From Amphiscolops sp. MND2022 (lineage: Eukaryota): a DNA stretch of 64,000 nt. The DNA is taken from assembly GCA_964187785.1 (NCBI GenBank), contig OZ076409.1, forward strand, positions 31,436,001-31,500,000, in the 5' to 3' direction. How positions within the stretch are numbered: position 1 is the stretch's first letter; the number at the start of each line of letters is the position of its first letter. Positions 1 to 64,000 of the stretch are shown piece after piece. The position numbers were made by a program, and so were the translations under genes. A model generated the notes under the pieces. The model worked only from the letters and a program-made list of their open reading frames with translations, ran no database searches and was not told where the DNA came from.

Positions 1-146
1 TTTGTGTGTACTATCAATGTAGCGAAAAATCGCCTTGTTGAGACATGATGGATCTTTTTGCGGGAAGTCGCAAAAGCTTTGGAAAGTAGAAATTCAATTG
101 GCGAAAAATCGCTTACTGAAGTTCCAGTCAAAAATATTTTGGAAAG

Positions 147-382
147 GTGGAGTTGAACCCAGTATCTCTGGATCCGCGCTACTTATTTCTTCTGGATATG
201 GGTAGTGTGCTGTTCGTTTGGGTTGGCAACAGTACTCCGAAGACGCAGCTGAGCAAAGCCAAGCTGTTGGCCGGCAAAATAAACAAGAACGAGAGGAAGG
301 GCCAGGCTAGAGTATTTGTTGTCAGACAAGGTGCAGAACCTAGTCCCTTTTGGCGAGGATTGCTGGTGGAAAACCCCGAAAC
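147..382 (+). CDS. FLII: Flightless-I-like (gelsolin family) exon, gelsolin repeat 2
   Basis: AG acceptor at 145-146, GTTAGC donor at 383. Peptide SLDPRYLFLLD..FVWVG..KAKLLAGKINKNERKG..QGAEP..FW matches FLII SLDPRFVFLLD..KARLFAEKINKNERKG. Confidence 0.9.
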
Positions 383-503
383 GTTAGCGCTCAATTTTAT
401 CTGATGCTTTTTGGAACATTCAATAACCCCTATATCTGTCATGATATGGACATGATTTGTATATTCGCCTTTATTTGCAAAAAAGCATTCTCTGTTTTTA
501 TAG

Positions 504-616
504 GTTCTCTTGCAAACCCGAAGAGTGGTTGAATTTGTCTGCAATCAAGAAACCCAACATCTACAACGTCATCATTAAACAAGCGGACAAGGATAAATTT
601 TTCGAGCTGTCTTCAG
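504..616 (+). CDS. FLII: Flightless-I-like exon
   Basis: TAG acceptor and GTTAGA donor; phase fits the previous exon. KPNIYNVII..FFELS resembles FLII PKLYKVGLG..YLELP. Confidence 0.7.
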
Positions 617-664
617 GTTAGATGAAACTAATTTTTGTGTACAAAATCTACATGCCATTTTCAG

Positions 665-730
665 TTGTTGAAACGTCGAATTTGCTGAGCCAGACTTTTG
701 TTACAAAAAGCGCCGCTCAAGCGTCAGAGG
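665..730 (+). CDS. FLII: Probable small Flightless-I exon (insertion region)
   Basis: TTTTCAG acceptor after a 48-nt intron, GTCAGT donor, open frame, phase 1/1 fits neighbouring exons. No recognisable motif. Confidence 0.5.
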
Positions 731-1351
731 GTCAGTCACGAGCACAGCAATTATAAGCACGTGTTTTGGTAAAATCTTATTCACTGCTCAGGAGACTCAG
801 TGTCCTGTCTGATCTTAGACATAGGCATTTCGTAAACGTCTTCACTTCTTTTTCCTTCGCAGCTAGGATGAACTCTGCTCGACTTCCTTACTTTCGATTC
901 GATGTTTCATCAACATACGTTTTTCCGTGTCGGCATTGCCTTTTTCGCCGTTTATGTAGCAGGACAAAATCTTTATTCCCAATTCGTCCTTACGGGTTAC
1001 ATGTCCGAAGAATTTCATTTGTCTACTTTCAATAGTTTATATAAGCATACGAGTTTTTGTGTTTTGTTCAGTATAAGTTCACACACAAAGTTAGTTTTGT
1101 GGGCGGTGTACGAGATGCGTTCCATTCTTCGGCACATGGGTACATATTTACACCGAAATGGCAATTTTTTTTAAAATTAAATTCGGGAGCAGCCCAATTC
1201 AGCGCCCCGCTCAAGGTTCACAACAATCAAAATTAAGTATGCAAAGAGACACTATTGTGAGAATGTTATCGAATTTACAGTGCTGGACAATATCCGAAGG
1301 CACAGCATGCGAATAAGAACGCTTTTTCCCCATTGGAAACTTCAAAAACGG

Positions 1352-1760
1352 GATTTTTTAGAGGAGTCGAAAAAAATTTTCGACTACTTATGCAATCGTG
1401 TCGTTTTTTTCTCCCGAACTTTTCATGAAAATTTCACAAATTTCTCAAAAACTGTCCGTACGATTTTCATGAAATTTTGCACAGTCATTCTACACCCAAA
1501 GGGGCCCGTGCGTGCTCAAAGACATCAAAATCGTATGACCGGAATGTGAGAAACGTAGCCAAAATTAGCCCAAAAACAGCCATTTTTCGACTTTTTTCGA
1601 TTTTCTCAAAAACTGTCCATACGATTCAAACGAAATTTTTACAGTCATTCTACACCATATTAGAGTCATATATGTGCAATGGCATCAAAATCGTATGGCT
1701 GGGATGCGAGAAACATAGCCAAAATTAGCCCAAAAATGGTCAAAAAAGACAGCGATTTTT
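1352..1760 (+). repeat. Dispersed non-autonomous repeat family R1 (Helentron/HINE-like), 5' part
   Basis: Starts TTTTTTAGAGGAGTCGAAAAAAATTTTCGACT, followed by internal ~150-bp subrepeats shared with the other R1 copies. Confidence 0.7.
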
Positions 1761-2425
1761 GTACTTCAAATTTCGCCCAAATTTTCAAAGATACAGTCAA
1801 AATGGGTAAATTCTGCCCAAATTCGTGCCAATGAAACCATTTGGTCCTTTTGCCGCTGTTTCAGTGTTCCAGCATTCTCCGTTGAAAAATGACTAGACTT
1901 CAGATATTCAAAAAAAAACTTTTTCAACTCCAATTTTTTTCCAACTTCAAGACTCCCACCAAAGTTAAGAAACTTTCACACAACTAGGATTAGAAGTGGA
2001 TGCATGTGGAAAGTACTCGAATAGACGAGAAAAATGCGCTATAGTAGGTCTCTGTATCCTAACCTGACGTTGACTTATGATGTTTTGAATATGAGCTGGA
2101 TAAGGGGTTAAAATGCCAAAATTGAAAATGGAAATGTAAGTCTCATCCAAAACTCATCGTAAGACGTTAAATTAACCCCAAAGCTGTTCAATTGACGTTG
2201 TTTAGCGCACCAAAACTATGCAAAGTTTTTTTCACCCATTTTGAAAAGTATTGAAAGCTGTATTGATTATCAGTCAACAAGAAATACCCAAGTACATTCT
2301 CATCACCACCCTCGGGGGAGATGAGAATGTACTCTTCAAAAGCCAAAAGATACTACTTTCTCAAACTCCCCGACACGCAGGAAAACATGAAATTGTTTCC
2401 AGTACCTCCATGATGTACCTTCTGA

Positions 2426-2903
2426 TACGATTCGAACGAAAATTTCTACAGTCATTCTACGCCATATTAGAGTCCTATATGTGCTATGGCATCAAAATCG
2501 TATGGCTGGGATGTCAAAAACACAGCCAAAATTAGCCCAAAAATGGTCAAAAAAGGGCCATTTTTCAATTTTTTTTCGATTTTCGCAAAAACTTTATACG
2601 ATTCGAACGAAATTTTCTACAGTCCTCTTACACTATATCATGGTCCTTTGTGTGTAATTTCATCAAATTCGTATTGATGGGATGTGAGAAATCTAGCCAA
2701 AATTAACCCAAAAATGGCCCAAAAACAGCCATTTTTCGACTTTTTTGATTTTGGAGAAAACTGTCCATACGATTCGAACGAGATTTTCTACACCATAGTA
2801 TCGTCTACGTGTGCAATTTCAATAAATTCGTATAACTGGGATTGGAGCCAGTCAGAAGGAAAAAGACCTAAGCCAACTCCTTTACCGCATATGCGGCTCT
2901 GGT
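2426..2903 (+). repeat. R1 repeat, 3' part
   Basis: Ends ..ACTCCTTTACCGCATATGCGGCTCTGGTT (hairpin CCGCATATGCGG). Confidence 0.75.
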
Positions 2904-4854
2904 TTCGAAACCTAATGATTTGAAATCTTGTTTGTTCGGGAAAAAGTTTCCTAGTGCCGGAGAAGGAACTTTTAGCTCGCTAAAAGGGACCAAAAATGAT
3001 CAAAGAGGTCAGTCACCATGAGGGCTCAAAAAAACGTTTTTCTCACAAAAAAACCTCAAAATACAAGAGTGTCGAATTTTTTGGAATTTTTTCCAGAAAT
3101 TTTTATTTCTGCGGTAAATCGCATTCTGCCGAAAAATCTAAGGTGGCCCTCTATGCTCGCAAAACGCTTTATTTCTGCTAAATCGTAGGCGGCACTTCTG
3201 TTAGAAACACTTTGGGAAAAGGTTGCCTAGTGCAGAAAAACCTAAGCGGGGCCTTCTGGTCTACCCTCTACTTTTTATTAATTCTGCGGTAGCAGGAATC
3301 TCATTGAAATCTCAAGATGTCTTTTTCAGTAAAATTTTTGTAGTGAAACTTAAAAATTCAGATATTTTGTTCGGCAGTGAATATAAGCGTGAGAATCAAA
3401 TTTCGCAAGCTGCCGATATTTCAATTCTCGTGCGATGGAACGAGCGATTGGTAATTATGCATTCGTATGCTGACGTCATTGAAATGAAGCGAATGAGTGT
3501 TAATTATTCGTTCGTCGACAGCTTCTCCTGCATTCAAATGCGAATGCGAATCTTCGTCTACGCTTAGTAGTTATATTTGCTTTAGTCCGAGGTTTAAAGG
3601 CAATATAAACTGGTACAGTGATTAATTGTGCGCTAAATAATGATTAAACAGGAGTTATTCCACTTTTATTTTTTCTGTTGTAACAATAGCCTAATTGTTA
3701 TGACAAACTTTTTGAATAGCTTTTGCTGGTGGGAAAGCATCTATTCAATAGGTCAACTTCAGGTCTTGTTTAGTGGTTAGTGAGCGATACGACCTGTGTA
3801 GCCCTTTTCGGGATTTTAGCATTGGCTCGTCGGCATCCTTCGTACAGCTATATCACAAAACGAGTCATCAATTTTTACAGTACCGACAGAGCAACTGACA
3901 GCTATCATCTTGGAGTGAACACTTGGAAGACAATGTCAAACAATAAAAAGCGCAATTGGTCAGAAACAATGATTTCAAAACAAATTGCCAAACCGGAATC
4001 CGATGTGCGTCATTTCAGCATCAAAGTCAATGAACTGGAAAGATACCACTCGAAAGACCGTCTCGTTTTCCGAAATATGTCAATTGCTTCGAATGGCTCG
4101 ATCCTTGAAGATACACCGGCCTTCATTCGTTATATCTTGTTTGTGGACATCCCAGTGTTTGATTTCAAAGCTTGCCAGGCTTCAGGCCGTCATTTTCATT
4201 TTGCAGAATTTCTTTATTTCGATCAAAAGAACAGAATTTGGTCACACAAGCGATTTCTCATGAACTTTGTCAACCCTGATTACAGTCCAATTTATATTCA
4301 CGTGTGACTTGGAAATCAGACAGGAACCCGGAAGAACTAGTCGAAACGGATGGGACGTATTTTACGACGAGCAATTCAGCGCCAGTTCTACTTATCCAAC
4401 AAGATAATTGAACAGTGTCAGGCCCAACGTAATTAACTCCGAGGAAGATGTGATTGAGCTCCAGCATAAAGCAACAAAGAACAACGGGCGAGACCCATTT
4501 TCAGTTCGACGAACGAAAGAGGGGACGACGTGAACCCAAGAAAACATCAATCTTGTGTCCATGCACACCGCTTACAACGAGTATCCCAGCATTGAAACGT
4601 GGACGCAATTAATTCTGGCTGCCTTCCTTAGTTTGAGAATTTATTTTTTAGTTGACTGAAAGCTCGAAAAGACAACGACAATGATTTACTCGAGTATGTG
4701 AATGGCCTTCTCAGTGGAACGCCAACTGCCAAACAACAGTCGCTACAATTGGACGAAAAGTTGTTTCGTGTCGAAACGAAAAAACAATGGAAACCGTTGA
4801 AAGTTTGTGAAAATATACCAAATGGTGAGCCAATGTGGAAAATCATCTATCTTG

Positions 4855-5590
4855 AATGTAAATATTTGATCCTTTGGTTGAACACTTCAACGAGCTAGAA
4901 ACTAAACTACATTTATGAAAATTACTAATTTTTGGGAGTCGGAAAAAATTTTCGACTACTTATGCAATCGTGTTTTTTTTTCTCCCGACCTTTTCATGAA
5001 AATTTCGAATTTCTCAAAATTTGTCCATACGATTTTCACGAAATTTTGCACAGTCAATCTACCCCCAAAAGGGCCCTGCGTGCACAAAGGCATCAAAATA
5101 GTTTGACTGGAATGTGAGAAACATCGCCAAAATTAGCCCAAAAATGGCCAAAATTAGCCCAAAAACAGCAATTTTTCGACTTTTTTCGATTTTCTCAAAA
5201 ACTGTCCATACGATTCGAACGAAATTTTCTACAGTCATTCTACACCATATTAGAGTCCTATATGTGCAATGGCATCGAAATTGTATTGCTAGGATGTGAG
5301 AAACATAGCCTAAATTAACCCAAAAATGGCCAAAAATGTTACTTTTCGACTTTTTTGATTTTTGCTGAAACTGTTCATTCGATTCGACCGAAATTTTCTA
5401 CAGTCATTTTCTACACCATAGTATGGTCCTATATGTGCAATTCCAATAAATTGGTATGACTGGGATTGGAGCGAGTCAGAAGGAAAAAGACCTAAGCCGA
5501 CTTCTTTACCGCATATGCGGCTCTGGTTAAACCTGTAGTTTAGCTTCTAACTCGTTGAAGTGTTCAACCAAAAGATCTGTTATTTACATT
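4855..5590. mobile_element. Fold-back MITE: ~60-bp inverted repeats enclosing an R1 copy
   Basis: 4855-4914 AATGTAAATA..TTGGTTGAACACTTCAACGAGCTAGAAACTAAACTACA is the reverse complement of 5529-5590. Confidence 0.7.
4930..5528 (+). repeat. R1 repeat, near-complete copy
   Basis: 5' GGAGTCGG and 3' CCGACTTC subterminal inverted repeat, followed by the CCGCATATGCGG hairpin and CTCTGGTT. Confidence 0.8.
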
Positions 5591-6864
5591 AGCAATCTTA
5601 CTCTAATTCACCGAGACCTTTATGAAGGACAAAGGCAGCAGAATCATTCGAGTTACCTCTGGCTATCACAAGCTGATTACTTGCAACAGAAATGATTGTC
5701 AACAAGGGGGGTCGCTTCATGGATAAGTTACAGAATAGCCCGTGTGCTTCGGAAAGACACTTCCAGGGAGTGATTATTAGTAGAAATCCTTTGTCCCTTC
5801 AAAGATTCCGTTGGAGTTGCGTATAGGCGCGAAAATAAAACCTACTGCCAGTGGCTAGATGGAAAATTACAAAAGCTGGGTAGTACCGCAGCCTGTGTTC
5901 TCGTATGTCGAGATTTTAATATTGATATCTTGAAGTCGAATTGTTGTTCTAGGGAACGCGAAGACACTATGAAAAGTAGTAATAGTTTTTTTGTAAGCCC
6001 GAGAGACGTTTCACGCAGACTCAAAAATGCAGATTCCTGCTTGGATCATATCTTCTCAGACTTACCGGTGGCTGACACCACAGCTTTCGAAAGCTCAATA
6101 ACTGATTACATTGCATGGACCGAATTCGAAAGACGCTTACAAACAATCGCAGATAAATTTGTTTAATCGTAGAATTAACAGCATTGTTCCTGACTTATAG
6201 GCGTTCAGACATGACTACCACTCAGACGCACTAAGACCAGTGGTTGTGAATCATCACACGTAGCGTTGCGCCTGTGTCCACACCAATGTGATATAGAAAC
6301 TTTAGGCCTCTATTGAGACCCCAAATTCAATCAAGTTTTCATATTGGATTAAATTATACAACTGAAAATTAGTGATTGGAGTAAAATATCATAGACCATT
6401 GTTCTGCCAGTTTGAGTGAATTGATTTTGGAATTAACTGATATCAATGCACCTTATAAGAGTTTTGGTTGGTAAGAAGAACAACTGGATAGACAACACGG
6501 TGAAGCGTTCCATTAACAAACGTGATAAAATGCATAAGAAGATGTGTGAAAACTTTAATGATCCAGAAAGAAGGGATACATTCACCATTCAACGGAATAC
6601 GACGAAATGATTAGAAATCTGAAACGTCAGAACATACAATCAAAGGTGGACCAGAGCATAGGAGATTCTGATTTCATAGGAATCTTAATGAAAGTCTTGG
6701 CAAAGTTAAAGAACCCATACTCCCAACGTTTCAATTTTCGCTCTAGTTGGTATCAAGAATTGCGAGGGTATCACTCCTACCAGTGCAACTTTCAATTCGA
6801 AAGACCAAGAAATGTCTCTATTCATGGAACCTACCAATGAAAAGTTTTGTGTATACTTGAAAAC

Positions 6865-7401
6865 CAACAAGCCGAGAACGGTCAAAGTCGGCGCTATATC
6901 TGAGGCTCAAAATTGTGAAAGGGGGGACGCTTCGGGCTTTGTGAAATTTCAGCTGGTTGCAAAATATGAAAAAAATTGGAGGGGGACCCTTTGGTGACTT
7001 AAAAAAAATTCCCAAAAAATTTTTGAAAAAAGTGATTTTTGAAGTGCCAGTGCCGAAAAATGTAAAAGGAGGACCCTTTGGGATTTTTCGACATCCATTG
7101 TGTTGCAAAATATCGAAACAAATGAAGGGGAGACCCTTTGGTGCAATCCAAAAATTTTCAAAAAAAGTCGCATAGTGCCGGAAAAAAGTGGGGCTAAGGT
7201 GGGATCCTTAGTGTGTTTTCGAGTTTCTGTACGTGTTTTGTTTTTTCTTTTCGTTTTAGACGCGCTTCTGAGGTTCGTGTGTTTTGAACCTCCATAGTTC
7301 AAGTTGTTGAACAAATGAACAAAAAAGTGGACCTTACGCGTCTAAAAACTATCCACTGTAAGAGTCGGGCACATTTTCTACTAAAATGCGTCGACTGAAA
7401 A
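6865..7401 (-). repeat. Dispersed repeat family R2 (HINE-like); related pieces at ~9035-9520, ~29600-29895, ~34400-34680, ~35030-35124
   Basis: Read on the - strand it starts TTTCAGTCG(A/G)CGC and ends GCGCCGACTTTGACCGTTCTCGGCTTGTT (subterminal IR plus hairpin). Internal GGACCCTTT subrepeats. Confidence 0.65.
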
Positions 7402-9519
7402 CACAACATCGACGGGGATCGATGATATCAGCAGTGAGTTAAGGAAGTTTCGCATTCCTGCGATTTTATCTGTAGTATCTACATTGTTCAACCGCTACAT
7501 GTGCCAGGCGTCTTCTCCAGATCGAATGAAAATTGCAAAAATCACGGAAGAAACGGAAACGGGAAAAGTTCGAGAACTACAGACAATCTCACTGCTGTCG
7601 TCTTTCTTCGGTTATCGAAAGAGTGATATGAACCAGGTTGATCAACTACGTAGATGAGTTTAACCTAATGTTTCATGTTTCGCTCTCGGTATGGATTCAG
7701 GAAGAAAATGAGAACTATTGACGCTCTGTCTAATGTAATTGAGCAGATCAGGTGAGCAAGTATCAATGAGACCACGCTCTGCGCTCAGACCTCAAGAACG
7801 CTTTTGACACCGTCGGTTTGGGAAAGCTTTATTATCTTGGAACTGCTCAAATCATATCTCACAAACAGGTGGCAATGTGTCTACATCAAAGGGTCATCTT
7901 CTCTGTTGGAACAAATGAATTGTGTGCCACAAGGAAATGTTTTTCTGCTTTTGATCATCTATTTCATTGATCTAGCCTCTGTAGTAGAGTCGAATCTCAC
8001 GTTGTTCGCTGACGACACTAAGATCTTCGAACGAACGAGTAGCTGAAAACGATAACAATGGAGTCTTGAAAACACTGGATATCATTGACAAAGGGATGAA
8101 ATTAATCAAAATCATCTGGTGAAGTCAGAAGCTGTCATGTTTGGTACATTTAAATCCTCCAATTTATCATTCTGTGATTTGAAATTGAATGTGAACAATT
8201 CAATTGAATACCTGGGCGTGATAAGTGACGGAAATCTTTCCATCAGGCATCTTGTTTGAGATTTTTTATGCATAATAAAATTATAAATCGAGTTCTTGAT
8301 GCTTCCAGCTAGAGAATGTTTTTCGCTGTCCCCTATCGACGAAAAATATGTTTCCAGAATTTGAGCACAGTTAAACACCTCTTCATCTGTGATTTGAATC
8401 GAACCATCGTCTGACTCAGAATTTTTGTCGCGAATTTCATAGCGATTCTCATCTAGGTTCATCGGTTCGGAAGTCAGAATTTCATCTTCGGGAAAAACCT
8501 CAGGATCAAGATAAAGGTTGCTGAATTCTTCAATAGACTCATCGTGCTTCGAAAATCCTGTTTACGAAAGCAGTTTTTTACACACTCTTCTTTTGCTTTA
8601 TCTTGCCATGCCTTTTCAGTCGGCGCTTTTGAAGAAAATTGCCCGACTCTTACAGTTGGTAGTTTTTTAGACACGGAAGGTCCTTTTTTAGGAGTCGGAA
8701 AAAATTTCGACTAATTATGCAATCGTGTCTATCCCAACCATTTCATGAAAATTTCAAATTTCTCAAAAACTGTTCATACGATTTTTATTATTTCTGCTTT
8801 AGCTTTATAATTTTTATTATTCGTCGCTAGTCATCGCAGTTTTCATCCAGATTTTCTTTTAACTCAAAAACTTCTGGTTTCAAATTCATCGGGCGTTAGA
8901 ATTTCATCATCGGGAAAAACCTCAGGATCAAGATAAAGGTTGCTGAATTCTTCAATAGACTCATCGAGCTTCAAAAATCCTGTTTACGAAAGCAGTTTTC
9001 ACAAACTCTTCTATTGCTTTATCTTGCCATGCCTTATTAGTCGGCGTTTTGAATAAAAGTAACCGATTCTTACAATGGGTAGTTTTTTAAAGACGTACAT
9101 AAGGTCCTTTTTTGTTCGTCTGTGCAACAACTTGAACTACGGATGTTCAAAACACTCGAAACCTCAGAACCTCGTCCAAAACGTAAAGGAACAAAACCGA
9201 CGCCCAGAACCTCGGAAACGTACTAAGGATCCCCCCAACATCTTGGAGTTTTTCACTATGATTTTTTTGGCACCATGACTTTTTTGAACTTTTTTTGGGT
9301 TGCACCAAAGGGTCCCCCTTCATTTGTTTCAATGTTTTGCAACAGAATGGATGTTAAAGAGCCCCAAAAGGTCCCTCCTCTTTCGTTTTTTTTGGCACTG
9401 TGACACTTCAAAAATCTATTTTTTTTCGAAACTTTTTTAAAGTCTCCAGAAAGTCCACCTCCAATTTTTTTCCTATTTTGCAGCAAACTGGAGTTTCAAC
9501 AAGCCCGAAAGGTCCCCTT

Positions 9520-10301
9520 CTTATTATTTCTGCGATAGCAGGAATATTATTTAAATCTCAAGATGTCTACTTTTTTTCAGTGGAATTCTTCGCACGATTA
9601 CTGAATAATTCAGTTATTTTTTTTCGGCAGTGACTGTAAGCGTGAAAATTAAGTTTCTCAAGCTGTCGACGACGTTTGAGTTCTCGTGCGATGGAACAAG
9701 CGAGTGGTACTTATGCATTCGTACGATGACGTCATTGAGATGAAGCGAGCGATTGTTCGTAATTATGCTTCAGTTCTTCGTTCGTTGAGAGCTTCGCCTG
9801 CATTCAAATGCGATTGCGAAACTTCGTCTAAGCTCAGTAGTTTTCTTTAGTCCGAGAATAATTGAAGGCGGTGTAAACTTGGATTACGTACCAAATAACA
9901 TACGAGCAAATAACATAAACAAAATAAGTTTCAAATAACATAAAATTGAAATTAGTTCCAAATAACATAAAAATAATACCGAATACCTGGTTAAACAATC
10001 GATCTCAAAATTTTCTTTGTAGTTTTCCTACTTTTTCCAGTGAATCTTTTGAAAATTTTGACCAGTAAAATTTTCTCGTAAACAAGTTTATTTTTAGTGA
10101 AATTTTTCAATTTTTAGTTTAGTGAAACTTTTCATTTTTTTGTTATTTGAAACTAATTTTGTTTTTGTTATTTGGGAATTCACCGTAAACTTGTACAGTG
10201 CTTAATTGTGCACTGAATAATGATTAAACAGGAGTGTATTGGTATTCCAGATATGAGTCTATTATTGATGAAAAATTAAAGCAGAAATAGTAGTGTGCCC
10301 C
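9520..10301 (+). repeat. Dispersed repeat family R3 (other copies ~3275-3660, ~33045-33930, ~35160-35640), with a nested MITE-like insert at ~9885-10186
   Basis: TATTTCTGC(T/G)(T/A)TAGC..TAAAGCAGAAATAGTAGT inverted ends; shared core GCTTCGCCTGCATTCAAATGCGA..TGATTAAACAGGAG. Confidence 0.7.
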
Positions 10302-10376
10302 AGTAGTTTGATTTCATATGGGACCGTGCTAAACACGGGGGGGGGGGGGTGGGGTTGAAATTTTACAAAACTTTTG

Positions 10377-10465
10377 CCAAGTCCCGGATTCGAACCCATG
10401 CGTTCGGCTTGACCGGGGACGGTTTTCGATGGAAATGAGAGGATTAATCCACTATGCCACCAGGC
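10377..10465 (-). ncRNA. tRNA-like Pol III unit within the Polinton A terminus
   Basis: A box TGGCATAGTGG, B box GGTTCGAATCC, downstream TTTT. Not a canonical cloverleaf. Confidence 0.55.
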
Positions 10466-11264
10466 ATCTGTAACTGTCTATTTTCAATCCTTTATATTAT
10501 TCGAATATTAGTTAACTTTCGTCACTGGTATCTGATTCAACTCGATAAACAATCGGTCAAAATTCAGTTTCTATTCCGTGTCACATTTTTAGCCTAACTA
10601 TTATAAATACTATGAAAAATTTGGAAGAATTCGAAAGCTTTGGCTCGTGATTTTAATCATTTAATTTCCAGGTTACAAATCAATTGGAAGAATTCCAAAG
10701 CTATCGCTGGTGATTTTAATCATTTATTGTCCAGGTTACAAACCAAAAGAAATTGCTCACAAATTGATGTGCATTGTTGACTGACTGCAACAATGGCAAA
10801 TAGAAATACATTCTTTTGTCTTAAACAGTAAATATTCGGCTCAAAATTGTAAAATATTCAGGTTCCTTTTGTTTGATTTCACTGAGCTTCAAGTCTCGTC
10901 CCTATTGAAAAACATCATGCGCATTTCTCTGGTTCTTCCCGCTGACTTTCAAGTATTGTTGAGTGAATAATGAAAAATATCTAGCTTTGTCTGGAGCTGC
11001 AAATGATCTAAATAGATCTGAACAATAAGTCATTTTTGCAACCTTCTGTTCTGCTTCAACTGAGCTGTTCTTGCCAGCCGCTATCACTATATAGAAATAC
11101 CTCCTGGAAAATTTGCTAGACTGGGTTCTTTTTCAGTTTGAATTTGCAATATTCTTCATTCACGTCCATGTGGATAACATTAATTTGCAAATGTTGTTTG
11201 TTTGTCATGAGCTGTATAGTTTCAATTTTCCCAGTTTCAATGTAACCAAAAAAATCAATACTGG

Positions 11265-11557
11265 TTTTTGCACATGACGAAGTCAATGTGCATTGCAGTC
11301 CAGCTAAGAAAGTTTTTTTTCCACATTAGCCAACTTCATAAGAAGCGCCTTTTAGAGAAAAGCCAAAACCCCAGAGAGATTCGAACCTGCAGCCTCCCGA
11401 TTGCGCGGCATAAGTGTTAACCACTGTGCCATAAGGACGTTATTGAATAAAGTTGAACTGTTCAATATATACGCATGCGATTAAAATAATATATATACGC
11501 ATATTAAAATAATCGTTGTCTTCGTCATGTGTTGCGAAGCACCGCTTCGCCTCTGTG
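11265..11557 (-). repeat. tRNA-derived (SINE-like) dispersed repeat; second copy at ~33093-33393
   Basis: A box TGGCACAGTGG and B box GGTTCGAATC at ~11370-11438; closely similar sequence at 33093-33393. Confidence 0.7.
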
Positions 11558-12014
11558 TTCATTTTGGGTTGCATCTAATTTTAATAGAAACTCAACAAAA
11601 AGCGAACTTCTCATATAACCCACTGCCTCGAAAAGGGTTTTTCAATTCGATCAAAATTAACTCATGACGAACAACCAGCAATTTCTAGAGAGTTTTTCTC
11701 AACCAACAAATCTCAAGCTTCACGATCAGTTTTTGTTTGGAGTCTTCACTGATGTTAGTCATTCTCTTGTTGAATATTCAATTTATCCTGTGAAGTTTTT
11801 TCCGCCTTTGCCACACTGGAAATTTCATTTTTTGTGCATACTTCAAGGACGTTTTCAGCGGTACGACGATGATCTCAATGGAATCCAAAGTTGGTCAGCC
11901 TGTTTTTATTCAAAATTACAGTCTTAACGAAACTGTAACAGACCGAAACATAGCTTGAAACTAGTCCAATTTTAGCGAAAAATTTCTTCAAAATGCCCCA
12001 AAATAAAGTACATA

Positions 12015-12656
12015 ATGTCTAAAAACCATACCGGAATTTTCAATCAGTCTTCTTCACAAGGTTTGATTCTTCTACCGCAATTATCATTCAAAGCTGTACG
12101 ACATTTCATAATGCCTCCAAAAATTAATTGCGCTGTATACAGCTACATCAAAAGATCAATATGGGATCTGTCTGAAGACGATGATAAAGCTATGATGACG
12201 GTGCCTCCTAGTAAAATTCGCGCTACTACGACAGATAATGGTTTGAAAGTTGAACTTTTGAAATGTACTCCTTTGGAAAATATGAAAGAAAAAGATGGCA
12301 AACTTGAACAGAGGTTCAGGTACTTGGCTTGCGTTGCAGTTGGCGACAGTAATGGTTCTATAGGAATTGGTGAGAAAATTGCCTCTTCCAGAAAACTAGC
12401 AGAGTCGAGAGCAAAAGAGGAAGCAATGAAAAACTTTTGCCACATCAGAAAAGAGCTTTTTGGATCCGTGGAGGGAAAATGCGGCAAAGTTTCCATTACA
12501 ATCAACCCATCGGCTGCAGGTTCTGGTTGTACCGGATCTATTTTAGCTTTGAAACTTCTCGAACTCCTTGGAATGACCGATTGTGATGTTGTAGGATCAA
12601 ATAACAGTTTGTCTTTTATCAGAGCTTTCAATAAAGCATTGAGAAAAATAAAATGA
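12015..12656 (+). CDS. Divergent intronless ribosomal protein uS5 (40S S2)-like protein; start may be ATG 12111
   Basis: LKVELLK..RFRYLACVAVGDSNGSIGIG, VEGKCGKVSITINPSAAGSG and KLLELLGMTDC align in order with RPS2 [45 protein letters not shown] and KLLMMAGIDDC. AATAAA overlaps the last codons. Confidence 0.85.
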   Translation: MSKNHTGIFNQSSSQGLILLPQLSFKAVRHFIMPPKINCAVYSYIKRSIWDLSEDDDKAMMTVPPSKIRATTTDNGLKVELLKCTPLENMKEKDGKLEQRFRYLACVAVGDSNGSIGIGEKIASSRKLAESRAKEEAMKNFCHIRKELFGSVEGKCGKVSITINPSAAGSGCTGSILALKLLELLGMTDCDVVGSNNSLSFIRAFNKALRKIK

Positions 12657-13004
12657 ATTCGATTTAATATTACCTAAATTTTTTTATTGTAAGGTATAGT
12701 TATAGTGTGAGAACGGTTTGGGTAAGACTGTGGATGTGTGAAAGGTCATCCTTGCGGTGTTTCCGATTCCACGGTTTTTACCCGCTATAGGTTTAGAAAA
12801 TTCTAAGGCTTTTGGAAGGCGGTGAGAGAGAGAAGAACAGAAGAAAGAACACTGCATACAGGTAAGTACATTTCAGTTCATTTCATTTTACTGCTGCATG
12901 CAAGCATATATGCGCGTATGCGATCATAATTTAAGCTGAATGTTTTGCTGTTTTATGCGTTCTTCATTGTTTCCTGGCGGCATATGAGCTCAATATCTGG
13001 AGTT

Positions 13005-13890
13005 TTTACCCCAGATTTTTCCATTCTACGGTTATGGAGCTGCATAAAGGCCTGCGGGGGCGGCAATAAAGCCTAGTATTTCGCTTTTATAGCCAAGCAT
13101 TTTCCATTCTACGGTTATGGGGCCGCACTAAGGCCTCCTGGGGCGGCATTAAAGCCCAGTATTTCTCTTTTATAGCCTAGCTTTTTCCATTCTACGCTTA
13201 TGCGGCCGCAATAAGGCCTCCTGGGGCGGCATTAAAGCCCAGTATTTCGCTTTTATAGCCAAGTATTTTCCATTCTACGCTTATGGGGCCGCAATAAGGC
13301 CTGCGGGGCCGGCATTAAAGCCCAGTATTTCGCTTTTATAGCCACTTTTTTTTCCATTTTACGGCTATAGGGCCGCATTAAGGCCTGCGGGGGCGGCAAT
13401 AAAGCCTAGCATTTTGCGTATTTACCCAAGTTTTTTCCATTCTACGGCTGCGGGGCCGCGATAAGGCCTGCGGGGGCGGCAATAAAGCCTAGTATTTTGC
13501 TTTTCTAGCCACGTTTTTTCCATTTTACGGCTATAGGGCCGCATTAAGGCCTGCGGGGGCGGCAATAAAACCTAGTATTTTGCTTTTTTACCCAGGCTTT
13601 TTCCATTCTACGGCTGCGGGGCCGCGATTAGGCCTGCGTGGGCGGCAATAAAACCTAGTATTTTGCTTTTTTACCCAAGTTTTTCCATTCTACGGCTGTG
13701 GGGCCGCGATTAGGCCTGCGTGGGCGGCAATAAAGCCTTGTATTTTGCTTTTTTACCCAATTTTTTTCCATTCTACGGCAGCGGGGCCGCGATTAGACTT
13801 GCTGGGGCGGCAATAAAGCCTAGTATTTTGTTTTTTGAATCATTTATGGACTTTTTTTTCAACTGAAAGCTTTTATTCTACGGCTTTTGG
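13005..13890 (+). repeat. Tandem array A, 83-bp GC-rich unit, ~10 copies
   Basis: CCATT(C/T)TACG recurs at 13021, 13104, 13187, 13270, 13354, 13437, 13520, 13603, 13685 and 13768. Confidence 0.95.
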
Positions 13891-14041
13891 AGAATCTCCT
13901 ATGCTATTAGACAACGCGTCAGCGAATAAAATGAGAGCAAAACAACACTGAATTCACAGTTACTGAAGCACTTGTAACCACTTATAGTTTACTCAACAGG
14001 TCCCTGAGAACAATACAAAAACAATAACTTTAGCACAAAGA

Positions 14042-17000
14042 CTAGCTAGTAGCATATGAAGTAACATGAAGTCCTATTCGCTGTCGCTCACAATCTCCAT
14101 CCGTCTCCTTTTCGCTTTTTATCCGGTTCACAAATTCATCGTCGCTGAACCAATTGTCAAAATCGATTAGGTATTTCAAGTCTTCGATGGCGTTTGCCTC
14201 ATCTTCCGTTAGTGTCTCAACAATCACGCAGTCATTTGGGTCCGATTCATCCTCTTCTTCTCCTTCGAGCTGGCCATCTGCATCGGAAACTTCTAACGCC
14301 TCGTCGTCGATGATTGGGTTTCTGGGAGGGCTCTGCTGTTCTCGAGTTTCGTCCAAGTTTGTTTCGCCTTCCAGCTCGGAATCACTGTACCCTCTTTGAT
14401 GCATCCCCGGATCAGGTGGTCAACATGCTTCCATCAATTCTTGAGTGAGTGAGATTGACTCATCTTCAGGTAGTCGCAATGGTGACGGAAGACGGGCATT
14501 TCCCGGCATCGGTGCCTCATCTGGAAAGACTTGGGAGATTGTGTTTTGGGGATCGATACCGTTTAGTTCATCCCAAGTGGGACTTGTTGGCATTTCTTCG
14601 TCTTCATATCCCCATTCTGGTTCATCCAAAATGTCTTGCTCAACATGAACATCCCTGATCATGTAGTGACCATGGGGTAAGGTTGAGATGCCGTCTTCTA
14701 ATACATAGCGTTTATCATCAAAGGAGCTCAGCGACAGCTTGTTGGTCTTGATAGTTTGCAATTGATGTCGGGTTGATCCGATCCGCGTGTTTAAAGTCTT
14801 GAAAGAATCACCCGTCTGCAGAATTGTTTTGAAAAGCTCATGTGTTAGCTTTCGTTGAACGAATCTGGTGACGCCCTTCGCTGATAACTTTTGCTTCCCG
14901 CCTGCCAAGATGGAATACATTTTTGGCTTGAGGCCTACAAATTCTTCGATGGGTGCTCCTCCTAGCTCATCTTTGAACTTGAGTGTTACCATTTTGTTGT
15001 CGGCGTTATTGAGTTTATGATCTGTGGGGTAATTTGACAAGTCAAAATATTGACGCAACTCTGCGTTTATGGCAAGCTCTCCATAGAAATCTGTGTGTTT
15101 CACTTCGTATAGCAGTGAGTCTGTGTCCGAGTACAACACAAAGCAATTGAGATGTTTCTTCATCACATTGTATTGGAAATCAAACATGATGTATTTTGCC
15201 AAGTCTAGTACAGCAGCCCCAACTATTGTGGGTTTGTTCCACGTGATGGATCTTTTTCTTGAAGATATAGCTGCTAGATTCTCGTGGAAAATCTTGAATT
15301 CATGAAAAAAGGGTGTCTGTCCTCCTCAGTTAGAGCTTCGCTGTTGGCGATAAGGTGTACACTCACGAGGTTCCGTTTACTTTCCTGAGTTTTACCGTAG
15401 CAAGAATTGTTCATGAGTTTGAAAAAACTCTCTTCGAACTTGTTTCGAGATTCTTTTCTCTTTGCGATATTTAGCTCCATATATGGTTTCAACCATTTTG
15501 TTTGTTTGAACTTCAACACTCGATGTACTTTCATCACTTCCATGCCAAGGCTAACGTAGAGCTTCAGTGTTATATAATGGACAGTATAGTTCTTTTTGTC
15601 AGACAGTGATTGAATCAACTTGTTATCTTGACTAAAAGGTCTAGTTTCACCCATCTTTTCCAACAACTCTTGTTGACTTTCTCCCAGACTTTTGTAGTAT
15701 ATTCTCTCTTTTGTTGGAGCCAGTGGAAAATCTTCATGTCCATCATGAAGCTTATCGGGGTAATGAAGGTCCACTTCTAGAATGTATCCTTCTTCAGAGT
15801 CGTTAGATGTTTCCAATATTTTGCTCAGGGTAATGTTTTGAACTGTTTCAAAGCTGTTCAATGGCAGTGGTAGTTTTTCCATGACACCGCCATACAAGTT
15901 GTTTGCGTCGAGTAATACACCATATGTGTCATCTTCTCCGTTGTTGTGGTCATCTAGGTATCTGTTGTTTGCCTTGAAAAGTCTCTTGTCAAACACTGAA
16001 GATACACCTCCTCTAATCATATTTTTAACCATTTCCAGGTGGGAGCGATCAGTTAAAAGTTCAATGTCTGCCCGACATATTTTCAAGAAAGCATCGCCAG
16101 ATAAGTGGGAGCAAGTAAAGTAGTGTGCACTGTCCAAGCCATAGGTCTTATAACATAGGCTACAAAATTCTTCAACCACGCATGCCAAGAGTAGAGTGTC
16201 AGTTAAAAGGTACAAATTGTGGTAATCACCCAAGTTTTCGCATTGGAACTGCTCGTAAACCTTTTCTGCGTGTTGCCATTGATCCTCAGTAACCATAATT
16301 TCTCCATTACGCAGCCAATCTTTCCATTGTTCTCTCGGTGGTAGCTTTTCTTGAAACTTTTCAAAGTTGTCAAAGTAGGAGTATGGATAATAGCCCTTTT
16401 GATGTAAGAGGTTTCGTTCTTCTTTAGAATAATCATGAAATACTTTGTCAAGTATTTCAAACTTATCTTCCGGCAAGTATGAAACTACTTTTTCTAGCGA
16501 AGCACCCATGAATCGGTATGATTGTATAAATCGCAGATACTCGAATACTGTCTTTGTCACCCCATTTTTATCTTGGTATGTTCTAACAGGCACTCCGATT
16601 GACAATGTTATGTATTTTTCATCTGTTGACGGTATTACATCAAGTTTCCAACCTGGTTTGAACTTGTGGATATACATACAAACATGATGCAAGTCATAGT
16701 TTGACGAGTTGTGAGCTATGACTGGAATGCAGTTTGTGGTTTTCCTGTTGATATTACATTCTGGGTGTGCGAAACCGAGAAACTTCCCGAGTAGTGACAA
16801 TGGTCGATAACTTTGTCGTCTTCTATGTCTCTGTTCAACCCAAACTGACCTTCGCAGATCCAACAAAATTGTGCTTCTTGAGGTCTTTCTGGTAGTGCAT
16901 CAGAAAAGTAACGATGGTTTTGCTTTCTTGTATTCATTTCCTGAGCAATTTTCTCAAGTGCTTCAATGAATTTCTCCATGCAGTTTTCAGAACGTTCAAG

Positions 17001-18447
17001 CTGCATGAAAATTGGTGTAGGGTTACCATGTTCAATACCAACAAAGCAGAAGCCGCTTGGTTGGTGTAGTTCAGTGATGCTTGTTGATTCGTTTTCTTTT
17101 TGGCAGCCGACTAGTGGTTGAAGGATTGATTCGAGATCAAAGTAGATAACCACTGGGGCAACCCATTTCGCACCCAAGTGTTTGATTTTCAACCGGTTTT
17201 TTTTCTGGCTGAGGCATTTTCACAACAGCGGGCTCGGTGATGCAAACAACTAATTTGGTGACGTTTGTAAACGTTTTCATCAGTGCAGATGTGAAAACAA
17301 TTTCGGCAGAGTACTCTCTGAAACAACGATGTTGTTCCTTTGATCAAGTTGACGAGTCTCGAAAGGTCCAGTATCAAAACGTAGTGATAATCCTGTCCAT
17401 CGTCCACTAACAATAACTCAACATTGAAAGTGCTGTCTTCACGGGAAACTCAGTGGAACTAGTTCGTTTTCAGTATAACGGAAAACGTTAACGTTGCACT
17501 TGTTCAATTTCTCAAATCGTAACATTTGTCCAAAACCCATGGGCATTTCATAGTCACCCACTGCTTGATGAGCTAATTGATTTCGTGGGGAATACGTTTC
17601 AGGGCTCGTTCGTCTCCCAATTGAATCCCGGCTAGCCACATAGAGTAGAGGTCCATGTTTCAGGTGCCACACAGCTGTAAAGCAGTACAAAAAGCAATTG
17701 TGATCTTGTCGGTTGCGAATGTTGAGCGGTTAATGCGGTGCCTCCAGTTCTGGTGGAGTAGGAAGGTAGGAGGATCCCCGAATTGGATTGAAGGTGGCAA
17801 ATTTAATGTCTAGCTCAAATTTTTTATCCAGTATCCACCCACTTCCGGAAGCAGTGAAGTGTTGATCATTTTGTCCACTGCTGCCAGGAAATCGTTTTGC
17901 GGCGGGGTATTGCCGTAAACAGGTACCATGTGTGATCGAAGAAAAAGTTCAGTTTCTTCTCCATTTGTCGGCTTTGAAAGCTCTGTTCTCAAAACGAGTT
18001 GCATTTTCTGACTTGTGCGGTTCACATTTTCGCTAACCAGTTGATTAATTTGTCGTTTGACATCAGTCATGAACTGCAGCAAGTCGTTTTCTCCTGATCC
18101 AATAAATTTGAATACTTTGAGAGCCCCATTGAAAGCGGATGAGATTGGTTTCGTTTTCTCCTTGATAGAATCGATAGGTGGTGGTAGTCCATGTTTCTCT
18201 AACAAGTATTTGAAGAATTTTTGGGCGTCATCGAATCCTACTCCACAATAGACGCAAATTTTTTCCAGCTGGGTTCCGTGTTTTGCGCGGAATTGTTGAT
18301 CAGATAGAGCAACGGATAGTTCCATCTTGTGACAAACTTCGCATTCCATGGGAAAGAGATTAGCAGGGATTTTGTGAACATTCCGTCGATGTTGACGAAG
18401 ATTGTTTTTGTTGGGAAATGTTTTCTGACACCTGTCGCGATTCTCAT
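14042..18447 (-). pseudogene. Protein-primed DNA polymerase B (pPolB), frameshifted; N-terminal zinc fingers, acidic C-terminal tail
   Basis: YFDLES, DHCHYSG, AHNSSNYD, KGYYPY, DANNLYG, FKLMNNSCYGK, YSDTDS and DDKRY motifs spread over successive frames. Confidence 0.93.
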
Positions 18448-19735
18448 TTTGACTAAAATATTTGATTGAAACTACTATATCAGATGAATTTGTTGCCGAA
18501 ACAAAACCTCGCTATAATAAAAGTAAATTTTTTCTCAAAAAGTCTAGTCAAGTTCACTCTGAAATAGTATTTTCAATCAAATATTGCAGGTGAGATTTGG
18601 TGATTTTCAACAAGATTTGTCTGTAAGGGTAACTGATTTTCAACAAAGTTATAGATTTTTGATTTGTTTTGAAAATTTCATTTTAAAAGTTGAGCTATCT
18701 GGGGGTTATTCGGGTTCGACGACAGACGCAAGCTGACGCACCCCTAATCAGCGGTTAATCTCGTTCAACCGGCAAGACAAATACAAGCTGACGCACCCCT
18801 CTCAGACAATCGGCGGTTGATTTCGTTTGATCCGGCAAGATACCTAAGCGCACTTGTTGAAACACATCCCCTCTAGACACGCTACGCAGTAAAAGTTCCC
18901 CTTAGAAGTGGGCTGTCGTTTAATTTTTCTCAGCACTCGATCGTAAAATTGCAAGCTGTTGCTCGCCGCCGCCGGACTTGTCTGGCCGCAGGCCAAAATC
19001 ATTTGCTTCTTGCCTGATTTTAATGTCAACTGCTGTTCAATTTCGTCTCCTCAACTTCTTTGCTGTTTGCCATTTCACATCAACTGTTCAATTTCGTCTT
19101 CAATTTTTCGCTGTTTGTTCACTCGAGATTATTTTATATCAAAACGCTCTTTGACCTGACCATGATCCCGATTAGATCCTGCCTCCGCATGGACGATGAG
19201 CTCGTCTCGAACTATGGACCTCCGCTAAGAAAGTCAGTCACTTTCAACATCTAGTTGAAATATTTGGAGATGTCGTCACTCTGGAACCGTCCCCCGCAAC
19301 CTCGAAAAGCTGTTCAATCACCTCAAATGGGCGAAATGCAATGTCTTTGCAGCTACCAGTAACCCAACCGCAACGGAAACGACCCGTCAAGCCGCAGCAA
19401 AAGGATATCCGCGTCAGTTTCTCCCCCTTCTACTTAACGATCGAGCCAGATGGCCGGACGTACACATCCGTCACATCTAGAGGAGGAGGATGACTGTTGG
19501 AAACCTGGAGCTATGGATGGCGAGCCTTCATTTAAAATGAACCATCAGAACTTGATTTGTTTTTGATTTTGTTTCTGTTGTTTCATCACTATTTTGACTC
19601 TGTATTTTATTTGATTAGTTGATTTTGTGTTTGTCTTTTAATCTACCTTTTTATCGTTCCCAACTCAATTTAGTCTTGCTTATTTTCTTTTCAAAAAAGT
19701 GGTAAAGAAAAAACATGAATTAGACAAAAACAGCC

Positions 19736-20164
19736 TTAAATGAAGTGTTTTACAAATCGCATTAGTTCTTGTTCACTAATATGAGGAATTATAGGAAAAT
19801 GAGCGCCAAATACATAATGGGCTATATAAATGCAATAAAGTCCACACAAGTTTGAGTTTAAGTTTTGCAGAGGAGCTTGTATAATCTCTGTCACTCCTAA
19901 ATCTGCAAAAGATAGTCGATCACGTACATGAGGATAATTGTTGAGTGCAAGTCCAAGTGGGTCGGCGAAGAAAAACTTGTTGTTTCTGTTGCAAAGCAAA
20001 AGCCAGTGTGTTCCCATTTGCGTAGCTTTGTCTGAATTGACAATGATAAAGTTGTCATTCTTTAAACTGAGAGGGAAATTATCTGCTGCATAGACACCTG
20101 CGAATTTGTACTTCAAGTGTTTACACTTGTTGATGAGAATGCCCAACTGTAGTTCGTCAATCAT
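19736..20164 (-). CDS. Adenain-like cysteine protease (Polinton PRO)
   Basis: FAGVYAAD, IVNSD..GTHW, FADPLG and Q..SNLCGLYC catalytic motifs; ORF intact. Confidence 0.9.
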   Translation of the reverse strand: MIDELQLGILINKCKHLKYKFAGVYAADNFPLSLKNDNFIIVNSDKATQMGTHWLLLCNRNNKFFFADPLGLALNNYPHVRDRLSFADLGVTEIIQAPLQNLNSNLCGLYCIYIAHYVFGAHFPIIPHISEQELMRFVKHFI

Positions 20165-21487
20165 TTTCTTGTTATTGCGGTATCGGGAGCAATGTAGTAG
20201 TTCTTTGAGACTTTTCTGCTGTTATTAATGTATATTGTTGAAGCGGTTTCTCCCAATAAAAGCACTTCTGTAATTTGTGCTAGGGCGGTATCGAAACGCA
20301 AACTGATTGAGATTGATGCACTTGTAAGTTCAGGATGTAAATAATCATGCGATGCTTGATGAGTACTGGTTAGATCGAAAACTAACAGATAACGATTTGC
20401 ATCTTCCTCGAATGAAATTCCATGACCATGCTCGTGAAACGCTAGAGCTCCCATTGAATTCAAATACATCTTTTTGTCGGTGTCCGTCTCTAAGGGTGTT
20501 CCAGCAATTGGATGACTACTACAGTAGACTGTTATGCTGCGCAAACCAATTTTTTGATAGTGGAATGGGTTCGTTGTTTTGGCGCCCACAAAGCCAGCAT
20601 TGGTTGACATGGCAAGTATAAATCGTCGAATTGGTTGACCGCTAAAGACATTTTCTTGATCTCAACTCTGTGAGTTTTGCCCGATAAGAAAAGTCCTGAG
20701 AATGACCTCAGTGTAACGATATCGAGCAGTAGCTTTCGCCAAAGTTGTTTCGATTGCTGAATAGGCATTCTCAGTAAGCGTTATTTTGCGAACGTACAAA
20801 TTAGCTTGAGTTATATTAACTTTATAGTCTTTGCCTGCGTCGTCATAAATCAAGCAAAATTCGGGCCTCGTTCGAAGGAAGGATATTCTCAGCTCAACTC
20901 CTGACAAGATGTTTTTCGCACGAGAAAAAATCAGAGGTAACTCGCCCAATGAAAGTTACAGTGGCTGAAGATCTAGTTTCAGCTTCTCTCTTTGTGAAAG
21001 CTCCCAAGGTGTGCGTACTAGGGTTGGATTCGTAGTTATAACCCTGACATTCCAACCAAGTGTTTTTTACTTCCTTGTTGTGGGAAAATTCAGTTTTAAT
21101 AAAGGCCTTGTGGGCATAAAGTCCATTTGCAGAAGAGACTTTCACTCCTTGAGCCGTTACCGTGCAATCCGAGAATAATGAATGGAGAGTATTGTTGACA
21201 AAAACTGGCGTGTCTTGTTGAGTTGCGTCTCCAGTAACAAAATTTAAATTGGTGTTGTCGGTTTTTCCAATTTTACACTTGACTTCCAAATAAATGTTTT
21301 GTAAATCGATGAAGTTGGTCCGGTCTCCCTTGACTTCAAACTCCAACGTTGGTCCATTTGGAGCATACAGCGGGCCAATTTTCTGCTCCAAAGACCTGTC
21401 AAAGTTGACTAGAAGCTGAGGCCTTTCGAAAATATCGAGTGAAGTGTGCGAGGTTTCGATTGGTAAAGCGTTACTGTTAATCAACAT
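20161..21487 (-). pseudogene. Major capsid protein (double jelly-roll, PY), frameshifted
   Basis: SLDIF, FIDLQNIYLEVK, VNNTLHSLFS, ANLYVRKI, NPFHYQ and LVFDLT motifs in three frames; typical position next to the protease. Confidence 0.85.
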
Positions 21488-21848
21488 TTTTGACTCTAGA
21501 GAAAAAATCTGACCGACTTCTTCGTGTGAATTTTTTACGTCGAATGAATCGTTTGCCTCTTCTCCTTCTTTTAGATCCACCCAATTGTTTCTTTACAGTT
21601 TTGCGGACCGCTGATCGAACCGCTTGTTTTGGTGTCTTCTTTTTTGATGCCACGTCAAGCAACTCGGGCATGCTTTGTGATAAGAATTCTTTACCAATTG
21701 ACTTGACAGCGGGAAGCAAAAACTTTTTGGCAAATGGTAAAGCTACTCGTCCAACACCAGCTGCTAATGACCCGAAACCACTTCCACGTTGTCTTGCAGG
21801 CCCTGAGAAATGGGGTAGTTGTGCCTGTTGGGCGTAGTATTGTTCCAT
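21477..21848 (-). CDS. Basic core-like Polinton protein
   Basis: YYAQQA..FSG..RQRGSGFGSL motif typical of Maverick small basic proteins; R/K-rich C-terminus. Confidence 0.7.
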   Translation of the reverse strand: MEQYYAQQAQLPHFSGPARQRGSGFGSLAAGVGRVALPFAKKFLLPAVKSIGKEFLSQSMPELLDVASKKKTPKQAVRSAVRKTVKKQLGGSKRRRRGKRFIRRKKFTRRSRSDFFSRVKNVD

Positions 21849-22655
21849 TTATTGAAATTTCCGAAATTTGAGTGTGAGAGCTACTAGACCGGTACCAACG
21901 AAAGGAACTTTCTGTCCAGTAATGGACATCAACTCAACTTGAATTTCTTCAATTGTACTAGTAATGAGCTTCTTGAACTGTAGCTCAGTGAAAACTTTAT
22001 TGGCTGTTGTTGAAGTGTCTAAAAGTTTCCCGTCTTGAACTTGTTTAGTGTTTTCGATATTTCGCAAAAGAGGCGACTTTACTCCAGCAACATGTTGATG
22101 TTCATTGATGTTGGTGTTGACGAAAAACATGTTGATTCCCACTGTGAGATCTGGCGGAAAGTGTTTTTGATTGGTTGTTGCATATTTGCGACTTTGTAGT
22201 TCGTTCCTATGTAATAGCCTCCTCGATTTGTATCTGGCAACCCCTGGATACCCAAAACATCAAAGAGGCTTCGATCCCTGACACTTATTCACTGAGTTTA
22301 ATGGCTTTTTGGTTTCAGTTGCCTTGTCTAGTTGCTCCAGAATGCTGCTGATTGTCTGATACTCTCCAGCTTCAAATTTAGCATTATCTGACTAATCCTC
22401 TCGTTTGATAACTGCACCGCCTTCACTACTCGGGTCAGGAGTGTTGTCATGTGGCGTTTTGGGTGTGTAAATGAAAAAGTCAGTTGTAGTTCTCTTTTTG
22501 ATGCTGGTGGAGAAAATGATTTCGGCAAGCGCTACCCGCCAGTCGCCTTCCAAGTGAATTGGGTGCGCCAAGAGGTTACGAAACGCTGCCATTTTTTTGC
22601 CACTGTATATATTCATGGAACCTGCTGATTCCAGGTAAATGTCAAATTCGTCCAT
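21849..22655 (-). pseudogene. Minor capsid (penton-like, PX), frameshifted
   Basis: N-terminal F.IYLES..SM..Y..FRN.L..PI.LEGDWRVALAEI and C-terminal Q.VAG.KSPLLR..I.VEL..G..VPF..LTLKFR. Confidence 0.75.
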
Positions 22656-23582
22656 TGACCTTCACAAGTTCGGGTTCGTAAAATTTTCCGTTGATTGTAT
22701 CACCACTCTCGTCTCTCAAGTTGTATGTTGGAGGGTTGAAAGTGGAAATTTTGACTATTGTAAATATTTCGTCCGTGAAACTTGTTTATATCCCTTTTTG
22801 AAGGGTAAATCTTGTTTGGCTATCCGAACTTTATCACGGAGATTAAACTTTGAACTTTGGCTTTTTGACAAATTTGCTCGACTGCTCTGCAGCTAGAGAT
22901 CGTAAATGTGGCTCGTGCTTCTTTGTAACTTTGTTTGGGGCCAACTTTGTTACACGATTGACGCGTGAGTTGATTGTGCTGTCAAATTGAGATAGCTTGC
23001 TGATGTAATGATATGTCCATTTGTTTTCCATGTGTTTGTACATGATATTTTTGAGTGAACGAATGTTTCTCTCTGCAAAAGCTGACTGTTTCGCTGGCAG
23101 TTGTGTATATTGCTATTCCTCTCTTATCGCAAGGATTTTTGAATGCTCCTTTGAATTCGGGTCCCTTGCAACTTTCTGCGGTTGCACTTTCTCAATCATC
23201 TTTTCGAATGCTTTAGCAGCGTCAGGAGCACTTTTTGATCGCATTGGTACAACACGTAAAAATCTTGATAACACGTCTACTGCAACCAGCAAATACTTGA
23301 CTCCATTGTTGTATTTTGCCAACTCGTCCACATAGGCAACATCTATTGACCAAATTTCGTTAATTTCGTAAGCAATAACTTTAGGGCGAGGGAATTTACG
23401 TTGAATTTGTCTGTATTTTGCATGGGCATCTTTTTGTTGCCAAAAAGTGTCAATTTTTGCTTTGGCATTTTGCTGGTCGCTTGCAAATTTCTCGCGCTCT
23501 CGTAAACAGCATGTCCACTCGTGTACATTTTTTCCAATTTTGCTTGTTCAGTAGTTGAAAGTTTCCCAATCCTTCGAGCCAT
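22642..23582 (-). pseudogene. Retroviral-like (rve) integrase, frameshifted
   Basis: KYLLVAVDVLSRF..PMRSKS, AERNIRSLK, INSRVNRVTKLAP and KPKF..GDKVRI motifs. Confidence 0.88.
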
Positions 23583-24202
23583 CTTCTTGACTTTCAAAAC
23601 TTCGGCCAGATTGCTGGTCATCTTTCTTGCGGGGTCTCTTTGGTGTCTTTCCGCTGCTTTTTGTTTTTGGTGTTGTGACAAACTTGATCTTGACAACTTT
23701 TGGTTTCACAATCTCTTTAGCTTCCGAGTTTGGTACTAGATCTGGTGAAATTTTAATTTTGTCCAAAATCCGTTTGTAATCTGGGTGATAGTTTCTTGGT
23801 GGGTTGCTGCAACGTGAAAAGGAAGTTTGACGCATCAATGGCTGTGGGAGTATTGTTAATCTCTATAAGACCTTCGTCGTTTATCGGAACGTCAGAACTA
23901 CTTTGCAATTCTTTCAAAATGGACTTGGACTTTTCAGTTTGATTGGGATTGAGCATAGTGATTGAGCGAAATACCCTTTTCTGGATATCTTCTCGTGTCT
24001 CTGGGTCTTTCACTTCTTGAGACGTTTTTTCCTGCTCGGGCTCCTTTTTTTCGGGAACTCGTTGTAATAACGTAAGTTGTTGACTTTTTTCTGTAATTGT
24101 TGGATCGTCCAGAATTTCGGACGCTTTTGGTTGATTCTTGATGTAATTTTCTTTTGGTATTAGTATAAATTCTTGAGCACTCATTCTGCTGATAAATAGC
24201 AA
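23548..24202 (-). pseudogene. Polinton hypothetical protein (two overlapping ORF pieces)
   Basis: ORFs 23753-24202 and 23548-23838 lie in gene-dense Polinton context and probably form one frameshifted gene. Confidence 0.5.
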
Positions 24203-24450
24203 ATGCAGGGACGACTGATCAGCTTGAATAGTTTATAACCTTTGATGGATGACAAAATTTGTCGTCGTCTGCGGTCAGATGTTTTCCGTTGACATAAAAT
24301 TTTCAATTGTTGCTCGAATGGCATCAGTTTGTTGACATTCATTGGTATGTTTCCATTGATGATATTCAAGGCACACTCACAGAGAAATTTGATTTGTTCC
24401 TTATCGCAATCATGTAAAACGCGAGAAATGCCTTTCCTCTTTTTGTTTTC
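24181..24450 (-). CDS. Small conserved Maverick protein (LCECALNIINGNIP motif)
   Basis: Motif commonly seen downstream of the ATPase in Mavericks; start uncertain. Confidence 0.55.
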   Translation of the reverse strand, partial: ENKKRKGISRVLHDCDKEQIKFLCECALNIINGNIPMNVNKLMPFEQQLKILCQRKTSDRRRRQILSSIKGYKLFKLISRPCICYLSAE

Positions 24451-24461
24451 TTGCCAGTGCT

Positions 24462-25133
24462 TCAGTATATGCTATTTTCTCGCTCTTTTGTTAGAAGCGT
24501 TTCCTTTGCAGTGGATGATGGAATATAAAAGGTAGTCGGTTTAGGAGCAACAATATTTGAGCAAAAACGTAAGACGTCACTTGTTTTGGGATCGAAATCA
24601 ATAAGTAAATGTCCGAATGGTCTTGTTGTGGCCCTCTGATAAGCTTCTCGAATGAAATCTAATTGTTTTCATTGTCTACCGAAATGATCAATTTGCTGTA
24701 AGTCTCGTGGTGATTTGAATAAAATGACATGTGTTGTGTTCAAATCAATTGTACGCGACCACTTGCTTTGATGGAATAAGTTGTGTTTGACGAAAATGCA
24801 ATGGAGTTTCCTGTGTCTACCGGCAACTGCAAGTTTGACAAACGCTTGCTCTTGGTAAATCTCCTCACAAGAATCGTCGAAAACTAACAAACAGTTTTCC
24901 AAGTTTTTGATCATTTCAAAGTCCAAATATGGAATGAACTCAATGTTTAATCTTTCAGACATTTCTTGGAAAAGCGGTTGATTTTCCTTGTAAAAATAAA
25001 ACGTTTTTTCGATGGGTGGATAAAATGTTGTAGGTGAAGCAAGCATCGAATAAATGAGACGAGTTTTACCCGAGCCCCCAGGACCAACCAGAGCCATGAA
25101 TAAACGATCATTGGTGAGAATGATTTTGTTCAT
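24462..25133 (-). pseudogene. A32/FtsK-like packaging ATPase, premature stop at 24669
   Basis: Walker A GPGGSGKT, Walker B LLVFDD, AGRH and FKSPRD; homology continues past the TGA (..PFGHLLIDFDP). Confidence 0.9.
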
Positions 25134-25444
25134 AGTTTAGGATTTGGTAGAATGTAACCAACTGCTCCAAATAATAGTGGAAACCACACTGACATTTCTT
25201 CGCATGGCGGTCTGTCTAGAGTAAGTTTCAACAAACTAGCAATTACAAGAATGAATATTAGTGTTGCTTGAGTAAAAAAGACAATCTCTGATCTTGGTGA
25301 AGTGATTGATTTGCAAAACTTCCACAATGACCTTACGCTGTTTTCTTCGTTGGATTCCATACTGCCTATGCCATCATCTTCAGCGATAACTACCTCAGTC
25401 ATATTTAAAAATGTTTTTGATTGTGAAAAATGAATTGATAACAA
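25130..25444 (-). CDS. Small two-TM Polinton protein
   Basis: Two hydrophobic segments ending VGYILPNPKL; stop overlaps the ATPase start. Confidence 0.6.
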   Translation of the reverse strand: MLSIHFSQSKTFLNMTEVVIAEDDGIGSMESNEENSVRSLWKFCKSITSPRSEIVFFTQATLIFILVIASLLKLTLDRPPCEEMSVWFPLLFGAVGYILPNPKL

Positions 25445-25453
25445 ACACGACTA

Positions 25454-26050
25454 TTATGTAGCAGTATAAAATATGAAAATGTTAAATTCATCACTAGACT
25501 TGAGTTTTATTCGGTACTCGCCCTTGACTTTTGCTTGTGCTGGTGGAAAGTAGACAACCTCCAACACTTCACTACTGCTGCTGCTGGAGCCAATCATCAG
25601 CTCTACCCTTTTCAGGTTTTTCTTTTTTGGTTGACGACGACGACGACATTTTTCGTCGTCGACATCCGCCGATGCTGTAGTTTCTGCGTTGCTATCTGTT
25701 TTATCGGATATACACCAATAAGATCGTAAGGATTCTTCGTATTCTTGTGTTTCCAGTTGATTCTCCGTAATGGGCACTAGCGTGTTTTCCAAACAATTGA
25801 ACTCTCTTCTCAATTCCAGACTCAAACAACCTGGATGTGTGCATTCCATTTCTTTCCAGTCATACGTTTCCAACATCAAATCAACAGAGTATTGACGGGG
25901 CAGTTGTGGCGGACTAGGAGCTGTCAAGTCAAAAACACTTTGGTCGTCAGTGTCTTTTTCTCCTTCTTCCTCTTGCTCGTCGTCGTCGTCGTTCGATCTG
26001 AGCATTTTTATTGCCGTATCAACTGTACCTTGAGCACTAATTAAGTGCAA
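25454..26050 (-). CDS. Acidic hypothetical Polinton protein
   Basis: 198-aa open frame co-oriented with the core genes; no recognisable family. Confidence 0.4.
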   Translation of the reverse strand: MHLISAQGTVDTAIKMLRSNDDDDEQEEEGEKDTDDQSVFDLTAPSPPQLPRQYSVDLMLETYDWKEMECTHPGCLSLELRREFNCLENTLVPITENQLETQEYEESLRSYWCISDKTDSNAETTASADVDDEKCRRRRQPKKKNLKRVELMIGSSSSSSEVLEVVYFPPAQAKVKGEYRIKLKSSDEFNIFIFYTAT

Positions 26051-26530
26051 TAAATGTAGCGGTAGGAGAAAAGACTCAACAATTTTCTATTCATCATTTG
26101 TTGCTGAGTTTTTCACTTCCTTTATTAGGATTGCCGACGCTCCGAAATGTGTCTTGTAGGCAAATATACGTTCGACGTCATTACGTTGTGTGAATATGTA
26201 AATCATTGTTTCCAACAACAACAAAATTGTTCTGAAAACAATAATGTTAAACTACTGCAAAAAAAACAATCATTTTGTGTTGAAGGAGCTTCAGCAGTGA
26301 ACAACAGAGTGGATGAGAGCCGCTTTCTTGAAGCATGTTTTTATTTGATGGAAAAAAAGTTTTAAAATTTACATTTCTTGGAAACGTTTTTTTTGCAGAG
26401 TAGAAAAAAGGCGGAATCTGTTTTATTTGGTTGATATTGTGAATCTTGCATAGTTGTCGGGCTGCTATTCTCAGTCAATGAATACAAAAAAACAAATGTG
26501 AAAAAAATTCAGAACAAAATATTGAGTGAA

Positions 26531-27300
26531 CCCTAGACATGGGCACATCAAATTCGTCTAATTTTTCGTCCCGAATATAAATTTCGCATCAAAACGGCAT
26601 TTCTGGTAATACTGGAGTTTTTTCGAAATTTTTGCCCCATAGGGGGATTTTTCCCCTTTCGGAAAATAATTTTTCAAGAGGTTTTTTTCGTTTTTCCAAT
26701 GATATATATGTCGATGGGTGTTCATGATAGTCATTCACAAGTGATGTTTCGAGTTTTAAAATTGAAAAAAAATGACTGAAACTAAGTTTCTCCGTGAGTC
26801 AAGACCATGCATTCATGTTTAAATTTTAATTCCAACCAGAATATGACAATAAAACCGCATTTCAGAATTTTTCATTTTTCCATGATAAGCGGTTGTTGAT
26901 GTTCCAGTTTTAACGTTAAACAAAGTAGTAATTGATCATATACAAAACTAGATTCAAATCCAAAAACTGAGTCTTGAAGATTGTTAGTGTTAAATGAAAA
27001 CTACAACTTAGCTATTAGTTGTTTTTGGGAGACGCCAATTGAAGAAAATCGAGCAAAGTTCGTTCCAAAAACGGCTCAGTGTAGTGAAATTGGTCAGTCA
27101 TGTCGACACCTCTGGTACGCATCTTGTGCACGTTCAAAGATTCGCACTTTTTGAGCTGTTTCTGCAAATTTTTATCGACCTTTCTGTTCGAATTGGGAAG
27201 AAGTTGATTACGTCTCGCCAGACCAATTACTAGTTTGACACCTTTCGTTTTGCAAACTCTGTTCCAGAGCATTAGTTTTTCCGTAAGGTCTTTAGGTGAC
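26531..27300 (-). mobile_element. piggyBac transposon relic
   Basis: CCCTAGA terminus at 26531 (flank TGAA rather than TTAA); transposase-like G.ARRN.L and RGVDMTDQ (cf. GGVD..DQ) at 27015-27272. Confidence 0.5.
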
Positions 27301-27395
27301 AGTGTTGAAACACTATTGTTCCCTTAAACACATTGTTTCCCAATCAACTATCTTTTTTTTATCGCAAAAACTCAATTTTGTTGCTACGGGGCCAC

Positions 27396-27418
27396 AGGGT
27401 TAGGGTTAGGGTTAGGGT
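27396..27418 (+). repeat. Short interstitial (TTAGGG)3 tract
   Basis: AGGGTTAGGGTTAGGGTTAGGGT. Confidence 0.8.
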
Positions 27419-27846
27419 CGAAAAAAACTTGGTGGCATTGTGAGCGAATTGTAGAGAATGTCGGGAAAGATAAAGACGAACTGACACCCTGGTCGAGAAA
27501 GGGCTCCAAACAACAAGGAGTCGAGTGTAGGTTTTGAAAAGTTTTGTTTAGAAGAGGAGGAGGAAGAGTATTCATGACGACCGCTACTTTCGGCGAGAAT
27601 TTGGATATGTTTATAATCAGATGAATTCTTTAATTATCATCTCTCTACAAAGATTTGAAGCACCAATAACAATCGCGTGTTTTTCCATTAAACCTGAAAA
27701 CAGATGTGTTATTTCAGAGTCAGAGCAGAATAGTTTCGTTGACGAAACAAAAAGTGTGAGCACAGATAAAAACAAAAAAAACATGCAAACAATGAATTTA
27801 GAAATTATATTTAGTACAATACACTTGATATGCGTTTTTTGTCAAG

Positions 27847-27989
27847 TTTTTGAGAGCCTGGAGGATACCCGCATCGAGGGTACCCTTCCTCCAGGCTCCC
27901 AAGCACCCAAGAACCAGCCCGTGCTGGTGTTTACGTATCTGCCAAAAGGCAAACACATCCAGCACGGGCTGGGTGCGGGTCCCCTCAAT
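27847..27989 (+). CDS. FLII: Probable Flightless-I exon (insertion region)
   Basis: GC-richer open stretch FESLEDTRIEGTLPPG..GAGPLN, AAG acceptor, strong GTAAGC donor; phase 1 in, phase 0 out. Confidence 0.55.
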
Positions 27990-29919
27990 GTAAGCTTGGA
28001 TCTCCTGCTGCAGAAAAATTGTGAACGGTCATTTTTGAGATAAAACTTCAACGATTAAAAAAAGTCAGAAAAACAGATAAAGAAAAACAAACCTCGTCTC
28101 CGCAAATCATCCGAAGTGTGTCATAGGTCTCACTGGAGACGTCGAGAAGACAAGAGGCCCTGGACCTCTTGTTCCCGACGCCCCAGGCAAAATGATCTAT
28201 TTCATCAAGCTCACTCCAGCTGAGCATTTTTGTTGAAATTGTTTGGATCAGAGATTTGGTTAGAAAGATAGTATTTCTATGAGGTGTAGTGATTTGGAGA
28301 ATTTTGAGCACAGAATGAATTTTTTGAGCTCGATAGGCTCAACCCTTTTTTCAAGACTCCAAGCACCTCCTTCGGTTTTTTCCAGTTTCACTTTTATCTT
28401 GGAATCATCAAAGATTTTAACCCAGACACAATTTCCATACCTAATCATTTGGAACCTCGGATAAATAACCATTTTCACTTTTTAGGGCTCATAAGACTCG
28501 GATCAAAGGCTCCGCCATCTTTTGAACCTGTTTTCAAAGTGTTGCAGGGTCCACCTTTATTCCTTTGAAATTCGGAACCCACCAAATTTGAGTTACCAAG
28601 TGATGAATCAAAGAAAAGACTGACACTCTGTTAATTGGCATTGTTTTTTCAGTTATAATTAACAAAAAAAATGTTGCCTTCACAATTCCAAAAAACTTAG
28701 AAGGCATTTTGATTGCTTTTTTCCCAAAAAATTTAGCATTTTTTCCAGAAAATTTCATGTTTTTTCCAGCCATTTTAGGTCATTTTGTCTTTTTACAGAA
28801 TGTGAAAATTCGGTGTGAAAAGAAGCTAGGATAATTTCCATAGATTTGCTTGAAATGTAAATGACTGTTTCCATTACGCAAATGAAGACAAAATCAGGGA
28901 AATTTGTTCCACAGCAATCACGCTTCAAAAGAAAGGTAATATAATCTAAGAGCACATTCATTTCAAAGTTGCTAGAATAAAAGACTTTTTATTGATTCCA
29001 TTTCCTTTCATCCCATCTGCGTTCCATTTCCATTCCCAACAAACCACTCCTTCCATTTTTATTACTTTCCAGCACGCAAAGGTAAGGAACTTTCCTTTCA
29101 TTGCCTGAAATACGAACAAAAAATTATCGGGCCTGTATTTTGTTTTCGGATTTTGTTCGGCTCTCGGTGAGATTTTTTTGTTCGGATACGTCATGTTCGT
29201 ATCGCAAATATTACGTAACGTTTCAGAAAGTTTTGTTGTCCATATTTGGTTACTCACTCAATACCCCCCCACATATAATGCCGCGTACTACTACTACTAC
29301 TCCTTTTGCATATGGAGTTCATTCCAAGCAAAAAGTCAGTTAAATATTGATAATAATCATAATACAAAAAGTTTCTCATTGCGCCTCTTGTTGGATTTGA
29401 ATGACCAGCAAAGATCTATGCGCTCAAGATGGCTAAAGTTTATCAAACTGTTCTCCGGTCCATATTTTGCCCTTTTATCCAAATTACACATGTATGTGTT
29501 TTTGGATTTTTTTCCATTCCACAAAAGTGTCATGAATTTTCTGAAGCAGTATGGGTACCGAGTCTCGCAATAAACCAAAAATTTTAATGCTTGCAGAAGG
29601 AGAGGGGAGACTGTTAGGTCCCTCCTTTGGGTTTTTCGGCACTACGAGACTTTTTAACTGAAGTGCCCCTCTGCGTTTTAGCTGAATTGAAGCGTTTTGC
29701 GAGAATGAATTTTACAAAAATTCGCTTTGATATTTCCATTTGGGAAAAAGCGGTTTTCGAGTCTTATGGTGTCCCTTCGAGTATTTTGTGGCACTGTAAA
29801 TTCGAGAAAATTTTCACAACTGTGTCTCTCCGCACATTTAATAAACTTTCATAACCTTGAGCGGGGCACCGACTTGGGTCGTTTTCGCCTTGTTCATTAT
29901 ACTTGCACTCGGCAAATAG

Positions 29920-30001
29920 CTTATTTTGGGCCCAAGGGCGGGCTACTTCAGCAATCGCTACTTCATCAGCGGGGTGCCGAATGATGCCGTTCCCGGATTA
30001 T
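29920..30001 (+). CDS. FLII: Probable Flightless-I exon (insertion region)
   Basis: TAG acceptor and GTAAAT donor; LILGPRAGYFSNRYFISGVPNDAVPGL. Phase 0 in and 1 out exactly bridges 27989 to 30436. Confidence 0.55.
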
Positions 30002-30435
30002 GTAAATATATCTGCGTAAGCTGGAGTAACATTAGAACGCTAGAAGCAATTTTTTCCACCGATCTTACGATCTTGACGAAATATTCAACGTCTCAAATTT
30101 ATTTGCTCCCTGTCTCCCGTAGCATGTAGCGCGGACACTTTTACTGACATGAAGCAAACGAATGTTAACTAATTAATAATTCGCGAGAGCTTCGCCTGCA
30201 TTCAAATAAGGTCATTAGCGCTTACTATAAAACTCATAGTCCAAGATTTTGGAAATCTGTTTGGAATGTGAAAGATTTCTGCGTATTTTTGTATTTTATC
30301 TCAAAAACTGTGGAAATGAAGCATATACTTTTAGTTTAGAATTATTCAGTTGTCGAAATGTTAGTGAGCCGACCTTTCATGCATTGGTTTTCAAGATTCA
30401 GGGATTTTGTATATTGTATTTTGAATGGTCTTCAG

Positions 30436-30640
30436 TGGAGAAAACTGAATGGGCGATGCACGAAAGCCAGCTGAATAGCAGAGCAGTTCATATCGTGGAT
30501 GCGCAAACCGCTGTGTTTGTATGGGAAGGTCGCAAAAGTCAGCGTATTTTGAGACGAGCAGCCTTGCAGCTAGCCAACATGTTACTAACTATGATAATAC
30601 GACAGGACGATGAAGCTGGGGTCCTCATAGAAAAGCAGGG
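30436..30640 (+). CDS. FLII: Flightless-I exon, gelsolin repeat 3
   Basis: LNSRAVHIVDAQTAVFVWEGRKSQRILRRAALQLA matches FLII [33 protein letters not shown]/GT boundaries. Confidence 0.9.
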
Positions 30641-30816
30641 GTTCGTTGCTTTTAGTTCATCTAGTTTTCGCTCACGCTCAACACATAGTTTGGGCTTTTT
30701 TAAACTGAAAGTTGGTTCGGTGCTTTTCGAATTGAAAATGGGAGATTTGTTGGTCGCATATAGCAGTTTATTATAACGAGTTATAACGGTTTTTCTTTTT
30801 ACGTATTTTGCTTTAG

Positions 30817-30907
30817 TTTCGAAGACGAGTTCTTCAAAAGTTTCTTCTCATCCTGGGAATCAGAGAAAGTGGCGATTGATTTCACCAAAGATGCTTTTCA
30901 TGGACAG
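30817..30907 (+). CDS. FLII: Flightless-I exon
   Basis: (G)FEDEFFKSFFSSWE..IDFTK resembles FLII GTEAQVFKAKFKNWD..VDYTR; TAG/GT boundaries, in phase. Confidence 0.85.
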
Positions 30908-30995
30908 GTTGCATCCCATACAAAAGTTAGAGCCCAATATATATATTTTTTAAATATTATTTTTTCTGAAAGTTATGTGAACATTGTTTCTTTAG

Positions 30996-31112
30996 GAAGA
31001 CCGCAAGGAAACGAAAGCGAACTTGGGTGCGTTGTTTGCACCCAGGGCACCGGAGCAGAATTTGGAGGACTTGGAGTATGAGCGACTCTACTACTTTGAT
31101 GATCTTAAGCAA
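30996..31112 (+). CDS. FLII: Flightless-I exon
   Basis: KANLGALFAPRAP resembles FLII KADLTALFLPRQP; TAG acceptor, GTAAGT donor. Confidence 0.85.
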
Positions 31113-33929
31113 GTAAGTGGGGCTCATTTCAGTGCGTAGATTGGAAAGTAAATGAGCACTTTCATTTAAAGATTGATCAGGAGAAAAAACAATCGGAAGA
31201 TCTTGAAGCATTTCTGTTTCCCTTCATAGATTACCCATTAAATTTTATAGTCAAAATGGATGTAATAGAATATTCGCAGGGGTTTTCCCAATTTTTGGCC
31301 AAGTGAATATAGTTTTCATTTTTTTAGGCTGACTGGATTTTCACGATCAAATAAGACATTTTTCGGAATGAGTTTCAGTTATCCTCCATTTTCTTGTCTT
31401 TTTTGATGCTCAAAAAATCCCCATGAGCTGGAATATTTATTTAATATTTCTGCGTTAGCTGGAATTTTGAAAATATTTTTGCTTAAGCTCGAATTTTTTT
31501 CGCGTGAGCTGGAATGTAATTAAACGAGAGGTTCAATTTTATTACGACAAATCGTTTTTTCTCCATAGTTTCCACCTTTTATCATCTTTATCATCTTTTA
31601 TTAACGTATCTAGCTCTTCAGCAACTAGCCGAGAAGAATTTTGTTGGCAATGAGCTATCGCGTGTTAACCTAATTAATTAATACCTCGCTAAAAAAATTT
31701 TTATTAAAGAAACAAATGCAAAAGTTCATTGATGTTACTTTTATCAAGTGTTTTTCTTTATTCAAGGAACAAAACTTGTAGTCCCAGATTTGTTTATTTT
31801 CAGTGTCACATTCGGTGTGCATTTTTGCCAAATTCATAATTTTTGATTGTTTTGAGAAATCTACCTCGAATTCCAAACTTTTAAAAATCTTTTCTGTTTT
31901 CAACAAAAGTTTTGTTTTGATTTATAACTTTTCATCAAGGTTTTTCCGAGTTATTCATTTTCCGAGTTAATTTTATTTATTGGAATTATTTGGATGCCGA
32001 TTTTTGCGTTTTGCTTTTAGTGTTTGGAAATAGTTCAAATAGTACCATAGATGCGCAGATGTCTAATTATGACGATTTACACAAGTCTTCTGAATATTTA
32101 TAACTTAATTTTTTTGGTCTCAATCGAAGGCTTCTGATTTTTAGATTGGTTTCTTCCGATCAGTATTTTGCAGTTTTGCTTTATTTTTGAGTAATGTTAG
32201 TCGGAAAATAGCAGAGACGAATCATTTTTTCTGTAATGTCCCTGTACGTTTTTTCCCATAACTACTCGATTTGAAACTAAAATAAGTTGTTTATTTTCGT
32301 CGAATTTGAAGATCGTTCTTCTCAGCTTTACTTCTCGCAATTACTTTCGAGTGAAGCGTCATCGAAAGCCCATGATACATGGATTGAATCAAGTGAATCA
32401 GTATTGAGCACTCGTTCATGTTTAAGTAGTTTCTCCCGAGCAATTTATTTTGTTCAAAAATGAGCGGGACAAAACAGCCGGTTGATTATGCACGCATCAG
32501 CATCAATAAAGCGCATTAATCAGAGAATATTAGCACAAAGATAATTTAGTTGGACTTCGGTATAATACACCTTCGTTATAACATAATTAAATTATAAATC
32601 TAGTTCTTGATGTTTTCAGCTAGAGATCGTTTTTCGCTGTCGCCCATCAAAGAAAAATATGTATCCCGAATTTGAGCACAGTTAAACGCCTCTTTATCTG
32701 TGATTTGAATCGGACCATCGTCTGACTCTGATTATTCGTCGCTAGTCATCGCAATTTTCATCCAGATTTTCTTTTAACTCAAAAACTTCTGGTTTCAAAT
32801 TCATCGGGCGTTAGAATTTCATCATCGGGAAAAACCTCAGGATCAAGATAAAGGTTGCTGAATTCTTCAATAGACTCATCGAGCTTTTGAAGAAAATTGC
32901 CCGACTCTTACAGTTGGTAGTTTTTTAGACACGGAAGGTCCTTTTTTTAGGAGTCGGAAAAAATTTCGACTAATTATGCAATCGTGTCTCTCCCAACCAT
33001 TTCATGAAAATTTAAAATTTCTCAAAAACTGTTCATTCGATTTTTATTATTTCTGCTTTAGCAGGAATATTATTGCAATCTCAAAATGTCTACTTTTTGC
33101 ACATGACGAAGTCAATGTGCATTGCAGTCCAGCTAAGTAAGTTTTTTTTCCACAATAGTCAACTTCATAATGAGCGCCTTTTACAAAAGAGCCAAAACCC
33201 CAGAGAGATTCGAACCTGCAGCCTCCCGATTGCACGGCATAAGTGTTGACCACTGTGCCATAGGGACGTTATTGAACAAAGTTGAACTGTTGAATAAATA
33301 CGCATGCGATTGAATATATACGATTTTTCGGCATTCGTCTAGCCATGATTCGTCTTCGTCATGTGTTGCGAAGCACCGCTTCGCCTCTGTGTTCCAATAC
33401 AATTCTTGGCACGATACTGAATAATTCAGATATTTTGTTCGGCAGTGACTATAAGCGTAAGAATTAAATTTCTCAAGCTGCCGACTACAATTCAATTCTC
33501 GTGCGATGGAACGAGCCAGTGGTAATTATGCATTCTTAAGCTGACGTCATTGAGATGAAGCGAGCGAATGTTCGTAATTGTGCTTTCGTTGCGCCGAGTT
33601 ATTGAGATGAAGCGAATGAGTGTTAATTATACTTTCGCGGAGAGCTTCGCCTGCATTCAAATATATATTTGCTTTAGTCCGAGATTTACTACTATTACTA
33701 CTAAAAGACTGAATTGATTGTAGTCAGAAATTGATTCTAGAAAGAAATACTTGATGATATTTACATGTACAGATTTTTTCAATAACAGATTTAAAGGTGG
33801 TATAAACTGGTACAGTGCTTAATTGTGCACTAAATAATGATTAAACAGGAGTGTATTGGTATTCCAGATATGATTCTATTATTGATGAAAGATTAAAGCA
33901 GAAATAGTAGTGTGCCACGGAATCGCCTA

Positions 33930-34398
33930 TTTTCATAAAATTTTGCAGTCATTTTACACCCAAAGGGGCCCCTGCCTGCGCAAAGGCGTCAAAATCGTAT
34001 GACTGGAATGTGAGAAACAGCCAAAATTAGCCCAATAATGGCCAAAAAACAGCCATTTTCGACTTTTTTCAATTTTTCAAAAACTGTCCATACGATTCGA
34101 ACGAATTTTTGTACAGTCCTACACCATATTATGCTCCTTTGTGTGTAATTTCATCAAATTCGTATTGCTGGGATGAGAAACATAGCCAAAATTAACCCAA
34201 AAATGACCAAAAAACAGCCATTTTTTATTTTCGCAAAAACTGTCCATATGATTCGAACGAAATTTTCTACAGTCATTTTCTACACCATAGTATGGTCCTA
34301 TATGTGCTTTTTCAATAAATTTGTATGACTGGGATTGGAGCGAGTCAGAAGGAAAAAGACCTAGGCCGACTCCTTTACCGCATATGCGGCTCTGGTTG
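33930..34398 (+). repeat. R1 repeat, 5'-truncated copy
   Basis: Same internal subrepeats and the CCGACTCCTTTACCGCATATGCGGCTCTGGTT end. Confidence 0.75.
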
Positions 34399-36652
34399 TT
34401 CATTTGTTCAACAACAACAACTTGAACGACGGACGCTCAAAATATACTCGAAACGTCAGAACCTCATCCAAAACAAGAAACGACGCCCAGAACCTCGAAA
34501 ACCTACACTAAGAATCCCCCTTTTGGCTATCTTGGTGTTTTTCATTTGGATTTTTTCGGCACTGAGACTTTTTGATTCAATTTTGCAACAGAATGAATGT
34601 TAAAAAACCCCAAAGGGCTCCCCTTTCAAATTTTTCGGTATTGTGACACTGTTCAAAAATCTCATTTTTTCAGAAGTCTAAGAGATTTGAAGTCTAGAGG
34701 GATCTACGAGGACTCCTGAATTTCCCAACACAAACGGACATCATTTTTTGTTTACCCTTTGTTTATCTTGCTTCAGTCCGGTCTTTTATTTCCAGATTTA
34801 CTTACATGTAATTGGTTCGAAAATAGCATTGCTGAAACTGTATTGTTGCGAGATTTTCATTATAACGCATGTTCAGTATAGGCGAGGTTTAATAAATTGA
34901 AACATGTCAATTATTTAGTGGGAGAATCAATTTAATACAGTATAACGCGGTTAACAATATGAGCGATGTGTACGGTAACGAGATTCAAATGTACTTAGCG
35001 CGCCAATTCGGTCCAACTTTTGGGTTTTTTGGGTACTGTAAAAGAGAATACTTGACACTTTGAAGTCCTTTCGCTATTTTTGAGCCTTAGATATGGCGCC
35101 GACTTGTGCAGTCTCGGGCTTGTTTTCCTATATGCAAAATCGGCTATTTTGTCTCGTTTTTAATATTTCTGCTTTAGCAGGAATGTTATTGTAACCTCAA
35201 AGTTGGTCCTTTTTTTTTTCAGTCGTCAAATTTCGTCCTACTGAATAATTCAGATATTTTGTTCGGCAGTGAGTGTAAGCGTGGGAAAGCTGCCGACAAC
35301 AATTCAATTCTAGTGCGATAGAACGAGCGAGTGGTAATTATCCATTCGTATGCTGACGTCATTGAGATGAAGCGAATGAGTGTTAATTATTCGTTCGTTG
35401 AGAGCTTCGCCTGCATTCAAATGCGAATGCGAAACTTCGTCTACGCTTAGTTATATTTTCTTTAGTCCGAGAAGAATTAAAGGCGGTGTAAACTTGTACA
35501 GTGATTAATTGTGCTCTAAGTAATGATTAAACAGGAGTGTATTGGTATTCCAGATATGATTCTTTTATTAATGATTTTTTGTTTTAAAAAAATAAAGATT
35601 AAAGCAGAAATAGTACTGAGCCCCGGAGGGGCCTATTTTGGAAATCGGCTGATTTGTCACGTATCCCGTTCACTGACTGATACATCAGGTATCCCGTTGA
35701 AATATGGTTAGAAGCTTTCAGAAAAAAGCTGACCAAAAAGCAGCTTTTTATGTCCTCAACCTTCTGGTTAGCAGGCCGTTACTTTAGCAAGCTATCAATT
35801 GTCAAAACAAAACCGTTTTCTCGGTCCTCTCAAAAGATGTTTGATTCTAGTTTTTGCCTCGCAGTTTCGGTTTTGACAAATAAAGGGTTTTGAAGTTTTT
35901 AAACATGTATACAGTAGATATGCAAGGACTGGAAAACCGCTTTTCCCCAACTCGGAACATAAACTAATTTTTTTCAAGGTCTTTTCCACAATCATTGAAA
36001 AAATTCTTCAGTTCCATAGTATCAAAAAAATAATCGAAGATGTCACTCTCAAGACTCGGAAAAAAGTTTGTTTTACAGAAAACCTCAAAAGAAACAAAAA
36101 TTGCGAGAAACTTCGAAAAAAGACTTACATTCGTCGGTAAAAGGCATAGTACCGAAAAACACCTAATGTGGTCTAAAACCTAAAGATCGAGGGGGAGTGT
36201 GTTCTGTTCTAAAAAATTCAGAAAAAAAGTCATAAATTTGAAAAAAAAATCCCAAAGAGGGGCCATTCTGTGTCCTCTACTTTTAAAGTAAGCTTTAAAA
36301 AAATTCGTGTTTTAATTCGCACTCAAAAATTTAAGCCTTAAAGTTTAGAGCGAGACTCGAACCCACGTTGTCTTAGATCTTCTCACCGACTAAAAATTCA
36401 CGCTGATTCTTATCACTTTTCGATTATATCGTTTTGGGCTTATATTACCACTATTACCACTACCTATTAGTGTTTCCAAATGACCAAGTTATAAATTCTA
36501 TTGTGAAAAGCGGCATTCTATTTTGCTATGCAAATAGCCGATTTTTAAAGAAACATTCAGCGGCCAGTCTTTCTGGGACTCAACATGGTTTGAGTTTTAG
36601 GAATAACAGTTGCCTAATTCTGGAGTGATTTTTAAAACATTTTTCCTTTCAG

Positions 36653-36841
36653 ACTACTTGTTTCTGGTTCGATGGCCAAGAATTCGTGAAGCTACCTGAG
36701 AGTGAGTTTGCTCAATTTTACTCCGGAGACTGCTTCGTGTATGTATCTTACTACGTACACCCTCCTGAAGAAGATCTTGACGAAGATGCGCCCGATGATG
36801 ATGATGATGATGAAACTGTCGACATCTCGCTTTTTAAACAC
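36653..36841 (+). CDS. FLII: Flightless-I exon, gelsolin repeat 4 start plus acidic loop
   Basis: FVKLPESEFAQFYSGDCFVY matches FLII [20 protein letters not shown], followed by an acidic tract. CAG acceptor; the GTAACA donor is less certain. Confidence 0.85.
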
Positions 36842-38007
36842 GTAACAAACTATTCTCTTTTCCAGTATTTTGTGTACCAAAAATTATTTAATCAAAGCAA
36901 AGTTCTCCTCGCGCATATATGTGATTGTATTTGAGGGGTCATTTTAGTATTTTACATGTTTTATCAAGCTGTGCGCTATAAATTGATCAAACATGAGATT
37001 TAGAATTTTGCGTTTCTATGATGTTTCAGCATGAAATTCTGGAGTTTCCTACATATAGCACTTAAAATGAGAGTTTCTTCTTGTTCTCATGTGGATAGAA
37101 ATTTATTTTCCGTCCCCATCAATCCATTTGTTTGACCAGGGCTCTCGCCGAATTAGCTGTTGAGAGTTTAGTAGAAGAACGCCGGTGAATCTGCTTCACA
37201 ATTATAGTTTCAAGTGTTTCCTTGTTTCTGTCATCGATGGTGTTGGAGAGGTCGCATTTGGAATCTTTGAATAGCCTTGTATAATTGGGTTTAATTTTTC
37301 CGTGTCGGCATTAATTTGAAAAGGGTACAGCCAAGGTCGTACAGCCAATTATCCGATGATTAAATTCAATAAAATTCCAGAGTGTCGCCATATTCCAAGT
37401 TTGGCATTATTCAAGTTGTCTCTGCCAGCTTTTTGAGTGGCATTGACATCTTTCCACTTCGGCCTACCGCTTCAATGGTCAAAAAACATCATTTGGAAGA
37501 AGAAAAGTTCACTATGAGGTGCAAAGGCGCAGAGTTAAAACGGCTGATATAGTAAATTCGTACTCCCCTGTTTCATTCCGAATAATTCATGAATAACTTG
37601 AATAATCCGACTTTTGAATATTCAAAAATTCAGCAACTCTGGGTGCAGCGTGAATGACAATTTTCCATAAATACTCGTGGTTCCAGTTGGCACACTCTTT
37701 GCTCAAGTTTGAAATTCCGAGGATGAAAAGAGGGCTGATGTTTTAAAAACATTGTTCTTCCGGACACTGCATAACACCGACAAAAATGGGAGGACCCTTT
37801 TCTCTCTTAGTGTGGTAGATTATGTAAAAATTGATAGGGAGGACCCCTGTTAATGCTGATCAGATATAACGCTAGAAAAGTGTATCTTCCAGAGTGGAAA
37901 TTGTCATCCTACAGTAAAAATTTGCCTCTGTACGTAAGAGATGGGCGCTTAACAAAAACGACGACTGAAGAATTGAATTGGCTACTCAAAATTACATTGT
38001 TTCATAG

Positions 38008-38384
38008 GAGTTCCGCACAGTTTTCTGGCAAGGAAGAGAAGCCTCGAACAAAGCCTACTTCCACTTCAACATGCACTTCAGCCGAAATGAACTGCCGGCT
38101 TACATCGACAAACAGATTGATAAGCTGAAACGAGCTCTGAAACTGTCGCACCTGGATGCTATTGTGGAGCCTGCGGTGTACGTGAACCAACAGGTAGAAG
38201 ATGTTCCTTTGCTCATTTCTCTTAACCAAGAGATAGTCATCCACAGAGGAACTCGCAAAGACGTCAATAGAAGCAAGTTCGAACCTCAGCCCAGGCTGTA
38301 TTGCGTGAGATCAAATGCTGGAACTGCTTTCGTCAGATGCATCGAGATCGAATGCAGTGCAAAGTGGCTCAACTCTGCATATTG
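38008..38384 (+). CDS. FLII: Flightless-I exon, gelsolin repeats 4-5
   Basis: VFWQGREASN, IVIHRGTRK and PRLYCVRSN..RCIEI..LNS match FLII motifs. TAG acceptor, GTTAGA donor. The next exon was not found in the window. Confidence 0.9.
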
Positions 38385-38555
38385 GTTAGAATTTACTAAG
38401 GTCCTGAAAAGTTGAGAAGCAAAATATCTTAGGGTGGTGTTTCCACGAGATTCCTTGTTGCCTAAACGGTTCCGCTATAGCTCGTGATGCTATCAGTAGT
38501 AAGAGGATTCCCTCCTTATAACACAACAGGCCAAATTGAGAACATCAGAAACGTT

Positions 38556-38800
38556 GATTCACACCCCTCAGTAGGAACACACTGGGTTATGTTTGTTAAT
38601 GAGTATTACTTTGATTCATATGGCTGCCCTCCTCCACTAAGTATAATGAATCACATTAGCAGAAATATATATTCAGAATATCAAATTTTGAAAAATGATA
38701 GTTATTGTGCAGCGTTTTTGTTTATCTGTTTTAAATCTTACACACCTAATAGGCTTTAAAAATGCAGTACTAAATTCATCTTACCAGACATTTGCCAATA
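38556..38800 (+). pseudogene. Adenain-like protease remnant (element B), 5'-truncated
   Basis: GTHWVMF..YFDSYGCPPP..SYCAA motifs, joined directly to the left TIR. Confidence 0.8.
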
Positions 38801-38989
38801 ATAAATGAAAAAAATTAACCCTTATTCAGCTCAATTTAAAACCATCTCCGAACAACCCAAACAGAATCATCCGAATGAATATACAAATCAAAATACAAAT
38901 AATCCGAATAAGAAAAACTTGACAAAGGATAGGCAAGAATTTATGAACAACATTGCCGCTAGTCGGTGCAAAGATTTTTCTGCTTAATA

Positions 38990-40030
38990 AATGGATATAT
39001 CAAACTTTGTAACTTATGATTCGAAAAATTTCTTTTGCTGAGTATTGCTAAAATGTAATGAAGAAATTGTTGAAAATACTCATACTAAACCACAAGAAAC
39101 TCTAGAGTTTGAAATGAACAAACAAAGCGAATATTTTTCTTTCGATGTACCTCTACAATTGAATGAAAAATGGATGATAACAAGTTTAGAAGTATACAAT
39201 ACAGTTTATAATATTACAAGAATAATAAACTTGAAATTCCTCTAACAGAACAACAACTAAAAGAACATAGAATTGAAACCCAATTAGTAAAGAATATAAA
39301 AAATTTATATTTAACCTCTGATGATTAATTTGTTGAAAAAATTACAAGTCTTCATTATCTTTAATTATCTTGATCAACGAATACGTATTCCCGACTTTGA
39401 AATTGAAAATGATTCCTTTGGAATAGAACTACCACCAGAAGCATATGAATTAGTTGATATCAATGCTTTCAAAAAACGAAAAATTGTTGATTCTGATTTC
39501 AAAATAGTTGATATAAACAATGTTATAAAACCAAATTTCTCCGTTACTGGCTTCGAACTCAACATGGAAGCAGATACGATATCAATGAAATCAAACACGA
39601 TTGATTAACAACCTCAAACTGGATTCGTTTTAATTCAAAATTAAATAAACTTCTAGGATTTACATCTAAAATGTACCCAGAAAGAACTCAATATTCAGAA
39701 AAACCAGTTATGAATAAATCGCATAATTCATAAGTCATATGAGTTATGAATAACTCATAAATCAGTTATGATTACATCAATAGAGAAAGTTCATCTGAAG
39801 TGCGACTGTGTAGATGGCTCAATTGTTAATGGAGTTCGAGAACAAATACTATATTCTTTCAACCCTCCAGGATATAAAGTTATGAAAGAGCCAACCACTG
39901 TTTTGTACAAAAAGAAACAAAACACGATTAGACAACATCCAATTTTTCCTCGGAGACTCGAATCAAAGCGCAGTAGATTTCAACAACTAGACACTCACCT
40001 TCACGATTCAAATCATTAAGATTTAATCTA
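38990..40030 (+). pseudogene. Minor capsid-like gene (element B), fragmented
   Basis: KPQETLEF..FSFDVPLQL..W..TSLEVYN and VHLKCDCVDGSIVNG.REQILYSF..PPGYK motifs; many frameshifts. Confidence 0.65.
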
Positions 40031-40037
40031 TATAAAT

Positions 40038-40437
40038 AATGAGCTTCAATAAATTTAAAAATGACTATTGTGTCGGCGGTAAACCTTATTCCGCTACGGC
40101 GAGTATTCGTCGATATGTAACTGGAAATAAAAAAAACGGAAGCACCTGTTAAATTACTAAGAGGTACTAGTGGTAATTGTAATAGAAATAAACCACCTCT
40201 AGTTCCAGATCAAACTATACAAGCAGAAGGATTGGAAGATTTTTCAAAAATCTAGGCAAAGCCGCCAAGAATGTAGGGAAGAAAATACTCAATAATCCTG
40301 GAGGAGCTTTAGAAATAGCTGCAAATATAGGAACTGCAGCTGAAAGTAAAAATCGTTAACTTCTTGCAGAAACTGCTCCCGATGTTATAAAATTTGTTCA
40401 TCAAGGGGAGGGTTTATATCTGGGTAAAATTCATTAA
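40038..40437 (+). pseudogene. Small basic Polinton protein (element B), disrupted
   Basis: YCVGG..CNRNK..QTIQAEGLEDF..GKAAKNVGKKILNNPG read across frames and stops. Confidence 0.5.
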
Positions 40438-40619
40438 TGAATAAGTCTATAGACATGTTCATCGATTCATGAATGGTTCATGAAAAGTATGTATTTTTTT
40501 TCAGAATTTACATGAGTATAATTTTTGCATTATAGACATATTCATGAATTATATTTAAAATTAAGTAATAATAAATGTATTCAAATCATAATCGTGATGA
40601 TTTGGAAAAGGTATGAAAT

Positions 40620-41149
40620 TTGCAAGAAAATTCGGATTCGACTGTGGCTTTTTGCACACCCGTTTTGACAAATACTTGTATCAGAGAGTGCATGGCAATC
40701 ATTAAAATTGATAAGAAAGCGTTCGAGCACCTGAAGGCCTTCGCAGCTTTTGTCAGTGAGCAAGAACCTGAATTGTGTGTCATTAGTAAAACTCTCGCAA
40801 AGTCTTGCTTCAACCTACAGTGTGAACACGTGGGCAAAATTGAGGTGACGTTCAAACTTATTCTGGAGTCAATGGGGAAGACAACATTGGGAGAAAACTT
40901 ATCGGTCTCTGTAGAATTGGTGGATCCCAACAAAAGGAGTTGCAAGGTCCTTTCGTCTTGTCAGTGTACTTGAAAAACGTCAAGTGCAAAGACGAAAAAA
41001 TTTTCGAGAGACAGATGAAAATCTCTCCATCTGGCTACCGAGTCGAGCGAGCAATGAAATACTTAATTTCCACATACACCATAAACCAATTCTTTGAATC
41101 AAAGCTTCGCATTGGAGTTTGTATTCAACAACAAAGTGAAAATGGATGA
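40620..41149 (+). pseudogene. Hypothetical protein, possibly MATH/TRAF-like, frameshifted
   Basis: FKLILESMG...LSVSVELV..PFVLSVYLKN..KLRIGVCI follows the beta-strand pattern of MATH domains; similarity is weak. Confidence 0.3.
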
Positions 41150-42849
41150 ATTCAAATGAACATTGTAAAGGTAATATAAAATATTTCTTGATCAATTTTC
41201 GTTTTCTGAAAAAAGTAGGCTTTACCAAGAAGAGCTATTATCAGGAAAAAGTTATTCATCATTGAAGCTTGGCTTTTTTTTCTCACGCAATGATTGTTGA
41301 GACAAGCTGCAATATCAAATTCCTCTAATCAATCTTTAGGGATTGAAATACTCAAAGCGGCAAAATTGACTCTTGCGAGATGTTCAAGCTAGGCATTAGG
41401 GAAAAGAATGACTGAAAAGTAAATTACAAAATAACTTGAATGACAAAATTCAAGCAATAAACAGAGCGATGACACAAGCAAACACGTTATAAAAATCACA
41501 TCAGAAAAGTTTGTCAAACGTCTCCGAGATCAAGCTTAGCTATTTCCAATGCCGGCTTTTTGATATTTTTAGCTCTATACTTCTTCGGCGCAGGTGGGCA
41601 CTCCTCAACTGGGCTAGTTTTTGATTAGATTGGACTGTCACGGGCAATTTGCTCATGTTTTGTGTCGGCAACCTTTGGCGACAGAGAACATGAAGCTTCT
41701 TGTGGTGATTCAGGGGTACTCTTAATATCCCAGTACCATTCTAAACTTTCCAAGTCGGTCATGCAACCCAACTGATTCTCTGAAAAGGGTATATTACGAC
41801 AGTCAATGTCAAACAGAAGCTGTCGCACACCACACGGCAACTCGAAACGATCATAAACTATTGATGTAGTGAATGAAGTTTCTACAGTGTCTGTTAAGTT
41901 GAAGATGTTTGGATAAATTCCCAATGCACACTCAGCTCTAAGCAAAATAAACAAGTCTTTTGGGATTGAAACTGAGCTTTTTACTGACCAAACGTCATCT
42001 CCCCATACTTCTGCAATTATTGCTATTGTTTTGTTGAACCAAGTTTCGTAAAATGTGAACCGCTAGTTACCAGACACAGCAGTGAAAGTCTGCATTGGTA
42101 GTTTCATGGTAGCTCAGCTGCTGACAAAATGAAGAATGTGCCCAATTGTTCACAAAAGATCAAATTTCGGAAACGAATTTACAAATTGGAAGTTTTCTTT
42201 TTCTACACTGAATTGTTTTTGACCTTCAGAACTAATAACTCTAGTTGTCACTAAACACCTTTGGAATTGGAAAGAATCAAATTTAAATGTGTATGAGTGG
42301 GCACACTCTATCGACGTTTTTACTTTACCGGTTACTTTACCGGGACTTTTTGAGTTGAGTTTTGAAAGAAATTATTTAAACTAGCTGCTTGACTAAGTTG
42401 AAAAGGATTTAATTTTGCAATAGCAAACAAAGCATGTATTGTAGTGTTTAGTCATTGAGTACATAGTCTTAAATAAACCACGCTTGTACCCCGGAGTACT
42501 GTATCTCAATATCTGAGATGATTCATTGGCTAGACAGTACATGTATTGAAGTGAATTTACTTGTATAAAACTTCAGTTCATGTTTCCGAGATTGTCGTGA
42601 ATCTGATACTTCAGCTTTTTCAAGGTTGACATATTCCTTCACACTGTCAAGATGTGCGCTACGTTTAGATGAATTGATAACAGCGTTAAAATGTCACTAC
42701 ACAAAGATTCGCTTTGCTAGAATCTAACTGCTTAATTTTAGTCTGTAAACAATTTTTTTTCAACCAAGCACTTGCTGAAGTTGACATGAAAATACTGGTT
42801 TGAAGATTATATTCATGCCACATTTCATTCCTAATAAACGATGCAAGCT

Positions 42850-43426
42850 TTACAAAGTTTTGGAATTGTCAATCGAAAAATATAAATTAGTAGTGTCGAT
42901 GCTTCCGTATCTGTCATTAAGAATGTCTAATATTCTGTACAAAGTTGCAACAGATGGGCCTTGAATTGACTGCTGAAATCGCCTAAACGTGGCAGTCGGT
43001 AAAACACACGTTTGAACCCTTTGGTCTCGTTTGATTTGAATGAAAGGAACTTTGCGCCGACCCTGAGGTAGCAATGTTGTTTTCTTTTACATTGTACTTC
43101 ATTGCAACCTGCAGACGGTTCATAATCTCACCTTGCATGACAAGACTCGAACAATCCACCAACAATGGACAGAAAGTTGAATACAGGCAGGGTACCTTGT
43201 AACCTTTTCTAACATTGGAATCGCACTCAAAAAGAACATGGTAGTGTGGTTGTTTCTCAAAGCCGCAAAGATAATCAGAGGTAGTGGAATGAAATCCAAA
43301 CGAGTAATTTGATCCTGAAGGAATGTCAAGCTCAATCCTTGGTTCCTTTTCTAACACCAGATACCGAAAGTTTTTCCGATGTCGTTTGAAAAAGTCCGGA
43401 TGCTGTTCATGCATTTTTTCCACCAT
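42850..43426 (-). pseudogene. Hypothetical protein with HUH-like motif
   Basis: QPHYHVLFEC preceded by YSFGFH; continues by frameshift into the 42850-43074 ORF. Confidence 0.4.
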
Positions 43427-44342
43427 GTTTCGTCAACAAAAAAAACTGAGAGAAAACTTGATACAATTACTTCACATCGACAATAGAAAAACAAAGAAGT
43501 AGCTTGGAACACGGCTTTTACCGTTGCACGAGACAGCTCGAGTTTCAAGATGCTTGCACATTCTTGAGAAACGTCACCGAAGCGAACCTGTTACCCAAAA
43601 CCGTCCGGAAAAGAATGTTTTTCACCAACGTTGCTATGAAAAAAACGATGTGGAAAAACGATATTCTGGTAGTTATTCACGAAATGTTTTCAAAACCCTC
43701 GACTATCTCAACAAAACAGATCGGGATGATTGAACTAAATTAAAAACCAACGAGGTTGAAAAGTATATATCGAATAAGTATTAATTCACTGGACTTTGAA
43801 GATTAAACAAAAGCATCATACTAACAATGAAATCGTGTGGATTATCAAAATAGTGAATACTTCAACTACGTACTGAATTCGAACGAGGAGAGGATTAAAA
43901 CAGAATGAAGCACACTGAAAAATGTAAAAGAAGGACTTAATTTAGAAAAGAGATGAAGCTCGGATAGCATCGGAAAGGAACAAAAACACTAGATCTAAAA
44001 TAAACAATATTCGATACGTTCGGGATGAGATGGGATAGAGCGTAAATGAGGATTGGAAAGTAATGGAAACAAAAACGACCTTTAAAATATTGTTATAGAA
44101 AGTTTCGATTGAAGAAAGGATAGTCAGCGCCAAACAAAACCAAAGCATTATAGCAGTTTACATTACCCATAAATTGTGATAGAATAGATTGAGATTTACC
44201 AACTCAAAAAATTATGCAGTAGAAAAACATCCAAAAAACCATGATTGATGGGTAAAGACAGATAAAAACTAGAAACATCAACAAAAGTTGTATGTTGTAA
44301 ATACTTTTTGAAATGAGTTGTAAGGCTTATCATTCCTTTTTA

Positions 44343-44688
44343 TCAAGTTTTTTGCTTCTCAATGTCAGTGGCCCCCATATCGTTTTGAACAATCCTCTTC
44401 ATTTTTTTCTGCTCCATACTGCTTTCGGAATTCGGAGGGCCCATGCTAATGTTTTCCACATTCGCTATCATTTCCTGAAACTCCTTGACAGTGAGTCCCA
44501 CTCTCTGTTGCAGGTGATAGTATTCTTGACCCTTTTTTCTTGAACAACTTGATGTTGATGTAGGTGATGCCACTGTTTTTATAAGTGTTTGTGGTCACGC
44601 GAACAAGTCGTTTTTCAGATGAAGCCACATCAATATGGGCTACTCCAAACTCCAGATCTTTTGAGGATGTGATAGAGCTGAAGGTCAT
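44343..44688 (-). pseudogene. PC4-like ssDNA-binding protein, frameshifted
   Basis: RLVRVTTNTYKNSGITYINIKLF joined at an A-run to ..QRVGLTVKEFQEM, resembling PC4 (R.VSV..FKG...IDIREY..KGISL..EQW). Confidence 0.5.
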
Positions 44689-45499
44689 GGTTGGTTTTAA
44701 AATTTTTCTTACTTGTGATTATGCTGTGCTACCGAAGGTCTCAAGACAATAATCTGGAAAAAGCAATAATTGAGACAATACTCAATAGATAAATGAGATA
44801 TGACAACGGACACCTTGACAGAAACTTAATGTTCAACTGGCACAAATTTTTGTCACAACAAAACTAGCGTCCTATTTCTGTCAAAGGTAAAGATTCATGT
44901 TTATTTTGAAACAAGATACCTTGAAACCGAACCAAGAAAGTAAAGTCAACAATTTTTCATCACCTATGGTTCACCGTCAACAAGTTTAGTATGGATTTTA
45001 TGTTTGGTCGAGCAGACCGAATGTAAGGTTGATATTTCATGAATAAATCTCTGTAGTTGCCAGTTCCAGGCTGATTCAATAGAGCAGCACGCCACGCAAC
45101 ATGAAAGCGACATCGGCTTTTTGTATATACTATTGCTTACTACGCAACAGCTTGAATGGGCGTATCTCGAGAGGCATTTGTTTTCAACGTGAGTTACTAC
45201 AACATAATCTGTAATAAATTAAGCACACATACTCTGCTGAGCGCGACGCCGGATAAACTCAAGAGCGGTACCGACGCAGTATTTGTGTGAATGATTAGCA
45301 GTGCGGTTAAGTTTGTGTCATCTTGTTTAGAGGAACTCTTGTTTTCTCAATCGAACCTACTTCAGGAATGCTTTCATGACTGGCCAATGTTGTCAAGTTC
45401 ATATTGTTCAGATTGCATGACGTTATGAAAACAGTGAAGTATGTTGAAAACACCGCAAGTAATTCTCAGCATGAAGGGAGATTTCTAACAAAAAGGATG

Positions 45500-45920
45500 C
45501 AGAAACATTGTTTTGGCTGATAATTTTGTGCTGCGCAGGTCTAATCGCGGTCTCAAAACTAGAATGGGGAAAACGTGGGTTAAAAAGCCAAATACTGGGC
45601 TCAATTGTTGCCCCCGTAGATCTAATTGCGATCCCACGACCCTTAAAAAGGTAAAAGCTTCGGTAAAAAGCGTATTGTCGAGCTCAAATGCCGCTCCCGC
45701 AGGTTTAAATGCTGTCCCCACAAACGTAAAATGGAAATGATTACCTAAAAAAGCAAAATACTAGGCTTAAATGCCGCCCACAGGCTCAATTGCGGACCCA
45801 TAACCGTAAAAAAGAAAAAACTCGAGAAAAAAAGCCTAATATTGGACATGAATGCCGCCCTCGCAGGCGTAATTGCGGCCCAATATCCAGAGAATGGAAG
45901 CTTGGCAGAAAAAGCAAAGG
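45500..45920 (-). repeat. Degenerate inverted copies (~5) of the 83-bp array A unit
   Basis: For example AAAAGCAAAATACTAGGCTTAAATGCCGCC..CAGGC..TTGCGG..CCATAACCGTA is the reverse complement of the 13005-13890 unit. Confidence 0.8.
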
Positions 45921-45924
45921 ATTC

Positions 45925-47430
45925 GGCTTAAGATTCTATGAGTACGGTCGTATAGGACTTGTACTCAATCTATCATTCAATATACAGGACCATACAATAG
46001 GTCTAAAGTAGCTCAGACTCGATAAACACGGTCGTATAGGACTGATATCCAATCTATTTTTCAAAATACACACCCTACTATAGGTCTAAAGCAGCTAAAA
46101 CTAGATGAACACGGTCGTATAGGACTGATATCCAATCTATCTTTCAATTTACAGACCTTACAATAGGTCTAAAGTGGCTAAAATTCGATGAACACGGTCG
46201 TATAGGACTGATATCTAATCTATCTTTCAATTTACAGACCATACAATAGGTATAAAGTGGCTGAGCCTCGATGAACACGGTCGTATAGGACTGATATCCA
46301 ACCTATCTTTCAATATACAGAAGCATACTATAGGTCTAAAGTAGCTGAGATTCAATGAACACGGTCGTATAGGACTGATTTCCAATCTATCTTTCAATTA
46401 AGAGGACCATACTATAGGTCTAATGTAGCTGAGACTCGATGAACACGATCGTATAGGACTGATATTCAATCTATCTTTCGATATACAGGACCATACTATA
46501 GGTCTAAAGTACTTAAGATTTGATGAACACGGTCGTATTGGACTGATATCCAAACTATCTTTCAATATACAACCCTACTATAGGTCTAAAGTAGCTAAAA
46601 TTCGATGAACACGGTCGTATAGGACTGATATCTAATCTATCTTTCAATTTACAGACCATACAATAGGTCTAAAGTGGCTAAGAGTTTATGAATACGGTCG
46701 TAGAGGACTGATATCCAATCTATCTTTCAATATACAGACCGTACTATAGGTCTAAAGTAGCTAAGATTTGATGAATACAGTCTTATATGACCTATATCCG
46801 ATGTATCTTCCACTAAACAGTAACGTTCTATAGGACTAAAGTACCTAAGATTTGATGAACACGGTTGTCTTGGACTTATATCCAATATATCTTTCAATAT
46901 AATGACCGTACTATATGTCTAAAGTAGCTAAGATTCAATAAACACGGTCGTATAGGACTGATATTCAATCTATCTTTCAATATACGGACCATACTATGGG
47001 TCTAAAGTTGCTAAGATTTGATGAATACAGTCTTATATGACCTATATCCGATGTATCTTCCTCTGAACAGTAACCTTCTATAGGCCTAAAGTACCTAAGA
47101 TTTGATGAACACGGTTGTCTTGGACTTATATCCAATATATCTTTCAATATTAGGACGGTACTATATGTCTAAAGTAGCTAAGATTCGATAAACACGGTCG
47201 TATAGGACTGATATTCAATCTATCTTTCAATATACAGGACCATACTGTAGGTCTAAAGTTGCTAAAATTCTAAGATTCAATGAACACGGTCGTATAGGAC
47301 TGATATTTGTTCCATCTTTTAATATACAGTACCATAATATAGGTCTAGAGTAGCTAAGATTCGATGAACACGGTCGTATAGGACTGATATTCAATCTATC
47401 TTTCAATATACAGGACCATACTATAGGTCC
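45925..47430 (+). repeat. Tandem array B, 83-84-bp unit, ~18 copies
   Basis: GATGAACACGGTCGTATAGGACTGATATCCAATCTATCTTTCAAT.. at 46021, 46104, 46187, 46270 and onward. Confidence 0.95.
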
Positions 47431-47544
47431 AAAGAATGATTTCAGACGTTTGTCACGCAAAGAAAACAATTGCACATGCATAACTGTATTGGTGAAATGA
47501 ATGAATGATCGTTATATAAGGAACCTTTTTGTACTAGTTGATAA

Positions 47545-47625
47545 GGTCTCGTGGCATAGTGGTTAGATACCCTGATTTTCATCCATGAGGTACCCGGTTC
47601 GATTCCGGGACTTGGTAAACTTTTT
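47545..47625 (+). ncRNA. tRNA-Glu(TTC)-like Pol III unit in the A-family terminus
   Basis: A box TGGCATAGTGG, CCTGATTTTCATCCA anticodon-arm-like segment, T arm CCCGG-TTCGATT-CCGGG, TTTTT at 47621. The acceptor stem does not pair canonically. Confidence 0.6.
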
Positions 47626-47684
47626 GCAAAATTTCAAACCCCCCCCCCCGTGTTTAGCATGGTCCCATATAAAATCAAACTACT

Positions 47685-47864
47685 CAGGTGTTCGTACTGT
47701 TCTGGAGATCTAGTTACGATGCGTATGTGTTTACTATTACGCAATCGAAATAATTTTAATTTTTTCAATAACAAGTAGGTCTTGCCACAAAATGAAGGAC
47801 CAACTAATAATCTATTTAAATCCTGATCCGGCATAATAATTATGTTTGAATTATTTGTTTTCAT
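47685..47864 (-). pseudogene. N-terminal part of packaging ATPase (element B), cut by the nested element
   Basis: LLVGPSFCGKT Walker A and IVTRSPEQY; the frame runs into the AGTAGT terminus at 47684. Confidence 0.8.
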
Positions 47865-48129
47865 TTGAATTTATATTATTAGTTTTATCCTCAATACTTT
47901 CATTTGAATGATTCATAATAATTTTATCACTGTTTGTCCGAATGTTTTTTATACGCTCTGATAAATATGTTCTGTTGACTTCGCGATCACCGTCTTCACA
48001 ATTTATATTTTATTCAAAACATCCTTGCATTTGTTATTTTGTTGTTTTTTTAAATAGTACAATTTTTATCAGTACAATCGGCACAAACTGGGTTTTCACT
48101 ACTATGGGCACAAATTAGACTCTCCTTGA

Positions 48130-50172
48130 AATACAATTCCCCTCGAACATGAAGTACAATTTCAACTTAATTTCAACAAGAAGAGTGTTGATTGTGTGAA
48201 CAACTTTTTCGACAACAAGATATAGAAAAAGATCATCCGAATCAAAATAAAGTGAGTGATCATGATCACTTAACGGGCACGTACCGAGGAGCAGCTTGTT
48301 TTAAATGTAACTTGAACAACTCTCAAGTTTCGTTCCGGTGTTGTTCCACAACTTTAGTGGGTATGACTGTCACCTTATAATTGAAGACCTCCTTAGAAAA
48401 GCACATGCTTTGGGATTAAATATTCAAATACTTCCAAAAAGTATGGAAAATTACATTTCAGTACAAATGGGTTGCTCAAGATTTCTGAATGGTTACCGGT
48501 TTTTGAGTACAAGTCTAGATAAATTAGTTAAGAATCAAATTGAATTCACAATACTTGAAACGTTTAATTGTAACGATAAATTGAAACAAAAACTAGCCTA
48601 TCCTTATGGGGAGTTTTAACTTAGATAATTTCCATGAACCATTAAACCTAACTAACAGGGTTACTGGTCTAACTCAAACGTACCCAAACCAAGAAGACAA
48701 GAACTGCCTAATGAACAACTTGAAAAATATGATACTCAAACAGGGCGACAGCTGACTATGCTACACCTAAAAGTGGATGTTGTTTTACTGGCGGATATAT
48801 TTGAAAATTTTATAAAAACTTTTACAGCCGAATACAAGATTAATCCAGTGTATAGTTATTCACTACCGTGATATACATGGAAAGCAGGTTTGAAAATAAC
48901 TAAAATTGTTTCAGATCATATCAAAGACAAACACTTATTGTTACTAGAAAACAATATGCGTAGTAGAATTAATACTGTTTTGGGTGATAGGTACATAGAA
49001 TCAAGTGTTGGCAAGAAAATACCATATATCGACGCTAACAATTAACAATTTATATGGATGGGCCTTGAGCCAGTGCCTACCTACAGGCGAGTTAAAGCGA
49101 CGAACTCTCTTGGATGAGTAAGACTTTCAACAAATAGGCAAATTAATACATACCCCGACGACAACGAATATGGGTATTTCATAAAGTGTAATTTGCAATA
49201 CCCAGCAGAAATCAAACAAGTTACAGAGGACTTCCCTTTGTGCCCCTAGCAAACGCAAGCCTGCAAAGATTGTTTTTCGGAGATGAATTCTGTAGAACAA
49301 ACAAACTATAAACCAACCACCAAACTGAGATGTGACCTAACAGACAGAAAAATATTTGACTCAATATAGGAATTTAAAATTTTATCTCAAGGAATAAAAA
49401 CAAGGAATAAAAATAAATAAAATGTTTTCGGTGTATTTTCACCACTCCTTCCGACAATCGCCGTGGTTGGCAGAATGTATAACTCAACACCCAACTTAGA
49501 ACGAATGCAAAAACAAACCTTGAAAGACTTTTTTAAATTAATCAACAATGCTTTCTTTGGCAGGACTATGGAAAATTTACGAGACCGTGTAAACTTAGAA
49601 GTCATTAGTCACGATCAAATACAACAAATAATAAATAGACAACCTAAGTTGAGCTTTAAAGTATTGCGGATCATTATGGAAATTTTGGTGTGTAGTTTCA
49701 TAGAAAAAAAAATCTTCGACAAACCAATTTATTTAGGCTTCTGTGTTAGAATGAAGCAAGTTCTTAATGTATGAGTTTTTTATAACACGTTAAAACCGTA
49801 TTAGCAAGACAAAATAAAATTGCATTATATGGAAACCGATTCTTTCGTAATAAGTGTTGATACAGACAACAAAGGTTTGGTGGAGTTCCGAAAACAAAAC
49901 AAAAAAGAATTCGATTTTAGCGAACTACACTCAAAACGTGAACTGTACGATCCTAGTAATAGAGTTATAGGAAGAATGACAATCGAAACCAGCCCAGTTT
50001 TGGTGTTAGATAGCTTTATAGCCTTACGAGCAAAGTCATATACTGTTTTGTGTTCTGATCATACAATACAAAAAGCAAATCTAAAAGTAATACAACATAC
50101 GCCACACTACGTTCGGTGTTTATTTAATTCCGAAACAACACATTCCACAAATTATTCAATACGGTCAAAACT
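48130..50172 (+). pseudogene. pPolB remnant, copy 1 (element B)
   Basis: DHDHLTG.YRGAAC..CN, FHNFSGYD, KLAYPY, IDANN, NNAFFGRT and YMETDS motifs, with stops. Confidence 0.88.
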
Positions 50173-51332
50173 CACTAGGTTGAGATGTTATGGGTGGTTT
50201 TTGCTTAGTGAAGTCAAATAAATGCATAAAAATTATAATCTGTTCGGAATTTTTGCAAACTGATAAACGGATTGAGCACGTTTGTTTCGGCATGCAACAA
50301 GAAAACGTTTTCGTTTTCATGATATTCTTGATCATACTTTTCGCGGTCGTAGTCGCAGTCTATCCCATCAACAGGATATTTTTCTGATCCTATTTTACAA
50401 ACAGCATTAGAATATGAAAGTCCATCAAATACTGCATTATTATGTATTTGTGAAGCAATTTTATTTCTAGCTTGAAATCCAACTTCTACAAAAATAGGAG
50501 TAGGTTCTCCACTGTTATTCAAATGTCCAAGTGTTCTCAGTGTTGACATCTTTTCTAAAGATAATTCACTCGGTGTAGTACAATTCTGCTGAGGATTTGT
50601 CTAATATATGTTTCATCACGAGCTGCTGGTTTTTCATGCTAGGAACGTAGTGTGGAATATACCAAGCAATATCTTTTATATCTATTTTTGCAGCATCTAC
50701 CGCAGCAGTACGAATAATAGCATCGTTGCTATGTTTTAACGTGACTGCATATCCCAATCCATAAGTAATTTTCTCTTGATCAGCAAATCCAAACAAATCT
50801 TTTGGTTTTATGCTCACAAAAATGTTCCTTTTTGTACTTTGTGGTTTGTTAGTTCTTGTCGCTCACAAAAATGTTCCTTTTTGTACTTTGGGGTTTGTTA
50901 GTTCTTGTCGCCTAGTGTTTCCGATTCTTCAAATCCGTATATTAGTTCGCTTGTTTGTTGATTAGAAGGAAGTTAAAAGTTTATACATTATACTTACTGT
51001 TTGAAGGTTGTCAGCTTTTCCCCGAGTTTCCCCAAGTGTTCCCCGGATGATGTTGTCAATTTAGCTTCACTAATTAAAGCAACAGGTCCAAAGTTGACCA
51101 AGCTTGTTTGGTCATTGTCTACGTAGCGTGTGTTGTCGTTTTTGAGAACTTCAAATTCTAGACCAATATAAGAATTCTGCAAACAAGTATAAGCATCTTC
51201 TCGTGGGAGACCGATGAAAATATTTGAAATTTTTTATTAACTAGCTAGATTACTAGCTCAACACTTAGTAAAGTCTATTTTATGAATAGGATTATCAAAA
51301 GCATGTTTATTTTTCAAAGAAATTAATTCCAT
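50173..51332 (-). pseudogene. Major capsid protein remnant, copy 1 (element B)
   Basis: Near-identical to 58863-59955; C-terminus deleted. Confidence 0.75.
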
Positions 51333-52965
51333 TTATATTTGCATAAAAATTTGAAACATAGACATGATTCATGATTCAACTTGTATATGTCTGAGACAGA
51401 CACATGCGTGATTCATGATCTGAAATTTATACTTCTCTTGTTTTTACCAAACAAATTTATCCTAAAAACGTAAACTCAGACTTCAATTTAGTTTATTTGT
51501 TTGTATATGTTGAGTTTTTAGTTTGTTGTATTCATTCAGATGGATTTTTTGTCTTCTAAACATTTAGATTCTAGCTTGTGAAAATCATATGAAGTTCCAC
51601 CAGCAAGTGTGCATTTCCTGGAATTGTGTTCGTTTCGTTTCGGATACTCACTAGCAATCTTACTGAATATACTTAAACTTGCACCTATGCCGCTAGCCAC
51701 TGGCAGAACAACAAGTCCAACTCCAGTAACACTTAACGTAACTAATGTTGATGATACAGCTAGTAATGAAACACTCAACAGATTGTAATAATTAAAACAT
51801 TTATAAATTTGTAAGTCCTGGATTTCTTTTTATTCTTCTTGACTTCATGATTCTACAATATTTTAATCTTTTATATTTTGAATTGAAATAATGAAATTAT
51901 TAGTTTCCTTTAATCGTAAGTTTGGGTATTGCTTTAAACTATCTAAAATAAACTAGGAAATACTTTTTCACGCTTTTATTGTGTTTTATTGTTCAAAAAG
52001 TATGAAATTAATTTCACTCTTTGTTCGTTTCTTTCTATATTTAAGGTCAACAATATTTTTGTATTCATCTTTTTTCAAAGACAACATTACGTTTTGTCTT
52101 GTTGAATAGTCGAAGTCTGATACATGATACACCCCATCTGATGTTTTTATTTCTGTTCCATACTTCTCCAATAAGTATTCGACACTGAAAGTTAGATGAG
52201 ATTGAGAGAATTGGTCTTTATTTTCAAATAAGTCAAACAATCTTTTATGTTATAGAAGTTGTGAAACTTTTTAAACTGTGTCTTGTCTCGTTGTTTTCAA
52301 TTCTAATATAAGGTTTCGTTCGAAGTGATTTTGTAAATTGGTTTGTTGTTCATTGGCTTGTTTGACTGCTTCCGAAGTAATTTTTTTTCTTGTCTAATAA
52401 TTTATCGTCAATATCTTGTTCTAAATATTTCAAATTATTTTTATATATTTTTGTTCATCTCTAGGAACAACTTTGCATTGACTGAGATTTGTGTTTCGCT
52501 GTCGTCAAAATTAATTTCCTCTACGTTATCTAGGTTAGTAAAATTTTCATAAATATATTTTCTAATTCATCAGCCATATTCATACGTTTTATGTTGAATA
52601 TTTTGGTTTGTGATTCAGTTCTTTTTCAAGATTCTCTATTTTATCTTTTTGCAAGCCTTCAGCACTATAAACAAACTTATGTATTGACATTCTTATAAGT
52701 AAATAATTACCCATATTGATGAAAAATTTTCATACTTTCTATGGTACTGTTATTAGATTCAAAGTTGAATACACTTCTTAAAAGTTCTTGTTCATAATAT
52801 TTTCCCTCTATTTGTTCGGTGTTTTCGTCGTCCTAAGTGTAAGTTACTGGGTAAGTTGGGTTAATTTTACGTATTTCAAAAAGTTCTTTTCCAATTTGTA
52901 GTATAACCTTTACTGTACAAATTGCGTTTATCAGGAACTTTTACATAGTCTTCCACTTGAAATTT

Positions 52966-55453
52966 GTTTAACCAAACTACACACGTTTATAAATGAAGAC
53001 CCGCACATGAAGCATGTGTGCCGTAGATGTATTACTGCATTCAGTTCAGAACAAGTTTTATCTGATCATATAAAAAGATGTATAGAACAAAAACCAGCTA
53101 ATATTGGGTTTAGTAGGAAGGATAAAATTGTTTGAAGACCACCACATGAAAGTGCCACTACCATTCCGTATATTTGCAGGTTTTCAATATATTAATCAAC
53201 CTAATCTTGATCCTGAAAAGGCTAACATCCTCTTCAACCAAATCCCAATTGCAGCAGGTTATTATGTAATATCACCTTTTGGAAATGAATACAAGTCTTG
53301 TTTTGGACCCGACAGTACAAAGTTGTTTGTTGATCAAATGTTAGAACTACAATCCACGGCTAGTGAGTATTTCAAACGAAACCTTGAAATACAATCCCCC
53401 CGAACAACAAGCACAATTTGAACTTAATTTCAACAAGAAGAGTGTTGATTGTGTGAACAACTTTTCCGACAACAAGATATAGAAAAAGATCATCCGAATC
53501 AAAATAAAGTGAGTGATCATGATCACTTAACGGGCAAGTACCGAGGAGCAGCTTGTAATAAATGTAACTTGAACACCTCTCAAGTTTCGTTCTGGTCTTG
53601 TTGCACAACTTTAGTGGGTATAACTGTCACCTTTTATTTGAAGACCTTCTTAGAAAAGGACATGCATTAGGATTAAATATTCAAATACTTCCGAGAAGTA
53701 TGGAAAATTACATTTCAGTACAAATAGGATGCTCAAGATTTCTGGATGGTTACCGGTTTTTGAGTTCAAGTCATGATAATCTAGTTAAGAATCAAATTGA
53801 ATTCACAATACTTGAAACGTTTGATTGTAACGATAAATTGAAACAAAAACTAGCCTATCCTTATGAGGAGTTTTAACCTAGATAATTTCCATGAACCATT
53901 AAACCTAACTAAAAAAGGTTACTGGTCTAACTCAAACCTACCCAAACCAAGAAGACAAGAACTTCCTAATGAAATACTCGAAAAATATGATACTCAAGCT
54001 GGGTAACAGCTGACTATGCTACACCTAAAAGTGGATGTTATTTTACTGGCGGATGTATTTGAAAATTTTATAAAAACATGTACAGCCAAATACAAGATTA
54101 ATCCAGGGTATAGTTATTCACTACCGTGATATACATGGAAAGCAGGTTTGAAAAGAACTAAAATTGTTTCAAATCATATCGAAGACAAACACTTATTGTT
54201 ACTAGAAAACAATATGCGTAGTTGAATTAGTACTGTTTTGGGTGATAGGTACATAGAATCAAGTGTTGGCAAGAAAATATCATATATCGACGCTAACAAT
54301 CAACAATTTATATGGATGGGCCTTGAGCCAGTGCCTACCTACAGGCGAGTTAAAGCGACGAACTCTCTTGGATGAGTCAGACTTTTAACAAATAGGAAAA
54401 ATAATACATACCCCGATGACAACGATTATGGGTATTTCATAAAGTGTAATTTGGAATACCCAGCAGAAATCAAACAAGTTACAGAGGACTTCCCTTTGTG
54501 CCCCTAGCAAACGCAAGCCTGCAAAGATTGTTTTTCGGAGTAGATGAATTCTGTAAAACAAACAAACCATAAACCAACCACCAAACTGAGATGTGACCTA
54601 ACAGACAGAAAAATATTTGACTCAATATAGGAATTTAAAATTTTATCTCAAGGAATAAAAATAACTAAAATGTTTTCGGTGTATTTTCACCACTCCTTCC
54701 GACAATCGCCGTGGTTGGCAGAATGTATAACTCATAACACCCAACTTAGAACGAATGCAAAAACAAACCTTGAAAAATACTTTTTTTGAATTAATGAACA
54801 ATGCTTTCTTTGGCAGGACTATGGAAAATATACGGGACCGTGTAAACTTAGAAGTCATTAGTCACGATCAAATACAACAAATAATAAATAGACAATCTAA
54901 GTTAAGCTTTAAAGTATTGCGGATCATTATGGAAATTTTAGTGTGTAGTTTCATAGAAAAAAAATCTTCGACAAACCAATTTATTTAGGCTTCTGTGTTA
55001 GAATAAAGCAAGTTATTAATGTCTGAGTTTTTATAACACGTTAAAACCGTATTAGCAAGACAAAATAAAATTGCATTATATGGAAACCGAAACTTTCGTA
55101 ATAAGTTTTGATACAGACAACAAAGGTTTGGTAGAGTTTCGAAAACAAAAAGAATTCGATTTTAGCGAACTACACTCAAAACTTGAACTGTACGATCCTA
55201 GTAATAAAATTATAGGAAAAATGACAATCGAAACTAGCCCAGTTTTGGTGTTAGATAGCTTTATAGCCTTACGAGCAAAGTCATATACTGTTTTGTATTC
55301 TGATCATACAATACAAAAAGCAAATCAAAAAGTAATACAACATACGCCACACTACGTTCGGTGTTTATTTAATTCCGAAACAACACATTCCACAAATTCA
55401 TTACAGTCAAAACTACACGACCCTACCGTACCTTGCCAAAACAAACTAGTCTT
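52966..55453 (+). pseudogene. pPolB remnant, copy 2
   Basis: Same motifs as copy 1, plus upstream CRRC..F..H..RC zinc finger. Confidence 0.88.
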
Positions 55454-55934
55454 GAGATTTGTGTTTCGCTGTCGTCAAAATTAATTTCCTCTACGTTATG
55501 TAGGTTAGTAAAATTTTCATAAATATATTTTCTAATTCATCAGCCATATCCATACGTTTTATGTTGAATATTTTGGTTTGTGATTCAGTTCTTTTTCAAG
55601 ATTCTCTATTTTATCTTTTTGCAAGCCTTCAGCACTATAAACAAACTTATGTATTGACATTCTTATAAGTAATTACCCATATTGATGGAAAATTTTCATA
55701 CTTTCTAAGGTACTGTTATAAGATTCAAAGTTGAATACACTTCCTAAAAGTTCTCGTTCATAATATTTTCCCTCTATTTGTTCGGTGTTTTCGTCGTTTC
55801 AAGTATAAGTTACTGGGTAAGTTGGGTTAATTTTACGTATTTTAAAAAGTTCTTTTCCAATTTGTAGTATAACCTTTACTGTACAAATTGCGTTTATCAG
55901 GAACTTTTTCATAGTCTTCCACTTGAAATTTGTT

Positions 55935-58500
55935 TAACCAAACTACACACGTTTATAAATGAAGACCCGCACATGAAGCATGTGTGCCGTAGATGTATTA
56001 CTGCATTCAGTTCAGAACAAGTTTTATCTGGTCATACAAAAAGATGTATAAAACAAAAACCAGCTAATATTGGGTTTAGTAGGAAGGATAAAATTATGTT
56101 TGAAGACCACCACATGAAAGTGCCACTACCATTCCGTATATTTGCAGGTTTTCAATATATTAATCAACCTAATCTTGATCCTGAAAAGGCTAACATCCTC
56201 TTCAACCAAATCCCAATTGCAGCAGGTTATTATGTAATATCACCATTTGGAAATGAATACAAGTCTTGTTTTGGACCCGACAGTACAAAGTTGTTTGTTG
56301 ATCAAATGTTAGAACTACAATCCACGGCTAGTGAGTATTTCAAACGAAACCTTGAAATACAATCCCCCCGAACAACAAGCACAATTTGAACTTAATTTCA
56401 ACAAGAAGAGTGTTGATTGTGTGAACAACTTTTCCGACAACAAGATATAGAAAAAGATCATCCGAATCAAAATAAAGTGAGTGATCATGATCACTTAACG
56501 GGCAAGTACCGAGGAGCAGCTTGTAATAAATGTAACTTGAACACCTCTCAAGTTTCGTTCTGGTCTTGTTGCACAACTTTAGTGGGTATAACTGTCACCT
56601 TATATTTGAAGACCTTCTTAGAAAAGGACATGCATTAGGATTAAATATTCAAATACTTCCGAAAAGTATGGAAAATTACATTTCAGTACAAATAGGATGC
56701 TCAAGATTTCTGGATGGTTACCGGTTTTTGAGTTCAAGTCATGATAATCTAGTTAAGAATCAAATTGAATTCACAATACTTGAAACGTTTGATTGTAACG
56801 ATAAATTGAAACAAAAACTAGCCTATCCTTATGAGGAGTTTTAACCTAGATAATTTCCATGAACCATTAAACCTAACTAAAAAAGGTTACTGGTCTAACT
56901 CAAACCTACCCAAACCAAGAAGACAAGAACTTCCTAATGAAATACTCGAAAAATATGATACTCAAGCTGGGTAACAGCTGACTATGCTACACCTAAAAGT
57001 GGATGTTATTTTACTACGGATGTATTTGAAAATTTTATAAAAACATGTACAGCCAAATACAAGATTAATCCAGGGTATAGTTATTCACTACCGTGATATA
57101 CATGGAAAGCAGGTTTGAAAAGAACTAAAATTGTTTCAAATCATATCGAAGACAAACACTTATTGTTACTAGAAAACAATATGCGTAGTTGAATTAGTAC
57201 TGTTTTGGGTGATAGGTACATAGAATCAAGTGTTGGCAAGAAAATATCATATATCGACGCTAACAATCAACAATTTATATGGATGGGCCTTGAGCCAGTG
57301 CCTACCTACAGGCGAGTTAAAGCGACGAACTCTCTTGGATGAGTCAGACTTTTAACAAATAGGAAAAATAATACATACCCCGACGACAACGAATATGGGT
57401 ATTTCATAAAGTGTAATTTGGAATACCCAGCAGAAATCAAACAAGTTACAGAGGACTTCCCTTTGTGCCCCTAGCAAACGCAAGCCTGCGAAGATTGTTT
57501 TTCGGAGTAGTAAATTCTGTAAAACAAACAAACCATAAACCAACCACCAAACTAAGATGTGACCTAACAGACAGAAAAATATTTGACTCATTTTAGGAAT
57601 TTAAAGTTTTATCTCAAACAAGGAATAAAAATAACTAGAATGTTTTCGGTGTATTTTCACCACTCCTTCCGACAATCGCCGTGGTTGGCAGAATGTATAA
57701 CTCATAACACCCAACTTAGAACGAATGCAAAAACAAACCTTGAAAAATACTTTTTTTGAATTAATGAACAATGCTTTCTTTGGCAGGACTATGGAAAATA
57801 TACGAGACCGTGTAAACTTAGAAGTCATTAGTCACGATCAAATACAACAAATAATAAATAGACAATCTAAGTTAAGCTTTAAAGTATTGCGGATCATTAT
57901 GGAAATTTTAGTGTGTAGTTTCATAGAAAAAAATCTTCGACAAACCAATTTATTTAGGCTTCTGTGTTAGAATAAAGCAAGTTATTAATGTCTGAGTTTT
58001 TATAACACGTTAAAACCGTATTAGCAAGACAAAATGAAATTGCATTATATGGAAACCGAAACTTTCGTAATAAGTTTTGATACAGACAACAAAGGTTTGG
58101 TAGAGGTTCGAAAACAAAACAAAAAAGAATTCGATTTTAGCGAACTACACTCAAAACGTGAACTGTACGATCCTAGTAATAAAGTTATAGGAAAATGACA
58201 ATCGAAACTAGCCCAGTTTTGGTGTTAGATAGCTTTATAGCCTTACGAGCAAAGTCATATACTGTTTTGTATTCTGATCATACAATACAAAAAGCAAATC
58301 AAAAAGTAATACAACATACGCCACACTACGTTCGGTGTTTATTTAAATCCGAAACAACACATTCCACAAATTCATTACAGTCAAAACTACACGACCCTAC
58401 CGTACATTGCCAAAACAAACTAGTCTTGAATTCGTTTGATGGCAAACGTTTGTATTTGAATCCTATCAAGAGTTTACCATGGGATATACATATTCAGTAA
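55935..58500 (+). pseudogene. pPolB remnant, copy 3 (retains C-terminal SFDGKR..SLPW)
   Basis: Near-identical to copy 2 at an offset of about 2968 bp. Confidence 0.88.
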
Positions 58501-58736
58501 GGTGATTGCCAATGTTTTTTTGTATAAAGTTCATTGGTTTGTATTTTAAAAAAAACTCATTACAAAACAGGTGAAAAATTTTTTTGTAGTGTATGCTATT
58601 GGAAAGAGAAATTCAACCATCAACAACTTTTGAGGTCGATATGTGACCGAGCACATCTTTTAAATTAAAAATAGTAATTACAAGTCTCTTTAAAGTTATA
58701 TATTATATTTCTTTATTCATGAATCGATGAGTATGT

Positions 58737-59955
58737 CTATAGAAGATCAAGATGTCTTTGCACAAAAGTACTAATACTTATTAACTTAGGTGTTAGAACG
58801 ATGGCATAAGCTACGTATTCTGCTACATCAATAGCAACACTGAATTTATATTCTAACTTGATAGGTTGAGATGTTATGGGTGGTTTTTGCTTAGTGAAGT
58901 CAAATACATAAAAATTATAATCTGTTCGGAATTTTTGCAAACTGATAAACGGATTGAGCAGGTTAGTTTTTGCATGCAACAAGAAAACGTTTTCGTTTTC
59001 ATGGTATGCTTGATCATACTTCTCGCGGTCGTAGTCGCAGTTAATCCCATCAACAGGATAATTTTCTGATCCTATTTTACAAACAGCATTAGAATATGAA
59101 AGTCCATCAAATACTGCATTATTATGTATTTGTGAAGCAATTTTATTTCTAGCTTGAAATCCAACTTCTACAAAAATAGGAGTAGGTTCTCCACTGTTAT
59201 TCAAATGTCCAAGTGTTCTCAGTGTTGACATCTTTTCTAAAGATAATTCGCTCGGTGTAGTACAATTCTGCTGGGGATTTGTCTAATATATGTTTCATCA
59301 CGAGCTGCTGGTTTTTCATGCTAGGAACGTAGTGTGGAATATACCAAGCAATATCTTTTATATCTATTTTTGCAGCATCTACCGCAGCAGTACGAATAAT
59401 AGCATCGTTGCTATGTTTTAACGTGACTGCATATCCCAATCCATAAGTAATTTTCTCTTGATCAGCAAATCCAAACAAATCTTTTGGTTTTATGCTCACA
59501 AAAATGTTCCTTTTTGTAGTATGTGGTTTGTTAGTTCTTGTCGCCTAATGTTTCTGATTCTTCAAATCCGTATATTAGTTCGCTTGTTTGTTGGTTAGAA
59601 GGAAGTTAAAAGTTAATACATTATACTTACTGTATGAAGGTTGTCAGCTTTTTCCAAGTGTTTCCCGGATGATGTTGTCAATTTAGCTTCACTAATTGAA
59701 GCAACAGGTCCAAAGTTGACCAAGCTTGTTTGGTCATTGTCTACGTAGCGTGTGTTGTCGTTTTTGAGAACTTCAAAGTCTAGACCAATATAAGAATTCT
59801 GCAAACAAATATAAGCATCTTCTCTTGGGAGACTGATGAAAATGTTTGAAATATTTTTAATAACTAGCTAGATTACTAGCCCAACACTTAATAAAGTTTA
59901 TTTTATGAATAGGATTATCAAAAGCATGTTTATTTTTCAAAGAAATTAATTCCAT
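58737..59955 (-). pseudogene. Major capsid protein, copy 2 (element B), frameshifted
   Basis: QNSYIGLDFEV, KDLFGFA, IAWYIPHYVP, PIFVEVGFQ and YVFDFTKQ..QPIKLEYKF fit a Polinton double jelly-roll capsid pattern. Confidence 0.75.
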
Positions 59956-60159
59956 TTATATTTGCGAAAAAATATGAAACATAGACATGATTCATGATTC
60001 AACTTGTATATGTCTGAGACAGACACATGCGTGATTCATGATCTGAATTTTATACTTTTCTTGTTTTTACTAAACAAATTTGTCCTAAAAACTTAAACTC
60101 AGAATTTAATTTAGTTTATTTGTTTGTATATGTTATGAGTCTTTAGTTTGTTGTTTTCA

Positions 60160-60560
60160 TTCAGATCGATTTTTTGTCTTCTAAACATTTAGATTCTAGC
60201 TTGTGAAATTCATTTGAAGTTCCACCAGCAAGTGTATATTTCCTGGAATTGTGTTCGTTTCGTTTCGGATACTCACTAGCAATCTTACTGAATATACTTA
60301 AACTTGCACCTATGCCGCTAGCCACAGGCAGAACAACAAGTCCAACTCCAGTAACACTTAACGTAACTCATGTTGATGATACAGCTAGTAATGAAACACA
60401 CTCAACAAATTGTATTAAAATAAAACATTTATAAATTTGTAAACCTTGGATTTCTTTTTATACTTCTTGACTTCATGATTCTACAATATTTTAATCTTTT
60501 ATATTTTGAATTGAAATATCGAAACTATGAGTTTGCTTTAATCGTAAGTTTAGGTGTTGC
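60160..60560 (-). pseudogene. Hydrophobic (TM) Polinton protein remnant; duplicate at ~51536-51900
   Basis: TLSVTGVGLVVLPVASGIGASLSI hydrophobic hairpin. Confidence 0.45.
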
Positions 60561-61339
60561 TCTAAACTATCTGTATGTAAACTAGGAAATACTTTTTCAC
60601 GCTTTTTAAATGTTTTTTTGTTCAAAAAGTATGAAAGTAATTTCACTGTCTGTTCGTTTCATTCTATATTTAAGGTCAACAATATATTTGTATTCATCTT
60701 TTTTCAAAGACAACATTACGTTTTGTCTTGTTGAATAGTCGAAGTCTGATACATGATACACCCCATCTGATGTTTTTATTTCTGTTCCATACTTCTCCAA
60801 TAAGTATTCGTCACTGAAAGTTAGATGAGATTGAAAGATTTGGTCTTTATTTTCAAATAAGTCGAACAATCTTTTATTATATAAAAGTTGTGAAACTTTT
60901 TAAACTGTGACTTGTCTCGTTGTTTTCAATTCTAATCTAAGGTTTCGTTCGAAGTGATTTTGTATACTGGTTTGTTGTTCATTGGCTTATTTGACTGCTT
61001 CCGAAATAATTTTTTTCTTGTCTAATTGATTATCGTCAATATCTTGTTCTAATTATTTCAAATTCTTTTTATATCTATATATTTGTTTATGTCCAGGAAC
61101 AACTTTGCATTGACTGAGATTTGTGTTTCGCCGTCGTCAAAATTGTTTTCTTCTACGTTATCTAGGTTAGAAAAAATTTCATGAATATAACTTTCTAATT
61201 CATCAGTCATATCCATACGTTTTATGTTGAATATTTTGGTTTGTGATTCAGTTCTTTTTCAAGATTCTCTATTTTATCTTTTTGCAAGCCTTCAGCACTA
61301 TAACCAAACTTATTTATTGACATTCTTATAATTAAATAA

Positions 61340-62186
61340 TTACTCATATTGATGGAAAATTTTCATACTTTCTAAGGTACTGTTATTAGATTCAAAGTTG
61401 AATACACTTCTTAAAAGTTCTTGTTCATAATATTTTCCCTCTATTTGTTCGGTGTTTTCGTCGTCCTAAGTGTAAGTTACTGGGTAAGTTGGGTTAATTT
61501 TACGTATTTCAAAAAGTTCTTTTCCAATTTGTAGTATAACCTTTACTAAACAAATTGCGTTTATCAGGAACTTTTACATAGTCGTCCACTTGAAATTTGT
61601 TTTTTTTACTAGGCGTCAGATTAGGTATTACATTAGGTATTAGTTTATTATTGGCTTCAAATGGTGTCATACGTATAGCATGATGGGCACGAATATTATA
61701 CTTTTCCAAAGCAGCGTCAAGATGATTCAACCAACAAGCTTTACCTTTAATATACATTGGTTCTTCTATAAGATCTGAAAGTGTTCTATTGAATCGTTCA
61801 AATAAAACAGCTTTCCAAATATGAATGAGTTGAATAAATATATTTGAATTTCATGTTGTTCGAGAAAATCCAAAAATGTTTTATAAAATTCTTTCCCTCT
61901 TTCAGACCACACTTTGTTTTCTCTTTTCTTTTTCAATGAGAGTTTTAAAAGCTTGTGTCGTACTCTTTTCTGATTTATCTTTAGGAGAAATTGTCCAAGC
62001 ATATTTAGTATAATTATCAATAATGGGAAAATTAAATTTGAAGTTTTTGTTGTATTTGCTTAAACTTGAGTGGTCAGTTAAATCGATAGACCAACATTCA
62101 TCTTTATATTGAGGAATTATTTCGAGACGATCAATCTTTCTAATTACAGGAGCAAAGACTTCTTTAGCCATTTTTTTTCGATTCAT
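61340..62186 (-). pseudogene. rve integrase (element B), frameshifted
   Basis: WSIDL.D, IIDNYTKYAW, VWSERGKEFY, YN.RAH.AIRMTP and FSKGYTTNW motifs. Confidence 0.88.
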
Positions 62187-63631
62187 TATTCATTCTTTAT
62201 TTAATTGGAAATTATTTCATTCATAGACAATTTTAATTTTCATCTTTGTCATTGCGTTAAAATAACTCATTTCCGAAAAAAACTGTGAAAATCTATCTTT
62301 ACACTTGTTTTGATACTATTGCTGGGTTGATTATATTACACATGCAGTATGTGTTTGATTATCTACAACTTTCGTCTCTGAAGTTTTTCTCTAAAACAAT
62401 CTCCTGTTGAGATATAGAGCAAGTTATCTTTTCCATCATGATTATGTCTGTATTAAGATTAGGAATAAAAACTATCAATATATGGATTTTTCAGATACTG
62501 TGTTATCTACTTATAATCCCGTGTGCTGCATCAAACTGACTGGTATTGGCTAGCTGGTAGTTTCTGGTATCTGGTATTTTTTCTTAGATGTTTGTATATT
62601 TGATCTTGTTTCATTGTTATTGCCGCTTCAGATATTTCTACTTTGAAATATGCTTATTTTTGATGACTACAAGTAGTAAGAGGAATCGATCCTTAGATGA
62701 AATTGAGAACATCAAAATTTGGTGTTTCGTCCCAAACAATTTTTGATGTTTTAATTTGGCCAAAGTTTTCGATGTCCTCAATTTGGCCTGTTGTGTTATA
62801 AGGAGGGAATCCTCTTACTACGGCTATCCATAAGTTGAAAAAACTTTTTTAGATGGAATATTTGTAAAAAAAATATCATTTTCTGGGGATCAATTGAAAA
62901 AAACCTGATATTAAGTCTTGATATGAATCGATAATACATATCAAATCAATATCACCTATCACTAGATTTGTATTGAGTTGAACTTCAGTAGGGATGGCTT
63001 GGTCCAATTATTATTTTCCGACGCCACATTTTAAAATGGGGGAGAAAAATCATGATCTTTGACGCGTTTTTTTTCTCCAAATTTTGTCAAATCTCCACAT
63101 TTTGATTACTTGACTATTTTATATAGCTACTAGTTACTAAAATAGTCAAGTAACTAAAATAGCATAAAGCGGGAATAATAAGAAAAAGGGAATAAAAAGT
63201 CAAAAAAGGGAATAAGATCTAAAATTTCAGGGCTGGAATTAGATCTAAAAGGAATAAGATCTAAAATCACTAACTTTTAGATCTTATTCTTCAGATCCTA
63301 TTCCCCCCCTCCCAAAATAGCTATGGCCCAGTTGGTGAAGGCGAACAGGGCGGAAAATATCCCGGTGCTTAGCGGGCGTCTTGTTGTTGATTCTAAAATG
63401 TTTTTAGCTTCATTTTGGGTATTCCATTCGATGAGCCAAGCAATGGTGAAGCATCATCTAAATCAGCCGGAGTTGCATACATCTGGATTGGAAATAAAGC
63501 GCCAGAGTATCTCAAATGCGTGGCCACTAAAGACGCCAACAAAATTCTTGCATCCAAGGTTTCTGCATAATCAATTTTGTCGATGAATCATTAGTTCAAG
63601 TAACAGTGTTTAATTCAAACATGTGCAAGTA

Positions 63632-63814
63632 CAGTCGAACTCGGATAAAAGAAACTCATTGGGCGGTGAGAAAAGGGTTTCTTTTATCAGTTGTCCTATT
63701 AACGTAGAAAGTTTGGCTTGCATAAAATCGGAGGAGTGAAAACGTTTCTTATATCCGAATGTTTCTTTTATCCGTGTTTCTTTTATCCGTGTTTCTTTTA
63801 TCCGAGTTCTACTG
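63632..63814. mobile_element. Tc1/mariner(pogo)-type MITE with TA TSD
   Basis: TA-CAGTCGAACTCGGATAAAAGAAAC..GTTTCTTTTATCCGAGTTCTACTG-TA, with tandem subterminal copies of GTTTCTTTTATCCG. Confidence 0.85.
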
Positions 63815-64000
63815 TAGTTAACAAAGCACCCTGTTTTGAGGATTATGGTCTGTGTTGTCTGCTGTATATTACAAATTTCAGTTCAATCCACTTGTTTTAG
63901 TCTCTCACTTCTTTTTCTTATCAATTACCGAGCTTTGTCAATAACTTTGGCATGATCCCACGAATCTAGCTAAGTTTATGAAATATGACTTTTCTTTAGC

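Follow-up and report, generated by a model that had tools for sequence, protein, structure and literature searches.

Polintons in the genome of Amphiscolops sp. carry divergent, polymorphic genes for ribosomal protein uS5

The window analysed here, a stretch of 64,000 nucleotides from contig OZ076409.1 of Amphiscolops sp. MND2022, contains an open reading frame for a divergent ribosomal protein uS5 within the remains of a Polinton. The features concerned are as follows, in positions of the window:

10302..10347, + strand: Polinton terminus (5'-AGTAGT...G-run) at the uS5-side end, which also bounds sister elements flanked by target-site duplications (TSDs)
10380..10462, - strand: tRNA-like unit immediately inside the terminus and pointing outward, in which a motif scan finds A and B boxes of RNA polymerase III; not called as a tRNA
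11270..11557, no strand assigned: 289-bp tRNA-derived repeat, missing from the closest copies (L002, L003)
12015..12110, + strand: in-frame upstream extension from the first ATG
12111..12656, + strand: element-borne uS5 gene of lineage I, 181 aa (Pfam, PDB matches, model, dN/dS)
12690..12890, + strand: non-coding segment 3' of uS5, 85-98% identical among lineage I, above the ORF itself
13003..13836, no strand assigned: 83-bp tandem array of type A, 10 copies, between uS5 and the polymerase gene
14045..18511, - strand: protein-primed DNA polymerase B (pPolB; PF03175), at least 7 broken frames, convergent with uS5
19739..20221, - strand: adenovirus-like protease (PF00770, E 2.5e-4, 0.1 bit under the cut-off)
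20164..22661, - strand: probable major capsid, basic core and minor capsid genes, broken, with homologues in a second family
22846..23705, - strand: retroviral-type integrase, broken (PF00665)
24672..25136, - strand: packaging ATPase (A32-like), truncated (PF04665)
47639..47684, - strand: terminus of a separate insertion of the same family

PF03175, PF00665 and PF04665 score above their cut-offs in the window element; the broken ORFs at 20164..22661 gave no Pfam match, and their capsid and core names are presumed from position. Sister copies of pPolB have open frames of about 1470 aa. Because the core genes are in pieces and the similarity to the far ends of sister elements stops at 25570, the window element is dead and truncated, with its second end missing. 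About 13 breaks were counted over about 7.5 kb of core genes, a density at which chance would leave an ORF of 0.55 kb unbroken in about 4 cases of 10; the intactness of this copy therefore proves little, and the evidence for selection is that of the family. The first-pass annotation had placed the ORF between the terminus at 10302 and the 83-bp array, both of which are present. Its supporting argument from a second end of the same family is weak, as the terminus at 47684 is not the partner of 10302 (the flanks differ, tgcccc vs caggtg), is followed by a different 83/84-bp array and has no uS5, and no second uS5 was found in the 64-kb window. The 289-bp repeat we infer to be a later insertion.

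Several other observations concern the surroundings of the gene. The 3' segment at 12690-12890 contains a strong splice-donor-like CAGGTAAGT near 12860, and no Rfam match was found in 10200-14100. tRNA-like units with polymerase III A- and B-boxes, in several sequence variants, lie inside most Polinton ends and point outward (in the window at 10380-10462 and 47546-47617), and they could be insulators or small RNA genes. ARAGORN calls the unit at 47546 tRNA-Glu; at the element ends of 52 loci it called no tRNA, its sole call lying outside the element in L040. Elsewhere in the window, 48000-62000 holds tandemly repeated fragments of another Polinton family without uS5, including a double jelly-roll match at 58740-59231. 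Exon-like frames with a weak gelsolin-repeat match at 30240-38412 (+), between two Polinton insertions, are probably a host gene, and a short TTAGGG telomere-like run at 27397-27420 lies near where the element similarity has ended.

The open frame at 12015-12656 (+) encodes 213 aa with uS5 motifs in the expected order, and both Ribosomal_S5 (PF00333, 37.2 bits vs a cut-off of 27.1) and Ribosomal_S5_C (PF03719, 34.1 bits vs 21.5) are recognized by Pfam. PDB sequences matching it at E<=0.1 number 162, and the best 60 of the 162 are all uS5. In the AlphaFold2 model of the 181-aa form from 12111, both domains are confident, with pLDDT mostly about 90 across residues 71-180 and disorder before residue 40, and the model aligns to uS5 chains over 135 residues (Z 18.7, rmsd 1.5). 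The window ORF is thus a two-domain uS5, as had been proposed from its motifs. The absence of the RGG tail, the WxPxTKLGRLV segment and the RRGYWG..PHTVP loop, also pointed out earlier, agrees with the alignment, in which the C-terminal extension is missing as well; identity to exon 1 of the host RPS2 is about 32%. Comparison with predicted viral proteins gave no structural match at E<=0.001, and the protein atlas returned uS5 clusters only, all scoring under 0.9. Both Pfam domains are likewise above cut-off in lineages II, III, VII and VIII and in the IVb gene of L134, and some other element alleles have only one of the two above cut-off. The ATG at 12111 is the start common to relatives, and the 32 codons upstream of it are open in the window copy and L002 only; the first ATG at 12015 is probably not the real start.

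The element proteins retain the two-domain fold of RPS2, with E-x-LK, R-x-x-A-x-V-A-V-G-D, conserved Gly/Ala positions and, in some lineages, W-x-P-x-T; they differ from it in lacking the RGG tail, RRGYWG and the C-terminal extension, in their lower charge and in far faster evolution. In host numbering, the Leu-Lys before the hairpin, Gly113, Ala125, Ala129 and Gly193 are kept in 31 of 31 element rows, and Arg98 in 80%. The hairpin-preceding Lys (host 83) is found in 90% of eukaryotic rows and in no archaeal row. Lost or changed are the KQTRAG hairpin-loop sequence (the loop alignment is uncertain), Glu121, RRGYWG, Ser165 and Thr199, surfaces that are conserved in all cellular uS5. The RGG-rich N-terminal extension is absent from all aligned element rows and is replaced by neutral, Ser-rich or acidic segments; a remnant HT motif of the PHTVP loop persists in lineages II, VII and VIII. 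Core charge, with rough boundaries, is about +3 to +16 in elements, +5 in the window protein and +17 in the host protein.

As to gene structure, the window ORF is intronless, as first described, but this does not extend to the family, since many sister genes have an upstream splice acceptor and an intron interrupts the coding region of one lineage. Of 25 genes (one of them with a mis-set start), 15 have a TTYYAG acceptor no more than 50 nt from the ATG, against a background of 10%; both host RPS2 copies have it and the window copy does not. In lineage IV, five of the six loci examined carry an in-phase intron after an acidic exon. No host-like N-terminal exon was found upstream of the genes of lineages I-IV.

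The assembly of the same species (G000, 1.07 Gb) was searched with the window uS5 and further queries. The window query gave 150 scored matches of 318 candidates, compared with 7 candidates for uS2 and 2 for uS3 as controls, and over all queries at least 250 distinct places with element-type uS5 were tallied, many of the copies having stops or frameshifts. Among 20 divergent uS5 places that were fetched with 5-kb flanks, one was host RPS2, and 16 of the other 19 have a convergent pPolB within 5 kb, the remaining three lying in expanded arrays. In the reverse test, starting from the 149 best pPolB places of 2367 candidates (a sample biased to the window's family and to well-kept copies), a listed uS5 was found within 7 kb at 131 places and was convergent in all 131. 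All of the remaining 18 places were read: five have uS5 or its remnants, two have uS5 about 16 kb away beyond a long array, and 11 have none, so that a uS5 gene or remnant lies within 7 kb at 136 of these 149 best-scoring places. Two pairs of pPolB places have one uS5 per pair.

The layout is fixed, running from the terminus through uS5 and the tandem array to the convergent pPolB, and apart from uS5 no gene was seen on the other strand from the core genes. Both ends were read in 15 sister elements, 14 of which, spanning 15.6-21 kb, have terminal inverted repeats (TIRs) and a perfect 6-bp TSD (11 of 12 elements of the first set and 3 of 3 of the second family, in which protease, capsid and integrase share 53-70% identity with their window counterparts). 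The TSDs flank whole elements and not the uS5 ORF, the flanks of which are shared element sequence. The proposal of the first-pass annotation that uS5 is Polinton cargo is thereby confirmed: the gene is multi-copy and occupies the same slot in most Polintons examined, in units bounded by TIRs and TSDs. Within the Polinton family uS5 is nearly fixed and, at the same time, hyper-polymorphic, neither of which the first-pass annotation had anticipated.

Some copies depart from the common pattern. uS5 is amplified in tandem together with expanded arrays at L031, L045, L066, L106/L089/L092/L099, G000:C12:37.27 Mb and C3:58.05 Mb, with no pPolB near the copies of L031 and L045. Places of identical score (e.g. 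C10:810299, C3:11050244, C4:51237066) represent at least a dozen near-identical uS5 copies on many contigs, a subfamily whose sequence similarity indicates recent spread. At the other side of the elements, three conserved small ORFs (199, 142 and 116 aa) lie between the ATPase and the far terminus and are nearly invariant; they have no Pfam match (L109, L110, L112-L121), and the 199-aa ORF has what we take to be a DEDD-like start.

Several elements without uS5, most of them with one and the same terminus type, have other ORFs in the uS5 slot:

L150:4259-5227 and 1835-2545 (-); L148; L074:4374-5096; L144, L146, L151, L156: alternative slot cargo, JmjC-like or OTU-like

The JmjC-like ORF has atlas scores of 0.92-0.96 and no Pfam match; other slot ORFs, also without a Pfam match, show what is presumably an OTU-like catalytic motif. 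The presence of a JmjC-like ORF where uS5 is absent fits a slot for host modulation.

The host's own uS5 genes lie elsewhere. Canonical RPS2 occurs twice in the genome (L052, L054) with the RGG tail, WVPLTKLGRLV and RRGYWG, an intron and second exon being present at L052, and the dN/dS of the two copies is 0.01. A divergent multi-exon RPS2 paralogue (L164/L170, G000:C1:84.638-84.642 Mb) has exons 45-72% identical to protein P0072 from another source and is possibly the donor or a relative of the element genes, and MRPS5 is a separate multi-exon gene (L165). No Polinton genes or ends were found in the fetched flanks of RPS2, the paralogue or MRPS5. The host also has an intronless uS2 copy, in addition to a second, multi-exon locus for that protein, and an intronless uS3 gene (L161, L163).

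Selection on the element genes was assessed by Nei-Gojobori dN/dS with bootstrap intervals for 32 element pairs, which are not independent. The ratio was finite in 19 pairs and below 1 in all 19 (0.09-0.61), with 17 of them at 0.09-0.33 and a bootstrap interval below 1 in 15. Synonymous sites were saturated in 12 of the 32 pairs (pS 0.76-0.87, pN 0.16-0.30), and one pair had no synonymous difference. For the window copy and L004, dN/dS is 0.32 (0.18-0.56). Element uS5 is under purifying selection, with dN/dS mostly 0.1-0.3. The earlier argument that the gene is no decaying retrocopy and has long been selected in the element therefore holds through the family's dN/dS, its original basis in the intact window ORF being weak. 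A processed RPS2 retrocopy was likewise rejected on the element-derived flanks, the dN/dS below 1 and the identity of about 32% to host exon 1.

The uS5 lineages are shuffled between termini, upstream regions, arrays and pPolB alleles. Among 22 elements, chosen partly for divergent uS5, 57 of 66 pairs whose pPolB 3' ends are at least 90% identical have uS5 under 50% identical; L072 and L076, conversely, have uS5 98% identical and pPolB 74% identical. All 11 far ends that extend into the tested ATPase-side sequence match the window there at 94-98% identity. A screen of 37 loci (666 pairs) shows that junctions often fall at the 5' edge of the ORF: unrelated upstream DNA precedes ORFs that are 89-99% identical in the window vs L004/L005, L009 vs L010 and L039 vs L040, and L009 and L016 are 96% identical upstream and 66% in the ORF. 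Conservation across lineage I continues for 200 nt beyond the stop, so the difference between L009 and L016 does not require an exchange on both sides. A strict co-evolution between uS5 lineages and array types was rejected, because lineages II, IVb and V occur with both types; the two are linked, though not strictly. Polymorphism and shuffling extend to the pPolB alleles, termini and arrays, and thus the diversity of uS5 could reflect old divergence and recombination without balancing selection.

With regard to origin, trees were built with IQ-TREE (LG+C20) from subsets of 76, 47 and 45 rows, without near-duplicates, fragments and most canonical hits. In these three trees the element proteins form one clade (support 93; 94/90; 95/92) joined to eukaryotic RPS2 (95; 99/94; 100/98), with at least eight lineages (I-VIII, labels of this analysis) that are mostly 28-45% identical to each other. 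Grouping with archaea, and with it an archaeal origin, was rejected by the AU test (p 0.019); grouping with host RPS2 (p 0.43), the paralogue's orthologue P0072 (0.32) or bacteria (0.27) was not rejected. All of these tests are limited by long branches, which may also have created the element clade. Sequence features settle the type of uS5 better than the tree. Lineages V and VI keep the archaeo-eukaryotic segment W-x-P-x-T..GRL..EPEI and lineage VIII a variant of it, which argues against a mitochondrial or bacterial uS5, and the lineage VIII model, which has a host row in its alignment, can be superposed on uS5 of archaea and eukaryotes across 188 residues (Z 24-25, rmsd about 1.4).

Taking together the convergent pPolB, the TIRs and TSDs, dN/dS, the trees, the mismatched identities and the uS2/uS3 control, a Polinton ancestor very probably captured a cytosolic eukaryote-type uS5 (RPS2), probably once, and this gene is now present in two families as at least eight selected and shuffled lineages in a fixed slot. 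The donor may have been host RPS2, the host paralogue or another eukaryote. When 1.84 billion representatives were searched with a profile, a few clade members from outside the assembly emerged. No scored own copy exceeds 45% identity to P0021 or, apart from one partial stretch at 62%, to P0033, and other genomes thus probably have the family too; P0045 is matched at 82% in this genome. Scans of viral contigs and metagenomes gave no locus with uS5 in a Polinton context outside this genome.

The elements resemble vertebrate Mavericks (PMC8097293) and adintoviruses (PMC8502044) in their pPolB, integrase, ATPase, putative protease, AGTAGT ends and 6-bp TSD; a size of 13-25 kb and accessory regions by the ends are also shared. 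The core genes described there are intronless with omega near 0.001, whereas uS5 here has splice signals and omega of about 0.1-0.3. Nematode Mavericks (10.1101/2022.07.12.499685) have a comparable low-conservation slot of 2-5 kb beside the TIR with intron-bearing, host-derived, recombining cargo, namely wasp proteases and krma kinases. In the present elements, unlike those, the cargo is a ribosomal protein carried by about nine in ten of the elements examined, and its place is at the 3' end of pPolB, past a tandem array. Mosaicism of this kind recalls the reassortment of replication and morphogenesis modules outlined for Polisuviricotina (10.64898/2026.10.13.758929); here, by contrast, reassortment occurs within the population of one genome and down to a single accessory ORF.

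Virus-encoded ribosomal proteins offer the other comparison, as captured genes under purifying selection in a viral genome. Cases include phage bS21 and bL12 and the eS30 of murine sarcoma virus (PMC6375957), as well as eL40 of giant viruses (PMC11499249). These proteins are small, mostly exchangeable and close to host sequence; element uS5, however, is a universal two-domain protein of the mRNA entry channel, about 30% identical to the host's and present in many allelic lineages. The string 'ribosom' is absent from the main text of PMC8097293, PMC8502044, 10.1101/2022.07.12.499685 and 10.64898/2026.10.13.758929, and 'uS5' and 'Polinton' are absent from PMC11499249 and the review PMC13712778. 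No published report of a Polinton-borne ribosomal protein was found among literature listings and the main texts just named; S5 hits that drew no comment could exist in the gene tables of Maverick surveys or in repeat databases. Known ribosomal proteins of eukaryotic viruses amount to very few cases (eS30, eL40), and among those found none is in Polintons or is uS5. Element uS5 combines two known kinds of gene, Maverick cargo and virus-borne ribosomal protein, and is unusual in being a core 40S protein that is near-fixed in its family and hyper-polymorphic.

For the function of the gene, the explanation that we favour, on a judgement that is evenly poised, is that uS5 is a ribosome-directed modulator or decoy with spliced, host-like expression, as the acceptor signals suggest. 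The gene would be transcribed and spliced like a host gene, and its product would act on host translation as a mimic instead of a normal ribosomal subunit, binding the 40S, the pre-40S or 18S rRNA transiently or soaking up factors that handle or police uS5. Element mRNAs might thereby be favoured or ribosome surveillance blunted, and alleles so unlike each other would coexist as the outcome of frequency-dependent conflict, whether elements contend with the host or with one another. Such a mimic has plausible targets, since uS5 is bound by PDCD2/Zfrp8, which also affects fly transposon RNAs (PMC4726551), is ubiquitylated at K54/K58 by RNF10 with loss of the 40S (PMC10878831), and is contacted by coronavirus Nsp1 (PMC10093926). 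The loss or change of surfaces conserved in cellular uS5 and the low charge count against a ribosome-directed role, however, and a divergence of about 70% among alleles is hard to square with a fixed docking site on an invariant host ribosome.

Other readings lead away from the ribosome. The N-domain of uS5 is dsRBD-like, and the captured, selected gene could have been repurposed as an RNA-binding silencing suppressor or as a chaperone of element transcripts, e.g. of convergent uS5/array/pPolB RNAs, which is the main alternative, though a rather unlikely one. It would agree with the retention of the fold core and basic hairpin while ribosome-specific loops and tails vary freely, and with the convergence of uS5 and pPolB across the array at all 131 listed places; but no lineage has lost either domain, the C-domain included, the 40S-specific N-terminal helices persist in V, VI and VIII, the link between lineage and array is not strict (II, IVb and V having both types), and the predicted folding of the 83-bp array RNA is not better than that of shuffled sequences (z 0.69). 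Many deeply diverged, exchangeable alleles in a fixed slot on near-identical backbones would also suit a gene for specificity between elements, either a dominant-negative uS5 toxin or a factor of self/non-self exclusion, and nematode Maverick cargo is reported to have given rise to a toxin (10.1101/2022.07.12.499685). We consider this improbable, given that no partner gene lies beside uS5 in the fetched loci and that one genome holds many alleles.

A true replacement subunit, in which the element protein is built into the 40S to give specialised ribosomes, seems a shade more improbable again. The predicted structure of lineage VIII would be compatible with it, matching uS5 over the 188 residues mentioned, and phage bS21 and bL12 do enter ribosomes; yet the source that describes the latter also indicates that known viral ribosomal proteins tend to be exchangeable ones (PMC6375957), and in the window protein many universal residues are missing along with the N-terminal segment and the RGG tail. 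Yeast Rps2 uses its tail to bind Tsr4 and the importin Pse1 (PMC13627120), so that the loss of the tail in the elements argues against normal assembly. That the genes are neutral passengers or decaying RPS2 retrocopies is very hard to believe, even though the window element is dead, chance could well have left its frame open and many copies have stops or frameshifts: low dN/dS in the finite pairs and saturated synonymous sites with open frames, the single slot and orientation, the lack of amplification of uS2 and uS3, and TSDs that bound elements instead of ORFs all speak otherwise.

Returning to the ribosome-directed modulator or decoy, its fullest form, which we put forward only tentatively and think likelier wrong than right, is that an endogenous DNA virus lineage of animal type keeps a near-obligate uS5 as a balanced allelic series, whose members dock at or near the mRNA entry channel of the 40S, or decoy its surveillance factors, in an arms race. 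The hundreds of copies, many of them intact and recently inserted, constitute a natural allelic series of a normally near-invariant protein, and through it the effects of Polinton accessory genes on the host, and the use of a ribosomal protein as a viral effector or decoy, become testable. Shuffling at the level of genes is shown within the Polinton population of one genome. If the arms-race reading is true, integrated Polintons would hold a ribosome-reprogramming effector engaged in such a contest with their host.
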